DNA of 64,000 nt from Opitutia bacterium (GCA_016217595.1 JACRHS010000016.1:1-64000); one strand, 5' to 3'; shown: positions 1-64,000, counted from the first letter of the stretch. A program made the numbers and translations. Notes: generated by a model from the sequence alone, not told the origin.

Positions 1-1
1 C

Positions 2-286
2 GCGCTCGCCGCCGCCGGCGTCGCCAGCCCGCTGGCCGACCCGATCCTGCGGGTGTACCGCAACGGCGTCCTCGTCGCCGAAAACGACAACTGGAGCGCC
101 ACCGCCGCCGATGCCGCCACCCTGGCCGACGCCGCGAAGCAGACCGGCGCCTTCGCCTTCGCGACCGGCAGCAAGGACGCCGCACTGCTGCTCACGCTCC
201 AACCCGGCAACTACACCGCGCAAGTCAGCGGTGCCGGCACCACCACCGGCATCGCCCTGGTCGAAATCTACGAACTATCCGAGTAG
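2..286 (+). CDS. hypothetical protein, C-terminal fragment (5' end outside window)
   Basis: Frame is open from the window edge to TAG at 284-286. The fragment is Ala/Gly/Thr-rich with no recognisable family. The track lists only the Met-initiated part 53..286. Confidence 0.35.
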   Translation, partial: ALAAAGVASPLADPILRVYRNGVLVAENDNWSATAADAATLADAAKQTGAFAFATGSKDAALLLTLQPGNYTAQVSGAGTTTGIALVEIYELSE

Positions 287-408
287 CCACCGGCCAGTCG
301 CTCCCCGCGTTCAAACACTCACCCCGCGCCCGCCGCCGGCCCCCGCGCCCCGGCGGGCGCTCCGCGTCGCGCAGTCTCCGCGGCCTCGAAGCAGATTGTT
401 GCGCGGTG

Positions 409-1668
409 CTATTCCGGAAAATTCACTTTGCCGATCTCGCCGATCAAAACGCTCACGGCGATAAAGGCGGCGAGGTAGGCGCAGGCGCAGCCGATAAATA
501 CCGGGGTGAAGGAGACGTTTTGCACCGTCCAGCCGATGAGCTGCTGCGTAAGGATGCCCATCACGCCGCCGAGGGCGCCGGCCAAACCAGTTACCGAGCC
601 GACGACATTTTTGGGCAACACTTCCGCCGGCAGCGCCATGAAACCCCAGGCACCGTGTCCGAACATTGCGAGACTGATCAGACCCACGGCGAGGAGGGGA
701 GAGGCGGCGCGCGGAATCAGCAGGCAGCAGAGGGGCACGAGGCAGGAGACGGCGACCATGACGGTTTTGCGGGCGCGGTTGTGCGACCAGCCGTAGCCGG
801 TCAGAATCCGCGGCGCCGCGCCACCGAGCACGTTGCCCAGCGCGAGGGCGACAAACGGAATGCCGCTGTACTTGCCCACCGCGACCAGATCGAAGCCGCG
901 TTCCTGTTGCAGGAATTTGATGATCCAAAACGTGAAGAAATAAGAGCACGGATCGAGCAGCATGCGGGCGGCCACGCAGCCCCACACGGTGCGCACGCGC
1001 AGCAAGCGGCGAAACGGCAGCGCGGCGGCACGGTCCGAGGGCGAATCGCCGCTCTCGATTAATTTCAGCTCTTCCGCGCCGAGCCACGGATGTTCCCGGG
1101 GATGGCGGTAGAGGACGGCCCACGCCGCCACCCAAATCAATCCGAGCACGCCGCCAAACACGAACGCCGATTGCCAGCCCCACATGAGCGCGATCCACGA
1201 GATGAGCGGGGCCGCGATGGCGGCGCCGACGGCCACGCCGCCGTTGAAAATGCCGACGGCCAGCGTGCGTTCGCGCATGGGAAACCACTCCGACACCGCC
1301 TTGATGCCGGCGGGAAAATTGGCGGGCTCGGTCGCGCCAAGCAGAAAGCGGAAAAACGAAAACTGCAGCGCCGTGCGCGCCACCGCATGCAGGAGGCACG
1401 ACACCGACCAGCCCGAGACAAAAATGAGAAACGATTTGCGGGTGCCGAGCCGGTCAACCAGCCAGCCGCTGACGGCGTACATCGCGGTGTAACTCAGCAG
1501 AAAGGCCGACGTGATGTGCGCGTACTGCACGGTGGTGATGTGCAGCTCGTTTTGGATCGTCTGCGCGAGCACCGACAGCGCCTGGCGGTCGAGATAGTTG
1601 AGCCCCGACGCGATGCAGAGCAGTGAGACGATGTACCAGCGCAGACCGGGCAGTTTTTTGACGAGCAT
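409..1668 (-). CDS. MFS transporter, ACS/hexuronate (ExuT/GudP-like) subfamily
   Basis: 419 aa with ~12 hydrophobic helices. N-terminal GLNYLDRQALSVLA and DRLGTRK motifs are typical of this MFS branch. ATG at 1668. Confidence 0.8.
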   Translation of the reverse strand: MLVKKLPGLRWYIVSLLCIASGLNYLDRQALSVLAQTIQNELHITTVQYAHITSAFLLSYTAMYAVSGWLVDRLGTRKSFLIFVSGWSVSCLLHAVARTALQFSFFRFLLGATEPANFPAGIKAVSEWFPMRERTLAVGIFNGGVAVGAAIAAPLISWIALMWGWQSAFVFGGVLGLIWVAAWAVLYRHPREHPWLGAEELKLIESGDSPSDRAAALPFRRLLRVRTVWGCVAARMLLDPCSYFFTFWIIKFLQQERGFDLVAVGKYSGIPFVALALGNVLGGAAPRILTGYGWSHNRARKTVMVAVSCLVPLCCLLIPRAASPLLAVGLISLAMFGHGAWGFMALPAEVLPKNVVGSVTGLAGALGGVMGILTQQLIGWTVQNVSFTPVFIGCACAYLAAFIAVSVLIGEIGKVNFPE

Positions 1669-1853
1669 CGGGGAGGAGATGGAGAAGATTGCGAGTGCGC
1701 CTCAGCCAATCTCCCCAACGCGATTCCGCACCCGAGAGTTTTCGGCGGCGCAAAGAACCCTCTGCGGGTGCGGAGACGAACCCACAAAACTAACTTTAGT
1801 AGACGTTGACGCGCCGCGCCCGGCGGAACGGGCGCGGCGTGCAGCACGCAACT

Positions 1854-3797
1854 TTAGCCGCGGTGGCCGGACGCGGGCTGATTCTTCTCCCGCACCATGA
1901 GCGCGAGCATCGAATCGAGGAGACCGTTGGCGCCGGCGGCGCCGGAGACGGCGACGTCGGGCACGATGCGCACCTGGCGTTCGCCGACAGTCTGCATGAG
2001 TTGCATGGCGGTGTAGCTTTGCGCGCCGAGGGCCTCGACGCCGGCGCGGTAGGCCTCGGCTTTCGCAGTGCCGGTTGCGCGGATGGCGTCGGCTTCGCCG
2101 TGCGCGCGGAGGCGGATGGACTCGGCGTCGCCGGCGGCTTGCTTGATCGTGGATTGCGCGTGGAGCTCGGCGATGCGCACGCCCTGGTCGGCGTCGACGA
2201 TTTGCTGCTGGATGTTGGCGAGCGAGGTGGCGCGGACAAGTTCCTGGCGCTGGCGTTGCGCGGCCTCTTGCATCTCGTAGGTGGCCTTTTCCTCCTCGGC
2301 GATTTTGCGGTCGGTCTGCGTTTTCATCAGCTCGGCCGGCGGCGTGATGTCGCCGATGAGCGTGTCGATCGCCTGCACGTCGTAGGCGCCGATGGCGGCG
2401 CGGATGTGGCCGGCGGCCTCCTGCTGGCGCTCGCTGCGGGCGCTGAGGAAATCGAGCACGGTGTGATGCTGGGCCGAGTTGCGGAAATAGTTTCCGACGA
2501 TCGGCTGCAACACGTGGTCGACGAGGTTTTGCATCGAGCCGACGCGCGAGATGACCTTGGGCGCATCGAGGGCACCGACGTGGATGATCTGCGAGACGTC
2601 GAGGTTGAAGGCGAAACCGTCGCGCGAACGCACCGTGATCGAGTTGAGTTTCTCGTCGTAGTGGTGCGCCTCGGTACGGTTGGCCCAGTTGAGGACGATG
2701 TTGGTCGTCGGCACGAGTTCGACGCGCATGACGCGGGTGTTGACCGGGTGCTTGCCGGGGTAGAGTGGGGTGACCCACACGCCCTTGTGCCCGGCGTGGA
2801 CGAGATCGCCGTGCTTGAACGCGACGCCGCTCACATCCTCGTGCGCGAGGCCGACGAAGGAGATGACGACGCCGACGCTGCCGATGGGAATGTTGAGCAT
2901 CGGCACCTGTTCGATCTGGGCGAACCACGGGTTGATGTTCCATGCGCCTGAGAGGAGCACCTGCTCCTGCAAGCCGCGCCGGCCGCCCGCGGCCAGGAAG
3001 GCCTGGGCGTTTTGGAAGTTGTCGTGCCCGGGCAGCACCGGCCCGGCGATCTCGCCGCCATCGATGGGACGACCGTCGAGCGTGGTGACGATGCCGACCA
3101 TGTCGGATGCGATGCGTTGGATGAGCAGATCCTCCGGCGCCATGCCGTGCTCGGCGGCGTTGGCGGCCGTGATGACGGTGAAGAGCGCGGGATTGATCCG
3201 GTAAACGCCGGCCGTGAGCAGGCCGAGCTGGCGGCCCTTCTCGCCGCCGGTTTTCAGGAAGCGGCGCGCGTCCTGGTAATTGTCGCAGGCGACAACGCGG
3301 CCGAGAATGCGCTCGGCCGGGATCGGCGCGCCCGCGGCGGCGACGACGAGGGCAATCTCGCCCGACGGCACGACGACCACCGGCATGCGCGCGACGCGGT
3401 ATTGCCAGAACCAAAACCCGAAATGCCAGCCGGGCGCGAGCGTGTCGGCCTGGTAGCCGGCCTCGCCGTCGAGCGCGATGAACTCGCCCGGCGGCAGACT
3501 GCGGCGCGCGAATTTTTTAACGATCAGGCCGACCTGGTTTTCGCCGATGATGACCAGCCCGGTGAGCGCCGGAGCCAGGGCCAGGGCACCGAGGCACAGG
3601 CCGCCGCGTTCGATCCAGCCGGCCGCCCAGATGAAGGCGAACAGCCAGAGCGCGAGCGCGCCGAGGGCCGGCAGCAACCGCCAGGAGCGGTCGCGGGATT
3701 TGAGGGCGAGGCCGGCCAGTAAAAAGCCGGCGCCGAGCAAGACCAGCTGCGCGAGCAGATGGCCGACGTTGACGAATGAAACGACCGGTGCGGTCAT
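1854..3797 (-). CDS. SPFH/band-7 flotillin-like membrane protein (YqiK family)
   Basis: N-terminal TM helix, SPFH domain and a long Ala/Gln/Glu-rich coiled-coil tail (EEKATYEMQEAAQRQRQELV...). ATG at 3797 preceded by GGAGA. The track ORF start at 3845 is a GTG. Confidence 0.8.
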   Translation of the reverse strand: MTAPVVSFVNVGHLLAQLVLLGAGFLLAGLALKSRDRSWRLLPALGALALWLFAFIWAAGWIERGGLCLGALALAPALTGLVIIGENQVGLIVKKFARRSLPPGEFIALDGEAGYQADTLAPGWHFGFWFWQYRVARMPVVVVPSGEIALVVAAAGAPIPAERILGRVVACDNYQDARRFLKTGGEKGRQLGLLTAGVYRINPALFTVITAANAAEHGMAPEDLLIQRIASDMVGIVTTLDGRPIDGGEIAGPVLPGHDNFQNAQAFLAAGGRRGLQEQVLLSGAWNINPWFAQIEQVPMLNIPIGSVGVVISFVGLAHEDVSGVAFKHGDLVHAGHKGVWVTPLYPGKHPVNTRVMRVELVPTTNIVLNWANRTEAHHYDEKLNSITVRSRDGFAFNLDVSQIIHVGALDAPKVISRVGSMQNLVDHVLQPIVGNYFRNSAQHHTVLDFLSARSERQQEAAGHIRAAIGAYDVQAIDTLIGDITPPAELMKTQTDRKIAEEEKATYEMQEAAQRQRQELVRATSLANIQQQIVDADQGVRIAELHAQSTIKQAAGDAESIRLRAHGEADAIRATGTAKAEAYRAGVEALGAQSYTAMQLMQTVGERQVRIVPDVAVSGAAGANGLLDSMLALMVREKNQPASGHRG

Positions 3798-4354
3798 GGG
3801 ATTTGTCTCCGAAAGCAGGCCGGTGGGCGCAGTATTCCTGCGCACGCCGACGCTGCGGTTGCATGGGGAGACCGTGGAGACACCGCGGAGCGGGCTCTAG
3901 TGGATCACCCTTCCATTGGCCGACGAGGTTAGCTGACGGGCTTGGTGCTGGAAGGTCACCTTGGCCGCGGTTACCCGCAGCCGTGCGCCCCGTCCGCGGC
4001 AGTGAGTGTCGCGGAATTCGGTTCCCCCGCGCCGACACCGAGGAAGCGGCGGCGGCTTAGGCAAAGAGTCCAAAGAACGGCGCGGATTATCGCAGACGGG
4101 ACGGTTCCCAACAAGGGGGTGTGGTGTAACCGCGCGTCGCACAGGCGAATCAAAACCAAATGACCCGCCGCCTCTGTTTCATCTTGAATCTGGCCCGGCC
4201 GGGGCGTGCGGCAGACCTAATTCGCGGGCGATTGCGCAGGATCAGTCTCGACTTAAGTGTCTTTAGTGAAGACGTTGCGAGTCTTCGGGCGACGCGCGAT
4301 ACCCGCTACTGCCTCCTGAAATAATCTGCACGACAGCGGAATTACCGATTCCTC

Positions 4355-5461
4355 ATGAAAATCCTGATCATCGACGATGACCCCGTGATTCGTCAGGTCT
4401 TGCAGGTTTTGTTGGAATCCAACGGATACACCGTGCGCATTGCCACCGACGGAATCGAGGGCGTGCAGCTTGCCGCCGATGCGCCCGACCTGATTCTCTG
4501 TGATATCGGGTTGCCCCGCCTCGATGGCTATTCGGTCATCACTGCCATTCAGCGACTGCCGCAATGCCGCGATGTGCCCTTCATCTTCCTCACGGGGCGG
4601 GCAGAGCGGAATGAACAGCGACGCGGCATGACGCTCGGGGCGGACGATTACATTACCAAGCCGTTTACCGAGAAGGAAATTTTGGAGGCGATTGAGGCGC
4701 GGGTCCGCCGGCAACGTCCGCTGCGAGAGCGCATCGAGCGGCTCGTCAACGAACGGCGTCACGAAATTTCCGCCGAGTGGGCGCACGAGTTGCTCACGCC
4801 ACTGAGCGGCGTGCTGGGTGGTTTGCAGTTGATCGAAGAGGAGGGGGATCATGTCAGCGTGGCCGAACTGAAGCACTTGCTGGGTGTGATCCGCTCCAGT
4901 GCTGAGCGGCAACTGCGGCTGGCGCGTAAACTCATTCGCTTTTACGATCTGGAGCGCATCAAGGAACGCGGGATGCTGCCGGCCACCGCTCTGTGTCGCG
5001 CCGATCTGGCGGTCGCCTCCGCCGCGGCCCGGGCAGGCGCGGAGGAAAAGCGGCCAAACGATCTGCGCGTGCAATGTGAATCCGGGGACGTTGTCGTGAC
5101 CGATACGCTCTTGATCGACGCGGTCGCCGAGCTCGTGGAAAATGCCCTGCGGTTTTCCAGCCCGGGGCAGCTGGTGTTCGTGACCGGGCGTGGCGCGGGG
5201 CCGATGTATCGCATCGAGATTTTGGATGCCGGCCCCGGGCTGACGTCGGCGCAGCGCGCCAGCGTGGGTGCTTTCACGCAATTCGACCGGAACCGGCTCG
5301 AACAACAAGGACTCGGGCTGGGTTTGGCCATCGCCAGCGCGACCGCGTCCATTGCGAACGGCCAGTTGCGATTGGAAGATGGACCGCAGGGGCGGGGACT
5401 GAAAGCCGTGTTGGAATTGCCCATGCCCTGTCCCGGACCTGAGCAGAACGCCGGCCGCTAG
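4355..5461 (+). CDS. hybrid response-regulator/histidine kinase (REC-HisKA-HATPase_c, no TM or sensor domain)
   Basis: N-terminal REC (MKILIIDDDPVIRQ...DIGLPRLDG...DYITKPF). H-box HELLTPLSGVLGG. ATPase G-boxes ILDAGPGL and GLGLGLAI. Confidence 0.85.
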   Translation: MKILIIDDDPVIRQVLQVLLESNGYTVRIATDGIEGVQLAADAPDLILCDIGLPRLDGYSVITAIQRLPQCRDVPFIFLTGRAERNEQRRGMTLGADDYITKPFTEKEILEAIEARVRRQRPLRERIERLVNERRHEISAEWAHELLTPLSGVLGGLQLIEEEGDHVSVAELKHLLGVIRSSAERQLRLARKLIRFYDLERIKERGMLPATALCRADLAVASAAARAGAEEKRPNDLRVQCESGDVVVTDTLLIDAVAELVENALRFSSPGQLVFVTGRGAGPMYRIEILDAGPGLTSAQRASVGAFTQFDRNRLEQQGLGLGLAIASATASIANGQLRLEDGPQGRGLKAVLELPMPCPGPEQNAGR

Positions 5462-5562
5462 TTATCAAGGGGTGCGCAAAACCTGCGCACGAAGTTTCGG
5501 TCGTGCGCAAAGTGTGCTCACTGCGCGCCGTTAAACCCGCGATTTAGCCCGGTTTAGGCCCA

Positions 5563-5578
5563 TGGCACAGTAGCTGCA
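5563..5578 (+). promoter_or_regulatory. putative sigma-54 (-24/-12) promoter TGGCAC-N5-CTGCA
   Basis: TGGCACagtagCTGCA matches the consensus TGGCAC-N5-TTGCA with GG/GC correctly spaced. It lies 28 nt upstream of the first ATG of the secretion operon. An NtrC-type activator is encoded at the operon's 3' end. Confidence 0.45.
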
Positions 5579-5605
5579 GATGCGTTGGCGAATCCCTCCA
5601 TTACT

Positions 5606-6166
5606 ATGTTTTCGAAATCACTTAGCCACTTGTTCCGCGGCCTTTCTGTCCTGACCGCGCTGGTCACGCTCACGTCATCTTTATTGGCGCAGAATCCGCC
5701 GGCACCGGGCGGCGCTCCTTCGGAAGACCGCGGGCAGCGGCGCCAGCAGTTCAATCCCGAAGAGATGCGCACACGCATGTTGAATGCCGTCCGCGAGCAA
5801 CTCGGTGTCACCAGTGATGAAGAATGGGCGCTGATTTCCGAGCGCATCATCAAGGTTGCCGAATTGCGCCGCACGGTGAGCCCTGTCATGGGAATGGGCA
5901 TGGCCATGCGCGGCATGGGCGGCCAGAGCGGACAAGACAACAACCGCGGGCGGGCTATGCGCGGCGGCAATAATCCTGAAGTTGAGACCCTCCAGATGGC
6001 GCTGAAAGATAAAGCGCCGGATGCTGAAATCAAAGCCCGCCTGACGCGTCTTCGTGAGGTGCGCAAAGAAAACGAAGCCAAACTCGAGAAGGCCCAGGAA
6101 GAGCTCCGCGCGGTGCTCACGGTCCGCCAGGAAGCCATCGCGGTGATCGCGGGTTGGCTGCCTTGA
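5606..6166 (+). CDS. small exported protein, possibly Spy/CpxP-like periplasmic (function unknown)
   Basis: Signal peptide MFSKSLSHLFRGLSVLTALVTLTSSLLA|Q. Gly/Met-rich low-complexity segment (MGMGMAMRGMGGQSG). Helical (L/F)NPE(E/V) repeats resemble the LTxxQ chaperone family. Track start 5585 is TTG; ATG at 5606 used. Confidence 0.5.
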   Translation: MFSKSLSHLFRGLSVLTALVTLTSSLLAQNPPAPGGAPSEDRGQRRQQFNPEEMRTRMLNAVREQLGVTSDEEWALISERIIKVAELRRTVSPVMGMGMAMRGMGGQSGQDNNRGRAMRGGNNPEVETLQMALKDKAPDAEIKARLTRLREVRKENEAKLEKAQEELRAVLTVRQEAIAVIAGWLP

Positions 6167-6185
6167 GACTCAACCTTTCGTCGTC

Positions 6186-7940
6186 ATGCCCATCGAAACG
6201 CCCAACGGTACCTTGCCCGAATTGCTGCTCCGGATGATTTCCGGTCGGCAGTTGACCGAGACGGACGCCCGGGCGTTTCTCGCCCAACATCGCGGAGTGG
6301 CCGAGGCGACCGAAGAAGCGGTGCTGCGCTGGCTGGCGCACGAGTACGGCGTGGGCTTTGCCGCGCTCGACGAGCTGGAGCCCGACAAGCAGGTGCTCTC
6401 GCTCTTCCCGGCGCGACTGTTGCTGCGCGACGAGCTGCTCCCGCTCCGGCGGGTTGACGGGCAAATTGAAATCGCCACCAGCCGCCTGTTCGCCACACAG
6501 GGGCTGGATGGTTTGAAAACGCTCACCGGGCTGCGTCTGCGCCCGGTGCTGGCGCCGGTCGAGGCCATCCAACGCGAGATGAAGAAGCGTCTCGGCGTCG
6601 GCGCGGATACCATCGATACGCTCGACGAGGAGACCGCGCTGCAAGTGGTCGACGAAGATGGCAGCACGGATGCCAATCTCGACGAAGCCGCCGAGGACGC
6701 GTCGATCATCCGTTTCGTCAATCAGGTGTTGAAGGACGCGATCGATCTGCGCGCGTCGGACATCCACCTGGAGCCGTTCGAGGACGAATTGCGCATCCGC
6801 TACCGCATCGACGGCGTGTTGCAGGAAATTCCGGTGCCGGCGCAGATCAAACGCTTCCAGCCCGCCATCGTGGCGCGCGTAAAAATTCTCAGTCATCTCA
6901 ACATCGCCGAAAAACGCCTGCCGCAGGACGGCCGCATCAAGGTGCGCATCGACGAAGCGGAGGTCGACATCCGCGTCTCCGTGATTCCGATGCTGCACGG
7001 CGAGGCGGTGGTGCTGCGCTTGCTGCGCCAGAACGCCGCGCTGCGCGGTGTGAAAGAGCTGGGCATGAATGCCCGCGAGCTCGATTGCCTCTCCCGCGTG
7101 CTCCAGTTGCCGCACGGCATCATCCTCGTGACCGGTCCGACCGGCAGCGGCAAAACGTCCACGCTTTATACGGCGCTCCACGAGATCAACGACACCGAGC
7201 GTAAGATCGTGACCATCGAGGATCCGATCGAGTATCAGCTCAAGGGCGTGAACCAGATTCAGGTCTCGGAAAAGTCCGGGCTCACTTTCGCCCGCGGTTT
7301 GCGTTCCATTCTCCGCCACGATCCCGACGTGATTCTGATCGGCGAAATCCGCGATCAGGAAACCGCGCAGATCGCGGTGCAGGCGTCGCTCACCGGTCAC
7401 TTGGTGTTTTCGACGCTGCACACCAACGACGCGCCGGGCGCCATCACGCGTCTGGTCGACATGGGGGTGGAGCCTTACCTTGTCGCATCATCGCTCGAAG
7501 CGGTGCTGGCGCAACGGCTCGTGCGCGTGCTCTGCCCGCACTGCAAAGAGGTGGACACCACGCCGACCGCCCGCGCGTTCAAGGCGCGTATCGGCCTGCC
7601 CACCGATGCGCCGGTGTACCGCGCCGTGGGTTGCCGCGAATGCCGCCAGACCGGGTATCATGGCCGCCGCGCGATCTTCGAGTGGATGGATGTCGACGCC
7701 GAGATCCGGCAGATGATTTTGCAAAGTTCCTCGACCGATGTGCTGCGCGATGCCGCGCGGCGCGGCGGCATGACGACCCTGGCCGACGACGGCCGGCGGC
7801 TGGTGCAGTCGGGCATGACCACCATCGAGGAAGTGCTCAGCGTCACCACGGCGAAGGAAGTTTCGGCGGGATTGTCCAACGCGGCCAAGGATGCGGCCAC
7901 CGCGGCGAACGCAGCCGCTCTGCGTCCGGCGACGAAATAA
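6186..7940 (+). CDS. gspE: type II secretion system ATPase GspE (GspE/PilB family, with N-terminal GSPII_E_N domain)
   Basis: Walker A GPTGSGKTST, Asp box, His box, and a C-terminal tetracysteine CPHC...CREC. 584 aa. Confidence 0.9.
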   Translation: MPIETPNGTLPELLLRMISGRQLTETDARAFLAQHRGVAEATEEAVLRWLAHEYGVGFAALDELEPDKQVLSLFPARLLLRDELLPLRRVDGQIEIATSRLFATQGLDGLKTLTGLRLRPVLAPVEAIQREMKKRLGVGADTIDTLDEETALQVVDEDGSTDANLDEAAEDASIIRFVNQVLKDAIDLRASDIHLEPFEDELRIRYRIDGVLQEIPVPAQIKRFQPAIVARVKILSHLNIAEKRLPQDGRIKVRIDEAEVDIRVSVIPMLHGEAVVLRLLRQNAALRGVKELGMNARELDCLSRVLQLPHGIILVTGPTGSGKTSTLYTALHEINDTERKIVTIEDPIEYQLKGVNQIQVSEKSGLTFARGLRSILRHDPDVILIGEIRDQETAQIAVQASLTGHLVFSTLHTNDAPGAITRLVDMGVEPYLVASSLEAVLAQRLVRVLCPHCKEVDTTPTARAFKARIGLPTDAPVYRAVGCRECRQTGYHGRRAIFEWMDVDAEIRQMILQSSSTDVLRDAARRGGMTTLADDGRRLVQSGMTTIEEVLSVTTAKEVSAGLSNAAKDAATAANAAALRPATK

Positions 7941-7955
7941 TTTTCCGGTCCGACC

Positions 7956-9227
7956 ATGCCGCAATTCACCTACAAGGCCATGCAACGCGATGGCGTCCTC
8001 GTTGAGGGCGCGCTGGACGCTTCCGGCCGGCACGAGGCGTTGCGGCAGATCGAAATCAAGGGTCTGAAAACGGTCCGCCTGGTCGAGGCCGCGGGTGGCG
8101 CGGCCGCGGGAAAGCCGGGCGCGAACGGTTCCGCCCCGGGAGCGAATGGCGCGGCGCCGGGCTGGCTGCCGATGCTCAACCGGAAAAAGAAAATCACGGC
8201 GCGGATGCTGGAGAATTTCACCCGGTTGCTGTCCAGCCTGCTGGCAGCCGGCGTGCCGTTCAGCCGCGCGTTGGTGATTCTGCATCGCGAGGCGGTCGAG
8301 CCGGCCGCCAAGGAGAAGTGGAAGGAAATTCACGATCTGGTGATCGACGGCATGTCGCTTTCCGATGCGATGGCGCGCTCGCCGGAGACGTTTCCCCGGG
8401 TGTACGTGGCGATGGTCGAGGCGGGTGAGACGGGCGGTTTCCTCGATGTGGTGCTGGCGCAGATCGCCGATTTTCAGGCGCGGGAAAAAGAGCTGCAGGC
8501 GAAGGTGCTCACGGCACTCATGTACCCGCTGATCCTGCTCGTGCTGGCGCTGGCGGTGGTGGTGTTCCTGCTCGTGTTTTTCATTCCGCGTTTCCATCTG
8601 GTTTTCCAGGGCTTCAACGCCGAGCTGCCGCTGCTCACGCAGATGATTGTGAAGGCGAGCGAACTGGTGCGGCAGTACGGTTTGTTTATCGGCGCGGCGG
8701 TGGCGATCGCGGTGTTTTCGCTGCGGAGCTGGATCGCCTCCGAAAAAGGCCGGCGCGCGTGGAAGGGCATGTTGCTGCGGATGCCGATGGTCGGACCGCT
8801 GGTGGCGCAGTATGCGATGGCGCGTTTCTGCCGGATGCTGGGCACGCTGCTCGGCGCCGGCGTGCCACTGATCAATGGTCTCAACGTCGCCCGTCGCTCG
8901 ATCGGCAATCAGATTTTGGTCGATGCGGTCTCCGAATCGACGGATCGCGTGAAGGAGGGCAAACCGCTCGGCACGAGTCTCGCGAAGAGCCGGGAGCTGT
9001 TCCCCGGCGCGGTCGTCGAGATGATCTCGGTCGCCGAGGAAAGCGGCAAACTCGACCAGGAACTTGTGCGCATCGCCACGGTGACCGAGTCCGACCTCGA
9101 CCGGCAGCTCAAGACCCTCGTCGCGATGGCCGAGCCGCTGATGTTGTTCCTCATCGCAGCCTTCATCGGCACCATCTTCATCGGGATGCTGATCCCCATT
9201 TTCTCTCTGCAAGACCACATCAAATGA
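7956..9227 (+). CDS. gspF: type II secretion system inner-membrane platform protein GspF
   Basis: 423 aa with two GspF-type repeats and 3 TM segments. Sits directly after gspE. Confidence 0.88.
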   Translation: MPQFTYKAMQRDGVLVEGALDASGRHEALRQIEIKGLKTVRLVEAAGGAAAGKPGANGSAPGANGAAPGWLPMLNRKKKITARMLENFTRLLSSLLAAGVPFSRALVILHREAVEPAAKEKWKEIHDLVIDGMSLSDAMARSPETFPRVYVAMVEAGETGGFLDVVLAQIADFQAREKELQAKVLTALMYPLILLVLALAVVVFLLVFFIPRFHLVFQGFNAELPLLTQMIVKASELVRQYGLFIGAAVAIAVFSLRSWIASEKGRRAWKGMLLRMPMVGPLVAQYAMARFCRMLGTLLGAGVPLINGLNVARRSIGNQILVDAVSESTDRVKEGKPLGTSLAKSRELFPGAVVEMISVAEESGKLDQELVRIATVTESDLDRQLKTLVAMAEPLMLFLIAAFIGTIFIGMLIPIFSLQDHIK

Positions 9228-9679
9228 TTCCTGTCATGAACCTTCCTCGCAAACGTTCCCGTTCCTCCCGTCGTGCCTTCACCCTGGTGGAGCTGCTGCT
9301 GGTGCTCGTGATTCTCGGCACGCTCGCCGCCCTGGTGCTGCCCAAGTTCACCGGTCGCACCGAGCAGGCGCGCGTCACTGCGGCGCAGACGCAGATCGCC
9401 ACCTTCGGCACGGCGCTCGACGCGTTCGAGGTCGACACCGGCGGCTATCCGCGCGGTGCGGATGGCTTGCAGCAACTGATCGTGGCGCCCAGCGATGTCA
9501 CCGGCTGGCGCGGACCCTATCTGAAGAACGACATTCCGGTCGATCCGTGGGGGCATCCCTACGTGTACGAGTGCCCGGGAAAATTGAATCCCTCTGGCTA
9601 CGATGTGCGGTCCATGGGCCCCGACGGGCAGGCCGGCACCAACGATGACATCACCAACGGCTCAAATTCCGCCCGTTGA
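9224..9679 (+). CDS. gspG: major pseudopilin GspG
   Basis: Prepilin N-terminus RRAFTLVELLLVLVILG. GspG signature DPWGHPYVYECPG...YDVRSMGPDGQAGTNDDITN. ATGA overlap with gspF. Confidence 0.88.
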   Translation: MIPVMNLPRKRSRSSRRAFTLVELLLVLVILGTLAALVLPKFTGRTEQARVTAAQTQIATFGTALDAFEVDTGGYPRGADGLQQLIVAPSDVTGWRGPYLKNDIPVDPWGHPYVYECPGKLNPSGYDVRSMGPDGQAGTNDDITNGSNSAR

Positions 9680-10208
9680 GTCCGGCCCCCGGTCCCGGCG
9701 CGCCTTCACCCTGATCGAACTGATCCTGGTCATGGCTCTGCTTGCCATCGCCGCCGGACTGGCTGCGCCGCGCATGGCGTCGTTCTTCCGTGGTCGGACG
9801 CTCGACCAGGAAGTGCGGCGTTTGCACGCGCTGGCCAATTACGCGCAAAGCCGCGCGGTGGCCGAAGGCATGCCGGTGGTGTTGTGGCTCGATGCGCGCG
9901 CCGGCACCTACGGGCAGATGATCCAGACCGGTTTTGTCGACTTCGATGAGCGCGCGACGACCTTCACCGTGGATGCCACGCTGGCGTTGGAGACAACTGC
10001 TGCGGAGCCGACGCAGGCTTACGAGCCGGTCGATGAGACGCCCAACTTGCCCGAGGGGCAGGCGATGATCCGGTTTAGCCCCGAAGGCTATGTGGACGAG
10101 ATCAGCGTCCCCAAGGTTACTTTGCGCCAGGGCACCGAGATGGTGCGCGAGGTAGCGCTCACGGCCAACGGCCTCGGTTACGAAATTCTTCCCGCTCATG
10201 CGCCGTAA
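9645..10208 (+). CDS. gspH: minor pseudopilin (GspH-like)
   Basis: Prepilin-type N-terminus SRRAFTLIELILVMALLAIAAGL. Size and position after gspG. Start is uncertain: ATG 9645 overlaps gspG by 35 nt, and ATG 9603 is also in frame. Confidence 0.6.
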   Translation: MTSPTAQIPPVESGPRSRRAFTLIELILVMALLAIAAGLAAPRMASFFRGRTLDQEVRRLHALANYAQSRAVAEGMPVVLWLDARAGTYGQMIQTGFVDFDERATTFTVDATLALETTAAEPTQAYEPVDETPNLPEGQAMIRFSPEGYVDEISVPKVTLRQGTEMVREVALTANGLGYEILPAHAP

Positions 10209-10617
10209 TCCCGCCCAACGCTCACGCCGGGGTTTCACGCTCGCCGAGGTGCTGTGCGCGCTCGTGCTGATGGCGATCGTCATCCCGGTGGCGATGCAGG
10301 GCGTGAGTGTGGCGAGTCGCGCGGGATCGCTCGGCGAACGCAAGGCCACCGCCATGCGCATCGCGCGCAGCGTGCTCAACGAGCTGCTCGTCACCGAACA
10401 GGCCATCGAGACTTCGGCCAGCGGCACCGTGACCGAGGGCAGCACGGCCTATCCCTGGACGATGGAGTCGACGCCGTGGAGCGAGGACGCGATGTCGGTG
10501 CTCACGGTGAAGGTGACATTTTCGGTGCAGGGCAACAGCTACGACGTCAGCGTCAGCACACTCTACGATCCGTACGCGTCGTCCACCACCGCAGCCATCC
10601 CGGAGGCGATGTTGTGA
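10198..10617 (+). CDS. gspI: minor pseudopilin (GspI-like)
   Basis: 139 aa. Prepilin N-terminus SRRGFTLAEVLCALVLMAIV. Gene order. Confidence 0.65.
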   Translation: MRRNPAQRSRRGFTLAEVLCALVLMAIVIPVAMQGVSVASRAGSLGERKATAMRIARSVLNELLVTEQAIETSASGTVTEGSTAYPWTMESTPWSEDAMSVLTVKVTFSVQGNSYDVSVSTLYDPYASSTTAAIPEAML

Positions 10618-11324
10618 TGCGCCGCCGCACCTCCAGTCCATTTGACCAACGCGGCTTCACGCTGCTGGAAATCCTGCTCGCCACGGTGGTGGGCGCGATG
10701 GTGCTGGTGGTGATTCAGGGTGTGTTTTTCGGTGCGCTGCGGCTGCGCAACACGACGAGCGATCGCATGGCATCGGATCTCGTGCTCCAGCGGACACTGC
10801 GGCTGGTCGAGCGCGATCTATCGGGGCTGATGTTGCCCGGCGGCACGTTGTCCGGCGAGTTGCAGAGCGTGCCGGATTCCTCGCTTACATCCGAGGTTGC
10901 GGGCGAGCGGATTGGCCCGGATTTCTATACCAACTCAGGCCAGGTGGACGGCCGCACGCCCTATGCCGACGTGCAGATGGTCACCTACTATCTCGCACCG
11001 GCTGCCGATGGCGCCGCCGGCAAGAGTCTGGTGCGTTCGGTGACGCGCAATCTGCTGCCCACCCTCGACACCACGGTTACTGAGGAGCGGATACTGATGA
11101 GCGGCATCGCGGATGCGGCGTTCGAATATTTTGACGGGCTTGGCTGGACCGATGTGTGGGATTCCGCCGAGACCCAGACGCTGCCCTCGGCCATCAAATT
11201 CCGGCTCCTGCTCGCCACGAACGACACGAATGGAGTCACGCCGGAGCCGATCGTGATCGTCGTGCCGATCGTGGTAACGACAACGACCAGCCAGACGCTG
11301 GCGTTGGAGGACATCGCGCCGTGA
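10617..11324 (+). CDS. gspJ: minor pseudopilin (GspJ-like)
   Basis: Prepilin N-terminus DQRGFTLLEILLATVVGAMVL, ~235 aa. ATGA overlap with gspI. Confidence 0.65.
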   Translation: MRRRTSSPFDQRGFTLLEILLATVVGAMVLVVIQGVFFGALRLRNTTSDRMASDLVLQRTLRLVERDLSGLMLPGGTLSGELQSVPDSSLTSEVAGERIGPDFYTNSGQVDGRTPYADVQMVTYYLAPAADGAAGKSLVRSVTRNLLPTLDTTVTEERILMSGIADAAFEYFDGLGWTDVWDSAETQTLPSAIKFRLLLATNDTNGVTPEPIVIVVPIVVTTTTSQTLALEDIAP

Positions 11325-12685
11325 GCACGCACCGAAAATTTTCGCCGCTGCACTCTCACCGCGCAACTCGTGGCGCTGTGCTGGTCATGGTGCTGTGGAT
11401 CGTCTTCGGCCTGGTGGCATTGACGCTCTACTTCGCCAACTCGATGAGTTCGGAGCTGCGCGCCGCCGACAATCGCGTGGCGCAGATCGCGGCCGAAGAG
11501 GCGGTCGCGGGCGGGGCGCGTTACGTGGAATTTATTCTCAGTCAGTTCGCCGTGAACGGCGCGGTGCCGGTGGCGACGGATTACTCGGCGGAAGCCGTGC
11601 CGGTGGGCGATTGCTACTTCTGGATCATCGGACGCGATCCGAATCTGGAGCTCACCGATCAGCCGTTTTTCGGCATCGTGGATGAATCCTCGAAGATCAA
11701 TTTGAAAAACGCGAGCCAGTCGATGCTCGAATCGCTGCCGGGGATGACGCCGGAGTTTGCCGCGGCAATTCTCGACTGGCACGACACCGATTCGAACCCG
11801 CGCGAGGGCGGCGCCGAGGACGATGTGTACGCCCGGCTCGATCCGCCCCGGCTCTGCAAGAATGCGGCATTCGAGACGGTGGATGAGCTGCGTCTCGTGT
11901 ACGGTTCCACACTCGATCTCCTGTACGGCGAGGACGGCAATCGCAATGGCGTGCTCGATCGCAACGAGGATGATGGCGAGCAGTCGCTGCCGTTCGACGA
12001 TCGCAACGGTGTGCTCAACCCCGGGCTCTTCGAGTACGTGACCGTTTACAGCGCGCAGCCCAACACGCGCAGCGATGGTTCGCGCCGTGTGAATGTCACC
12101 GATAGCACCGAACAGGGTCGGCAGCGTCTGCGGCGCGTGTTGAGCGATAAACTCAATCCCGGCCGGGCGGATGAGATCATCAACCGGATCGGCAACATCG
12201 CGCTCACCAGTGTGCTGGAGTTCATCGTGCTCGCCCGTCTGACGGCCGAAGAATACGCGCAGATTCGCACCGATATTTCGGCCAGCGCCTCTGCCACGGT
12301 CAGCGGGCTCATCAATGTTGCCACGGCGAGTGAGACGGTGCTCGCCAGCATCCCCGGCATCGGGCCGGAAAAAGCGCCGTCGATCATCGCCTACCGGCAG
12401 GCGAATCCCGACAACCTCGCCTCGCTGGTTTGGGTCGCCGAGGTGCTGGGTGACAGCGATGCGAGACGCGCGGGGCGTTATCTCACTGATCAGTCTTATC
12501 TCTTTTCCGCCGACATCGCCGCCGTCGGCCGCTCCGGGCGCGGCTACGCCCGGGTGAAATTCGTTTTCGATATGAGCAAAGGCAAACCACGCATCGTCTA
12601 TCGTCAGGATCTGTCCGCCCTCGGCTGGGGTTTGGGCGCGACGGTCCGCGAGACGCTCAAACAAGCGAAGGAGACCTGGCAATGA
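11321..12685 (+). CDS. gspK: GspK-like large minor pseudopilin
   Basis: N-terminus RGAVLVMVLWIVFGLVAL resembles GspK (RGVALIxVLW). ~450 aa with an HhH-like region (ASIPGIGPEKAPSIIAY). GTG at 11321 overlaps the gspJ stop (GTGA); an alternative ATG is at 11387. Confidence 0.7.
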   Translation: MSTHRKFSPLHSHRATRGAVLVMVLWIVFGLVALTLYFANSMSSELRAADNRVAQIAAEEAVAGGARYVEFILSQFAVNGAVPVATDYSAEAVPVGDCYFWIIGRDPNLELTDQPFFGIVDESSKINLKNASQSMLESLPGMTPEFAAAILDWHDTDSNPREGGAEDDVYARLDPPRLCKNAAFETVDELRLVYGSTLDLLYGEDGNRNGVLDRNEDDGEQSLPFDDRNGVLNPGLFEYVTVYSAQPNTRSDGSRRVNVTDSTEQGRQRLRRVLSDKLNPGRADEIINRIGNIALTSVLEFIVLARLTAEEYAQIRTDISASASATVSGLINVATASETVLASIPGIGPEKAPSIIAYRQANPDNLASLVWVAEVLGDSDARRAGRYLTDQSYLFSADIAAVGRSGRGYARVKFVFDMSKGKPRIVYRQDLSALGWGLGATVRETLKQAKETWQ

Positions 12686-14085
12686 AAAGGATCGGTAAAA
12701 AACGGCCCCAGTCCGTACTCGGCCTTACGTTGGAGGGCGGTCGCCTGCGGGCGTGCCACGTCCGGCGGGTGAAAGGGCGGCTCGAAACGGGCAAGGCGAT
12801 TGCGGAGCCGCTGGCGCTCGACCTCTCGCGGCAGGAGCCCGAATTGCTCGGCGCAGAGATCAAAAATCTGCTCAACGCGGCGGGGCTGCGCGAGCGCCGC
12901 TGCGTGGCGGCAGTGCCGGCCGGGTGGGTGATGAGCCTGCACACGAAGTTGCCGGATCTGCCACCGGAGGACCTGGAGAGCTTTCTGCAACTGGAGACGG
13001 AGCGTGGCTTCCCCTGCGACAGCGCGCAGTTGCAGATCGCGCGTTCTTTCCATCGCACGGCGACGTCGGCGTACGTGATGCAGCTGGCGGTGCGCAAGGA
13101 ACAATTGGAACGGCTCGCCGAAGTGATGAAAGCGGCCGGGCTAAAGCCGGAGAGTTTCACGCTTGGCCTGACCGCATTGCCCGGCGTGCTTGCCGCGGAA
13201 GGCAAAGGCGGCGTGACCGTGGCGGTCGATCCCGCGGGTGCGACGCTGCTGTTCGCGGCTGGCGGCGGCATCGCGGCGTTTCGCTCTTTCGAGGCGGTGG
13301 TGGAGGCCGAGGCCGGCGCCCGGCTCGTCAATCACGCGGCGGTGGCGCGCGAGTTGCGCATCACGCTCGAACAAGTGCCGGCGGAGTTGCGGAGCGAGCT
13401 GCACGGCCTGCGATTGCTCGGCGACGAACCCATGGTTCGGCAGATGGAGGAATGCCTGGCCGGCTGGGCTCGCGGCACCGGACTGACCTTGGAGGCCGGC
13501 GGCACACCCGAGGGCCGCATGGCCGACGCCGTGGCGGAATATCTCGCCCGCGGCTGGTTGGAAAGCGACGCGGGTGCGTTAAACTTTCTACCGCCACGCC
13601 AGAGCCAGTGGCATCGCCTGATCGCGCGTTACAACGCGAAACGGCTGGGCACGATCGGCGCCGCGCTCGGCGCGGCGGCGGTGATCGCGCTGGGCGCATT
13701 CGTCTGGCAGGAGTTCCGGCTGTGGTCGTTGCGCTCGACGTGGTCCGATATGAAACCGCAGGTGACGGAGCTGGAGGCGGTGCAGGCGCGCGTGCGCGAG
13801 TACCGGTCGTGGTACGACACGAGCTACCGTTACCTGAGCGTGCTGCGGCTGGTCACAAACGCGTTCCCCGACAACGGCAGCGTGACGGCCAAGACTTTTG
13901 AAATTCGCAATATGTCGGTCGTCAGCGTCTCCGGTGTCACCCGCGACAACGCGGCGTTGCTGAAGACGCTCAACCAACTGCGCCAGACCCGCGAAGTCAC
14001 CGGCCTCAAGGTCGAACAGATCCGCGGCAAGTCGCCGTCGCAGTTCACCTTCAACTTCCGGTGGAACGGAAACACCAGCCCATGA
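12682..14085 (+). CDS. gspL: GspL-like (PilM-PilN-like fusion): cytoplasmic actin-like domain, one TM helix, periplasmic domain
   Basis: 467 aa. N-terminal cytoplasmic region, single TM (IGAALGAAAVIALGAFVW), periplasmic C-terminal domain. ATGA overlap with gspK. Confidence 0.6.
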   Translation: MKRIGKKRPQSVLGLTLEGGRLRACHVRRVKGRLETGKAIAEPLALDLSRQEPELLGAEIKNLLNAAGLRERRCVAAVPAGWVMSLHTKLPDLPPEDLESFLQLETERGFPCDSAQLQIARSFHRTATSAYVMQLAVRKEQLERLAEVMKAAGLKPESFTLGLTALPGVLAAEGKGGVTVAVDPAGATLLFAAGGGIAAFRSFEAVVEAEAGARLVNHAAVARELRITLEQVPAELRSELHGLRLLGDEPMVRQMEECLAGWARGTGLTLEAGGTPEGRMADAVAEYLARGWLESDAGALNFLPPRQSQWHRLIARYNAKRLGTIGAALGAAAVIALGAFVWQEFRLWSLRSTWSDMKPQVTELEAVQARVREYRSWYDTSYRYLSVLRLVTNAFPDNGSVTAKTFEIRNMSVVSVSGVTRDNAALLKTLNQLRQTREVTGLKVEQIRGKSPSQFTFNFRWNGNTSP

Positions 14086-14624
14086 ATCTCCCTCATCGAC
14101 AACGCTGGCTCGTGATTCTGGCCGGAGCCGCCGTGCTGCTGCTGGTGCTGGACAGCATCGTATTCACGCCACTGGCGAAATATTGGAAGGATCGCTCGAC
14201 CGAGATCGTTTCGCTGCAGAAACAAATCGCCAACGGTCGGAGCATGATCGAGCGGGCGCAGCACACCGAAGGTCTCTGGAAAGAAATGCAGGCGGGCGCG
14301 CTGCCCAAGGACCCCGCGCAGGCTGAACAAGAAGTGATTTCCGCCTTCGACCGCTGGGGCCAGGCGAACGGGGTTACGCTCGGTTCGATCAAGCCACAGT
14401 GGAAGCGTGGCGCCAATGCCCGCTACTCCTTGCTCGAATGCCGCATCGATGCCACGGGCACGCTGGCGAATCTCACCCGCTTTCTTTATGAGGTCGAAAA
14501 ATCTCCGCTCGCGCTCCGGATCGATTCCGTGGAACTCGCGACGCGCGACGACTACGGTCAGAAACTTTCGCTCGGCCTGCTCATCAGCGGCCTGCGTCTG
14601 ACTCCGTTGGAGGGCAAACCATGA
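14082..14624 (+). CDS. gspM: GspM/PilO-like bitopic membrane protein
   Basis: Short N-terminus, TM (WLVILAGAAVLLLVL), coiled coil, periplasmic domain. ATGA overlap with gspL. Track start 14061 is GTG. Confidence 0.5.
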   Translation: MNLPHRQRWLVILAGAAVLLLVLDSIVFTPLAKYWKDRSTEIVSLQKQIANGRSMIERAQHTEGLWKEMQAGALPKDPAQAEQEVISAFDRWGQANGVTLGSIKPQWKRGANARYSLLECRIDATGTLANLTRFLYEVEKSPLALRIDSVELATRDDYGQKLSLGLLISGLRLTPLEGKP

Positions 14625-15268
14625 AGAAGTCATACCACCCGCCGGGACGCACCCTCAGTCACCGCGGTTGTGCCATTGTCGTATTAACGCTCTGCCTCGT
14701 GCTGTCGGGCTTCGCCGCCCGGGACGCGAGCCAGCCGCGCAACAATGCCGTGGCAAAAGCCGCCAAGGTCGCGCCGGCCGATCCATTCGACCCGTTTCGC
14801 CTGATCGGTGAGCGAAATATTTTTAATCCCAATCGCGTCGGCGCCTCGAACCGCAGCGCGGTGGTCGAGCCGGCAGGTCCGGTAGGCGATACCATCACGT
14901 TGGTGGGCACGTTGGAATCGGAGCAGGGGCTTTATGCCTTCTTCGATTGCGACGACCCGAGCTTCCGCAAGGTGCTAGCTCCGGGAGCAAAAATTGCGGG
15001 CTATACCGTGGCGCAGGTGCAGACCGGAAGCATCGCGCTCGAACGCGATGCCAAGACGACTCCGCTGCGCGTCACCGGTCAATTGCACCGCGCCGAAGGC
15101 GGCGATTGGACCATCGTGACCGGCGAAGCGGTCCGCCGCGAAACGCCCTTGATTCAATCCGGCCCTGAACGCGCCGGCACAGGCAGCAGTTTGCCCGCCA
15201 TCCCCCCGGATGCCTCTGAAGTGCTCAAGCGACTCATGGAGAAACGACAGCAACAATTGAAAGAATGA
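14621..15268 (+). CDS. GspC/PilP-like secretin-interacting protein (HR-type beta-sandwich, no PDZ)
   Basis: TM anchor, Pro-rich linker, PilP/GspC-HR-like segment ITLVGTLESEQGLYAFFDCDDPSFRKVLAPGAKIAGYTVAQVQTGSIALERDAKTTPLRVTG. ATGA overlaps at both ends. Confidence 0.5.
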   Translation: MKKSYHPPGRTLSHRGCAIVVLTLCLVLSGFAARDASQPRNNAVAKAAKVAPADPFDPFRLIGERNIFNPNRVGASNRSAVVEPAGPVGDTITLVGTLESEQGLYAFFDCDDPSFRKVLAPGAKIAGYTVAQVQTGSIALERDAKTTPLRVTGQLHRAEGGDWTIVTGEAVRRETPLIQSGPERAGTGSSLPAIPPDASEVLKRLMEKRQQQLKE

Positions 15269-16470
15269 AAACGATCATCCTCACTCCGAAATTCTGGCTT
15301 GGCTTCGCCCTCCTCGCGGTCGGCGCTACCGCGCAAGAGCAACCTCCCTCGTCTGAGACCAAGGCCCCGCCGCCTGAATCCGCGCCCGCCGATGTTGCCG
15401 CCGCTAAAAAGGAGGCAGGGCTGCGCTTCAACTTCCGCGGTGCGCCGCTGGAAATGGTGCTCAACTATCTGAGCGAGGCCGCCGGCTTTGTCATCGTGCT
15501 GGAGACGCCGGTCCGCGGCTCGGTCGACATGTGGAGCGCCCAGCCGGTGACCAAGGAGGAGGCCGTGCAGTTGCTCAACCTCGCGTTGAACAAGAACGGC
15601 TTCACCGCCACCACCCAGGGGCGCAACTTGATCATCGCCTCCAAAGACGAGGCCAAGAAGCGCAACATCCCGATCCGCACGGGCAACGATCCGAAGGAAA
15701 TCCCCATGACGGCCGAGCTTGTCATGCAGATCATTCCGCTGCGCCACATCGATGCCATGCAGGTGTCGCGCGATCTCGCCACGCTCATCCCGAGCAGCTC
15801 CACGATCACGGCCAATCAGGACAGCAATTCGCTGGTCGTCACCGACACCCAGATCAACATCCGCCACGTGGTGGAGCTGGTGGCCGCGCTCGACACCTCG
15901 GTCGAAAGCGTCACCGCCATGAAGGTCTTCCGGCTCACCAACGCCGATGCCGTCGAGATGGCGCAGCTGTTGACCAGTATCTTCCAGACGCCGAACACCA
16001 ACACGGGGGCGCGTACGGCCGCCGCGATGCCCTTCAACCCCGCCGCGATGATGGGCATGGGGGCGATGCAAAACGCCGCCGCCAACATGATGCGCAACCG
16101 CGCGATGCAAGGCGGCTCTCGCAGCACCGGCACACAGGACCGGCGGCCGGTCGTGGTCACGGCCGTGGCCGATCCCCGCACCTCGTCGGTGATCGTGACG
16201 GCGACAAAGAACATCATGCCCCAGATCGCCGAGATCGTCGCGCAATTGGATGCCGACGCCGCCAGCCAGCAGAAGGTCTTCGTCTACACCATGGAGAACG
16301 CCAACGTCCGCCAGGTGGAGACGGCGCTGAAGAATATTTTCCCCAGCAGCAACAACCGCAGCACGAACACCAATCAAAACGACCCGTTGACTACGCGCGC
16401 GGCCAACACCCAGCAGCAGTCGAACTCGTCACTCTCCGGCAACTCGTCCGCCAACCGGCTACGGCGGTAA
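15265..16470 (+). CDS. gspD: secretin N-terminal-domain protein (GspD N0-N1-N2 plus first half of N3), own signal peptide
   Basis: Signal peptide MKTIILTPKFWLGFALLAVGATA|QEQ. N0-like domain and repeated Secretin_N-type beta-alpha...RTNSLIV...LD units. Ends right after beta1-alpha1 of a further Secretin_N unit (QKVFVYTMENANVRQVETALKNIF) in an N/S/T-rich tail, then TAA. Confidence 0.8.
   Translation: MKTIILTPKFWLGFALLAVGATAQEQPPSSETKAPPPESAPADVAAAKKEAGLRFNFRGAPLEMVLNYLSEAAGFVIVLETPVRGSVDMWSAQPVTKEEAVQLLNLALNKNGFTATTQGRNLIIASKDEAKKRNIPIRTGNDPKEIPMTAELVMQIIPLRHIDAMQVSRDLATLIPSSSTITANQDSNSLVVTDTQINIRHVVELVAALDTSVESVTAMKVFRLTNADAVEMAQLLTSIFQTPNTNTGARTAAAMPFNPAAMMGMGAMQNAAANMMRNRAMQGGSRSTGTQDRRPVVVTAVADPRTSSVIVTATKNIMPQIAEIVAQLDADAASQQKVFVYTMENANVRQVETALKNIFPSSNNRSTNTNQNDPLTTRAANTQQQSNSSLSGNSSANRLRR
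16354..16375 (+). repeat. direct repeat copy 1 (AACCGCAGCACGAACACCAATC, encodes NRSTNTN)
   Basis: 20/22 identical to 16616..16637. Lies 5' of the secretin break. Confidence 0.7.
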
Positions 16471-16510
16471 TGCGCTGCGGCTCCCTCAATCGAACGCAAA
16501 GGAAATTACC

Positions 16511-17653
16511 ATGATCCCAACGCTTTTTCCCTCGTGCCCGCGCGTATTGCTGGCTCTCGGTCTGTTGCTTCTGGCCAGCCCGGCCGGCTTGTTGGCGCAA
16601 AATCGCACCAACACCAACCGTAGCACCAACACCAATCGCTCCAACGCAGGTGGCAATGCCAGCCGCGCCGGCAGCGCCGGCTCCCGCCAGTATTCCAATT
16701 CCACCATGGTCGGCGACGCCACCATCACGAGCGACCCCGAGACGCGCCGTCTCATCGTCGTCACGGATGAGGAGACCAACAAACAAATCCGCACCATCAT
16801 CGCCAGCCTCGACAAACCGAAGCCGCAGGTGCTGATCAACGTCGTTTTCCTCCAGGTCACACACAACGACAACCTCGACCTCGGCACCGAGGCGACTTGG
16901 ACGGACCGCGCATTGGGGCCCAACAAGAGCATCCTGGCCACCGCTTCCACCGGCTTCGGGCTCGCGGCGGCTGCGGCCGATCCCACCACGGCGGGCGGTT
17001 TCTACCGGCTTCTCGGCAATGATCTCAACGCGACCATTCACGCGCTCGCGGCCAAGAACAAAACCGAGATTCTCTCCCGCCCGTCGGTGCTCACCCGCAG
17101 CAGTCAGCAGGCGACGATCATGGTCGGCCAGTCCGTGCCGATCATCACCAACTCGCGCGTCAGCGACACCACCAATACCACCATCAACACCGTCCAATAT
17201 CAGGACGTCGGCATCATCCTCCGCGTCACCCCGTACATCACGGAAGAGGGGCTCGTGGAGATGATCGTGTCGCCGGAAATTTCGTCGCTCAGCGCGCAGA
17301 CGGTGCCGATCTCCAACAACGTCAGCTCGCCGGTGATCGATCGCCGCTCGGCTGACACGGTGGTTGTCACACCCAGCGACCGCACCGTCGTCATCGGCGG
17401 CCTGATCTCCACGCAGAAGACGAAAAAGCAGAACAAGGTGCCGATCCTCGGCGACATTCCGCTGCTCGGCATGGCGTTCAAACGCAACATCGACGCCGAC
17501 GAGAAGACCGAGCTGCTGATCTTCCTCACGCCGCACGTCGTGCAGCGTCCCGAGGACTTGTCCAATTTGGCCAACAGCGAGCGCAACAATCTGGAAATGG
17601 CGCCCAAGGCTTTTGAGCAAAAGGAACTCAACAAATATCTCGGCAAACCCTAG
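16511..17653 (+). CDS. gspD: secretin C-terminal protein (second half of N3 plus secretin pore domain), own signal peptide
   Basis: AAGGAA 7 nt upstream of the ATG. Signal peptide MIPTLFPSCPRVLLALGLLLLASPAGLLA|QN. N/S/T-rich stretch, then ATITSDPETRRLIVVTDEETNKQIRTIIASLDKP (beta2-beta3-alpha2 of Secretin_N). Secretin core follows (LSRPSVLTRSSQQATIMVG...VPILGDIPLLGMAF...TELLIFLTPHVV). Confidence 0.8.
   Translation: MIPTLFPSCPRVLLALGLLLLASPAGLLAQNRTNTNRSTNTNRSNAGGNASRAGSAGSRQYSNSTMVGDATITSDPETRRLIVVTDEETNKQIRTIIASLDKPKPQVLINVVFLQVTHNDNLDLGTEATWTDRALGPNKSILATASTGFGLAAAAADPTTAGGFYRLLGNDLNATIHALAAKNKTEILSRPSVLTRSSQQATIMVGQSVPIITNSRVSDTTNTTINTVQYQDVGIILRVTPYITEEGLVEMIVSPEISSLSAQTVPISNNVSSPVIDRRSADTVVVTPSDRTVVIGGLISTQKTKKQNKVPILGDIPLLGMAFKRNIDADEKTELLIFLTPHVVQRPEDLSNLANSERNNLEMAPKAFEQKELNKYLGKP
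16616..16637 (+). repeat. direct repeat copy 2 (AACCGTAGCACCAACACCAATC, encodes NRSTNTN)
   Basis: Lies 3' of the internal signal peptide of the second secretin ORF. Tandemly reiterated locally (TNTNRSTNTNRS). Confidence 0.7.
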
Positions 17654-17713
17654 GCCTTTCGACTCCAATGATCCGGGCCGTCGCTGTGGAGCGATTGTCC
17701 GGCTCCAGTCCCG

Positions 17714-19216
17714 ATGTCCTGGCAAATCGCAAAACGCAGCTCGCTGGTCTACGTCGCCTTGGCGGCGGTCGTGCTCGGCGTCGGTGCGTGGCAGACGGTG
17801 GAGCACCGCCGCGTGCGGCAGGCGGCGCGGCAGGAGTTGATCAACCGCGGTCGCGATATCACCTCGACGCTCGGCGTGGTGGTGCGTTCGCAGCGCCGGT
17901 TCGGGCTCGTCATCTCCAAGGAACGGATCGAGTCCGCGCTCCAGGATCTGGTCCGGCCCGATTACCTGGAGTCCATTGCCATCCTCGGCGCCACGGGCGA
18001 GCCCATCGTCAGTGCCGGCCCGGCGGTCGATCTGACGCCTGAAATGCTGAAGGAGCGCGGCGAGTTTTGGCACCACCGCACGCTCACGTTGATGAATTTG
18101 ATGGATCTGGGCGCCAGCCAGCCCGAAGCCGGCGCGCACGCTCCGCCGGCGTTGGTGCTGCCGGATGAGCGCCTCGCCCGTGTCCGGCGCTCGCCCGCGG
18201 GCAGTCGCGCCGCCGCGAATGCTGCCAAAGCGGGGAAAGCTCCAGCTCCTGCGACGACGACAACTGCCCCTGCCGCGACTGCAGGCGCGAGCGGCACTCC
18301 GCCATTCGGCCGCCCCTCATGGATGAGCCAGGAGGAATACGAGTCGGTGATCCAGAAACAGGGCATGCACAGCCTCGTCATCGTGCTTTCGACGGAGGCC
18401 ATGCAGCGGGCGTTGCAGCGCGATCTGCTGTTGCGCTCGTTGATCAGTCTCTTCGCCCTCGCGGCGGCTACGCTCTCCGTGCTGGCCTGGCGCAATTTCA
18501 GCAAAAACGCCGAGCTCCAGCTCCGCCTCATCAAAGCCGGCGAGATGAATACCCACCTCAAGGAGATGAATCTCGCCGCCGCCGGCCTCGCGCATGAGAC
18601 GCGCAATCCGCTCAACCTCATCCGCGGCATGGCGCAGATGATCACCATGCAGACGCAAAGTGCGCCTCAGCTCCGTCAGCACGCCGAGGCCATCATGGAA
18701 GAAGCCGACCGGGTGGCGGCGCAGTTGAACGAATTCATCAACTACTCCAAGCCGCGCGAAGCGCACCCCGCGCCGGTGGAACTCAATCGAGTCGCCGCCG
18801 ATGTGGCGCGCACGCTGGTGCCCGATCTCGAAGAGAAACGTATTCGGCTGCGCCTGCCCGAAGCGCCGTTGCGCATCCTCGCGGACGAACCGCTCCTGCG
18901 GCAGACGTTGTTCAATCTATTGCTCAACGCCACGCAGGCCGTTGAGGCCGGCGGGCAGATCGAACTGGCAGTCGCGGTGACCGAGTCCGGGAAGGCCACA
19001 TTGGAAATTCGCGACGACGGACCGGGCGTGCCCGCCGCCCAGCGCACTTCTATTTTCAAACCGTATGTGACGATGCGCCCCAAAGGCGTGGGCCTCGGGC
19101 TGGCGATTGTGCAGCAGATCGTGTCCGCCCATGGCTGGGAAATAGTGTGCACGGAGAATCAACCGCGTGGCGCGATCTTCCGCATCAGCCAGCTCAAGGT
19201 GGCTCCGGCGACGTGA
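17714..19216 (+). CDS. sensor histidine kinase, PilS/NtrB-like (2 TM, periplasmic sensor domain)
   Basis: Two TM segments flank a ~200-aa periplasmic region. H-box AHETRNPLNLIRG (NtrB/PilS-type). HATPase_c motifs DDGPGVP and GVGLGLAIV. Confidence 0.85.
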   Translation: MSWQIAKRSSLVYVALAAVVLGVGAWQTVEHRRVRQAARQELINRGRDITSTLGVVVRSQRRFGLVISKERIESALQDLVRPDYLESIAILGATGEPIVSAGPAVDLTPEMLKERGEFWHHRTLTLMNLMDLGASQPEAGAHAPPALVLPDERLARVRRSPAGSRAAANAAKAGKAPAPATTTTAPAATAGASGTPPFGRPSWMSQEEYESVIQKQGMHSLVIVLSTEAMQRALQRDLLLRSLISLFALAAATLSVLAWRNFSKNAELQLRLIKAGEMNTHLKEMNLAAAGLAHETRNPLNLIRGMAQMITMQTQSAPQLRQHAEAIMEEADRVAAQLNEFINYSKPREAHPAPVELNRVAADVARTLVPDLEEKRIRLRLPEAPLRILADEPLLRQTLFNLLLNATQAVEAGGQIELAVAVTESGKATLEIRDDGPGVPAAQRTSIFKPYVTMRPKGVGLGLAIVQQIVSAHGWEIVCTENQPRGAIFRISQLKVAPAT

Positions 19217-19304
19217 AGTGGCACTTCTTGGCTGGCACGCAAATCGCGCGTAAATCCACTCGCGCACTTTGGCGGCGGTCGTTCAAATCCACCCCGACCG
19301 GATC

Positions 19305-20672
<1,368 letters not shown>

Positions 20673-20697
20673 ACAGGCTACGCCTGTTTGGATTTTT
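20673..20697 (+). terminator. putative rho-independent terminator after the regulator gene
   Basis: 6-bp stem ACAGGC/GCCTGT with 3-nt loop, followed by TTGGATTTTT. Confidence 0.4.
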
Positions 20698-20739
20698 GAT
20701 TCCCGTTTGCCATGATAACGGGCCCCCATACCTTGGGGC

Positions 20740-21522
20740 ATGAGCACGACGCGGCTGCGTCTGATTACTTTCAATATCGCCCACGGCCGCGGACTGACTC
20801 CCATTCAGGGTGTCACGTCGGCACGAAAAATTCGCGCCAACCTGCTGAAAATTGCGCACCTGATGCAGGAGTTGAAACCCGATGTGGTGGCGTTGCAGGA
20901 GATCGATCAGTGTTCGCGCTGGGCAGGCAACTTCGACCACCTCGAATTCCTCCGCCATCACATGCGTTTTCCCCACGCGGTGTTTGGCATCACTAACCGC
21001 CGCGAGGGACTGCTGAATCTTTGTTACGGCAATGCCGTGTTGTCGCGACATCCCATCCTCGAATCTGAGAGCATCGTTTTCGGGCAGCGACGTATTGGCG
21101 AAAAAGGTTTTCTCTATGTGGAACTCGATGTGCACGGGCATCACGTGCCGTTGATCAATCTGCATCTGCATTATCGCTCGCGAGAACACCGCTTCCGGCA
21201 ACTCGACCAGCTCATGGACTGGCTAATGCTCAAGCATCGCGCGCACGGTCCGCGCTGGCGTATGCCACCGTTGGTTTGCGGCGACTTCAACACGCCAAGG
21301 ACCAATACCGATGCGACCGCTTCGCTGCATCGACATCTGGACAAATATGCCGTGTACGCGGTGCATCCGCAGCACGGGCACACGTTTCCTTCGCCCTGGC
21401 CGCAGCGGGCGCTGGACTTTATTTTTCTGCCAGCAGCCTGCCATCACGTGCGTGAAGAAATTGTGCCGGTCATGCTCTCAGACCACCGACCGGTGCAGGT
21501 GGATTTCACTTTTGGGCATTGA
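20740..21522 (+). CDS. endonuclease/exonuclease/phosphatase (EEP) family protein
   Basis: LITFNIAHGRG...ALQEID...CGDFN...SDHRPV: hallmark EEP catalytic motifs. Confidence 0.8.
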   Translation: MSTTRLRLITFNIAHGRGLTPIQGVTSARKIRANLLKIAHLMQELKPDVVALQEIDQCSRWAGNFDHLEFLRHHMRFPHAVFGITNRREGLLNLCYGNAVLSRHPILESESIVFGQRRIGEKGFLYVELDVHGHHVPLINLHLHYRSREHRFRQLDQLMDWLMLKHRAHGPRWRMPPLVCGDFNTPRTNTDATASLHRHLDKYAVYAVHPQHGHTFPSPWPQRALDFIFLPAACHHVREEIVPVMLSDHRPVQVDFTFGH

Positions 21523-21528
21523 GGCCAA

Positions 21529-22926
21529 TCAGGACGCGGGGTCCTTGCCGCCGCTGAGCCGATAGCGCAGAAACTCGCGGGTGACACCGAGGCGGCGCGC
21601 GGCGGCGGAGACGTTGTTGCCGGTCTCGCGCAGGGCGTCGGCGATCAATTCGGCGACGACATCATCGAGGGCAAAACCGCTTTCCGGCAACCGCCAGGCG
21701 GGATTGCGCCAGGATCCGGCGGCCGGCGCAGTGACTCCGCCCAGATGCGCAAAATCGAGCGGTGCGTCACCCCCGAAGATCACGGCGCGTTCCAGCTCGT
21801 GGGCGAGTTCGCGCACATTGCCGCGCCAGGGTTGCGCCTGCAGGCGGGTGGCGCCGGCCGGACTGATGCGCAGACCTTTGAGCCGGTGCCGCAGACCGAT
21901 GCGGGCCAGCAAATGCTGCGCGAGTTGCAGAATGTCGGCGCCGCGTTCGCGCAGCGGTGGCAGGGTCAGGTGCAGCAAATTCAGCCGGTGATAAAGATCC
22001 TCGCGAAACGCTCCAGCCTGCACGAGCTCCGCCAGCGGACGGTTGCTGGCGGCGAGCAATCGCACATCGATTTTGATCTCTTTGGTGCCGCCCAGCCGGC
22101 GGATCGTGCCGTCTTCCACGGCGGTCAGCACCTTGGCCTGCGTGCCCGGCGCCAGTGCGCCGATTTCGTCGAGGAACAGCGTACCGCCGTCGGCCGCTTC
22201 GAACAGCCCGATGCGCGCCTGCTTGGCATCGGTAAACGCGCCACGTTCGTGACCGAACAACTCCGCCTCGGCGAGCGTCTCGGGCAGGGCGGCGCAGTTG
22301 ATGTTGATGAAAGGCTGGCTGGCGCGCGGACCTTGTCGGTGCAGCCAGCGGGCGAGCGCGCTCTTGCCTGTGCCCGTCTCGCCTTCGATCAACACCGGGG
22401 GCAGTTGCCGCGACAGGCGGCGTTCGGTGGCGAGGATGGTGTCGATCTGACTGCGCACCGCCGCCAGACTGGTGCCGAAAAACAATGCGTCCGCATCGCC
22501 GCCCAATTCTCCGGCGCGGTGTTCCTCGCGACGAGCCACGATGCGCGAAGTCCGGCAGCGCAAGAAGGCCAGCGGCAGTTCTTCGGTCTCGAACGGTTTT
22601 GCGAGATAATCGCCTGCGCCGAGACGCATCGCTTCCACGGCTTTCTTCACACCGCCAAACGCGGTCATCACCACGACGCCGGTGTTCTCGGAGAATGCGC
22701 CCTCGCGCAGCAGCTCCAACGCCTCGCCATCGGGCAGATGCAGGTCGACGAGCGCGAAATCGAAACGCACCTCGGCCAGCAGCCGGCGCGCCTCGGCCAG
22801 GCGGGTTGCTTCGGAGACGACTGCGCCGAGTGCGTGCAGGTGGGCGGCGAGACGTTTGCGCAACGGTGCATCGTCTTCCAGCAGGAGAATTTCGCAGCCG
22901 GAGGGGAGGGTGGTATCGGCGGACAT
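21529..22926 (-). CDS. sigma-54-dependent transcriptional regulator with REC domain
   Basis: ATG at 22926 (MSADTTLPSGCEILLLEDD). REC, AAA+ with GETGTGKS, ELFGHERGAFT(D)A and R-finger. C-terminal HTH. The track ORF extends to 23484, but that extension is antisense to trpA. Confidence 0.85.
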   Translation of the reverse strand: MSADTTLPSGCEILLLEDDAPLRKRLAAHLHALGAVVSEATRLAEARRLLAEVRFDFALVDLHLPDGEALELLREGAFSENTGVVVMTAFGGVKKAVEAMRLGAGDYLAKPFETEELPLAFLRCRTSRIVARREEHRAGELGGDADALFFGTSLAAVRSQIDTILATERRLSRQLPPVLIEGETGTGKSALARWLHRQGPRASQPFININCAALPETLAEAELFGHERGAFTDAKQARIGLFEAADGGTLFLDEIGALAPGTQAKVLTAVEDGTIRRLGGTKEIKIDVRLLAASNRPLAELVQAGAFREDLYHRLNLLHLTLPPLRERGADILQLAQHLLARIGLRHRLKGLRISPAGATRLQAQPWRGNVRELAHELERAVIFGGDAPLDFAHLGGVTAPAAGSWRNPAWRLPESGFALDDVVAELIADALRETGNNVSAAARRLGVTREFLRYRLSGGKDPAS

Positions 22927-23046
22927 CGCGAGCAGCAATGCGCGCGAAGGCGTGCGGTTTTTCAACCCAAATCCCGCGCCTCTCGACACAGTCGCAGAGA
23001 ATTTGCACTCGCCCCGCGCCCTCGGCTCCTTGCAGTCTTGCGCCCG

Positions 23047-23856
23047 ATGTCTCGTATCGCTCAAGCCTTCGCCCGCGCTCGCGCGCAGAATCGCGCCGCT
23101 TTTGTGGCCTATCTCTGCGCCGGTGATCCCGATTTCGACACTTCGCTCGCCGCCTGTCGCGCCGTGCTGCGCAACGGCGTCGACGTGCTGGAGCTGGGCG
23201 TGCCGTTTTCCGATCCGCTCGCCGACGGACTGACCAACCAGCTCGCGGCGCAACGCGCCCTCGAAAGCGGCATGACCCGGGAGCGCGTGTTTGCGCTGGT
23301 GCGGGCGTTGCGGGCGGAGTTCAGCGAAACGCCCATCGTGTTTTACACGTACTACAACTTGGTTTTCACGCAGGGCGTCGATGCCTACGTGGCCGAGGCC
23401 AAGGCGGCCGGTCTCGACGGCATGCTCACGCTCGATCTGCCGCCCGAGGAGGCCGGTGAGCTGCTGACGGCCTGCGGCCGGCACGCGTTGGACACTGTTT
23501 TTATTGTGGCGCCGACAACGCCCGACGCGCGAATCGCGAAGATCGCCGCCGTCACTTCAGGTTTCATCTATTATGTGCCCATCGAGGGCGTGACCGGGGT
23601 GCGCGACCAAGTGGCGGGTGGCATACCCGAAGCGCTGGCCCGCATTCGCCGCCAGACATCGCGTCCTGTGGTGGTGGGCTTCGGGCTCTCGCGCCGGGAG
23701 CACGTGGCGCAGGTGGCGGCACACGCCGATGGCGTTGTCGTCGGTAGTGCGCTTGTGAATGTCATACGCCAGCATCTGGACAACCGGGCGGAGATCGCGC
23801 CGCGGCTGGGAACGCTCACGGCAGATTTGGTCGCGGGTACGTCGCGGCGGAGCTGA
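23047..23856 (+). CDS. trpA: tryptophan synthase alpha subunit
   Basis: 269 aa; FVAYLCAGDPDFDTSL...LELGVPFSDPLADG...GFGLS fits the TrpA TIM-barrel. No trpB adjacent. Confidence 0.85.
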   Translation: MSRIAQAFARARAQNRAAFVAYLCAGDPDFDTSLAACRAVLRNGVDVLELGVPFSDPLADGLTNQLAAQRALESGMTRERVFALVRALRAEFSETPIVFYTYYNLVFTQGVDAYVAEAKAAGLDGMLTLDLPPEEAGELLTACGRHALDTVFIVAPTTPDARIAKIAAVTSGFIYYVPIEGVTGVRDQVAGGIPEALARIRRQTSRPVVVGFGLSRREHVAQVAAHADGVVVGSALVNVIRQHLDNRAEIAPRLGTLTADLVAGTSRRS

Positions 23857-23871
23857 GCAAAGTAAATCAAC

Positions 23872-24783
23872 ATGGCCCGCCGCGTATTGCTCATCGATGA
23901 CGACCGCTTGCAGGAGCGGATCGTGCGGCAATACCTCGCGAAGTTGCAGGGCGAGGGCTTCGCGCTCGAATGGGCCGCCACCTACGAAGAGGGGCTGACC
24001 CGTCTGCTCGGAGGAGAATTTGCGGCGTGTCTGCTCGATTACCAGTTGGGTCCACGCAATGGACTCGACCTGTTGCGCGAAGCGGTGGCCGCAGGCTGCC
24101 GGATACCGATCGTGTTTCTCACCGCGGAGACATCGGAGAAGGTCGACATCGAGGCGATGAACGCCGGCGCGCACGATTATCTGGTGAAGGGGGAGATCAA
24201 TCCGCGCACGCTGGAGCGTTCGCTGCGCTATGCGATGAAACTGGGCGCCACGCTGGAGGCGTTGCGCAATCTCGCGACGCATGACCAGCTCACCGGCTTG
24301 CTCAATCGGAGGGAATTTGACCGCGTGTTGGGCGAGGAAGTGGAGCGCGCGCGCCGGTTCGACCGCTCTCTCGGACTGATCCTGGCGGACGTCGATCACT
24401 TCAAACGCATCAACGACACGCTCGGCCATCTCATCGGAGACGAGGTGCTGCGCGAAGTGGCGCGCCGGCTGCAAACCCAGGTGCGCAGTGTCGACCGGGT
24501 GATGCGGTACGGCGGCGAGGAATTTGCCGTGTTGCTGATGGAAACAGATTATCAGGCATCATCCGATGTGGCGCAGCGCATTGTGGCGAACATGGCACAG
24601 ACACCGGTAGTGCTGGCCGATCAACGATCCATCGAAGTGCGTCTGAGTGCCGGTGTGGCCGTGCAGCCGATCGATGCGGAGGATGGCATGGCGTTGGTAG
24701 CGGCCGCCGATAAGGCGTTGTATGCGGCGAAGGCGGGCGGCCGCAATCGTGCGGTGCTATTCCGCAACCTGGCAGAACGTTGA
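23872..24783 (+). CDS. response regulator-diguanylate cyclase (REC-GGDEF)
   Basis: REC (VLLIDDD...DYLVKG). GGDEF domain with RYGGEEF active-site motif and RxxD I-site-like DHFKRIND. Confidence 0.85.
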   Translation: MARRVLLIDDDRLQERIVRQYLAKLQGEGFALEWAATYEEGLTRLLGGEFAACLLDYQLGPRNGLDLLREAVAAGCRIPIVFLTAETSEKVDIEAMNAGAHDYLVKGEINPRTLERSLRYAMKLGATLEALRNLATHDQLTGLLNRREFDRVLGEEVERARRFDRSLGLILADVDHFKRINDTLGHLIGDEVLREVARRLQTQVRSVDRVMRYGGEEFAVLLMETDYQASSDVAQRIVANMAQTPVVLADQRSIEVRLSAGVAVQPIDAEDGMALVAAADKALYAAKAGGRNRAVLFRNLAER

Positions 24784-24790
24784 TTGGTGC

Positions 24791-25672
24791 TCACGCCGGC
24801 GCTGGCGCAATGACGCGCAGGCAGGCGGGGCGAACGGAAACTTCGAGGCGAGTCGTGACTGGATGCACTTCGCCGTCGGTATGGAAAACGCCCGGCTCGG
24901 TGCGCTCGATGATGAATTGCGCACTCTGAAAACGGCGGACCCGCGGATCGCGCTCCAACGTGCCGCGGAAGAGCCGCCAGACCAGCGGCACGGCGGAAAA
25001 CAGAGTCGGCGGCGGCACGACGACCAGGTCGAGCAGCCCGTCGTCCAGGCGAGCACTTGGGGCAATGCGGGCGTTGTTGCCGTACTGCGCGGCGTTGGTG
25101 ACCGCGATCAGGAGGGCGGTGGTCTCGTGCCGGGCACCGTCGACGTGGAAAATATAACGCTCCGGGCGATAGCGCCACCAGTGCGCAGCGGTGGTTTGCA
25201 GATAAGCGACGAGCCCCCGGCGGGTGCGCTGGTTGAAACGCTGCACCACGTCGGCATCGAAGCCCGTGCCCAGTGCGCAGAAAAAAGGCTGACCGTTGGC
25301 GACACCCGCATCGATGACGCGAGGCGCGCCATTGACCAGATTGGCGAGGGCGTCGGCCGTGCGCAGCGGTACGCCCAGATCGCGGGCGAGCCCGTTGCCC
25401 GAACCGAGCGGCACCAACCCGAGCGCGGTCGGAGTGTCGAGCAGTGCTTGGGCGATTTCGTTAACCGTGCCATCGCCGCCTACTGCGACGACGGTGGTGC
25501 AACCGTCGGCAACGGCGTCGCGGGCCAGTGCCGTCGCGTGTCGCGGCACAGCGGTGAAAACGAGATCGGCGTCAAGGTGCTCCCTCGCGATGAAAGCGCG
25601 CAGGCGGTCCGCCAGCGTTGGATCGCGGCGAACATGACCGGAGCGGGGATTGAGGATGAAGCGAAGTTTCAC
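24791..25672 (-). CDS. lipid/diacylglycerol kinase (DAGK_cat; YegS/BmrU-like)
   Basis: FILNPRSG and VVAVGGDGTVNE motifs. GTG start at 25672 preferred; the track's 25741 start would overlap the divergent miaA by 27 nt. Confidence 0.7.
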   Translation of the reverse strand: MKLRFILNPRSGHVRRDPTLADRLRAFIAREHLDADLVFTAVPRHATALARDAVADGCTTVVAVGGDGTVNEIAQALLDTPTALGLVPLGSGNGLARDLGVPLRTADALANLVNGAPRVIDAGVANGQPFFCALGTGFDADVVQRFNQRTRRGLVAYLQTTAAHWWRYRPERYIFHVDGARHETTALLIAVTNAAQYGNNARIAPSARLDDGLLDLVVVPPPTLFSAVPLVWRLFRGTLERDPRVRRFQSAQFIIERTEPGVFHTDGEVHPVTTRLEVSVRPACLRVIAPAPA

Positions 25673-25714
25673 CGATTGAGAAAATGGCTTGGAGCGGGCG
25701 CGGCGGCGGCGAAG

Positions 25715-26632
25715 ATGGCGGCAATGTCTGCTCCCTCGCAACGCGTTTTAACCGTGCTCACCGGCTGCACCGCCGTGGGCAAGACGGAGTGGGCGTTGCG
25801 CTGGGCGGAGGAGCACGACGCAGAGATCGTCTCTTGCGACTCGCTGCTGTTTTACCGCGGCATGGACATCGGCACGGCGAAACCCACTGCGGCGGAGCTG
25901 GCGCGCGTGCCGCACCATCTCATCGACATCTGCGCGGTGCCGGAGCGGATGGATATCACGCGGTACGTCGCGTTGGCGCAGCGGTGCGTGGCGGAGATCT
26001 CGGCGCGCGGGCGGCGGGTGCTGGTGGTCGGCGGCAGCGGATTTTATCTCAAGGCGTTTATCGCGCCGGTGGCGGACGATGTCGAAGTGCCGGTGGAAGT
26101 GCGGCAGCACGTGGCGGCACTGACGCTGCCGGCGGCCCTGGCAGAATTGCGCCAGCTCAATCCGGCCGGACTCGGCGCGCTCGACACCGCCAATCCGCGA
26201 CGGGTGTTGCGCGCGTTGGAACGTTGTCTGGCATCGGGGCGAACCATGGCGGAACTCGCGGCGGATTTTGCACGTCAACCGGCGCCGTTTGCCGATTGGA
26301 AGGTGGAATTGCTGCGGCTGGACCGGCCGGCGGCGGAGCTGGAGCTGAGAATTGCGGGGCGGGTCGACGCGATGCTGGCGGCCGGGCTGGTCGAGGAGGT
26401 TCGAGGTCTGGTGCCGCAGGGACTGGAGGAAAATCCCAGTGCGGCCCGGGCCATTGGCTATCGGGAGGTGTTGGCGATGCTTGCCGGGCAGTTGCCGATC
26501 TCGGAGTTGCGCGCGGAGATTATTAAAAACACGAGAGCGTTGGTGAAGAAACAGCGCACGTGGTTTCGCACGCAGTTGCCGGCGCATGAGCCGATCGCAC
26601 TGGCTGGCACGAGCGGATCGGCGGCGCCGTGA
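25715..26632 (+). CDS. miaA: tRNA dimethylallyltransferase
   Basis: P-loop GCTAVGKTE. MiaA-typical length of 305 aa and conserved DSLLFYRGMDIGTAKP. The upstream part of the track ORF (24722-25714) is antisense to the kinase gene. Confidence 0.85.
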   Translation: MAAMSAPSQRVLTVLTGCTAVGKTEWALRWAEEHDAEIVSCDSLLFYRGMDIGTAKPTAAELARVPHHLIDICAVPERMDITRYVALAQRCVAEISARGRRVLVVGGSGFYLKAFIAPVADDVEVPVEVRQHVAALTLPAALAELRQLNPAGLGALDTANPRRVLRALERCLASGRTMAELAADFARQPAPFADWKVELLRLDRPAAELELRIAGRVDAMLAAGLVEEVRGLVPQGLEENPSAARAIGYREVLAMLAGQLPISELRAEIIKNTRALVKKQRTWFRTQLPAHEPIALAGTSGSAAP

Positions 26633-26639
26633 GGTCGGT

Positions 26640-27539
26640 TTACATTTGGGCCGAGGAGCGGACGACGCGGCCGCCCAGGCTGTTTTGCCGGTAGGCGAGG
26701 GGAGAGACGCCGTACGCGTGGCGAAAGGCGCGACTGAAGCAGTAGATGGAGGAAAAGCCGCACAGCTCGGCGATTTCCGTGATGCGGTGCGTGGTGAGTC
26801 GCAGGAGGCCGCAGGCCTTTTCCAACCGCAAGTGCCGCAAGTGCCGCGCGAGACTGAGACCGCTCGACAATTGAAACTGAGTGCGCAGATGGCTTACGCT
26901 GATGCCGAGCGCCCGCGCCATTTCCTTGGCCTTGATGGGCTGAGAACTCTGCTGTGCCAGGCGGCTCACGTGCATGACCAGGCCGGGTTCGGTGGGTTGC
27001 AGATGGTTGCGCGGATGCGTGGAGCCGGCCTGCTGGATGCGCGCGAGCAGCACGGCGAGCAAGAGGATGGTGAGGTTGGCCTCATTGGGTAGCAGGTAAG
27101 CGTGCACGAGTTCGGTCACCACCTGCCGCACTATTGGCGTGATTTTGAAGGGGCGAAACTTGAGGGGCGCGAGCGCATCGACGTCGATCATCTCAAAGGT
27201 GATGAAGAGCCAGTTCATGTCCTTCTCCGCAGCATCGACATAGTGGTGGAACTGGAATGGGAAAACCAACAATCCCTCGCCGTCATTGAGGCGGATGGCT
27301 CGATCATCGACGCAGACGGTGATCGAGGTGCGCAGCGCGAGAATGAGGGTGAAACGGTGGTGCAGGAAGCGGCCGCGCTCGGCGCGATTCAGATGCGTGG
27401 CCATGTTGCGGCGGAAGCAGATGACGTTGTCCGGCAGCGATTGGAGCGAGCCGCGACGTCCGCTCAGCAGCGGGAGCATGGGCGAGGCCAGCCGGGTCAA
27501 AAGCGTGTCGAGCGAGGGTTGGGAGGGTGAAATGGCCAT
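26640..27539 (-). CDS. AraC-family transcriptional regulator
   Basis: C-terminal AraC HTH (ARALGISVSHLRTQF...RITEIAELCGFSSIYCFSRAFRHAYGVSP). N-terminal cupin-like effector domain. Divergent from the downstream secreted-protein operon. Confidence 0.85.
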   Translation of the reverse strand: MAISPSQPSLDTLLTRLASPMLPLLSGRRGSLQSLPDNVICFRRNMATHLNRAERGRFLHHRFTLILALRTSITVCVDDRAIRLNDGEGLLVFPFQFHHYVDAAEKDMNWLFITFEMIDVDALAPLKFRPFKITPIVRQVVTELVHAYLLPNEANLTILLLAVLLARIQQAGSTHPRNHLQPTEPGLVMHVSRLAQQSSQPIKAKEMARALGISVSHLRTQFQLSSGLSLARHLRHLRLEKACGLLRLTTHRITEIAELCGFSSIYCFSRAFRHAYGVSPLAYRQNSLGGRVVRSSAQM

Positions 27540-27763
27540 TTGAAGTAAATGCTAAAATCTTCGGTGTTTTAGCCATTTCATACAAACAGCTCGAATGCTA
27601 TGATGCGAGCCGAAACCTCCCAACCGCATTTCCCACGGCGTCCGTCCGGTACCCGCGCTCCACTGCTTCGGTCTCTTGCTTCCGAATCAGCATGAGTGCG
27701 GGTGACGACGAAAACTAACGCGATGCGGTGTGCAGCTGCTTTTGCTTTTTGCTTCTCCCACCC

Positions 27764-30013
27764 ATGAAAAATACTCCCGCGTTTGCTCTGCAGTCGCTGC
27801 GCCAAGTTGCCCTTGCCGCCGGACTTTTGATTTCTGCCATCGCCTCTGCCGCACCCATCCAGACGTTGCTAGATGAGAATTTCAACAGCATGACCACCGG
27901 CAGTGCGCCGACCGGGTGGAATCTCGAAAATACCTCGGGCGGGACCATTACCGTCGAGAATTTCCCCAGTTCCTCCAACAAGAGCGTGAAACTCACTGAT
28001 ACATCGACCACCAATGCGGTGACCGTGAGCAAGTGGGTGACCGCCCCTAGCGGCGTAGTGACTGTGGAGTTCGATATTTACCCGGCGCAGACCGGAGATT
28101 TCCTGGCGGCGGGATATCTGTTGGACGCTGCCGGACTGCGTTCGGTGCGCGTGTACTTCAATTATACAACCGCAGAGATCCAAGTCTACAATGGCTCCAC
28201 CGTGGAGGTAGTGCAGACCTACGCGGCTAATACGTGGTACCACATGAAATACGTGGTCAACACCTTCACCTCCAAATTCGATGTCTATGTCAATGGCGTG
28301 CTGAAGAAGCAGGGCATGGGCTTCAGTGAGGCGGCGGTGGCGGTTTCTAAAATCCAGTTTTTCTCGGGCGCGCCAGCGGGTTCCGTGTACTTCGACAACG
28401 TCACCGTCAGGACCGGCGGGATGCTGAAGCTCTCCACCAACCGCGCATTTGAAGACTACAACAGCCAGACGACTGGCGTGGCGCCCTCCGGCTGGACGCT
28501 GACCGATGTGACCGGCGGTACGGCGACGATTGCTGAAACGCCCTCGGCGGCGGACAAGAGCATTTTGTTCAACGACACCTCCGCCACTGGCGCGGTCATC
28601 CTCAGCCGCACGATCACCGCGACGAGCGGCAAACTGACGGTCGAGTTTGATGTGAAACCAAATCAGACCACCGGCTACCTCTCGGTGGGAAATCCGATGG
28701 ACAGCGGCAGCAATCTCGCGACGCGCGTGGTGTTCAACAATGCCACCGCACAGATCCTCGCCTACAATGGCGCGGCGACGACGGTGGTGGTGGCGCCGTA
28801 CACGGCGAACACCTGGTATCGCCTGAAGTACGTGCTCAACACCAGCACCAGCAAGTACGACGTCTATCTCGACGGGCACATCAAGTGCCGCGGGCTCTCT
28901 TTCTACGGCACGGTCAGCACGGTGTCGCAGGTGCGGTTTTACGTCTCCTCGGCGACCACGGGCAGCATGAATGTGGACAACTTCAACGTCTCGGCCGAGG
29001 GCACGCTTCAATCGGAGACCTACGGCGCCAGCGGCGAACCCACCGCGGATCGCATCGGGGGCGGCGAAGGCTACAACCGCCTCGTCAATAGTTGGAATTA
29101 TTACGTGACGACGGCGAGCGAGCTGGTCACTGCGCTCGCCTCCGCTACTTCCGGCCAGGTCGTATATGTCGCCGATAGCGCGGATATCAGTCTCGTCGGT
29201 CAGACTCTGCCCATCAACATCGCGGGCGGTGTGACGCTGGCCAGCGGGCGCGGCAAGATCATCAACGGCGCGCTCTCCTATGGCGGTCGCATTCACGGCA
29301 ACATTGCCGGCAAGGGTTTCTTCAAGATCCTCGGCAACAATGCCCGGGTCACCGGCCTCATCATTGACGGCGAAGATTACGCGATTGGCACTAGTTCCTA
29401 CACACCGGCGGAAACTCACGGCATCTTCGCGCGGTATCTCAGCACCTGTGAGGTCGACAACAATTCGCTCAAGGGCTTCAGCTGGGCCGCGGTGGTGATG
29501 GACGACGGATATGTGCACCACAACAGCATCACCTACAACCGGCGCACAGGCATCGGTTATGGCACCGTGCAGGTATCGTCGAACACATCCAGTGGTCTTT
29601 TGTTGGAAGGCAATTCCTACGCCTACAACCGTCACAACATCGCCTCGACGGGCAATGCCTCCAACATCTACACCGCGCAGTACAACTACAGCGTGAATTA
29701 CACCAGCGGGCACGCCTTCGATATGCACGGCGCTTCGAGCTGCAGCTGTGCCGGCACCCGCGAGGTGATTCATCACAACACCTTCGCCGACGCCAGCGGC
29801 TCGTATCAGGCCATCGTCATCCGCGAGATTCCGACCGATGGCGCGTACATCGACAACAACTGGTTCTACAACACGGACTGGGCGCTCGACATCCTCCAGC
29901 GCGACACCGTGGCGCCCGAGGCCTATGGGCACATGTACGTCGGCTCGAACAAATATGGCACGAGCTCGCCGACCTATCAGACCGGCAAGTACAGCACGCA
30001 GTATGTGCCGTAA
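27764..30013 (+). CDS. secreted protein: two tandem LamG/ConA-like domains plus right-handed beta-helix (pectate-lyase/glycanase-like)
   Basis: Signal peptide ...AIASA|AP. Two ~210-aa internal repeats (TGxAPxGWxL...VYFDNVTV / ...MNVDNFNV). C-terminal half has beta-helix-type repeats (NNSLKGFSWAAVVMDDG, YNRHNIASTGNASNIY, HHNTFADASG). Track ORF begins 27728. Confidence 0.7.
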   Translation: MKNTPAFALQSLRQVALAAGLLISAIASAAPIQTLLDENFNSMTTGSAPTGWNLENTSGGTITVENFPSSSNKSVKLTDTSTTNAVTVSKWVTAPSGVVTVEFDIYPAQTGDFLAAGYLLDAAGLRSVRVYFNYTTAEIQVYNGSTVEVVQTYAANTWYHMKYVVNTFTSKFDVYVNGVLKKQGMGFSEAAVAVSKIQFFSGAPAGSVYFDNVTVRTGGMLKLSTNRAFEDYNSQTTGVAPSGWTLTDVTGGTATIAETPSAADKSILFNDTSATGAVILSRTITATSGKLTVEFDVKPNQTTGYLSVGNPMDSGSNLATRVVFNNATAQILAYNGAATTVVVAPYTANTWYRLKYVLNTSTSKYDVYLDGHIKCRGLSFYGTVSTVSQVRFYVSSATTGSMNVDNFNVSAEGTLQSETYGASGEPTADRIGGGEGYNRLVNSWNYYVTTASELVTALASATSGQVVYVADSADISLVGQTLPINIAGGVTLASGRGKIINGALSYGGRIHGNIAGKGFFKILGNNARVTGLIIDGEDYAIGTSSYTPAETHGIFARYLSTCEVDNNSLKGFSWAAVVMDDGYVHHNSITYNRRTGIGYGTVQVSSNTSSGLLLEGNSYAYNRHNIASTGNASNIYTAQYNYSVNYTSGHAFDMHGASSCSCAGTREVIHHNTFADASGSYQAIVIREIPTDGAYIDNNWFYNTDWALDILQRDTVAPEAYGHMYVGSNKYGTSSPTYQTGKYSTQYVP

Positions 30014-30056
30014 GTTTCCCTGCAACCGCTTTACGCCAGCACGGCTGGTTAAAATT

Positions 30057-30773
30057 ATGATGCGCTTCACGACGGTGAGTTCATTTCGGCGGGGGATCGT
30101 CTGGAAATGCGGACGGTTCCTCTGGCAAAGTCTGATCGTGGTCCTGATCGGTTTGCCCGGCGTCGGCCGGGCGTTGCACTGGACCGCCACCGAGGTCGAG
30201 CTTGCGATCAAGGACGAAGGCAAGACCGAGGCGGTCGTGCCATTCTCCTTCAAGAACACGCGCGACAAGCCCGTGACGATCACGGGCTTTGTTTCCACCT
30301 GCGAATGCACCAAGCCGAAGCTGGCCAAGACGACCTTCGCGCCCGGCGAAGGCGCGCAATTCGACATCACCGTGCGCTACGGCAACCGCTCCGGCCTTTA
30401 TACCCAGTACGTCACCGTGGCGACTGACGAGGCGGACGCCCCGCCACAGAAACTGACGATCCGGCTGACGATCCCAGGCGGGGGATTGGAAATCCGACCG
30501 CAGTTTGTCTTTTGGCTGCGCGGAGAGCCCGCGGAGCCGAAGGTCATCACTATACGGGGCAATGGCCGGTTCGTGCCCAACCTGACGTTTTCCATGGCGG
30601 ACGACGATTTCACCGGCGTGTTGCGGCAGCCCGATCCGAAGGACAACCGGCTGTTCGAGATCATCATCAGGCCGCGCAGGACGGATAAGCTCGCCTCGGT
30701 GGTGGCCCGGCTGGATGACGGGCCGGTCGAGCTTCCATATGCCCGGTATACCATCAACGCCCTAGTGAAGTGA
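30057..30773 (+). CDS. DUF1573-family protein (two Ig-like DUF1573 repeats, N-terminal TM or signal)
   Basis: FSFKNTRDKPVTITGFVSTCECTKPKLAKTTFAPGEGAQFDITV matches DUF1573 F-x-F-NTGD-P-x-I...CGCT...PGE-G...V. A second degenerate copy follows. ATG at 30057. Confidence 0.6.
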   Translation: MMRFTTVSSFRRGIVWKCGRFLWQSLIVVLIGLPGVGRALHWTATEVELAIKDEGKTEAVVPFSFKNTRDKPVTITGFVSTCECTKPKLAKTTFAPGEGAQFDITVRYGNRSGLYTQYVTVATDEADAPPQKLTIRLTIPGGGLEIRPQFVFWLRGEPAEPKVITIRGNGRFVPNLTFSMADDDFTGVLRQPDPKDNRLFEIIIRPRRTDKLASVVARLDDGPVELPYARYTINALVK

Positions 30774-30847
30774 TTCCGCGCGGCAACGGATTTTGCCGCC
30801 ACCCTTTCCCCCTGAGCCCGACCTCAAAACATCAACATCAGCTATCC

Positions 30848-31918
30848 ATGACAGATCAAAGTACACCTATCTCCACGAGGGCTCTTATCCGGCGCTCCGG
30901 GTTTGCCTCGCTCTTCGCGCTCGCTGGCATCGCCGCGTTCGCTCTGTTCTCTTCTTCCGCCGATGCCGCGACACCGCTACCCGGCGGACGTCCGCGCTAC
31001 GTGACAGCCATGTTTGGCGGCGACACCACAACCTCCCGCTGGTCGATCATGCGCACGCTCTCCTTCACGGCGGGCAGCGGCAGCACGGGCACGGTCACTG
31101 CGAAATCCTGGGCCTGGTATCAGGCGACGTTCACGGGCGACGCCACGGTCAACAAAGTCGCCACGGGCTACACCACGTCGGGCTGCACGCCTTCCACAGG
31201 CGTGGTCAAGACGCCGCTGGGTTATCAGCCCGGCCAAACTGGCACCACGTTGAACGGCACCTACACCTTCAATGGCAGCGGCCAGTTGGTCATCACTTGG
31301 TCTAGCGGCAAGACAGACACCTGGCGCTTCGACAACACCAGCGGCCTTTCTTACGGCAGCGCCATCCAGATGATCACCTGCGTCGGCTCCAATTACAGCG
31401 TGCGTTATGCCTGGGGCTTCGGCTCGCAGGCGTCGCTCTCCAGCGGAGCGACCATCGCGCAGATCAAGGCCGGCGGCGATCTCACGTTTAAGAACGAGGT
31501 GTTCAGCCGGTATAACGATCCGGATGCGTTCAACAGCACCGGGCTGGTCGGGCTCGCCAGCCTCTATTCGCAGTGCAATTCCAACATGATGAAAATCACC
31601 GATGGCGATGCCAGCGGGATCAATTGCAACGGCTGCTGGCGCTCCTACATCGCCGGCAACCCGACGACCGATGGCCGCAAGGTCTACTGGAATCAGCAGC
31701 AGTGCGTGGTGGCGTGTGTCGATGCCGGCATCAATCCGTGCAACGAGGCCACCTGCAACTTCACCACCATCGGTTCGCTGGGCGGCCACACCTACGCGTT
31801 TATGCAGGTGCTCGACGACAACGGCGTGTTCCGCGGTTTTGTCGGCGCCGAGGCGAGTCTGCACACTCGCGCCTATGGTTGTGCCATCGTCGGCGCCTCG
31901 TATTGGATGCAGCCGTGA
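30848..31918 (+). CDS. exported Cys-rich hypothetical protein (Tat-like signal)
   Basis: RRSGFASLFALAGIAAFALF...ADA|A signal with twin-Arg. Gly/Thr/Ser-rich beta-rich body. 10 Cys clustered at the C-terminus. No family recognised. Confidence 0.55.
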   Translation: MTDQSTPISTRALIRRSGFASLFALAGIAAFALFSSSADAATPLPGGRPRYVTAMFGGDTTTSRWSIMRTLSFTAGSGSTGTVTAKSWAWYQATFTGDATVNKVATGYTTSGCTPSTGVVKTPLGYQPGQTGTTLNGTYTFNGSGQLVITWSSGKTDTWRFDNTSGLSYGSAIQMITCVGSNYSVRYAWGFGSQASLSSGATIAQIKAGGDLTFKNEVFSRYNDPDAFNSTGLVGLASLYSQCNSNMMKITDGDASGINCNGCWRSYIAGNPTTDGRKVYWNQQQCVVACVDAGINPCNEATCNFTTIGSLGGHTYAFMQVLDDNGVFRGFVGAEASLHTRAYGCAIVGASYWMQP

Positions 31919-31967
31919 TGCGGTAATAACTTAACGGACGCCGGAAGCTGAGGCGTTCATAGAACCG

Positions 31968-31999
31968 GGACTGGCGGACCGACTCCGCCAGTCCTTTTT
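31968..31999 (+). terminator. strong rho-independent terminator
   Basis: 10-bp perfect stem GGACTGGCGG/CCGCCAGTCC with 7-nt loop, followed by TTTTT. Lies 50 nt after the stop of the Cys-rich protein gene. Confidence 0.7.
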
Positions 32000-32034
32000 C
32001 CATTAGCCGGCCGACTTCCCCTGAACCACCTTCG

Positions 32035-33456
32035 ATGAAATTGCAGTTGTCCTGGCTTGTCGCGTTGCCGGTCGGATTTGTCGCCGGCTTTTACGTCGCG
32101 CGCCAATGGCCGGCGGATGCAGATCGTGTTCCGAGCCGAGCCCCTCAGGCAGCGGCGGTAGCGAAGACGTTGGCTGCGCCGCCGCAACCGGCCGACATTT
32201 CCGAGGAGAAACGCGCGTTGAATTTAGCCGCTGTGATCGAAAGCACCGCCCTGGATGAGCGGCAGGCGCAGCTGGTGCGCATCGCGGCCACGCTGACGAC
32301 GGCGGATATCGGCCGGGCCTTGGAGCAGCTGCCCGCAGTGCCGCGCGGCTCGTTGCGGGATGCCTTTGTGCGCGATTTGCTCGCGCGCTGGACGAAGTCG
32401 GATGCGGCTGGCGCGATCGCGTGGGTGCGCCGGCAAGCGGCCGGGCCGCTGCGCAACCAAGGGTGGAGCGCCGTGATCGGGGCTTTGGCCCCCGGCGATC
32501 CGGCGCAGGCGATGGCGCTGGCGAAGAGCGAATTGAGCGGCGACATCGCGCAAGCGTTGCGCGGAGAAGTTTACGGCCATTGGGCGAAAACCGATCCCGC
32601 GGCGGCAGCGCGGGAGATCTTCAGTCAGACGGGAGGAATTCCGCGTGAAGAACACTTGCTGAGCATCGTGGGCGGCTGGGCGGCGAAAGATCCGGCGGCG
32701 GCCGCCGCATGGGTGGATGCCTGGCCCGTCGGTTTGCCCAAGCGATCGGCCACGCAACGCGTCCTGTTGGAGCTGAGCGCGAGCGATCCAGCCGCGGTGG
32801 CCGGCTATATTGGCAATATGTCGGACAAGGAGTTTGCCGGCCAGGTCGCTGGCGACTTGGCCGGTTCGTGGGCGATCAAGGATCTCGACGCCGTGGTGGG
32901 CTGGGTGAAGGGCTTGCCGGCGGGCAGCGCCAAGACAGCGGCATTGGCCCGGATTTTCCCCTCCTGGCTCGAAAGCGATCCGTCCGGCACGGCTGACTAT
33001 CTGCTCGCGCAGCCGGGCGGAGGCGACAAGGCGCAGTGGCAGGCCTTGGCGCAGCACTGGGCGGCGGCCGATCCGGCGGGCGCGGTTCAGTGGGCGAGCC
33101 AACAGACCGGCGATACTCGCGATCAGGTATTGTCGCAGGCGGCGGTCTCCTGGGCGCGCAGCAATCCCGGGGAAGCGCTGCGCGTGCTGGCTGGGCTGCC
33201 AAGCGGTACGAACAAAGACGAGACTGCGGTCAATGTCGTGGCAAGTTGGGCGGGCGCGCAGCCGCAGGCTGCGGCCGAGTGGGTGCGCGGGTTGCCGGAT
33301 GCGGCGTTGCAGACACGGGTGGCGGTCAGCTTGGTGGAAACCTGGGCCGCATTCGCGCCGGCGCAGGCGCGTAAATGGATCGAAGGCCTGCCGGCAGGCG
33401 CATTGCGGGAGACCGCGAGCGAGGTTTATCGCCGCAGCGCGCCGGCCAGGTTTTGA
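32035..33456 (+). CDS. membrane-anchored repeat protein (reiterated ~35-aa W-A-x-x-D-P / W-V-x-x-L-P alpha-solenoid-like repeats)
   Basis: N-terminal TM WLVALPVGFVAGFYV, then >10 copies of xxWAxxDPAAAxxWVxxLPxG. No family assigned. Confidence 0.55.
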   Translation: MKLQLSWLVALPVGFVAGFYVARQWPADADRVPSRAPQAAAVAKTLAAPPQPADISEEKRALNLAAVIESTALDERQAQLVRIAATLTTADIGRALEQLPAVPRGSLRDAFVRDLLARWTKSDAAGAIAWVRRQAAGPLRNQGWSAVIGALAPGDPAQAMALAKSELSGDIAQALRGEVYGHWAKTDPAAAAREIFSQTGGIPREEHLLSIVGGWAAKDPAAAAAWVDAWPVGLPKRSATQRVLLELSASDPAAVAGYIGNMSDKEFAGQVAGDLAGSWAIKDLDAVVGWVKGLPAGSAKTAALARIFPSWLESDPSGTADYLLAQPGGGDKAQWQALAQHWAAADPAGAVQWASQQTGDTRDQVLSQAAVSWARSNPGEALRVLAGLPSGTNKDETAVNVVASWAGAQPQAAAEWVRGLPDAALQTRVAVSLVETWAAFAPAQARKWIEGLPAGALRETASEVYRRSAPARF

Positions 33457-33463
33457 CGCGCGG

Positions 33464-34315
33464 TCAGACTGTGACCGCGAACAGCTCCGGGTGCATCACG
33501 CCTTCGGCCACTTTGTTGACGGTGCCGGTCATCGTGATGGTAAACCCGGCGCCGATCTCGATGCCGATCTGGCCGCCGGGCATGTGCACGGTGACGGAAC
33601 GGTCGACGAGGCCGAGCTTGTGCGCCACCGCCGCGGAGGCGCTGGAGCTGCTGCCGGAGGCGAGGGTGTAGCCGGCGCCGCGCTCCCAAATCTCGATTTG
33701 AATGTTGGCGCGGTCGCGGACTTTCAGGAATTGAACGTTGGTTTTCCGCGGGAAATTCGGATGCGTCTCGATGTCCGGCCCGTACTGGCGGGCGAGCTCG
33801 GGCGAAATCTCCGGCAGCGGGATGACGCAGTGGGGATTGCCGATGGTGGCGGCGCAGAACGTGAAAGTGCGATCTTGCACTGTGAGTTTTTCGTTGAGCA
33901 CTTCGCGCGGCGCGCCGGCGACCGGAATCTTCGCGCTGTCGAAACTCACCGAGCCCATCGCCACCGTGATCAGGCGGCCGTTCTCCTTGATTTCCGACTC
34001 CACCACGCCGCCGGGCGTTTCCACCGTGAAGCGGGGGTTCTTCACGAGCCCTTGATCCCACAGGAAACGCGAAAAAATCCGCAGGCCGTTGCCGGATTTC
34101 TCGGCTTCGGAACCGTCGGGATTGAAAATGCGCAGACCGAAGTCGGCCTTGGTGGTCGGCAACGGCCCCCAGAGGATGCCATCGGAGCCGACGCCGAAAT
34201 TCCGGTGGCACACCACCCGGATTTGTTCGAGCGAGGGCACTTTCCACAAGGGAAAGTCGGCCGGGTTCAGCACAATGTAGTCGTTGCCGAGAGCGTGGTA
34301 TTTGTGGAAGCGCAT
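33464..34315 (-). CDS. dapF: diaminopimelate epimerase
   Basis: MRFHKYHALGNDYIVLNP... and the second active-site region GNPHCVIPL. 284 aa. ATG at 34315. The track ORF's longer N-terminus is His/Arg-rich junk. Confidence 0.85.
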   Translation of the reverse strand: MRFHKYHALGNDYIVLNPADFPLWKVPSLEQIRVVCHRNFGVGSDGILWGPLPTTKADFGLRIFNPDGSEAEKSGNGLRIFSRFLWDQGLVKNPRFTVETPGGVVESEIKENGRLITVAMGSVSFDSAKIPVAGAPREVLNEKLTVQDRTFTFCAATIGNPHCVIPLPEISPELARQYGPDIETHPNFPRKTNVQFLKVRDRANIQIEIWERGAGYTLASGSSSSASAAVAHKLGLVDRSVTVHMPGGQIGIEIGAGFTITMTGTVNKVAEGVMHPELFAVTV

Positions 34316-34383
34316 GCGGGCATGGAATTGCCCACGAAACCGGGCAAAAGGCACGAAAAAATTACCGACCCGACAATGCCGGT

Positions 34384-35955
34384 TTAGGCGTTCGCTCCCT
34401 GGAAGGAGACCACAATCTTGGTGCCATAATTCACCTTGGAGGTCACCTTGATCTGCCCGCGATGCAGTTCGACCAGACTTTTCGTGATGGCCATGCCCAA
34501 GCCGGTGCTCGGTTCGCCTGCGGTGCCCCGACGCGATGAGCGGGAGAAACGGTCGAAGAGCAAAGGCAATTTGTCTTCGGGTATGCCGATGCCGGTGTCG
34601 ATCACGGTGAGGGTGGCGTCGGCGGCCGTCACAGTGACACATCCGCCCGTCTCGGTGAACTTGATGGCGTTGGACACCAAGTTGCCCACGATGCGCAGCA
34701 CGCTGTCGCGGTCGCCACGGATAAGGACTGGCGTGCTGGTCGCCTCAGGCGATGAAGCCAGTGTGATGTTCTTGGCTTTGGCCAGCGGATACAGGGACTT
34801 CAACGCCGTCTGGATCGTCTCGGTGAGATCCATCGGTTGCAACTTGAGCTGGGTCTGCTCGGCCTCGATGCGTGCCAGATCGAGCAGGTCGTTGATCATG
34901 GAGAGGAGCCAGTTGCCGGAGTCGCGGATCATCTCGGCGTAGTCGCGGTGTTTCGCCTGTAGATCTTCCTCAAGCAGCATGATCTCCGCGCAACCGATGA
35001 TGCCATTCAACGGCGAGCGCAGGTCATGGGACGCGATGGCGAGCAGGCTGTTCTTGAGCTGGTTCAGGCGTTCGAGCTCTTCAATACGTTTGGCGCGCTC
35101 GCGGACCATGTTGCGAATCTCCACATGTACGGCGATTCGCGCGGTGAGTTCCTCCTTGGCGAAAGGTTTGACGATGTAGTCCGTGGCGCCGGCGGCGAAC
35201 ATGTCGAGGATGTACGATTTGTCCGCGAGCCCGCTGAGGAAGATGACCGGAAGCCACGGTTTTCCGAGCGAAGCGCGCACGCGACGGCAGAGCTCCTTAC
35301 CGTCCATCACCGGCATGTCATAATCGGTGATCAGGATGTCGATTTCCTGCTCCGTACTTTGCAGAAGTTGGAGGGCTTGTTCGCCGTTTTCCGCTTCGAG
35401 CACCTTGAGGCCGTTTTCCTTCAGCCAGTATGAAACCACCTTGCGAGAAACCGGACTATCATCGGCGACCAACGCGGTCAGGCCGATCAGCCGTTGCTCG
35501 GCTTTGAGCAGGCGCTCGATACGGGAAAGGAGCTCGGCTTCCTGAAAGGGCTTGGAAATGAAATCGGTGGCGCCGACCTCGAAACCGCGTTGCCGGTCGG
35601 CGACGGTGTCGTGACTCGTGACGAGGATTACCGGGGTATGCAGACGGGCGTGGCCATGCTCCAGTTTGCGCAGCTCGGCACATACCTCGAAGCCGTTGAT
35701 GCCGGGCATGTCGATGTCGAGCGTGAGCAAATCAAACGTCGTGTGCCGCAAGAACCCCAGCGCTTCCTCGCCATCCTTGGCTTCAACGACTTCATAATGC
35801 GCGCTCTCCAGGCTGCGGCGGAGGATCATCCGCATGGTCATGCTGTCATCGACGACAAGAATACGCAGGTGCCGGCTTTTGGACTCCGATTTGGATGCGG
35901 CAGGAGTATCGGCATTTGCGGAAGGCCGATGGAGCAGAGAGGTTACTTGAGGCAT
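34384..35955 (-). CDS. hybrid histidine kinase with two N-terminal REC domains (REC-REC-HisKA-HATPase_c), no TM
   Basis: Two receiver domains (ILVVDDS...DIDMPGINGF; ALVADDS...DYDMPVMDG). H-box SHDLRSPLNGI. N/G1/G2 boxes NLVSNAIKFT, IDTGIGI, GLGMAI. Confidence 0.85.
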   Translation of the reverse strand: MPQVTSLLHRPSANADTPAASKSESKSRHLRILVVDDSMTMRMILRRSLESAHYEVVEAKDGEEALGFLRHTTFDLLTLDIDMPGINGFEVCAELRKLEHGHARLHTPVILVTSHDTVADRQRGFEVGATDFISKPFQEAELLSRIERLLKAEQRLIGLTALVADDSPVSRKVVSYWLKENGLKVLEAENGEQALQLLQSTEQEIDILITDYDMPVMDGKELCRRVRASLGKPWLPVIFLSGLADKSYILDMFAAGATDYIVKPFAKEELTARIAVHVEIRNMVRERAKRIEELERLNQLKNSLLAIASHDLRSPLNGIIGCAEIMLLEEDLQAKHRDYAEMIRDSGNWLLSMINDLLDLARIEAEQTQLKLQPMDLTETIQTALKSLYPLAKAKNITLASSPEATSTPVLIRGDRDSVLRIVGNLVSNAIKFTETGGCVTVTAADATLTVIDTGIGIPEDKLPLLFDRFSRSSRRGTAGEPSTGLGMAITKSLVELHRGQIKVTSKVNYGTKIVVSFQGANA

Positions 35956-36070
35956 GTGGTCTAGCTAGAGAAATGGATGTGATGCAGCCATCGGCTCTCT
36001 TGCCGTGTTCTTAAGCCATTTTAACTCAAACGCGGCGTACGGGTGGCACGCAGCGCATCCCGTCGGTCCC

Positions 36071-37552
36071 TTATTTAACGCGTTGGTAACCCAGTAGACC
36101 GCGAGTTTGAATCATCTGCGCTACCTCGGGAGGCACCATCTTTACCCAGCTGGGATCGCCGGCGTGGATCAGCGCAAAGACGTCGCGCGAGAATATTGCC
36201 AGGAAGTCCGTCTGATAGCCCTCCAGCCGCTCGATGCAGCGGTTCTCCAGCAAATGCGCGTAAAGGTTGCGCAGGTGGGGCGCCACTTCGAGGTTGTTGG
36301 CGGTGATCAGCTCAGCGGCGTCAGGCCCGGCGGGGGGCGCGATGGCGGTGTCGGGGGCGGCGGTTTCGCCCGCCAGATAGCGCGCGTAAGTGTCGTGTCG
36401 CATTGGGTAGACGTAGAGCTTCACGGCGTAACGGAACATGCGCCCGAACGCTTCTAGGATGCCGCCGGGCAGGTTGTCGTAGTATTTCTCGTCGAACACC
36501 TGCAGCAGATTGCTCACCCCCATGGCGACGCCGATCATCTCCTTCGTGTACCGGCGAAAGTAGGTCGTGAGGCGGAAAAACTCGGAGTAATTTGAGATCA
36601 GCACGGTGAATCCGGCCGCGCCGAGCAGATCCACGCGGGCGAGAAAATCCGCGCCGTCGAGTCCGCCGGTTCCGAGCAGATTGTTCATGGTGATTTCCAT
36701 CAGCACGATCACCTCTTTGCCGCGGACCATCGGTTCCTGCATGAACTGCGCCGTGGCGCATTGCACCATGTCGGCATTGACGCGCGTCACGGGACGGAAA
36801 CTGCCGCGTTCGACCAGAATCGCCTTCTTGTGGAGCACCTCCGAAGGTTGCAGCACATCGCCGTCCGGGCTGAACATCACGGCGTTGGTCAAACCGAGCT
36901 GCACGAGGTGAAGCGACATCAGCCGGTTGTCGATGTGCGCGAAAGCCGGTCCGCTGAACTTGAGCATGTCGACCTCGATGCGGTCGGCGCCGACATTGTC
37001 GACGAGCGAGGCGATGAACTCGCGCGGATCGTTGCGCAGGTAAAACGCACCGTAGGCGATGTTCACGCCCACGATGCCTAGCGCCTGTTGCTGGAGGACG
37101 TTTTCCTTATCCCACATGCGCACATGCAGGATGATGTCGCTCGGCGGCGAGTTGGGCTCGGGTTGAAACCGGATGCCCATCCAGCCGTGACACTCGTTGT
37201 TGCCGGCGTAGCTCTTGGCCGCGACGGTATCGGCGAAGACGAAAAACGCGGTGCGCTCGCCGCGTTTTTCCTCCAGGCGTTCGCGCAACAGGGCGTACTC
37301 GTGGTCGAGCATCGTGGCGAGCCGCTCGCGCGAAACATAGCGCGGTGCCTTCCCGTAAATGGCGTCGCTGAACGTCATGTCGTACGCCGAAATCGATTTG
37401 GCGATGGTCCCGGCGGCGCCGCCGGATTGAAAGAACAACCGCGCCACTTCCTGTCCGGCGCCGATCTCGGCAAACGTGCCGTAGCGCGCCTCGTCGAGAT
37501 TGATGGTGAGCGCCTTGCGGTTGGTGGTCAGGAGTTGCTTTTGTTCGCTCAT
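36071..37552 (-). CDS. conserved hypothetical protein (~493 aa, cytoplasmic, family not recognised)
   Basis: ATG at 37552 (MSEQKQLLTTNRKALTINLDEARYGTFAEIGAGQEVARLFF...), alternative at 37576. No TM or signal. A Gly-rich LLGTGGLDGADF segment. The track ORF extends to 38098, but that part is antisense to sppA. Confidence 0.5.
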   Translation of the reverse strand: MSEQKQLLTTNRKALTINLDEARYGTFAEIGAGQEVARLFFQSGGAAGTIAKSISAYDMTFSDAIYGKAPRYVSRERLATMLDHEYALLRERLEEKRGERTAFFVFADTVAAKSYAGNNECHGWMGIRFQPEPNSPPSDIILHVRMWDKENVLQQQALGIVGVNIAYGAFYLRNDPREFIASLVDNVGADRIEVDMLKFSGPAFAHIDNRLMSLHLVQLGLTNAVMFSPDGDVLQPSEVLHKKAILVERGSFRPVTRVNADMVQCATAQFMQEPMVRGKEVIVLMEITMNNLLGTGGLDGADFLARVDLLGAAGFTVLISNYSEFFRLTTYFRRYTKEMIGVAMGVSNLLQVFDEKYYDNLPGGILEAFGRMFRYAVKLYVYPMRHDTYARYLAGETAAPDTAIAPPAGPDAAELITANNLEVAPHLRNLYAHLLENRCIERLEGYQTDFLAIFSRDVFALIHAGDPSWVKMVPPEVAQMIQTRGLLGYQRVK

Positions 37553-37693
37553 GGCGGAGGGCTTTCCGGATAGCATGCACCGATTGGGCGCGAAGGAAAG
37601 CGCGCGGGCGCAATCCTTTCGGCGGTGTGCGGGCATCTGCGCCGGCGGTTTTTCTCTGGCGGCGCGCGGGGATGCAGCTAGCTTGCGCGCCAT

Positions 37694-39517
37694 ATGCGCA
37701 ACTTTCTTTCGGCGATGTTCGGTTCGTTGGCCGCGCTTGTGATTTTCGGCGTCGTGCTCGCGGCGTGCGGGCTGATGGCGGTTGGTGTGATCGTGGCCCT
37801 CGGACAGAAACATGCCGTGCCGGTGGAAAGCGGTTCGTATCTGGTGTTCGATTTGGAAACGAACATCACTGACGCCCCCGCCGCGATGGAGCTGGGGGAG
37901 GTGATGGGTCGGCGGCCGGAGTCGTTGCAATTGCGCACCGTGACGCGTGCGTTGCGCGCGGCGGCGCATGACGAGAAGGTCGCCGGCGTGCTGCTGGTCG
38001 GGTCGTTGAACCCCGCCGGTTTCGGCACCGGCTACGCTGCGCTCAAAGAAGTGCGCGCGGCGCTGCAGGAGATACGCACTGCTGGCAAACCGGTGCATGC
38101 CTACCTGACCTCAGTCTCGACGCGCGATTACTACCTCGCGTCCATGGCCAGTGATGTGGCGATCGATCCTTACGGTATGATTATGATGCCGGGGCTCGCC
38201 TCGCAGCCGGTGTTCTACAGCGGCGCTTTTGAGAAATTCGGCATCGGGGTGCAGGTGACGCGCATGGGGAAATACAAGTCCGCCATCGAGCCGTTTACCC
38301 GGCGCGACTTGAGCCCGGAAAATCGCGAACAACTGACCAAGCTGCTCGGCGATCTCTGGTCCGATCTACTCGGCGAGATGGCCGCAAGCCGCAATCTCAA
38401 GCCTGTCGCGTTGCAGGCGGTGATCGATGCCGAGGGGTTCATCCGCCCCGAGGCGGCCAAGAGCGCCAAGCTCGTCGACCGCATCATCTATCGCGATCAG
38501 ATCGTCGATGAGTTGAAGGCCAAGACGGGGCGGAAGGATAGCAAAGAGCCTTTCAAGCAGATCGCGTTAAACGACTATGCGAAGGTCGCGCGCGATCCCG
38601 GTTTGCTCCCCGAAAAAACCGGCGAAGCCACCGTGGAAAAAGCCAAGGACGGGCATATCGCCGTCGTCTACGCGGAAGGGGAGATCGTCGATGGCGAGGG
38701 CGAATACGGCTATATTGGCGGCACCAAGTTTGCCCGTGAGTTGCGCCGGTTGCGGCAGGACGACGACGTGAAAGCCATCGTGCTGCGCGTCAACAGCCCC
38801 GGCGGCAGTGCCTCGGCCTCCGAGGCCATACAGCGGGAAATCCGCCTCGCGCGCGCGAAGAAACCGGTGGTTGTCTCGATGGGCGCTTACGCCGCTTCCG
38901 GCGGTTACTGGATCGCGGCCTATGGCGACCGGATTTTCGCCGAGCCCAGCACCATCACCGGATCGATCGGAGTCTTTGGACTTTTCTTCGACATCCAGAA
39001 ACTCGCCAATGGGCTTGGGTTTACTTTCGACAGTGTGAAGACGGGAAAATTTGCCGACACTCTGACCATCGCCCGTCCGAAGACTGAGCAGGAGCTCGCG
39101 GTGTTTCAGCGCTTGGTCGATTGGGTCTACGAAGAGTTCCTCGGCAAAGTGGCCGAGGCGCGCAAACTTGACCGCAAGGTGGTCGAGGAAATCGGTCAGG
39201 GCCGCGTGTGGTCTGGCGCCGCCGCCGTGAAATTGGGTCTGGTCGACGAACTCGGCGGACTCGATTCAGCGATACGCTGGGCCGCACGGAAAGCGGCGTT
39301 GGGCACGCACCCGACAGTGACGGAATATCCGCAGAAAAAGGAATGGTTGGAGTCCATCACGGAGATGCTCGACCGCGTGCATCCGGTGGGCGCGAAAGAG
39401 CGCAGCCTGGTCGATCAGATCGCGAAACGGGTGGAAGCCGAGTTACGCTCATTGCGGGCCTTCAACGATCCGCACGGCGTCTACGTGCGTTTGCCGGTGG
39501 AAATTTTCGTTCCGTAA
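37694..39517 (+). CDS. sppA: signal peptide peptidase SppA, 67K type (protease IV)
   Basis: N-terminal TM. Two ClpP/crotonase-like repeats. Catalytic Ser motif in VLRVNSPGGSASASE...MGAYAASGGYWIA. 607 aa. Confidence 0.85.
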   Translation: MRNFLSAMFGSLAALVIFGVVLAACGLMAVGVIVALGQKHAVPVESGSYLVFDLETNITDAPAAMELGEVMGRRPESLQLRTVTRALRAAAHDEKVAGVLLVGSLNPAGFGTGYAALKEVRAALQEIRTAGKPVHAYLTSVSTRDYYLASMASDVAIDPYGMIMMPGLASQPVFYSGAFEKFGIGVQVTRMGKYKSAIEPFTRRDLSPENREQLTKLLGDLWSDLLGEMAASRNLKPVALQAVIDAEGFIRPEAAKSAKLVDRIIYRDQIVDELKAKTGRKDSKEPFKQIALNDYAKVARDPGLLPEKTGEATVEKAKDGHIAVVYAEGEIVDGEGEYGYIGGTKFARELRRLRQDDDVKAIVLRVNSPGGSASASEAIQREIRLARAKKPVVVSMGAYAASGGYWIAAYGDRIFAEPSTITGSIGVFGLFFDIQKLANGLGFTFDSVKTGKFADTLTIARPKTEQELAVFQRLVDWVYEEFLGKVAEARKLDRKVVEEIGQGRVWSGAAAVKLGLVDELGGLDSAIRWAARKAALGTHPTVTEYPQKKEWLESITEMLDRVHPVGAKERSLVDQIAKRVEAELRSLRAFNDPHGVYVRLPVEIFVP

Positions 39518-39535
39518 CCAACCGCGACCTCACTC

Positions 39536-40066
39536 ATGGCCTCTTATTCCTTGGTGCGCGAAATCCCGGCGGTGGCCATCCCGTCGGGCACGGCTGATGT
39601 TCTGCCCGCGGGGCTGAGCGTCAGTATTGTGCAGGATTTTGGCGGGCAGATGACGGTGCGTACGGACCGCGGGCTATTTCGCATCGAGCGGGCGCAGGCG
39701 GATGCTTTGGGCGGGTTTCAGCCGAAAGAGGACCCGATGGCACCGGTGGGCGAGTTTAGCGAATCGGCGGTGTGGGCGGCACTGCGGACCTGTTTCGATC
39801 CGGAGATACCAGTCAATATCGTCGATCTTGGTTTGGTTTACGATCTCAGCATTGAAAAGACTGCCGACCACGCTCACGCGGTGGCGGTGAAAATGACGCT
39901 CACGGCCCCCGGCTGCGGCATGGGGCCGGTGATTGCCGAGGATGTGCGCCGGTGTGTGGCCCGTCTGCCGGCAGTGGCATCGGTGCAGGTGCACATCGTC
40001 TGGGATCCCGTGTGGACGCCGCAGATGATTTCCGATGAGGGACGCAAGATTCTTGGATTGGAGTAA
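39536..40066 (+). CDS. Fe-S assembly protein, SufT-like (DUF59/MIP18 family)
   Basis: C-terminal DUF59 (FDPEIPVNIVDLGLVY...VKMTLTAPGCGMGPVIAEDV...VQVHIVWDPVWTPQMISDEGRKILGL) with the N-terminal extension typical of SufT. Confidence 0.7.
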   Translation: MASYSLVREIPAVAIPSGTADVLPAGLSVSIVQDFGGQMTVRTDRGLFRIERAQADALGGFQPKEDPMAPVGEFSESAVWAALRTCFDPEIPVNIVDLGLVYDLSIEKTADHAHAVAVKMTLTAPGCGMGPVIAEDVRRCVARLPAVASVQVHIVWDPVWTPQMISDEGRKILGLE

Positions 40067-40128
40067 GCTGCGGCGATATCGCCTTGCATCGTTGCAGAAG
40101 CGTGCGGATGCGGCTAGTTTTGGCCGAC

Positions 40129-40812
40129 ATGAAAGCACCGCTCCCCGCCAACGAGGAAGAACGACTGCGTGTTTTAGCCGCCTTCCGACAGCTCGACTCG
40201 GCGGCAGAAAAAGATTTCGACGACATCGTCCAACTGGCGGCGGCGATCTGCGATGTGCCCATCGCGTTGGTGTCTCTCGTCGACCGGGATCGGCAGTGGT
40301 TCAAAGCCAAGATCGGGCTCAACGTCTGCGAGACCTCGCGAGATGATGCCTTTTGTGCGCACGCGATCTTGCAGACGGAGCCGCTGGTGGTGCGCGACGC
40401 CACGCAAGATCCGCGCTTTGCCGATAGTTCGCTCGTGCAGGGCGAGCCTCATTTGCGGTTTTATGCCGGAGTGCCGCTGTTGGCCGAGAGCGGGGAGGCG
40501 CTGGGCACCTTATGCATCAATGATCGCCGGCCCCGCGAACTCACGGAGATGCAGTTGCAGGCATTGCGGACCCTGGCGCGGCAGGTGACCGTGCTTTTCG
40601 AGCTGCGCAAAGTCGCCGCCGATCTTGCCCGGGCGCTGGCCAATGTCCGCACGCTCGCCGGCTTTTTGCCCATTTGCGCTTACTGCAAAAAAGTCCGGGA
40701 CGACGCCGGCTACTGGTCGCAGGTGGAAACTTTCATGCGCCAACGGACCGATCTACAGTTTTCCCACAGCATTTGCCCGTCCTGCGTGCAGGTGCATTTC
40801 CCCGATCTGTAG
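40129..40812 (+). CDS. GAF-domain protein with C-terminal Cys-rich (CxxC...CxxC) tail
   Basis: GAF core (...YAGVPLLAESGEALGTLCINDRRPRELTE...) then PICAYCKKVRDDAGYWSQVETF...HSICPSC. ATG at 40129. Confidence 0.65.
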   Translation: MKAPLPANEEERLRVLAAFRQLDSAAEKDFDDIVQLAAAICDVPIALVSLVDRDRQWFKAKIGLNVCETSRDDAFCAHAILQTEPLVVRDATQDPRFADSSLVQGEPHLRFYAGVPLLAESGEALGTLCINDRRPRELTEMQLQALRTLARQVTVLFELRKVAADLARALANVRTLAGFLPICAYCKKVRDDAGYWSQVETFMRQRTDLQFSHSICPSCVQVHFPDL

Positions 40813-40869
40813 CCGGCAAAAGGGCTCGCCAAGTGCTGGGAGAGGACGCGAGGCTTTTCGCCCCTCCCC

Positions 40870-42225
40870 ATGAATCGACGCGATTTTCTCAAAACCTCCG
40901 CGGTTGCGGCCGCCGGTTTCACGCTGCCTTCACTGGTGTCTTGCTCGGCGCCCAGCCGGGTGAAACGCCCCGCGCCCTCCCAGCGGATCAATCTGGGCTT
41001 GGTCGGTTATGGCACGATTGCGCATTCGACCACGCCAAATTTTCTCGGCGATCCGCGCGTGCAAATTGTGGCGGTGGCCGACCCGGTTTCCGATCTGCCG
41101 AATTATGGTTACAAGGGCGAATTGCGCGGCGGACGGCTGGTCGCCCAGCAGAAGGTCGAGGCCTACTATGCGCAGCAGGCGCCGGGCGGCAGTTACAAGG
41201 GCTGTCGGGTGTACGAGGATTTCCGCGAGATGCTCGCGCGGGAGGATGTCGATGCGATCGTCGTCTCCACGCCGGATCACTGGCATTGCGCGGTCGCACT
41301 GCATGCCGCGCGACTGGGCAAACACATTTACGGGCAGAAGCCGCTTTCGTTGACGATTGCCGAGGGGCGGCGGATGGCTGACGCCGTGCGCAAATATGGC
41401 GTCACGTTCCAAGCCGGCAGTCAGCAGCGCAGCACGGCCTATTTCCGTATGGCCTGCGAGTACGTGCGCAATGGCCGGCTCGGTCGTCTGCGCAGCATCA
41501 AGGTCGGTCTGCCCGGCGGTCATACCAATTGGTCGGGCCTGGCGCAGCGCACTCAAACGGAAGCTCCGCCCAAGGAGCTCAACTACGATCTGTGGCTGGG
41601 ACCCGCGCCGGAGCGGCCGTATTGTCCGGCGCTGGCGCAGCTCAACTGGCGCCACAATTGGGACTACTCCGGCGGCATGATCACCGATTGGGGCGCCCAT
41701 CACCTCGACATCGTGCAATGGGCGCTGGGCATGGACCAGAGCGGCCCGCAGGGCGTGGAAATCATCGACGTGAAACTGCCGCCGCAAAACGAGCTCTACA
41801 ACACACCGACCGATTACGTGTTTGACGTGGTCTATGCCGATGGTTTGCGCGTCAATGTGTCGAACAATCATCCCAACGGCATTCTCTTCGAAGGCGAAGA
41901 CAACCGGTCGATCTTCGTTAATCGCAACAAACTCGAGTTCTCGCCCGAGGAGCTGCGCAAAAACAAAATTCAAGACGGCGAAATCCGTCTCTACGAGAGC
42001 CGCCAGCACGAGAAAAACTTCATCGAGCACATCTACGACGGGCAGCCGACGGCTGCGCCGGTTGAGGTGGCGCATCGCTCGATCACCGTGGCGCAACTGG
42101 CCAATATCGCGATCCGCACGGGGCACACCAAATTGCGTTGGGACCCGGTGACGGAGCGGATTCAGGGCGATGCGCAGGCGAGCGCGTTGCTCAAGCGTCC
42201 GATGCGTCGCCCCTACGCGATCTGA
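40870..42225 (+). CDS. Gfo/Idh/MocA-family oxidoreductase with Tat signal
   Basis: MNRRDFLKTSAVAAAGF twin-Arg signal. Rossmann LGLVGYGTIA. Conserved EKP-type motif region (GKHIYGQKPLS). Confidence 0.85.
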   Translation: MNRRDFLKTSAVAAAGFTLPSLVSCSAPSRVKRPAPSQRINLGLVGYGTIAHSTTPNFLGDPRVQIVAVADPVSDLPNYGYKGELRGGRLVAQQKVEAYYAQQAPGGSYKGCRVYEDFREMLAREDVDAIVVSTPDHWHCAVALHAARLGKHIYGQKPLSLTIAEGRRMADAVRKYGVTFQAGSQQRSTAYFRMACEYVRNGRLGRLRSIKVGLPGGHTNWSGLAQRTQTEAPPKELNYDLWLGPAPERPYCPALAQLNWRHNWDYSGGMITDWGAHHLDIVQWALGMDQSGPQGVEIIDVKLPPQNELYNTPTDYVFDVVYADGLRVNVSNNHPNGILFEGEDNRSIFVNRNKLEFSPEELRKNKIQDGEIRLYESRQHEKNFIEHIYDGQPTAAPVEVAHRSITVAQLANIAIRTGHTKLRWDPVTERIQGDAQASALLKRPMRRPYAI

Positions 42226-42273
42226 CCGCGGCTGCTAACCGGGGCGCGACGATTCTACGCTGGCCCCGTGTGC

Positions 42274-44124
42274 TCACTCGACCGTGACCGATTTCGCCAG
42301 GTTGCGCGGCTTGTCGACATCGCAATGCCGCGCGACAGCGATGTAGTAGCTCAGCAGTTGCACCGGCACCGTGGCGATGATCGGCAGGATGGCCTCGTGG
42401 CAATCGGGAATGGGAATCACCTCGTCGGCCAGACCGTCGGGCAGCTCGCAACCTTCGGTCACGATGGCGATGATTTTGCCTTTGCGGGCTTTGATCTCCT
42501 GCATCGAGGAGACGATTTTGTTGAAGAGTTCGCCTTTGGGCACGAAGAACACCGACGGGCATTGCTCGTTCACGAGGGCGATGGGGCCGTGCTTCATCTC
42601 GGCGGCGGGGTAGCCTTCCGCGTGGATGTAGGAAATCTCCTTCAACTTGAGCGCGCCTTCGAGCGCGATGGGAAACAGCGAGAGGCGGCCGAGGAAAAGA
42701 CAGTCGTGATACTGCGCGTAGCGCTGCGCGATCTCCTTGATGTGCGGCGCCTGCTCCAGCGTTTTGCGCACCAGCTCCGGCGCGGCCTTCAAGCCCTGCA
42801 CGTAATTCACGCCGTCGCTGAAACTCATGTCGCGCAACCGGGCGACGTAGAGCGCGAAGAGCGCCGAGATCAGCAGTTGCGAAGTGAACGCCTTGGTCGA
42901 GGCGACGCCGATTTCCGGTCCGGCGTGCTGGTAGATGCCGCCATCGGCTTCGCGGGCGATGCTGGAGCCGACGACATTGCAAATCGCCATCACTTTATAG
43001 CCTTTGCGCTTCGCTTCGCGCATGGCGGCGAGCGTGTCGATCGTTTCGCCCGACTGGCTGATAAAGAAAAACAGCGCGTCGCGATCGAGCGGGGCGTTGC
43101 GGTAGCGGAACTCCGAGGCGTAATCGACCTCCACCGGCACGCGGGCGAATCGCTCGATCAAGTGCTCGGCCACGAGGCAGGCGTGCCACGCGGTGCCGCA
43201 GGAGCAGAAAACGAAGCGGTCGATCTGCCGGAAATCCGTCGCCGCGAGATTGAGGCCGCCAAAGTTGGCCGTGCTGCCGTCGGCCGAGAAGCGGCCGCGC
43301 ATGGCGTTTTCGAGCGCCGCGGGTTGCTCGAAAATCTCTTTCTCCATGAAATGCGCGAAGCCGTTGAGCTCGGCGTCCGCGATCGACCAGGTGATCCGAT
43401 CCACCACGGGCGGGACGTCGGCCTGGTCCAGTGTGGTGATGGCGAACGTCTCCGGAGTGACGTGCACGAGTTCGCCGTCCTTCAGATAAACGACGTTGCG
43501 GGTGTGGCTGATGAGGGCCGAGGCATCGCTCGCGAGGAGATATTCGCCGTCGCCAACACCGAGCAGAAGTGGCGAGCCCTTGCGCGCGGCGACGATCTCG
43601 TTGGGGCGGTCGACGCACATGACCGCGATGCCGTAGGTGCCCTCGATGTGCAGAAGCGTCTTGCGCACGCTTTCAAGGAAGCGGCTCTGCGCATTGGACT
43701 CCGGCTCCTTCGCATAATGGTAAGCGATCAGGTTGCACAGCACCTCGGTGTCGGTCTCCGAGCGGAAGGTGTAATCTTTGCCCTGGAGGAAATGTTTGAT
43801 CGCGGCGAAATTCTCGATGACGCCGTTGTGGACGAGCACGAGTTTGCCGTCGCTGCTGAGGTGGGGGTGGGCGTTGGCCTCGGTGACGCCGCCGTGCGTC
43901 GCCCAGCGGGTGTGGCTGATGCCGGCGGTGCCGGTGTAATGAAGTTTGGCGGTCTCCTTAACGAGTTGCTCCACCCGGCCGGTCTTGCGCGAGATGCAGA
44001 GCTTTCCGTCCTGCTGAATGGCCAGCCCGGCGGAATCATAGCCGCGATACTCGAGGCGTTTCAGCCCTTCGAGCAGGATGGAAACTGCTTTTTGTTTACC
44101 GATGTAGCCGACGATGCCGCACAT
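42274..44124 (-). CDS. glmS: glutamine--fructose-6-phosphate aminotransferase
   Basis: MCGIVGYIG N-terminal nucleophile Cys. Two SIS domains. 616 aa. Confidence 0.92.
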   Translation of the reverse strand: MCGIVGYIGKQKAVSILLEGLKRLEYRGYDSAGLAIQQDGKLCISRKTGRVEQLVKETAKLHYTGTAGISHTRWATHGGVTEANAHPHLSSDGKLVLVHNGVIENFAAIKHFLQGKDYTFRSETDTEVLCNLIAYHYAKEPESNAQSRFLESVRKTLLHIEGTYGIAVMCVDRPNEIVAARKGSPLLLGVGDGEYLLASDASALISHTRNVVYLKDGELVHVTPETFAITTLDQADVPPVVDRITWSIADAELNGFAHFMEKEIFEQPAALENAMRGRFSADGSTANFGGLNLAATDFRQIDRFVFCSCGTAWHACLVAEHLIERFARVPVEVDYASEFRYRNAPLDRDALFFFISQSGETIDTLAAMREAKRKGYKVMAICNVVGSSIAREADGGIYQHAGPEIGVASTKAFTSQLLISALFALYVARLRDMSFSDGVNYVQGLKAAPELVRKTLEQAPHIKEIAQRYAQYHDCLFLGRLSLFPIALEGALKLKEISYIHAEGYPAAEMKHGPIALVNEQCPSVFFVPKGELFNKIVSSMQEIKARKGKIIAIVTEGCELPDGLADEVIPIPDCHEAILPIIATVPVQLLSYYIAVARHCDVDKPRNLAKSVTVE

Positions 44125-44197
44125 GTTTTGTTGTTACTATTTTCTGGCGAAATTACGGGTGAGGATAAAATCTGGGCGAGGAATCAGGAGAACTATC

Positions 44198-45484
44198 ATG
44201 CGGAACGATAAAAGTGTGTTGTCTGTAATTATGGGCGGTGGTCGTGGCACCCGCCTGTACCCGCTCACCATGGAGCGATGCAAGCCGGCGGTGCCGCTGG
44301 CAGGCAAGTTCCGTCTGGTGGATATCCCGATCAGCAACTGCATCAACTCCGGGTTCAATCGAATTTTTCTGCTGACGCAGTTCCACACGGCCTCGCTGCA
44401 CCGCCACATCCAGAGCACGTATCACTTCGATTCCTTCGGCGGCGGCTTTGTCGACATCCTCTCGGCCGAGCAGACGGAGAAAACGTCCGACTGGTACCAG
44501 GGCACGGCCGATGCCGTGCGGCGCAATCTCGTTCATTTCCGCACATTCCCGCACGACTTGGTGCTGATCCTCTCGGGCGATCAGCTCTACAAGATGGATT
44601 TTCACAAGGTGGTGGAGCGTCACATCGCCGCCAAGGCCGATGTCACCATCGCCGCGATTCCGTTCCCGGTTTCCAAGGTGGAAGGGCTCGGCTTGATGCG
44701 CGTGAACGACGACCTCTCGATCGCGCAATTTGTCGAGAAGCCCAAGGACCCTGCGGTGATCCAGAGCTTCACGCTGAGCGATGCGTTGGAGACGACCTTG
44801 TCGCCGTCGACCGAGAAACGGTGCCTCGCCTCGATGGGTATCTATGTTTTCAACCGCGCCGTGTTGGCCGAGGCGCTGGAGAACTCGATGAAGGATTTCG
44901 GGCGCGAAGTCATCCCGAGCCTGCTTAATAAGAAGCGCCTTTTTGCCCACATCTTCGAGGGGTACTGGGAAGACATCGGTACCGTCCGCGCGTTCTTCGA
45001 GGCGAATCTGGCGCTCACGCAGCCGCTGCCGCAGTTCAATTTCTACGATCCGTTGAGCAAGATCTACACGCACGGCCGGCACCTGCCGGCGACGAAGATC
45101 AATCGCTGCGATATTGACCACGCCTTGATTGGCGAAGGCTCTATCATCACCGAAGCTTCGCTGCGCCGCTGCATCGTCGGAATTCGTTCTTACCTGGGCG
45201 AGCAATCGCGCTTGGAGGAAGTCGTGATGATGGGCGCGGACTATTACGAGTCAGAGGAGACGCAGCGCGCCAATGTCGCGCGGGGCATTCCCCAAATCGG
45301 CGTGGCCCGCGGCTGTCGCATTCGGCGGGCGATCATCGACAAGAATGCCCGCATCGGTGAGGGCTGTGTGTTGTCTCCCGACGGCAAACCCGATGGCGCC
45401 TATGCCGGGGGCGCGGTGATCATCCGCGACGGCATTTTGGTGGTGCCGAAGAGTGGCATCATCCCGGCCGGCACGGTGGTCTGA
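44198..45484 (+). CDS. glgC: glucose-1-phosphate adenylyltransferase
   Basis: LSVIMGGGRGTRLYPLT...KPAVPLAGKFRLVDIPISNCINSG; ADP-glucose pyrophosphorylase signature and left-handed beta-helix C-terminus. ATG at 44198. Confidence 0.9.
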   Translation: MRNDKSVLSVIMGGGRGTRLYPLTMERCKPAVPLAGKFRLVDIPISNCINSGFNRIFLLTQFHTASLHRHIQSTYHFDSFGGGFVDILSAEQTEKTSDWYQGTADAVRRNLVHFRTFPHDLVLILSGDQLYKMDFHKVVERHIAAKADVTIAAIPFPVSKVEGLGLMRVNDDLSIAQFVEKPKDPAVIQSFTLSDALETTLSPSTEKRCLASMGIYVFNRAVLAEALENSMKDFGREVIPSLLNKKRLFAHIFEGYWEDIGTVRAFFEANLALTQPLPQFNFYDPLSKIYTHGRHLPATKINRCDIDHALIGEGSIITEASLRRCIVGIRSYLGEQSRLEEVVMMGADYYESEETQRANVARGIPQIGVARGCRIRRAIIDKNARIGEGCVLSPDGKPDGAYAGGAVIIRDGILVVPKSGIIPAGTVV

Positions 45485-46321
45485 TCAACTGCGGCCGGTG
45501 TTCATCGCCGGCCGCCGATAGATCAACCAGAGCCCGACCGCGGCGAAAAATAACGAATAAAACGTCCCGCGGCTGAGCCCTAGAATCAGCGAAGCGTCGG
45601 GTTCGCGGAATACTTCGCTGATCGAGCGCATGACGGCGTACGCGAGGAGAAATTCCCCGCTCAAGCGGCCGGGCCGCGTTGCGACCACCTCGGTGCGCCA
45701 GAAGCGCCATTGCATGAAAGCGAGCAGCAATGCGCCTTCGAGCGCCGCCGCGTAAAGTTGCGAGGGGTGTCGCGGCTGGATCAGGTGCACCGAGGCGTAG
45801 GGTGGGGCGCTGTGCGGGAAAATCACCGCCCAGGGCACGTCGGTGATCTTTCCCCAGAGCTCGCCGTTGATGAAATTGGCGATTCTGCCGAAGCACAGCC
45901 CCGCCGGCGCGGTGGAGGCGATAAGATCGCCGAGATGGAGAAACGGAATGCGGCGCGCGCGCGCAAACCACACCAAGGCGATGGCCACGCCGATGAAGCC
46001 GCCGTGACTCGCCATGCCGCCCTCCCACACACGCAGAAGCGCGAGCGGATCGGCGAAGAAAGTCCGCCAGCCATCATACAGTAAATACGATCCCAGCCGT
46101 CCGCCGATCAGCACGCCGAGCACAATGGCGGTGATCAAATCGGCGACGCCGGCTTCTGGGAGTTGCGAGCGCCCCGCGCGCGCGTAGCGCACGAGCAGCC
46201 AGGCCGCGACGACGAAGCCCAGCACATACGCGAGTCCATAGTAGCGAATGCCAAAGTTGCCCCAGTGCGGTCCGAGGAACGGGCTCAGGTTGTGCACCCA
46301 ATAGGCGAGCGGGAAAGACAT
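45485..46321 (-). CDS. lgt: prolipoprotein diacylglyceryl transferase
   Basis: Multi-TM protein of 278 aa with the Lgt signature region (HGGFIGVAIA...GRIANFINGELWGK). Confidence 0.85.
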   Translation of the reverse strand: MSFPLAYWVHNLSPFLGPHWGNFGIRYYGLAYVLGFVVAAWLLVRYARAGRSQLPEAGVADLITAIVLGVLIGGRLGSYLLYDGWRTFFADPLALLRVWEGGMASHGGFIGVAIALVWFARARRIPFLHLGDLIASTAPAGLCFGRIANFINGELWGKITDVPWAVIFPHSAPPYASVHLIQPRHPSQLYAAALEGALLLAFMQWRFWRTEVVATRPGRLSGEFLLAYAVMRSISEVFREPDASLILGLSRGTFYSLFFAAVGLWLIYRRPAMNTGRS

Positions 46322-46468
46322 GGTGAAAAGCGAGGCGGCGAAAACGATGGCGCGCGATCTCGGGCGTCAGTTTACGCGTCCGGCCGGATTTACGAACCGA
46401 AAGTGTACGGTGATCCATTGCAAATTCGTCCTTGCTGCGTCCCCGGCTCTGTTCTCTAGGTAGGATGT

Positions 46469-47575
46469 ATGAGTGAATTGCAACGCACCCCGCTCCGTGA
46501 TTTTCATGCCGCGCATGGCGGCCGCCTGGTTGACTTTGCCGGCTGGGAAATGCCGGTTCAGTACCGCTCGATCTTGGAGGAACACAAGACGGTGCGTCGC
46601 GCCGCGGGTTTGTTCGACGTCAGCCACATGGGTGAGGTCGATGTGCGCGGGCCGGGCGCTCTGGCCTATTTGCAGCGGCTGGTCACCAACGATGTCGCCA
46701 AACTTTTCCCGGGACGCGTGCTCTATTCGCCGATGTGTTATCCGTCCGGCGGCACTGTCGATGACCTGTTGGTTTATATGCGGGGACCGGCCGACTATTT
46801 CCTCTGCATAAATGCCGGTAACATCGCCAAGGATCTGGCCTGGATGCGCGAGCAATCCGCCGGGTTCGATGTCACCCTCACCGACCGCTCGGCGGATTAC
46901 GCGCTGGTGGCGGTGCAGGGCCCGAAGGCTGCGACCATCGTGCAGGGGCTGACGCCGGTGCCGCTCGGCGGCGTGAAGTATTATCATTTTGTCGAAGGAC
47001 CGGTGTGTGGCGTGCCCTGCCTGATCAGCCGGACTGGCTACACGGGTGAGGACGGTTTTGAGCTCTATCATCCGGTGGCGGCGGCCCGGCAGATTGCCGA
47101 CGCGTTACTCGCCGCCGGCGTTCCGCACGGACTCGAACTCGCCGGTTTGGGCGCGCGCGACAGTCTGCGCTTGGAAGCCGGTTATCCGTTGTATGGCCAC
47201 GAACTCTCGGCGGAGATCTCGCCGTTGACCGCCGGTCTCGCTTGGACGGTCAAGCTCGACAAGGGCGCGGATTTCGTCGGGCGGGCGGCGTTGTTGGAGG
47301 AAAAACAGCGCGGAGCGGCCTCGGCGGTCGTGTTTTTCAAGACGGGTGATCGCCGCATCGTGCGCGCGGAGACTCCGATCATGGATTCTGCCGGTGCGCC
47401 CGTCGGACGGGTGTTGTCGGGCACGTTGTCGCCGTTGCTCAACGAAGCCATCGGGTCGGCCCTGGTCGCGACGGCGGCGTTGGCCTCTCCTCTGGCGGTC
47501 GATATTCGCGGAACAAAACTCAATTTGCATCTGGTCAAACCGCCCTTCGTCGAACTAAAGAGAGCAACATCATGA
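46469..47575 (+). CDS. gcvT: glycine cleavage system aminomethyltransferase T protein
   Basis: [26 protein letters not shown]...FDVSHMGE canonical GcvT N-terminus. 368 aa. Confidence 0.9.
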
Positions 47576-47955
47576 GCAGCGTCCCATCCGACCTCCGTTA
47601 CGCGAAATCCCACGAGTGGCTGAAGCTGGAAAGCGACGGCACCGCCCTGATCGGAATCACCGATTACGCGCAAAATTCTCTCGGCGACATTACCTTTGTG
47701 CAGTTGCCGAAGGTCGGCACGCTGCTCAAGGCGGGTGATTCATTCGGCGTGGTGGAGTCGGTCAAAGCCGCCTCCGATGTCTACGCCCCCATCGCCGGTA
47801 CGGTGGTTGCGGTCAACGAAACGCTGGCGCAAACGCCGGAATTGGTGAACCGCGATCCCTATGCCGCCGGCTGGATGTTGCGGCTGAAGCCGGCCAATGC
47901 TGCCGATGCCGCCGCCTTGCTCGATGCTGCCGCCTACCAGCAGGTAGCGAGCTAA
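47572..47955 (+). CDS. gcvH: glycine cleavage system H protein
   Basis: Lipoyl-Lys motif [12 protein letters not shown]. 127 aa. ATGA overlap with gcvT. Confidence 0.9.
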
Positions 47956-48099
47956 GCGCCAGCCTGCACGGGCGCATTCGCGCCAGCCGCGACCCCAAGC
48001 GCACCGGTCGACCCTTCCGCCTCCGCCAATCTCAACTGCGGGACCCGAAAAAACTTGGGAACAATTCAGAAATACACCCATCAGAGCGAAGTTGAACGC

Positions 48100-48702
48100 A
48101 TGTCAACTAAAGCTCAAGAAGTGGCCATTGACCGGCTGTTGGTCGATCGTTTCAAGCAAGGCGACGAAGCCGCCTTCAATGAAATGGTATCGCGCTATTG
48201 GGACCGTATTTATGCCATGGTGCACCAGCTCTTGCGCAACTCGCAAGATGCCGAGGAAGTCACCCAGGATGCGTTCATCCGGGCGCACCGCGGCCTCGTC
48301 AATTTCCGCGGCGACTCGGCGTTTTCCACCTGGCTTTACCAGATCGCCACAAACCTCGCGCGAAACCGCTATTGGTATTGGTGGCGGCGCAAGCGGGATC
48401 ACTCCGTGTCGTTCGACCAACCGATCAGTGGCGATAACGAAACTACGTTGGCCGAGCTGATCCCCGCCGAACTGGAGACGCCGGAGGATGCCACGGTCAC
48501 GCAAGAGCTGGTCAACCGCATCGCCGAGGGCATGGAGAAGCTCAACGCGAAGCACCGCGAGATTTTGATTTTAAGGAACGTCAAAAACATGTCCTACGAG
48601 GAAATCGCCGAAATTCTCGGCATCTCGGTGGGGACCGTAAAAAGCCGTATTGCGCGCGCCCGCGAAAGCTTACGCGCCACCTTGGGGGAGGATTTCAAAT
48701 GA
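48100..48702 (+). CDS. ECF (sigma-70 family group 4) RNA polymerase sigma factor
   Basis: Region 2 (EVTQDAFIRAHRGLVNFRG...FSTWLYQIATNLA) and region 4 HTH (MSYEEIAEILGISVGTVKSRIARARESL). ATG 48100 used; track start 48055 is TTG. Confidence 0.8.
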   Translation: MSTKAQEVAIDRLLVDRFKQGDEAAFNEMVSRYWDRIYAMVHQLLRNSQDAEEVTQDAFIRAHRGLVNFRGDSAFSTWLYQIATNLARNRYWYWWRRKRDHSVSFDQPISGDNETTLAELIPAELETPEDATVTQELVNRIAEGMEKLNAKHREILILRNVKNMSYEEIAEILGISVGTVKSRIARARESLRATLGEDFK

Positions 48703-49439
48703 ACCAATCTAAGTTTATCGAGCTGCTCAACCTGTACGTCGACCAGGAGATCGATCCCGCCGATGCGGCGTTGCTCGAAGAGGAGATCCAGCGCAATCCG
48801 GAGCGGCGCCAGCTTTACCTGCAATATTGCCGGATGCATCGCGCCAGCACGGTGCTCTTTGAACAATACCGTGCCGAGGCCGCGCCCGCTGCTGGTTCGT
48901 TGGCCGAAGCTGCCCGGGCTGCTGATCGCAAGGTGATCGCTTTCCCGACCCAGTCTCGTCGTCGTACGGGAAACTGGTTGATGGGGGCTGGCCTCGTGGC
49001 GGCCGCCGCTTGCGTGGCCGTGGTCTTTATCCGTCGGCCGCAGCAATCCGAGACGCAGATGGTCGGTGGCACGACGGTCGCGCAGGTGAAAACCGCGCCG
49101 GCCCCATCTGCGCCCGTAGCCGCTGTGCCCGTGGCCGCCAAGGCTTTTGTTCCTGTGACCGCGCCTGCCGCGCGTCCGACCTTCACCCCGGTGTTTGTGG
49201 CGCATCCGCTCAATCAGGCAGCTGCGGCCAATAATCAGGCGCCCTTGCTGGCGTCCGATCAAGAGGCGTTCAGCTGGATGCATCGGGTGCAACTGGCCCC
49301 GGTGCGCACGGTGTCGCCGGATGAGCTGGTATTTGAAAGCAAACCGGCGGCGACACGGGAGCAGGAGCTGCGCACTTTCACGGGCGCTCGTGCCGGACAA
49401 TTCCGCGTGGAGAACGCGGCGTTCCAATTCCAGCGCTGA
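48699..49439 (+). CDS. anti-sigma factor (membrane-spanning)
   Basis: ATGA-coupled to the ECF sigma gene. N-terminal anti-sigma helix (LLNLYVDQEIDPADAALLEEEIQRNPERRQLYLQY). Single TM (LMGAGLVAAAACVAVVFI). Ala/Pro-rich periplasmic tail. Confidence 0.7.
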   Translation: MNQSKFIELLNLYVDQEIDPADAALLEEEIQRNPERRQLYLQYCRMHRASTVLFEQYRAEAAPAAGSLAEAARAADRKVIAFPTQSRRRTGNWLMGAGLVAAAACVAVVFIRRPQQSETQMVGGTTVAQVKTAPAPSAPVAAVPVAAKAFVPVTAPAARPTFTPVFVAHPLNQAAAANNQAPLLASDQEAFSWMHRVQLAPVRTVSPDELVFESKPAATREQELRTFTGARAGQFRVENAAFQFQR

Positions 49440-49548
49440 GCAGACTCGGGGCATGAGGCCCTCGGGTCTCAGGCGCGGGCTTTTCACTTGATGGTGCGAG
49501 ACCATGGTCGGGCTTGTCTTGCCGGCCTGTTGGCGTCCTTGTCCTGCC

Positions 49549-52146
49549 ATGGTTTCTCCCTCCACACCGAGCGCGCCGCTGTTGCCGTTGCCCGGACCGT
49601 TCAATGCCGATGCAGTGCTCGACCGATTTCTCACGGTCGCGGCCGAGCGGGGCTTGCAGCTTTATCCGGAGCAGGAGGAGGCAATTTTGGAATTGCTGGC
49701 GGGGCATAATGTCATCCTGAACACCCCCACCGGCTCGGGAAAATCGCTCGTCGCCACCGCGTTTCACTTCAAGGCGCTCTGCGCCGGCGAGCGCTCCGTT
49801 TATACCTGCCCGATCAAGGCGCTGGTGAACGAAAAGTTTCTCGCGCTCTGCCGCGACTTCGGTCCCGCAAACGTCGGCATGATGACGGGCGACGCCAGCG
49901 TGAATCCGACGGCGCCCGTGCTTTGTTGCACGGCGGAAATCCTCGCCAACATCGCCCTGCACCGTGGCGACGCCACCGACATCGGCGCAGTGATCATGGA
50001 CGAGTTTCACTATTACTCGGACGCGGAGCGCGGTTATGCCTGGCAAGTGCCGTTGCTGACCATGCCGCGGGCGCGCTTTCTCCTGATGTCGGCGACGCTG
50101 GGCGCGACGACGTTTTTTGAAGGCGTGTTGGAGCGGCTGACCTGCGCCCCCGGCGTGACCGTGAGCAGCGTGCGCCGGCCGGTGCCGCTCGCGTTCGAAT
50201 ACTCGGAGACGCCGCTGGCGGAGCGGGTGGCGGCTTTGCTCACCGACAAACGCGCGCCGGTTTATCTCGTCTACTTCACGCAGCGCGCGGCGTCGGAGGC
50301 GGCGCAGGATTGGATGAGCCTCAACGTGTGCTCGCGCGAGGAAAAGGCCGTGCTGGCGGCCGAGCTGGAGCGGTTTCGTTTCAACAGTCCCTATGGTCGG
50401 GAAATGAAGCGTTGGCTGCGGCACGGCATCGGCGTGCACCATGCCGGCTTGCTCCCGAAGTACCGCATCCTCGTCGAGACGCTGGCGCAGCGCGGTCTGC
50501 TCAAACTCATTTGCGGCACCGATACCTTGGGCGTTGGCATCAACGTGCCGATCCGCACCGTGGTGTTCACCCAACTCTGGAAATACGACGGCCAGAAATC
50601 TGCCGTGCTCGGCGTGCGCGATTTTCGGCAAATCGCCGGTCGCGCCGGTCGCAAGGGTTACGACGATCAGGGCTACGTGATCGTGCAGGCGCCCGAGCAC
50701 GTCGTGGAAAACAAACGCGCCGAAGAGAAGGCCGCCGCCGATCCGAAGAAAAAACGCAAGGCCACCAAGCAGCGCGCCCCCGAGGGTAGCGTGAGTTGGG
50801 ACGCCCGCACGTTTGAGCGGTTGATGACGGCGCCGATGGAGGGCCTCGTGTCGCGTTTCGAGGTGACGCATGGGATGCTTCTGCTGGTGCTGAGTCGCGA
50901 TGCCGACGGATGTCGCGCGATGCGCCGCCTGATCGACGATTGTCACGAGCCCGCGGCGCGGAAACGCCAGCTGCGCCGGCGGTCCTGGCAGTTGTTCCGT
51001 TCGTTGCTCGAACGAAAAATCATCGAGTGGATTCCGCCGCAGCCCTCCGGACGAAAACTGCGGGTGAACGTCGATCTCCAGGAGGATTTTTCGCTGCATC
51101 AGGCGTTGTCGCTCTACCTCATCGACACGCTCCCGCTACTCGATCGCGAGTCGCCGGATTACCCCTTCGACGTGCTCACCCTGTGCGAGGCGATTGTGGA
51201 GGATCCTGACCAGATTTTGCGCCGGCAGGTCGACAAGCTGAAGGGCGAGAAGATCGAGGAATTGCGCGCGGCGGGGGTGCCGTACGAGGAGCGGATGGAG
51301 AAGCTGGAGGAGATCGAGCACCCGAAGCCGTTGCGCGAATTTCTCTACGAGACATTCAACAAATTCGCCGCGGCGCATCCGTGGATCGAACAGGAAAACG
51401 TTCGCCCCAAGTCCATCGCACGCGAGATGTACGAGCGTTACCTCTCGTTTTCCGAGTATGTGCGGACCTATGGGCTGGAGCGTTCGGAGGGGTTGCTGCT
51501 CCGCCATCTTTCGCAGGTCTGGAAAGTTCTGGCGCAGACCGTGCCCGATCAGGCAAAAACCGATGAAGTCGCGGAGCTGGAGCTCTATTTCCGCGAGTTG
51601 ATCCGCGGCGTCGATTCCAGCCTGCTCGAAGAATGGGAGCGGTTGCGCAATCCCGAGTTCGTCGCCGCCGAAACGGCCGACAAACCGGCGCGGCCGGAGA
51701 GTTTCGACATCACGCGCGACAGCGTCGGTTTCCGGCGTCTCGTGCGCACGGCGATCTTTGGCTTTTTGCAAGAGGTCGCGGTGCGCGATTGGGAAGGCGC
51801 GTCGTCGCGCCTGTCCGATGCGGCTGCGGGCGGCGGCACGGAAGTCGAGGGCGCACCGAGTGTCGCCAGTCCGGAGGCGCGGCGGATCGAGTCGGCGTTC
51901 GCGGCCTACTTTGCGCAACAGGAGCGTTTCCGACTGGACCCCGAGGGGCGGGCGACGAAGCACACGCATTGGACCGAGGATCGCGACGCTGGCGAACTGG
52001 CAGTGGACCAGGTGTTGATCGACGCCGCCGAGCACAACGATTGGGAGGCGCGCTTCGTGGTCTCGCTGGCTCAGTCGCGGGCGGAGAATCGCGCCGTGGT
52101 GCGTTTTGCCGGGGTGGGCCCGATCGGGGCGCCGCAGGAAAACTGA
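49549..52146 (+). CDS. DEAD/DEAH-box helicase with DUF3516-like C-terminal region
   Basis: Motif I TPTGSGKS, motif II DEFH, motif [12 protein letters not shown]. Long helical C-terminal extension. Alternative in-frame ATG at 49504. Confidence 0.8.
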
Positions 52147-52190
52147 GGATTGGCAACCGGCCGGCGGTGCGCATCGTGACGGCGATTCCC

Positions 52191-53459
52191 ATGCCCAACC
52201 GCTTTTACACCGCCTTCGATGCCGAGACCTATGGCACGGAGCGCAAGGTCGATTACCGCAGCGCATTTCAGATCGACCGCGATCGCATCATTCACTCTCA
52301 CGCGTTTCGCAAGCTCCAGTCGAAGACGCAGGTTTTCCTATCTGGCGAGTATGACTTTTATCGCACGCGGCTGACGCATTCCATCGAGGTGGCGCAGATC
52401 GGCCGCTCCATTTGCCGGTATCTGCAATCGCGGGGCGCGCCTCTGCGCGACGATTTCTACATCGACAGCGATCTCGTCGAAGCGGTGTGTCTGGCGCACG
52501 ATCTGGGGCATCCGCCGTTCGGGCATTCTGGCGAACGAACCTTGCAGGAAATCATGGTCAAGTGGGGCGGCTTCGAGGGCAATGCCCAGACGCTGCACAT
52601 GCTCACCGAGACCATGTACCAGAACGAATCCGGCGTACGCGGAATGCAACCGACGCGGGCGCTTCTCGATGGCGTGCTGAAGTACAAGAAATTGTTCCGC
52701 GAGTTTTCCGCCCCTCCGCATAATCACTTCCTCTACGATCCGCAGCACATCTATCGCAGTTTCGTGTTCGCCGGCGCCGAGATTCCGGCGGCCTTGCATG
52801 CGGGCGAGACGCTCAACGCCTTCAAGAGCGTGGAGTGTCAGATCATGGATTGGGCGGACGATGCGGCGTACTCGCTCAACGACATCGTCGACGGTGTGAA
52901 GGCCGGCTTCCTGACGGTGGAGCGCATCGAGCGTTGGGCGGCAGGAGAGGGGATTTCGGCCGAGCAACAGCAACTGCTCGACCATCTGATAGACGCGATC
53001 CGGAGCGATCGACTGGAAATGGTTTTCTCGCGCAAGATCGGCGCGTTTATTCGTTCCTGCCGTCTGCGCGAGCGCGCCAACTTCATGGCGGCGCGGACCA
53101 ACCGGTATCGTTACGAATTGGTCGTGGCGCCGGTGGCGGAGCGCGAGGCGCGGTTCTTCAAAAAGATGGCCAACGACATCATCTTCGAGAGCCCGCAGCT
53201 TCAGCAGATGGAGCACAAGGCGCGCAAGGTGCTCTTCGATCTCTGGGACTCCAGCTGGCGCAACTACGTCGAGTGCGGCTCCCGCGTGATCCACGTTTTG
53301 CCTCCCCGGGTCGGACTGCTGATCGAAGCGGAGACGACACAGCCGGGTAAAGCGCGCCGCATCTGCGACTGGTTGGCGGGCCTCACCGATGGCATGATCG
53401 TGCGCACCTATCGACGGCTCTTCGATCCCGAGTTTGGTTCGATTCGCGACCTGAGTTGA
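52191..53459 (+). CDS. dgt: dGTPase-family HD phosphohydrolase (deoxyguanosinetriphosphate triphosphohydrolase-like)
   Basis: HD motifs RLTHSIEVAQIGRSI and LAHDLGHPPFGH. 422 aa. ATG at 52191; the track ORF has a spurious 5' extension. Confidence 0.85.
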   Translation: MPNRFYTAFDAETYGTERKVDYRSAFQIDRDRIIHSHAFRKLQSKTQVFLSGEYDFYRTRLTHSIEVAQIGRSICRYLQSRGAPLRDDFYIDSDLVEAVCLAHDLGHPPFGHSGERTLQEIMVKWGGFEGNAQTLHMLTETMYQNESGVRGMQPTRALLDGVLKYKKLFREFSAPPHNHFLYDPQHIYRSFVFAGAEIPAALHAGETLNAFKSVECQIMDWADDAAYSLNDIVDGVKAGFLTVERIERWAAGEGISAEQQQLLDHLIDAIRSDRLEMVFSRKIGAFIRSCRLRERANFMAARTNRYRYELVVAPVAEREARFFKKMANDIIFESPQLQQMEHKARKVLFDLWDSSWRNYVECGSRVIHVLPPRVGLLIEAETTQPGKARRICDWLAGLTDGMIVRTYRRLFDPEFGSIRDLS

Positions 53460-53696
53460 GTGCTGGCGCGCGGTAAACGGCTGCACCGGGACACGATTGC
53501 GCGCCGTGTGCTTGCTGTGCGTGCCGCAGTGACGCAGTTACAGTTTTGCACAGAGTTTCCATACGGCCGAGTTGCGCTTGCATTTACCCTCGTTCCTGTG
53601 ATTTGAGGCAGTCCGCCGCGAGCGCGGTCTGGTTGCAAAAATTGGACCGTAACTTGCAGGCGAAACATCGTTCAACAACCTTCATTTCCTCCTCCC

Positions 53697-54401
53697 ATGC
53701 TAATCTGGTTTATTCTCATCGGTGTTCCCATGCTTTTCGGCCTCTACGCGCAATTCAGAGTGTCCAGCGCCTATAACCGGAACGTGCAGATCCCATCGCG
53801 TGGCGGCATCACCGGCGCCGAGGCCGCGGAAGCGGTCATGCGCCGTGCCGGCATTAACGACGTCGAAATTGTGGAAGTGGAAGGTCACCTGACTGACCAC
53901 TACGACCCGACCCACAAGCGGCTCGCGCTTTCGTCTGACAACTATCGCGGTACGAGCTTGGCTGCGCTCGGAGTGGCCGCGCATGAAGCGGGTCACGCGA
54001 TTCAGCACAAAGTCGGCTATTCGATGATGAAGTTCCGTCAGACCATGGTGCCGGCGGTGCAGATCGCCGCGCCGTTTGCCACCTGGGGCGCGATGATCGG
54101 GCTCCTGCTGCTCGGCTATCTCGGCGTTAAGTTCGGCATTGTGTTGTTGCAGCTGGCGGTGCTCGGCATGGGCGCGATCACGCTGTTTCACTTGGTAACA
54201 TTGCCGGTGGAATTCGACGCCAGCCGTCGCGCCAAGGTTGAGCTGGTCAATCTCGGCATTCTCGATGCCGATGAGATGCCGGGCGTGCACGAGACGCTCG
54301 ATGCGGCGGCGCTGACTTATGTTGCGGCGTTGGTGGCATCGCTCGGCAGCTTGCTCCACCTTTTGCTGATTCTCGGCGGGGTGTCGCGGCGCGACGACTA
54401 A
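53697..54401 (+). CDS. membrane zinc metallopeptidase (Zn_peptidase_2 family)
   Basis: HEAGHAIQH zinc-binding motif; TM helices at both ends. 234 aa. Confidence 0.75.
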   Translation: MLIWFILIGVPMLFGLYAQFRVSSAYNRNVQIPSRGGITGAEAAEAVMRRAGINDVEIVEVEGHLTDHYDPTHKRLALSSDNYRGTSLAALGVAAHEAGHAIQHKVGYSMMKFRQTMVPAVQIAAPFATWGAMIGLLLLGYLGVKFGIVLLQLAVLGMGAITLFHLVTLPVEFDASRRAKVELVNLGILDADEMPGVHETLDAAALTYVAALVASLGSLLHLLLILGGVSRRDD

Positions 54402-54451
54402 AGAATTTTGAGTCGCAGCCGGGCGGCGGGCGACCCAACTTCACGGGTCGC

Positions 54452-55768
54452 ATGGCTACATTTCAGACGCTTCCCGGTTTCCGTGAATTCTATCCCGACG
54501 CGCTGGCGCGCCGGAACCACATTTTCCGTGTGTGGCGGCACGCCGCGCAGTCGTTTGGTTTCCAGGAGTATGATGCGCCGGTGCTGGAGCCATTGGAACT
54601 CTACAAAACCAAGTCGGGCGACGAGATCGAGCAGCAGCTCTTCAGCTTCACCGACAAAGGTGGCCGCGAGGTGGCGTTGCGACCGGAGATGACGCCCACC
54701 GTGTGCCGGCTCGTCGGCGAGAAGGCCAACACGCTGAAGCGCCCGATCAAGTGGTTTTCCATCGCGGAGTTTTACCGTTACGAGCGCATGCAGAAGGGGC
54801 GCGGGCGGTGTTTCTTTCAGTTCAATGCCGACATCTTCGGCGAACCCGGTCCCGAGGCAGAAACCGAACTCATTGCGATGTTGGTGCAGTGTCTCGCGGC
54901 CTTTGGGCTGACGGAGCAGGATTTCTACGTGCGGCTCAGTGACCGCAACCTCTGGTTCTACTACCTGGAGGCACTCGGGCTCGACGAGGCGCGGATTCGC
55001 GCCGTGCTCTCGGCCGTCGACAAGTACGAGAAGATCGGCGACGACGCTTTCAAGCCGTACGGCGAACAATTTGGTCCGCTCGATGACGCCTTGAAGGCCA
55101 AGGTACTCGCGTTTCTCCAGATCAAGTCGCTGGCGGCTTTGGAGCAGACGCTGGCCGGAGTGGGTGGCGATAAGCTCACCGCGCGGCTGGCTGACTGGCG
55201 CAAGCTTCTCGGCAATCTTCAAGCGATGGGGCTGAGCCGTTTCATCGAGGTGGATCTCGGCGTGGTGCGCGGACTGGCCTATTACACGGGTTTTGTGTTC
55301 GAGGCGTTCGACCGCAAAGGCGAGCTGCGCGCGCTGGCGGGCGGCGGCCGGTACGACAACCTCGTTGGCAAACTGGGCTACGGCGAACTGCCGGCGGTGG
55401 GCTTTGCGATCGGCGACATGACCTTCGCGCTGTTGCTGGAGCAACGCGGTTTGATGCCCGCTTTCGTGCAATCGCCGGACGTCTATAGCGTGATCGGCGG
55501 AGAGAAAGAACGCTTGGCGGCGTTTGCCGACATCCATGCGCTGCGGGCGGCGGGCTATCGCGTGGAGTATCCGCTCAAGGATCTGGCCTTCGGCAAACAG
55601 TTCAAAGCGGCGGCCGAGTCCGGCGCCAAAGTGGCGCTCATCTACGGCGGCGACGAACTCGCCAAGGGTGTGGTGAAACTGCGCGATCTGCGTCAGCGCG
55701 CCGAACACGAGGTGCCGCGCGACCAAGTGCTCACTGCCGTGCGCGACCTGCTGAGCGCGCCCGCGTAA
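54452..55768 (+). CDS. hisS: histidine--tRNA ligase
   Basis: Class II aaRS motifs (FRHE-like ...RPEMTPTV..., GGGRYD) and C-terminal anticodon-binding domain. 438 aa. Confidence 0.9.
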   Translation: MATFQTLPGFREFYPDALARRNHIFRVWRHAAQSFGFQEYDAPVLEPLELYKTKSGDEIEQQLFSFTDKGGREVALRPEMTPTVCRLVGEKANTLKRPIKWFSIAEFYRYERMQKGRGRCFFQFNADIFGEPGPEAETELIAMLVQCLAAFGLTEQDFYVRLSDRNLWFYYLEALGLDEARIRAVLSAVDKYEKIGDDAFKPYGEQFGPLDDALKAKVLAFLQIKSLAALEQTLAGVGGDKLTARLADWRKLLGNLQAMGLSRFIEVDLGVVRGLAYYTGFVFEAFDRKGELRALAGGGRYDNLVGKLGYGELPAVGFAIGDMTFALLLEQRGLMPAFVQSPDVYSVIGGEKERLAAFADIHALRAAGYRVEYPLKDLAFGKQFKAAAESGAKVALIYGGDELAKGVVKLRDLRQRAEHEVPRDQVLTAVRDLLSAPA

Positions 55769-55780
55769 AGTTTCCGTGTC

Positions 55781-56578
55781 ATGAAGACAAACTGGCGGCG
55801 GTGGTTGCGGATGGCGCTGCTGGTGGCCGGGCTTTACCTCGCGGCAGGCTGCATTCTGCGCACGGTCGCCAATCACATGGCATTCCATCGCATCCCGGCC
55901 ACCTATGTTTCGGGCGGAGAGTTTCGTTTCTTGACGACGGAAGATGGCGCGAAGATCGCCGCTTGTTTTCTGCCGCAGCCGCAGGCGCGTTTCACGATTC
56001 TCTATCTGCATGGCAACGGCAGCGAACTGGGCCGGGACCGGCCATTTCTGGAGCAATTGCACGCACACGGCTTCGCGGTACTGGCGATCGATTATCGCGG
56101 TTATGGACTGAGCGATGGCGACATTTCCGAACGCGCCGTGCATGCCGATGTCCGCGCGGCGTGGAAATTTCTGCGCGAAGAACAGCGCGTGCCGGCGGAG
56201 CGGATCATCGTCTATGGCTATTCTTTGGGCGGCGGATCGGCGGTGGAGCTGGCCGCCAGCCAGCCTGTGGCCGGACTGATCTTGCAGGCGACGTTCACCA
56301 GCGTGTTTGCGGTGCAATCGCGGCCTGCGGCGGCGGTCTTTGCGCCTTTCGATATTTTCCGCAATCGCGCGCGAATTGCCGATGTGCCTTGCCCTGTTTT
56401 ACTCCTGCATGGCCGGGCAGATCGGGTCGTGCCTTTCTCGCATGGAGAATCCCTCCTAGCGGCGGCGCGGGAGCCCAAACGTGCGGTCTGGCTCGATGCC
56501 GCCGGCCATGGCGATCTTATCCGCCGGATGGGGCGAGACTACTGGACGATTCTCGGCGAATTTACCGGGCGTTTGTGA
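55781..56578 (+). CDS. alpha/beta hydrolase (S9/S33-like, membrane-anchored)
   Basis: N-terminal TM. HGNGS oxyanion region. Nucleophile elbow GYSLGG. Asp/His in LLLHGRADRVVP...GHGDL. Confidence 0.8.
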   Translation: MKTNWRRWLRMALLVAGLYLAAGCILRTVANHMAFHRIPATYVSGGEFRFLTTEDGAKIAACFLPQPQARFTILYLHGNGSELGRDRPFLEQLHAHGFAVLAIDYRGYGLSDGDISERAVHADVRAAWKFLREEQRVPAERIIVYGYSLGGGSAVELAASQPVAGLILQATFTSVFAVQSRPAAAVFAPFDIFRNRARIADVPCPVLLLHGRADRVVPFSHGESLLAAAREPKRAVWLDAAGHGDLIRRMGRDYWTILGEFTGRL

Positions 56579-56668
56579 GGCGTCGCAGGGGCGGCGATGT
56601 GAAAATGGGGTTTCCGAAAATTGTGCTTGAAGCAAACGCGGAAACGGTTCTGTTTCCCCACTCCTTTC

Positions 56669-56754
56669 GGGGGTATCGCATAGTGGCAATTGCGGCAGAC
56701 TGTAAATCTGCTGACCTCTGGTCTACCTTGGTTCGAGTCCAAGTGCCCCCACCA
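56669..56754 (+). tRNA. tRNA-Tyr (anticodon GTA), type II long variable arm, CCA encoded
   Basis: Acceptor GGGGGTA/TGCCCCC. Anticodon arm GCAGACTGTAAATCTGC is identical to E. coli tRNA-Tyr. T-arm GGTTCGAGTCC. 3' ACCA. Confidence 0.9.
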
Positions 56755-56760
56755 CTTTTA

Positions 56761-56783
56761 GCCCGCTTCGGCGGGCTTTTTTT
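56761..56783 (+). terminator. rho-independent terminator after tRNA-Tyr
   Basis: GCCCGC-TTCG-GCGGGC hairpin followed by TTTTTTT. Confidence 0.8.
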
Positions 56784-56837
56784 GCGCCTCGATCCGGCGA
56801 CACCGCGCGGGTGCCGCCGGACAGAGAGGGGCGCAAC

Positions 56838-58505
56838 TCAGGCGCGGGTGAGAGCGCGGTTGACGGCGCTGACGATGGCTTTGATCGAGGCCAGCTCGAT
56901 ATTCGTGTCGGTGCCGGCACCGTAGAGGCTCTGGCCGCGCTCGGTCTTGATCTGGATGTAGCTGACCGCGCGGGCCTCGGCGCCCTTGCCGAGGGAGTGC
57001 TCGGAATAGTTGAGCAGCTCGAATTTTGGCAGGTTGATGCTGCTCAACGCCCGCACAAACGCATCGATGGGGCCATTGCCCTCGGCGGTGAGCCTGTGGG
57101 CCTTGCCGTCGAGTTTGATGGTGGCCTCGCAGCGCACGGCGCTGTCGCGCTCGGTGGTCTTGAAGTGCTCCAAGATCACAGGCGCCGTGCGTTGCAGGTA
57201 TTCTTGTTGGAACACTTCGTGGATCTCGGCTGCGGTTAGCTCGGTGCCCTTCTTGTCGGCGAGGTCGTTGACGATCTTACCGATCTCCTTGTGCATGATC
57301 TTCGGCAACTGGTAGCCGAATTCGTGTTCGAGCACATAGGCGACGCCGCCTTTGCCCGACTGCGAATTGATCCGGATGATCGCCTTGTAGCTGCGGCCGA
57401 TGTCGGCGGGGTCGAGGGGAATGTAGAGCACATCCCATGGCGCGCCGGGCGTCTGTTTTTCCCACGATTTCTTGATCGCGTCCTGGTGCGAGCCGCTGAA
57501 GGCGGTGAACACGAGCTCGCCGGCGTACGGCTGGCGCGCGGGCACCTCCATGCGGGTGGTGCGTTCGTAGACCTCGCGGATTTCGTTGATGTCGGCGAAA
57601 TCGAGCCCCGGGTGAATGCCATGCGTGTAGAGGTTGAGCGCAACCGTCACGATATCCAGGTTGCCGGTACGTTCGCCGTTGCCGAAGAGCGTGCCTTCGA
57701 CGCGGTCGGCGCCCGCGAGCATGCCGAGCTCGGTGGCGGCGATGCCGGTGCCGCGGTCGTTGTGCGTGTGCAGCGAGATGAGCGTCGCCTCGCGGCGGCG
57801 CAGGTGGGTGCACATCCACTCGATCTGGTCGGCGTGCACGTTGGGCGTGGCGTACTCGACCGTCGCGGGCAGATTGAGGATGATCTTGTTGTCCACCGTC
57901 GGTTGCCACACGTCAGTGACGGCCTCGCAGATTTCCAACGCAAACTCCATTTCCGTGCTCGTGAAACTCTCCGGCGAATACTCCAGGCGGAGTCGGGTGC
58001 CGGCGGCGATGAGCGGCTGCGACAACCGCTTGAGCAGCGCGATGGCGTCGGTTGCGATCTTGACGATGGTGGATTTCTCCGCGCCGAAAACGTAGCGGCG
58101 CTGCGCCGGCGACGTGGAGTTATAGAGGTGGAAGATGACGTTCTTCGCGCCGCGCAGCGCTTCGAGCGAGCGCGTGATCAGATCTTCGCGGCACTGGCAG
58201 AGCACCTGGATGGCGACGTCGTCGGGGATGCGTTTCTCCTCGATGAGGCGGCGGGTGAAATCGAACTCGATCTGCGAGGCCGAGGGAAAGCCGACCTCGA
58301 TTTCCTTGAAGCCGATCTTCACCAGCATCTCGAAGTATTCGAGCTTCTCCTCGACGCTCATGGGTTGGGCGAGGGCCTGGTTGCCATCGCGCAGATCGAC
58401 GCTGCACCAGATCGGGGCGCGGGAGAGCGTGCGGTTGGGCCACTGGCGGTTGGGCAGGTGGACGGGCGGAAAGGCGCGGTACTTGGTAATGGGAGCAGAT
58501 TGCAT
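56838..58505 (-). CDS. leuA: 2-isopropylmalate synthase (long, LeuA type 2 / actinobacterial-like)
   Basis: DLRDGNQ and HTHNDRGTG motifs of the DRE-TIM aldolase. C-terminal LeuA dimerisation/regulatory domain. 555 aa. Confidence 0.9.
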   Translation of the reverse strand: MQSAPITKYRAFPPVHLPNRQWPNRTLSRAPIWCSVDLRDGNQALAQPMSVEEKLEYFEMLVKIGFKEIEVGFPSASQIEFDFTRRLIEEKRIPDDVAIQVLCQCREDLITRSLEALRGAKNVIFHLYNSTSPAQRRYVFGAEKSTIVKIATDAIALLKRLSQPLIAAGTRLRLEYSPESFTSTEMEFALEICEAVTDVWQPTVDNKIILNLPATVEYATPNVHADQIEWMCTHLRRREATLISLHTHNDRGTGIAATELGMLAGADRVEGTLFGNGERTGNLDIVTVALNLYTHGIHPGLDFADINEIREVYERTTRMEVPARQPYAGELVFTAFSGSHQDAIKKSWEKQTPGAPWDVLYIPLDPADIGRSYKAIIRINSQSGKGGVAYVLEHEFGYQLPKIMHKEIGKIVNDLADKKGTELTAAEIHEVFQQEYLQRTAPVILEHFKTTERDSAVRCEATIKLDGKAHRLTAEGNGPIDAFVRALSSINLPKFELLNYSEHSLGKGAEARAVSYIQIKTERGQSLYGAGTDTNIELASIKAIVSAVNRALTRA

Positions 58506-58713
58506 GACGAAACTTGGACGAAGGTTGACGTTATAGACTATACGTCGGCGAGCACGGATAAAAACGGCACCGACGTGGTGGCGAGCAGGCGGGTGGGACG
58601 CACGATCAACCGCGGCGCGCGGTGCTCACGGATCGTGCGTCTAGCTAAGTCGCAGTGCCTGCAAAAAGTCTCGCATGAAGGTTAAGGCGGATATCGTCAC
58701 GATTCCCCTCTAG

Positions 58714-59313
58714 TCAAGCGGGACTTTCGGTGGCGCGCCCGGCGGTCGGTCGATCCGGGAAGTCTTTGCCGAGGGGAAACCGTTGCAGGCGCGTGTGCAC
58801 GGCTCCGTCACTCGTAAGCTCGCTGCGGTACATATCGAAGGCTTCGGCACGGAAGGGCGCGGAGGCGAAATCCCGGTACGTCTTCAGAAATTGTGCGGCG
58901 GCGGTCGGTGCCGCTTCGCGTCGCACCCGTGCCAGCGTGACGTGCGGATGAAAGGTCCGCAGCTCCACCGGCAGGCCCAGTGCGAGGAGCGCATCGTCGA
59001 TTTGCTGGCGCAGTTGAAACAGGCGCGGATGCCCGCGGCCCACGCCCACCCACAGCACTTGTGCCGCCCCGCGCGGCGGAAATACGCCCACTCCCTCCAG
59101 CGGCAACACGAAGGGCTCGACGCGGACGCGCGCGAGCGCAGCCGTCAGTTCCTTCAACCGCTCTTCCGCGATATCGCCGAGGAAGCGCATCGTGAGATGA
59201 AGTTGCCCCTGCGGCGTCCAGCTCCACCCCCGCGCGGCACTGCGCAGCTCCGCCAGCGTATCGCGATGGGCATCGGGCAGACTGATGGCAATGAAGAGGC
59301 GGAGACTGGGCAC
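58714..59313 (-). CDS. thpR: RNA 2',3'-cyclic phosphodiesterase (2H family, ThpR/LigT)
   Basis: Two H-x-T-x motifs (HLTMRFLG, HPHVTLAR). ~199 aa from GTG at 59313. The rest of the 515-aa track ORF is antisense to pfk. Confidence 0.75.
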   Translation of the reverse strand: MPSLRLFIAISLPDAHRDTLAELRSAARGWSWTPQGQLHLTMRFLGDIAEERLKELTAALARVRVEPFVLPLEGVGVFPPRGAAQVLWVGVGRGHPRLFQLRQQIDDALLALGLPVELRTFHPHVTLARVRREAAPTAAAQFLKTYRDFASAPFRAEAFDMYRSELTSDGAVHTRLQRFPLGKDFPDRPTAGRATESPA

Positions 59314-59403
59314 GCCGGACGCTAAAGCCCGCGGTGCGCGTGCGACAATCCTCAGATGAACGCGGCCTTGTAACTTTTGCGCCGTTGCGACAGCCTGCGG
59401 CGC

Positions 59404-60489
59404 ATGGCTGAACGCATCGGTATCCTCACGGGCGGCGGCGATTGCCCCGGCCTCAATGCAGTGATTCGCGCGGTGGTGAAATCTGCCACCCGCCTCGGTT
59501 GGGAAACCATCGGTATCCAAAAAGGCTTCGAGGGACTGTTGCACCCGGTGTCCTGCATGAAACTCGATCACCGCGAAATGGGTGCGCTGCTCACCTCCGG
59601 CGGCACGGTGCTCGGCACCACCAATCGCGGGCGCTTTGCCGCCAAGACCGGTCACGGCGAAGGCCGCTCCATTCCGGTCGAGATTCTCGACGAGGCGAAG
59701 CGCAACTGCGAGGCGCTGGGCCTGCGTGCGCTGATTTGTGTCGGCGGCGACGGCTCGCTGTCGATTGCGCAACAATTGTTCGAACACGGCGTGCCGGTCG
59801 TCGGCGTGCCCAAGACCATCGACAACGATCTCGAAGCGACGGTCGTCACGTTCGGTTTCGATTCGGCGGTCGCGTGTGCCACCGATGCGCTCGACCGGCT
59901 GCACACCACCGCGGCCAGCCACAATCGCGTGATGGTGCTCGAAGTGATGGGCCGGTACGCCGGGTGGATCGCGGCGCACGCCGGCATCGCGGGCGGCGGC
60001 GACATTATTCTCATCCCGGAGATTCCGTTCTCCTACGACTCGATTTGCCGCAAGATCACCGAGCGCGAGGCGATGGGCCGGCTCTTCACGCTCGTGGTCG
60101 TTGCCGAGGGCGCGCGGATGAAGGACGGCGAATTCTTTACGCAGGGCGAGGCCGGTTCCGATCGCGAGGCGCGGCTGGGCGGCATCGGCAACGCGGTGGC
60201 GGCGCAGATTGCCAAGCGCACCGGGAAAGAGACGCGCGTCGTGGTTTTGGGCCATCTCCAACGCGGCGGCGGCCCGACCTGTTTCGACCGGCTCCTGTGC
60301 ACCCGCTTCGGCTCCTACGCCGTGCGGCTCGTGAAAGAGGGCAAGTACGGGTACATGGTGGCCAACCGTCCGCCCGATACCGTGGCGGTGAAAATCACCG
60401 AGGCCATCGGCAAGCTGCGCACTGTGCCGCCGGACGGCGATCTAGTGCAGACCGCCCGGATGCTCGGCATGAGTTTCGGCGACGATTGA
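59404..60489 (+). CDS. pfkA: 6-phosphofructokinase (ATP/PPi-dependent PfkA family)
   Basis: IGILTGGGDCPGLNAVIRAVV, GGDGS and PKTIDNDL motifs. ATG at 59404; track start 59377 is TTG. Confidence 0.88.
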   Translation: MAERIGILTGGGDCPGLNAVIRAVVKSATRLGWETIGIQKGFEGLLHPVSCMKLDHREMGALLTSGGTVLGTTNRGRFAAKTGHGEGRSIPVEILDEAKRNCEALGLRALICVGGDGSLSIAQQLFEHGVPVVGVPKTIDNDLEATVVTFGFDSAVACATDALDRLHTTAASHNRVMVLEVMGRYAGWIAAHAGIAGGGDIILIPEIPFSYDSICRKITEREAMGRLFTLVVVAEGARMKDGEFFTQGEAGSDREARLGGIGNAVAAQIAKRTGKETRVVVLGHLQRGGGPTCFDRLLCTRFGSYAVRLVKEGKYGYMVANRPPDTVAVKITEAIGKLRTVPPDGDLVQTARMLGMSFGDD

Positions 60490-60505
60490 CGCCGCCGCCG
60501 CGCAC

Positions 60506-61555
60506 TCACGGCAACGCGATGCGGGCGGTCAGCGTGCTCGGGCTTTCGTAGAACTCCAGATAACGGCGGTTGCCCTCCGGAGTATTCGGCTGGTCGGCAT
60601 CGCGCCACCACGTGGTGGCCAGGAAATGCTTCTTCGCCTGTTCCCAAATTTCAGGGGAGGCCGGGACGTCTTTCACCACGTAGCTCAGCTCGCGCGGAGT
60701 CATTTCGTAAATGGTGTAACGCATCGGATAAGTGACGAGCGAGGGGTGGATCAGGTTGACGATGCCATCGACGATCTGGGCCCGCGTGGAGATATGGCGG
60801 TGGCCGTTGAACACGACTTTGACGCCGTATTTTTTTAACAGCGCCTGGACCTCGCGCGCGTTGTCGAGTTGGAACCAATTCCAATGATTATGCCCGGTCT
60901 TTTCGCCGGGGCTCCAGGCCACCAGACTGTGATGGACCATCACCATGATGGTTTTGCCCTGATGGGCGCGAAGGGTTTTTTCCAGCCAGCGCAGTTGCGC
61001 GGGATCGATAGCGCCGCCGAAATCGTTCAGCTTGGCCTCGGGACTATAAACCTGCGGGCGGGAGGAATCCAAATTGACCAACACCAACCCGGGCGCCACT
61101 TCGTGCGCGTAGTAGGTCATGCCGGGCTCCATGCCGCCCGAACGCCCGAGAAACGCGCCCGCCACGGTGTATTTCGAGAGCGTCACCGGCTGGTCCTTTT
61201 GCTCGTGCGGCACGCGGCTGAGGTCGTGATTCCCGAGGGTGACAAAATAGGGCACGTTCAACTGATCGAGGAGGCGGCGCACTTCGTCGACGTTCCAAGG
61301 CTCGGCGTCTTGGGTGAGATCGCCTGCGACGAGGACGAATTGCAGGTCGGGGATCCGGTTGAGTTCGGCCACGGTGGCTTCGGTCAAGGTGCGCGTCTGC
61401 AGTCCCATCTTGAAGCCATCCGTCACGCCTTTTTGCTGCGGCAGCGAGATGTGCGGATCGGAGATGACGGCAAACTTCACTTGGTCGAAGGCCCAGCCAC
61501 TACTCGTAGCGGCGAGTACGAGCATGGCGATGAGCAGAAGGTTGAGTCGTTTCAT
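60506..61555 (-). CDS. exported metallophosphoesterase (calcineurin-like)
   Basis: Signal peptide MKRLNLLLIAMLVLAATSSGWA. Motifs ISDPH, GDLT, GNHD, GHRH. ATG at 61555. Confidence 0.8.
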   Translation of the reverse strand: MKRLNLLLIAMLVLAATSSGWAFDQVKFAVISDPHISLPQQKGVTDGFKMGLQTRTLTEATVAELNRIPDLQFVLVAGDLTQDAEPWNVDEVRRLLDQLNVPYFVTLGNHDLSRVPHEQKDQPVTLSKYTVAGAFLGRSGGMEPGMTYYAHEVAPGLVLVNLDSSRPQVYSPEAKLNDFGGAIDPAQLRWLEKTLRAHQGKTIMVMVHHSLVAWSPGEKTGHNHWNWFQLDNAREVQALLKKYGVKVVFNGHRHISTRAQIVDGIVNLIHPSLVTYPMRYTIYEMTPRELSYVVKDVPASPEIWEQAKKHFLATTWWRDADQPNTPEGNRRYLEFYESPSTLTARIALP

Positions 61556-61719
61556 TGGAAGAATGGCGGGCGTTGATGGGGCTGACAAAATTGGCGCGGA
61601 AACCAATTAGCCCGGCGCTGATTCGGCGCAAGCGCGCCGGGGTGATTGATTATGCGCATCGCCAACAATTTTGGACTCGTATTTGCCAGCGCTCGGAAGC
61701 CCCTTACAATGCCGCGCGA

Positions 61720-62598
61720 ATGAAATCAGCCAAGCTCGCCGGTGTTATGTGCGTCGTGTTGGGAATGTCCGAAATCGCGTTTGCCGCCGCAGCTGCCGGT
61801 GGCGACAAGAGCCGTTACGATCTGGCGAACCCCACGCCGCGCGCGCAAATGCGCGAACTCGCGACCGACCGTCCCGATAAAACGGAGTGCCCGTTCACCG
61901 TCGACGCCGGTCATCTCCAAATCGAGTGGGACTGGGCGGTGCTCACGCACGAAAAAGACACGGCGGACGGCGCCGACACCCGGACGACGTCGTGGTCGTT
62001 GCTCCCGGTAAATTTCCGCCTCGGGCTGACCAATGCCTTTGAAGTTGGCCTCATGCTCGCTCCCCACGAACGACAGCGCATGGAAGATCGCAGCATGAGA
62101 CCGCCCGCAGTGGAGCGTTTGTCCGGCTTTGGCGATGTCACCCTGCGATGCAAATTCAACTTCTGGGGCAACGATGGCGGAGACTCGGCATTGGGGTTGA
62201 TGCCTTTTATTAAGTTTCCGACCGGACGCACCGGTCTTGGCAACAGTGCGGTTGAGGGCGGCGTGCTCTTGCCCTTCAGTCATGCCCTGCCGCTGGGATG
62301 GAGTTGTGGCGCGCAGACGGAGATCGATTTGATGAAGAACGCCACGGGCGGCGGCCGCCATCTGGAGTTTATCAACACCATTACCTTTAGCCGCACGATA
62401 GTCGGCGAGCTCGGAGGCTACGTCGAAGTGTACAGTCAACACAGTGCCGAGCGCGGTGCGCGTTGGATTGGAACGCTCGACTTCGGTTTTACCTACGGAC
62501 TCTCCAAAGACACGCAGCTCGACGCCGGGATTAATCTCGGCCTCTGTCGCGCCGCCCCCAACACCGAGATCTTCACTGGCTTCACGGTACGGTTCTAG
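61720..62598 (+). CDS. outer-membrane beta-barrel protein (MetA-pathway/phenol-degradation-like transporter family, putative)
   Basis: Signal peptide MKSAKLAGVMCVVLGMSEIAFA. Alternating amphipathic beta-strands. C-terminal aromatic residue (…TGFTVRF). Confidence 0.55.
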   Translation: MKSAKLAGVMCVVLGMSEIAFAAAAAGGDKSRYDLANPTPRAQMRELATDRPDKTECPFTVDAGHLQIEWDWAVLTHEKDTADGADTRTTSWSLLPVNFRLGLTNAFEVGLMLAPHERQRMEDRSMRPPAVERLSGFGDVTLRCKFNFWGNDGGDSALGLMPFIKFPTGRTGLGNSAVEGGVLLPFSHALPLGWSCGAQTEIDLMKNATGGGRHLEFINTITFSRTIVGELGGYVEVYSQHSAERGARWIGTLDFGFTYGLSKDTQLDAGINLGLCRAAPNTEIFTGFTVRF

Positions 62599-62650
62599 TT
62601 GTCGGCGTCGTTGATGATGCCGCAAGAGTCGTGCGTTTTATCGGCATGCC

Positions 62651-64000
62651 TCAATAAAACAGGCAGTCGTGCGGGAGATCTTTTTTCTGACCATCGGGAG
62701 CGGTCATCTGCAGCTTGGGCACGCTCGCGCCAGAGCGGAGGAAATACTTGATCTTAATCCTGTGGAATCCCTTTTGCAGCGGAACCACGCCTTCTTTCTC
62801 GTAGCGGAAAAACGGGACGTCGTTGTCAACCACAAGCTCGTCATTGAGGTACAAGCGCGAGCCGTCGCGGGAGCTGGCAGAAAAGGCGTAGTTCCCATCG
62901 GCATCAATGCGGATGAGCCCTTCCAGAATCACTCCGGATGCCGGAAGTTTCGCGACCGATGGCATGGCTGAAGGGTGCGGCACGACTCCTGTTTCCAGCA
63001 CCCTGGCGTACTCCAATTGCTCAGTTGTCGTGAACGCGCCTTTCATGAGCCGAAATTTCAGACCGGGAGTGTTTGCGGTGTACTCGGTCGGCCGCATTGG
63101 CGCTCGATTGTACAGGAGAGTGCGTGTCACCACACTACGCCGGCCGGTGGGTGTGACAACCAGGGTCTGCAATTCCGCTTTCTTGTTTTCCGGGACGATG
63201 ACGTGCAAGGGTTTCGTGAGCTCCTGGTCGGCATCGCTCGGCGTTCGCCCATTGTAGGTGTAGTAAATCTTTGCGCCGGGCACCGGTGGCCTCAGGTCGA
63301 GAGTGAAATCCTTTCCGATCAGTATCTCGGTTATTTTACGTTGTGCGGGCGGGACGCGATAATTGATGCCGGCGGCATCGAATTTGGCCAAGTGTCGGGG
63401 AAGGCGTTCCGCGATGAAACGAGCGTAGTCTTTCTGGTGCGGAGGACTCCAGGCGATCTCCGCCAATGCCAGTCCGCGCGGCCAGATCATGTACTGCATT
63501 TTTGCCACCGTGTGGACGTGCTCCGTCCACAGGCAGCCCTCGACGCCGAGGATATATTTCTGTGCTTCACGGCTCATCTCTGCCGGCACGGGATCGTAAC
63601 CGTAGGTGAGTTCGAGCGGCGAGTAGCCGCCGTGATTGGATGGTTCCTGTGGCGAGTCGCTTTGCGCGTAGTCAAAATAGAGGCCTGAGCTTCCGGGTGT
63701 CATAATTACACCATGGCGCATAGCAGGCACCTCCCGGTTGTTTTTGGTGAAGCGCGCCATCACGGTTGCGTCGGGCGCGAGGCCGCCTTCGACGATTTCG
63801 TCCCACCCGATGAGCTTTTTGTGGCGGGCTGCCAGCAGCTGGCTCACCCGTTTGATGAAATGACTCTGCACTTCGGCCGCGTTCTTAAGGCCGTGTCGCT
63901 GCATGAACTCACGCACGCCAGCATCTTTCTCCCAGTATCCTTTGAAGCATTCGTCGCCGCCGACGTGGATGTACTCATAGGGAAACAGCGCCGAAACTTC
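62651..64000 (-). CDS. beta-N-acetylhexosaminidase (GH20), 5'-partial: C-terminal part of catalytic domain plus C-terminal beta-sandwich domains
   Basis: GH20 region LIGWDE..., WSPPHQKDYARF. Frame stays open past 63916 to the window edge; the track's M at 63916 is GTG. Confidence 0.7.
   Translation of the reverse strand, partial: EVSALFPYEYIHVGGDECFKGYWEKDAGVREFMQRHGLKNAAEVQSHFIKRVSQLLAARHKKLIGWDEIVEGGLAPDATVMARFTKNNREVPAMRHGVIMTPGSSGLYFDYAQSDSPQEPSNHGGYSPLELTYGYDPVPAEMSREAQKYILGVEGCLWTEHVHTVAKMQYMIWPRGLALAEIAWSPPHQKDYARFIAERLPRHLAKFDAAGINYRVPPAQRKITEILIGKDFTLDLRPPVPGAKIYYTYNGRTPSDADQELTKPLHVIVPENKKAELQTLVVTPTGRRSVVTRTLLYNRAPMRPTEYTANTPGLKFRLMKGAFTTTEQLEYARVLETGVVPHPSAMPSVAKLPASGVILEGLIRIDADGNYAFSASSRDGSRLYLNDELVVDNDVPFFRYEKEGVVPLQKGFHRIKIKYFLRSGASVPKLQMTAPDGQKKDLPHDCLFY

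Follow-up and report, generated by a model that had tools for sequence, protein, structure and literature searches.

Can a type II secretion system (T2SS) have its outer-membrane pore protein encoded by two adjacent genes, with one periplasmic domain divided between their products? Secretins serve as the classic case of a large outer-membrane channel, assembled from 12–15 copies of one long polypeptide. In the stretch of Opitutia bacterium DNA analyzed here (64,000 nucleotides, referred to as the window), the preliminary description had recognized two consecutive ORFs which together resemble one secretin interrupted within a Secretin_N unit, N3, and had proposed that this domain is reconstituted in trans from two separately exported chains.

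The secretin pair is the last in a gspE-F-H-I-J-K-L-M operon, all genes of which lie on the plus strand. The rest of the operon (6186–15268), identified by Pfam matches, comprises gspE (6186–7940; T2SSE), gspF (7956–9227; T2SSF), gspH (9603–10208; GspH), gspI (10198–10617; T2SSI), a gspJ-like gene ending at 11324 (T2SSJ), a gspK-like gene ending at 12685 (T2SSK_1st), the gspL/PilM-like (12682–14085) and gspM/PilO-like (14061–14624) genes with weaker Pfam matches, and a gene for a membrane-anchored protein of 215 aa (14621–15268). Directly downstream of the pair, on the same strand, Pfam searches identified a histidine kinase gene (17714–19216) followed by one for a sigma-54-dependent response regulator (19269–20672). 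The T2SS gene order is identical in the related loci L001–L004, and the kinase/regulator arrangement is also found downstream there. The kinase and the response regulator may be linked in regulation to the T2SS operon.

ORF1 (gspD-N, 15265–16470, plus strand), encoding an N-terminal secretin chain of 401 aa, and ORF2 (gspD-C, 16511–17653, plus strand), encoding a C-terminal chain of 380 aa, were found at exactly the coordinates given previously, in different reading frames and 40 nt apart. ORF1 shares its first 4 nt (ATGA) with the upstream gene. The spacer (16471–16510) carries a Shine-Dalgarno-like AAGGAA at 16499–16504; the motif had been described as lying 7 nt ahead of the ATG of ORF2, and its presence was confirmed, but the gap counted in the window is 6 nt.

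The domain content of both ORFs, as deduced from Pfam, TIGR02517 and PDB matches, agreed with the preliminary description, according to which ORF1 carries a signal peptide, N0 and Secretin_N units and stops after beta1-alpha1 of a further unit. Its signal peptide (MKTIILTPKFWLGFALLAVGATA, cleaved before QEQ; 15265–15333) was read from the sequence, with the cleavage site deduced by the Ala-x-Ala rule. N0 (aa 55–122; 15427–15630) matched PF21305 with E = 2e-11 and aligned with N0 of the solved GspD structures. According to the PDB alignments N1 occupies approximately aa 150–215, immediately upstream of N2 (aa 220–331; 15922–16257), which is the best PF03958 stretch and includes a Met/Ala/Asn-rich insert of 50 aa. 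The Pfam matches of ORF1, GspD N0 and then Secretin_N units, extend as far as aa 331. Residues 300–358 aligned with residues 204–262 of Vibrio cholerae GspD (5wq8), ending in NNRVVYLKYAKAEDLVEVLKGV, and by our reading of the GspD fold would correspond to the end of N2 and beta1-alpha1 of N3. The latter piece, N3a (QKVFVYTMENANVRQVETALKNIF, aa 336–359; 16270–16341), is followed by a C-terminal tail rich in Asn, Ser, Thr and Gln (aa 360–401; 16342–16467). In an alignment of 23 diverse ORF1/ORF2 pairs this tail contained a conserved (P/A)-L-x-x-R motif (DPLTTR, with Arg378 invariant), outside of which it was poorly conserved. The 120 best ORF1 homologues are all 381–430 aa long, with N0 and Secretin_N and without the pore domain.

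ORF2 had been described as a signal peptide, an N/S/T-rich stretch, the missing beta2-beta3-alpha2 and the pore domain, and this order was borne out. The signal peptide (MIPTLFPSCPRVLLALGLLLLASPAGLLA, cleaved before QNR; 16511–16597) consists of a Lys/Arg n-region, a hydrophobic core and the Ala29-Gln30 site. A low-complexity linker (aa 30–67; 16598–16711), with a conserved Q-Y-x-N...G motif at its end, precedes N3b (GDATITSDPETRRLIVVTDEETNKQIRTIIASLDKPKPQ, aa 68–106; 16712–16828), assigned by the Secretin_N profile and the XcpQ alignment. Residues 64–106 aligned with Pseudomonas aeruginosa XcpQ (5wln, from residue 284), in the stretch leading directly into the secretin domain, and by the same kind of reading would represent beta2-beta3-alpha2 of N3. 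The pore domain (aa 178–345; 17042–17545) matched the entire PF00263 profile (positions 1–169 of 169, 164.5 bits, E = 2e-48), and ORF2 as a whole matched GspD/XcpQ entries in the PDB with E = 4e-38. The C-terminal tail (aa 346–380; 17546–17650) forms two helices in the predicted model, is weakly conserved (0.33) and is possibly S-domain-like. All of the 120 best ORF2 homologues are 379–404 aa long; the best one, with 71% identity, comes from a groundwater Verrucomicrobia MAG, followed by those from Opitutaceae MAGs.

A check proposed in the preliminary description was an HMM search with the halves and with their concatenation. ORF1 covered positions 1–293 of TIGR02517 with 154.2 bits and ORF2 positions 262–599 with 241.0 bits, so that no single chain passed the GspD equivalog cutoff of 351.35 bits; only the artificial concatenation did, with 386.2 bits in a single collinear stretch (positions 1–599 of 600). 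The same was seen at the domain level. Three Secretin_N units (N1, N2 and N3) precede the pore, and N3 is complete only when residues 336–359 of ORF1 are combined with residues 68–106 of ORF2. N3b alone matched positions 31–69 of the Secretin_N profile with 21.8 bits, under the cutoff of 28.2, and the two pieces joined with the loop omitted matched positions 1–69 of 69 with 41.4 bits. Assignment to PilQ (TIGR02515) was rejected, as the concatenation scored 189.9 bits, below the 284.35 threshold; the pseudopilins of the operon are of the GspH/I/J/K type.

Mean pairwise identity amounted to 0.45 for N3a, similar to that of N1 and N2, and 0.52 for N3b, versus 0.28 for the ORF1 tail and 0.25 for the ORF2 signal peptide. 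On these values, both N3 pieces are under constraint. They are also the structured regions that diverge most from the unsplit relatives described below (0.32 for N3a and 0.30 for N3b), which would fit joint adaptation after fission.

Hydropathy and motif analysis indicated signal peptides in both ORFs; at each start an n-region leads into a hydrophobic core that is followed by an Ala-x-Ala/Ala-Gln site. Every split locus had an ORF2 signal core whose 10-residue Kyte-Doolittle mean was 2.03 or higher. The core and the Ala-Gln site were kept in all 120 closest ORF2 homologues and the Lys/Arg n-region in 119 of them; in distant homologues (38–55% identity) the hydrophobic core was retained, with Ala29-Gln30 nearly invariant. 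The sequence itself drifts, with 25% mean identity, and its character alone is conserved. Since the core and the Ala-Gln site persist despite this drift, and hydropathy analysis detected no hydrophobic stretch in the equivalent N3 loop of unsplit relatives, the ORF2 signal peptide is regarded as a feature under selection.

The orthologous loci, whose comparison had likewise been proposed, were examined for the top 80 by similarity out of at least 586 genomic matches; their taxon names are the labels of metagenome bins. Among these 80, 58 split loci were recovered. All 58 consist of two genes broken in the same N3 loop, with identical gene order, and none has one contiguous gene. They are labelled Opitutaceae, Chthoniobacteraceae, Pedosphaera, Limisphaerales, Verrucomicrobiales and others (37–71% identity), and only two, from Sumerlaeota/BRC1 MAGs, fall outside Verrucomicrobiota labels. 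In a library of 1.84 billion proteins short forms predominated down to approximately 42% identity. The T2SS pore protein of the outer membrane is encoded by two adjacent genes with an export signal each, here and apparently throughout Verrucomicrobiota.

The nearest unsplit relatives found are GspD-like secretins with 38–45% identity to ORF2, mainly from Planctomycetota (Phycisphaerae, Tepidisphaerales, Pirellulales and Brocadiaceae; e.g., Poriferisphaera sp. WC338, locus L077), together with one locus each under the labels Sumerlaeota and Ratteibacteria and two whose label is simply 'bacterium'. All of them align collinearly with ORF1 plus ORF2 and possess both N3 pieces, but are encoded by one gene (684–967 aa) instead of two. 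Their alpha1-beta2 loop of N3 is continuous, 36–112 aa long and Gly/Ser/Thr-rich. N3a is C-terminal in the ORF1 of every split locus and internal in all unsplit relatives recovered. The split and unsplit forms were separated by a single bipartition in 100 of 100 bootstraps for each half separately, and this separation suggests one ancient fission.

Classical GspD proteins (PulD, EpsD, XcpQ; TIGR02517; 5wq7, 5wq8, 5wln) share with ORF1 plus ORF2 the operon context (gspE, F, H–M) and the domain order, i.e., signal peptide, N0, N1, N2, N3, secretin domain and C-terminal tail. They differ in that none of the stop, spacer, new start and second signal peptide seen here occurs within their N3 alpha1-beta2 loop. 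The preliminary description knew of no such organization among GspD/PilQ secretins. Literature searches on split type II secretins, on Verrucomicrobia/Opitutus secretins and on secretin gene fission accord with that statement, yielding only two cases. In the rhizobial type III 'split secretin' (Gazi et al. 2012, PMC3574062; Tampakaki 2014, PMC3973906), RhcC1 (NolW) and RhcC2 are considered to share the secretin function. The likeness is that a protein with N0 and one Secretin_N unit accompanies a separate pore-domain protein. However, in our domain search RhcC2 of Sinorhizobium fredii NGR234 was a complete 474-aa Tad/CpaC-type secretin (T2SS-T3SS_pil_N, BON, Secretin) whose gene adjoins that of a CpaD-family lipoprotein; NolW has 234 aa, and nolW and rhcC2 are located approximately 11 kb apart on opposite strands of pNGR234a. 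The rhizobial pair belongs to a type III system, whereas the genes around ORF1/ORF2 are those of type II secretion; it is not collinear with one ancestral gene cut at a single loop, and no domain is shared out between the proteins. ORF2 in turn lacks T2SS-T3SS_pil_N and BON domains of the RhcC2 type and has only half a Secretin_N unit. In the second case, TadB/TadC of Tad pili, a single gene was split long ago into tandem genes that have both been retained (Denise et al. 2019, PMC6668835), a precedent within the same machine superfamily. There the break fell between two complete T2SSF domains, homologous to each other, in a protein of the cytoplasmic membrane; no domain was cut and no new export signal was needed.

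Taken together, we put at roughly 70% the probability that two functional, co-transcribed genes of a single fission origin replace gspD here, with both products exported and N3 completed in trans. Each product would be exported via Sec, directed by a cleavable signal peptide of its own. The C-terminal chain, which has the pore domain and the C-terminal tail besides half of N3, is predicted to form the multimeric outer-membrane channel, and the N-terminal chain, with N0 to N2 and the remaining half of N3, would form the periplasmic rings reaching the inner-membrane platform. The beta1-alpha1 piece of ORF1 would complete beta2-beta3-alpha2 of ORF2 into one ordinary ring-building N3 domain and hold the chains together, the disordered ORF1 tail and ORF2 linker being loose ends at the site of the ancestral loop. 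Gene structure, domain boundaries, conservation (that of the export signals included) and the lack of a recoding signal are direct results; that both chains are exported, assemble 1:1 and fold N3 in trans is inferred, the last point from conservation. The layout probably goes back to a single event in which a GspD gene was split within an N3 loop that was Gly/Ser/Thr-rich and already long, and it has since been retained throughout Verrucomicrobiota. That the secretin of this phylum is an obligate two-chain one, with N3 beneath the pore made of fragments of two separately exported proteins, we hold with less assurance, at slightly better than even odds.

Several alternatives were weighed against this interpretation. 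The split could stem from faulty sequencing or assembly, or mark a pseudogene confined to one strain, and an exact look-up indeed found no identical copy of ORF2 on record in the public collection. Yet dozens of assemblies made independently show the identical break, among them chromosomes and contigs of megabase scale (L001, 8.86 Mb; L027, 7.9 Mb; L032, 6.5 Mb; L033, 4.5 Mb), and conservation over deep divergence extends to both halves and to the second signal peptide, with no decay of the fragments across the 58 loci. The chance of an artefact or pseudogene is negligible, and the two-ORF layout is a conserved gene architecture. Hardly more probable is programmed recoding, in which ribosomal frameshifting or stop-codon read-through would fuse the ORFs into one GspD polypeptide. 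The ORFs are adjacent and co-oriented, and they share a frame in 23 of 55 related loci. The frame relation as a whole is random, however (0/+1/+2 in 23, 16 and 16 loci), the spacers of the related loci (mostly 2–54 nt, one of 104 nt) do not conserve frame, and no recoding site common to these 55 loci was detected. Several in-frame spacers contain two or three stop codons. With frames and stops so distributed, no single indel or recoding event could restore one protein. Every ORF2 has its own ATG, preceded in the window by the Shine-Dalgarno-like site. Moreover, a read-through product would have the signal peptide, hydrophobic and conserved, lodged within a periplasmic loop, an argument already raised in the preliminary description against a sequencing error; in unsplit relatives this loop has no hydrophobic stretch.

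A more serious competitor, though still an unlikely one, accepts two functional, exported proteins without a rebuilt N3: ORF2 would be a self-sufficient short secretin and ORF1 a separate periplasmic ring or adaptor that docks otherwise, e.g., by the L-x-x-R tail motif, or binds the inner-membrane platform alone. Secretins truncated of N0–N2 are still able to multimerize in vitro, and the ORF1 tail and ORF2 linker have short conserved motifs of their own. Structure prediction also leaves room for it. The fused construct (ORF1 aa 329–401 plus mature ORF2) predicted without an alignment had a mean pLDDT of 37, with only the N3 pieces semi-confident; with homologues supplied for the ORF2 part only, the N3b strands and helix reached 66–81 and the ORF1 piece was placed without confidence at approximately 40, but since the signal peptides of the homologues overlay the ORF1 piece in that alignment, this low value speaks neither for nor against its packing in N3. 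On the other side, if beta1-alpha1 and beta2-beta3-alpha2 stood alone, each would leave the core of the beta-alpha-beta-beta-alpha fold exposed. Both pieces are conserved to the level of intact domains and give a complete Secretin_N match only when joined, and the two genes are strictly adjacent with a joint phylogeny. These points argue for N3 completion in trans.

A phylum-wide two-chain T2SS secretin cut beneath the pore departs from the textbook secretin and offers a natural experiment on which secretin parts are needed for targeting and multimerization, on the role of the N3 ring in assembly and on ring–pore coupling. If N3 is indeed shared between the chains, the pore module could be produced and targeted independently of the periplasmic one, and perhaps also docked or exchanged, and the locus would represent a natural instance of protein-fragment complementation, fixed for as long as the phylum has existed. 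Its origin poses an evolutionary puzzle, as fission required one disordered loop to acquire stop and start codons together with a new export signal. Since neither half reaches the curated GspD threshold, surveys expecting one secretin gene may miscall the T2SS of Verrucomicrobiota or flag the halves as fragments. Automated pipelines label both halves "GspD". One ORF2 homologue (P0009) is present in a transcriptome assembly.

Both halves of the secretin described from the window were found on its forward strand, ORF1 (N-terminal chain, 401 aa) at 15265–16470 and ORF2 (C-terminal chain, 380 aa) at 16511–17653, in different frames and 40 nt apart, as the preliminary description had reported. The gap contains an AAGGAA motif 6 nt ahead of the ORF2 ATG, and there is a 4-nt overlap between the ORF1 start and the stop of the preceding gene. 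Pfam searches placed a GspD-type N0 domain at aa 55–122 of ORF1 together with Secretin_N units reaching aa 331, and the Secretin pore domain at aa 178–345 of ORF2 (164.5 bits). In ORF2, aa 68–106 matched only the second half of the Secretin_N profile (positions 31–69) with 21.8 bits, under the cutoff of 28.2. No second copy of either half was found within the 64-kb window.

The two products divide the GspD model of NCBIfam (TIGR02517, cutoff 351.35 bits) between them: ORF1 covered positions 1–293 (154.2 bits) and ORF2 positions 262–599 (241.0 bits), each under the cutoff. Concatenation of ORF1 with mature ORF2 gave a single collinear match to positions 1–599 of 600 with 386.2 bits, above the cutoff. 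ORF1 aa 300–358 aligned with residues 204–262 of V. cholerae GspD (5wq8), a stretch ending in NNRVVYLKYAKAEDLVEVLKGV, which in our reading of the GspD fold comprises the end of N2 followed by β1-α1 of N3. ORF2 aa 64–106 aligned with P. aeruginosa XcpQ (5wln, from residue 284 on) along a stretch leading directly into the pore domain, which we read as β2-β3-α2 of N3. These alignments put the break in the α1–β2 loop of N3. The same position is supported by the concatenation and by the two N3 pieces, N3a (β1-α1, ORF1 aa 336–359) and N3b (β2-β3-α2, ORF2 aa 68–106), which when joined without the loop gave a full-length Secretin_N match (1–69 of 69, 41.4 bits). The profile searches of the separate and concatenated products agreed with the proposal that the secretin is split inside a Secretin_N domain. 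A Met/Ala/Asn-rich insert of approximately 50 aa (aa 244–295, window 15994–16149) was also noticed between α1 and β2 of N2 in ORF1. Since it occupies the same loop position as the N3 break, the α1–β2 loop seems to be generally tolerant of insertion in this secretin family.

The operon is a type II secretion operon with ORF1 and ORF2 in the place of gspD. ORF1 is preceded on the same strand by gspE, gspF, gspH, gspI, gspJ-like and gspK-like genes (Pfam), a GspL/PilM-like gene (467 aa) and a GspM/PilO-like gene. Just upstream of ORF1, the forward-strand gene at 14621–15268 encodes a 215-aa protein with an N-terminal membrane anchor, for which no Pfam match was obtained; its place is that of a conserved gene for 211–235 aa in related loci, and it may be a GspC/PilP-like partner of the N0 domain. 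Directly downstream of ORF2 (17714–20672) are genes for a histidine kinase and a sigma-54-dependent response regulator. The same two genes directly follow the split pair in distant relatives (L001:7216–10043 and L002:7290–10057), an arrangement that points to a conserved regulatory pair for the operon.

The division into two genes is conserved and no accident. The best 120 database relatives of ORF2 (63–76% identity) were all 379–404 aa long, and the best 120 relatives of ORF1, all 381–430 aa long, contained N0 and Secretin_N but not the pore domain. In the library clustered at 50% identity, the short forms occupied the top of the list down to approximately 42% identity, full-length secretins appearing from rank 23, the first of them at 49% identity. 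One gene order was common to an 8.86-Mb contig and to three further assemblies: I, J, K, L-like, M-like, small protein, N-half, a 34–36 nt gap, C-half, kinase and regulator. The genomic scan, limited to one genome per species, took the best 80 of at least 586 matches; together with the window and four further loci, these were classed by ORF structure and tblastn as split (58), unsplit with a single GspD-like gene (21) or cut by contig ends (6). The same two-gene layout in 58 loci means that the split is not specific to one strain. Split loci carried the labels Opitutaceae, Opitutus, Spartobacteria, Chthoniobacteraceae, Pedosphaera, Limisphaerales, Verrucomicrobiales and Verrucomicrobiia, and were also found in two Sumerlaeota/BRC1 bins (L034, L040) and a small number of bins whose labels are implausible. 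The unsplit loci, encoding 684–967 aa, belonged mainly to Planctomycetota, with one labelled Sumerlaeota (L059), one labelled Ratteibacteria and two labelled just "bacterium".

Contigs of bins labelled Cyanophyceae, Klebsiella and Acidiferrales (L025, L043 and L052) also contained the split pair, which is typical of Verrucomicrobiota; these contigs are probably mis-binned. A complete ORF2 homologue of 387 aa (P0009) was encoded by a Trinity transcript from a collection of eukaryote transcriptomes, presumably through bacterial contamination; it offers incidental evidence that a short gene of the ORF2 type is transcribed.

Neighbour-joining trees were built separately from the N-half and C-half columns (unrooted, 100 bootstraps). 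In each of them one branch parted all split from all unsplit forms in 100/100 bootstraps. With so simple a method and unrooted trees, a single ancient fission is likely, not proven. The Sumerlaeota/BRC1 split loci L034 and L040 fell inside the split group, whereas the unsplit Sumerlaeota locus L059 grouped with the unsplit forms, a contrast that could be due to horizontal transfer or to a binning error.

ORF1 and ORF2 are independent cistrons, with no sign of recoding between them. Across 55 split loci, the frame of ORF2 relative to ORF1 was 0, +1 or +2 in 23, 16 and 16 cases, respectively; the spacers were mostly 2–54 nt long, and six of the in-frame ones contained two or three stop codons. 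The canonical signal peptide attributed to ORF2 held up in the comparison: in all homologues inspected, both close and at 38–55% identity, the N-terminus consists of a basic n-region and a hydrophobic core, followed by a small-x-small site and, in most cases, Gln. Between α1 and β2, the highest hydropathy over 10 residues was 2.03 or more in every split locus and 1.65 or less in every unsplit one, where the loop is Gly/Ser/Thr-rich and 36–112 aa long. Identity within the signal peptide was low (0.25), as expected if selection acts only on its physical character. Judged from these sequence comparisons, the predicted signal peptide of ORF2 is a selected feature.

Both N3 halves have been maintained. 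N3a (consensus QKVFVYxLENADxxQVxxxLxxLF) stands at the end of ORF1 and N3b after the linker of ORF2 in all split loci. Mean pairwise identity among the split sequences was 0.45 for N3a and 0.52 for N3b, similar to the 0.50 of both N1 and the N2 core and far higher than the 0.28 of the ORF1 tail. Between split and unsplit sequences it was only 0.32 for N3a and 0.30 for N3b, whereas N0, N1 and the pore domain reached 0.45–0.50. N3a and N3b are hence the structured regions most divergent from the unsplit relatives, which fits a joint change of the two halves after fission. Two short conserved motifs on the forward strand sit in otherwise low-complexity segments: (P/A)-L-x-x-R in the ORF1 tail, its Arg being invariant (DPLTTR, aa 373–378, window 16381–16398), and Q-Y-x-N at the end of the ORF2 linker, just before β2 (QYSN, aa 60–63, window 16688–16699). 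The former could simply belong to N3, since an Arg also stands soon after α1 in several of the unsplit relatives.

The observation of a split secretin is confirmed and, as far as genes, domains and export signals are concerned, its interpretation in the preliminary description is supported. The most economical reading is a two-chain secretin, with the pore formed by the C-terminal chain, the periplasmic rings by the N-terminal chain, and N3 completed in trans from both. The stitched N3 matched the β-α-β-β-α Secretin_N profile and also gave a weak match to the ferredoxin-like HMA profile; from these matches we infer that β1 would pair with β3 and α1 would pack beside α2 in the completed domain. 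Fragments of N3 would be unstable alone in this fold, which makes complementation between the chains plausible. When a fused construct was predicted without an alignment, the N3 pieces were the sole semi-confident parts; with an alignment covering ORF2 only, the ORF1 piece was not placed. A trans-assembled N3 domain is the leading hypothesis.

The term "split secretin" has been applied to RhcC1/NolW and RhcC2 of rhizobial-type type III systems (Gazi et al. 2012, PMC3574062; Tampakaki 2014, PMC3973906). On the S. fredii NGR234 plasmid pNGR234a (L089), NolW (20373–21077, forward strand, 234 aa) has N0 and one Secretin_N unit, and RhcC2 (32670–34097, reverse strand, 474 aa) has T2SS-T3SS_pil_N, BON and Secretin domains (Pfam), a set that makes it a complete Tad/CpaC-type secretin. 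The domain set is in line with the literature, where Tad-type secretins are said to be used by some type III systems. RhcC2 adjoins a CpaD-family lipoprotein and lies approximately 11 kb from nolW on the opposite strand, so this case does not involve one collinear gene severed inside a domain; a more fitting description of the classical pair is a recruited Tad-type secretin together with an N0-N1 protein. An ancient tandem fission has been proposed for TadB/TadC of type IV filament machines (Denise et al. 2019, PMC6668835); in that inner-membrane protein, entire domains were parted from each other. In the searchable literature, which is incomplete, no description of a split secretin from a type II system or a type IV pilus was found, and this amounts only to absence of evidence.

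The relatives of ORF2 in the library clustered at 50% identity also include giant secretins of 1,650–5,500 aa (P0188, P0192, P0207, P0264 and others). P0192 (1,666 aa) has 11 tandem Secretin_N units, and P0188 (3,927 aa) has N0, then 38 tandem Secretin_N units and one pore domain; such proteins would form an extremely long periplasmic conduit.
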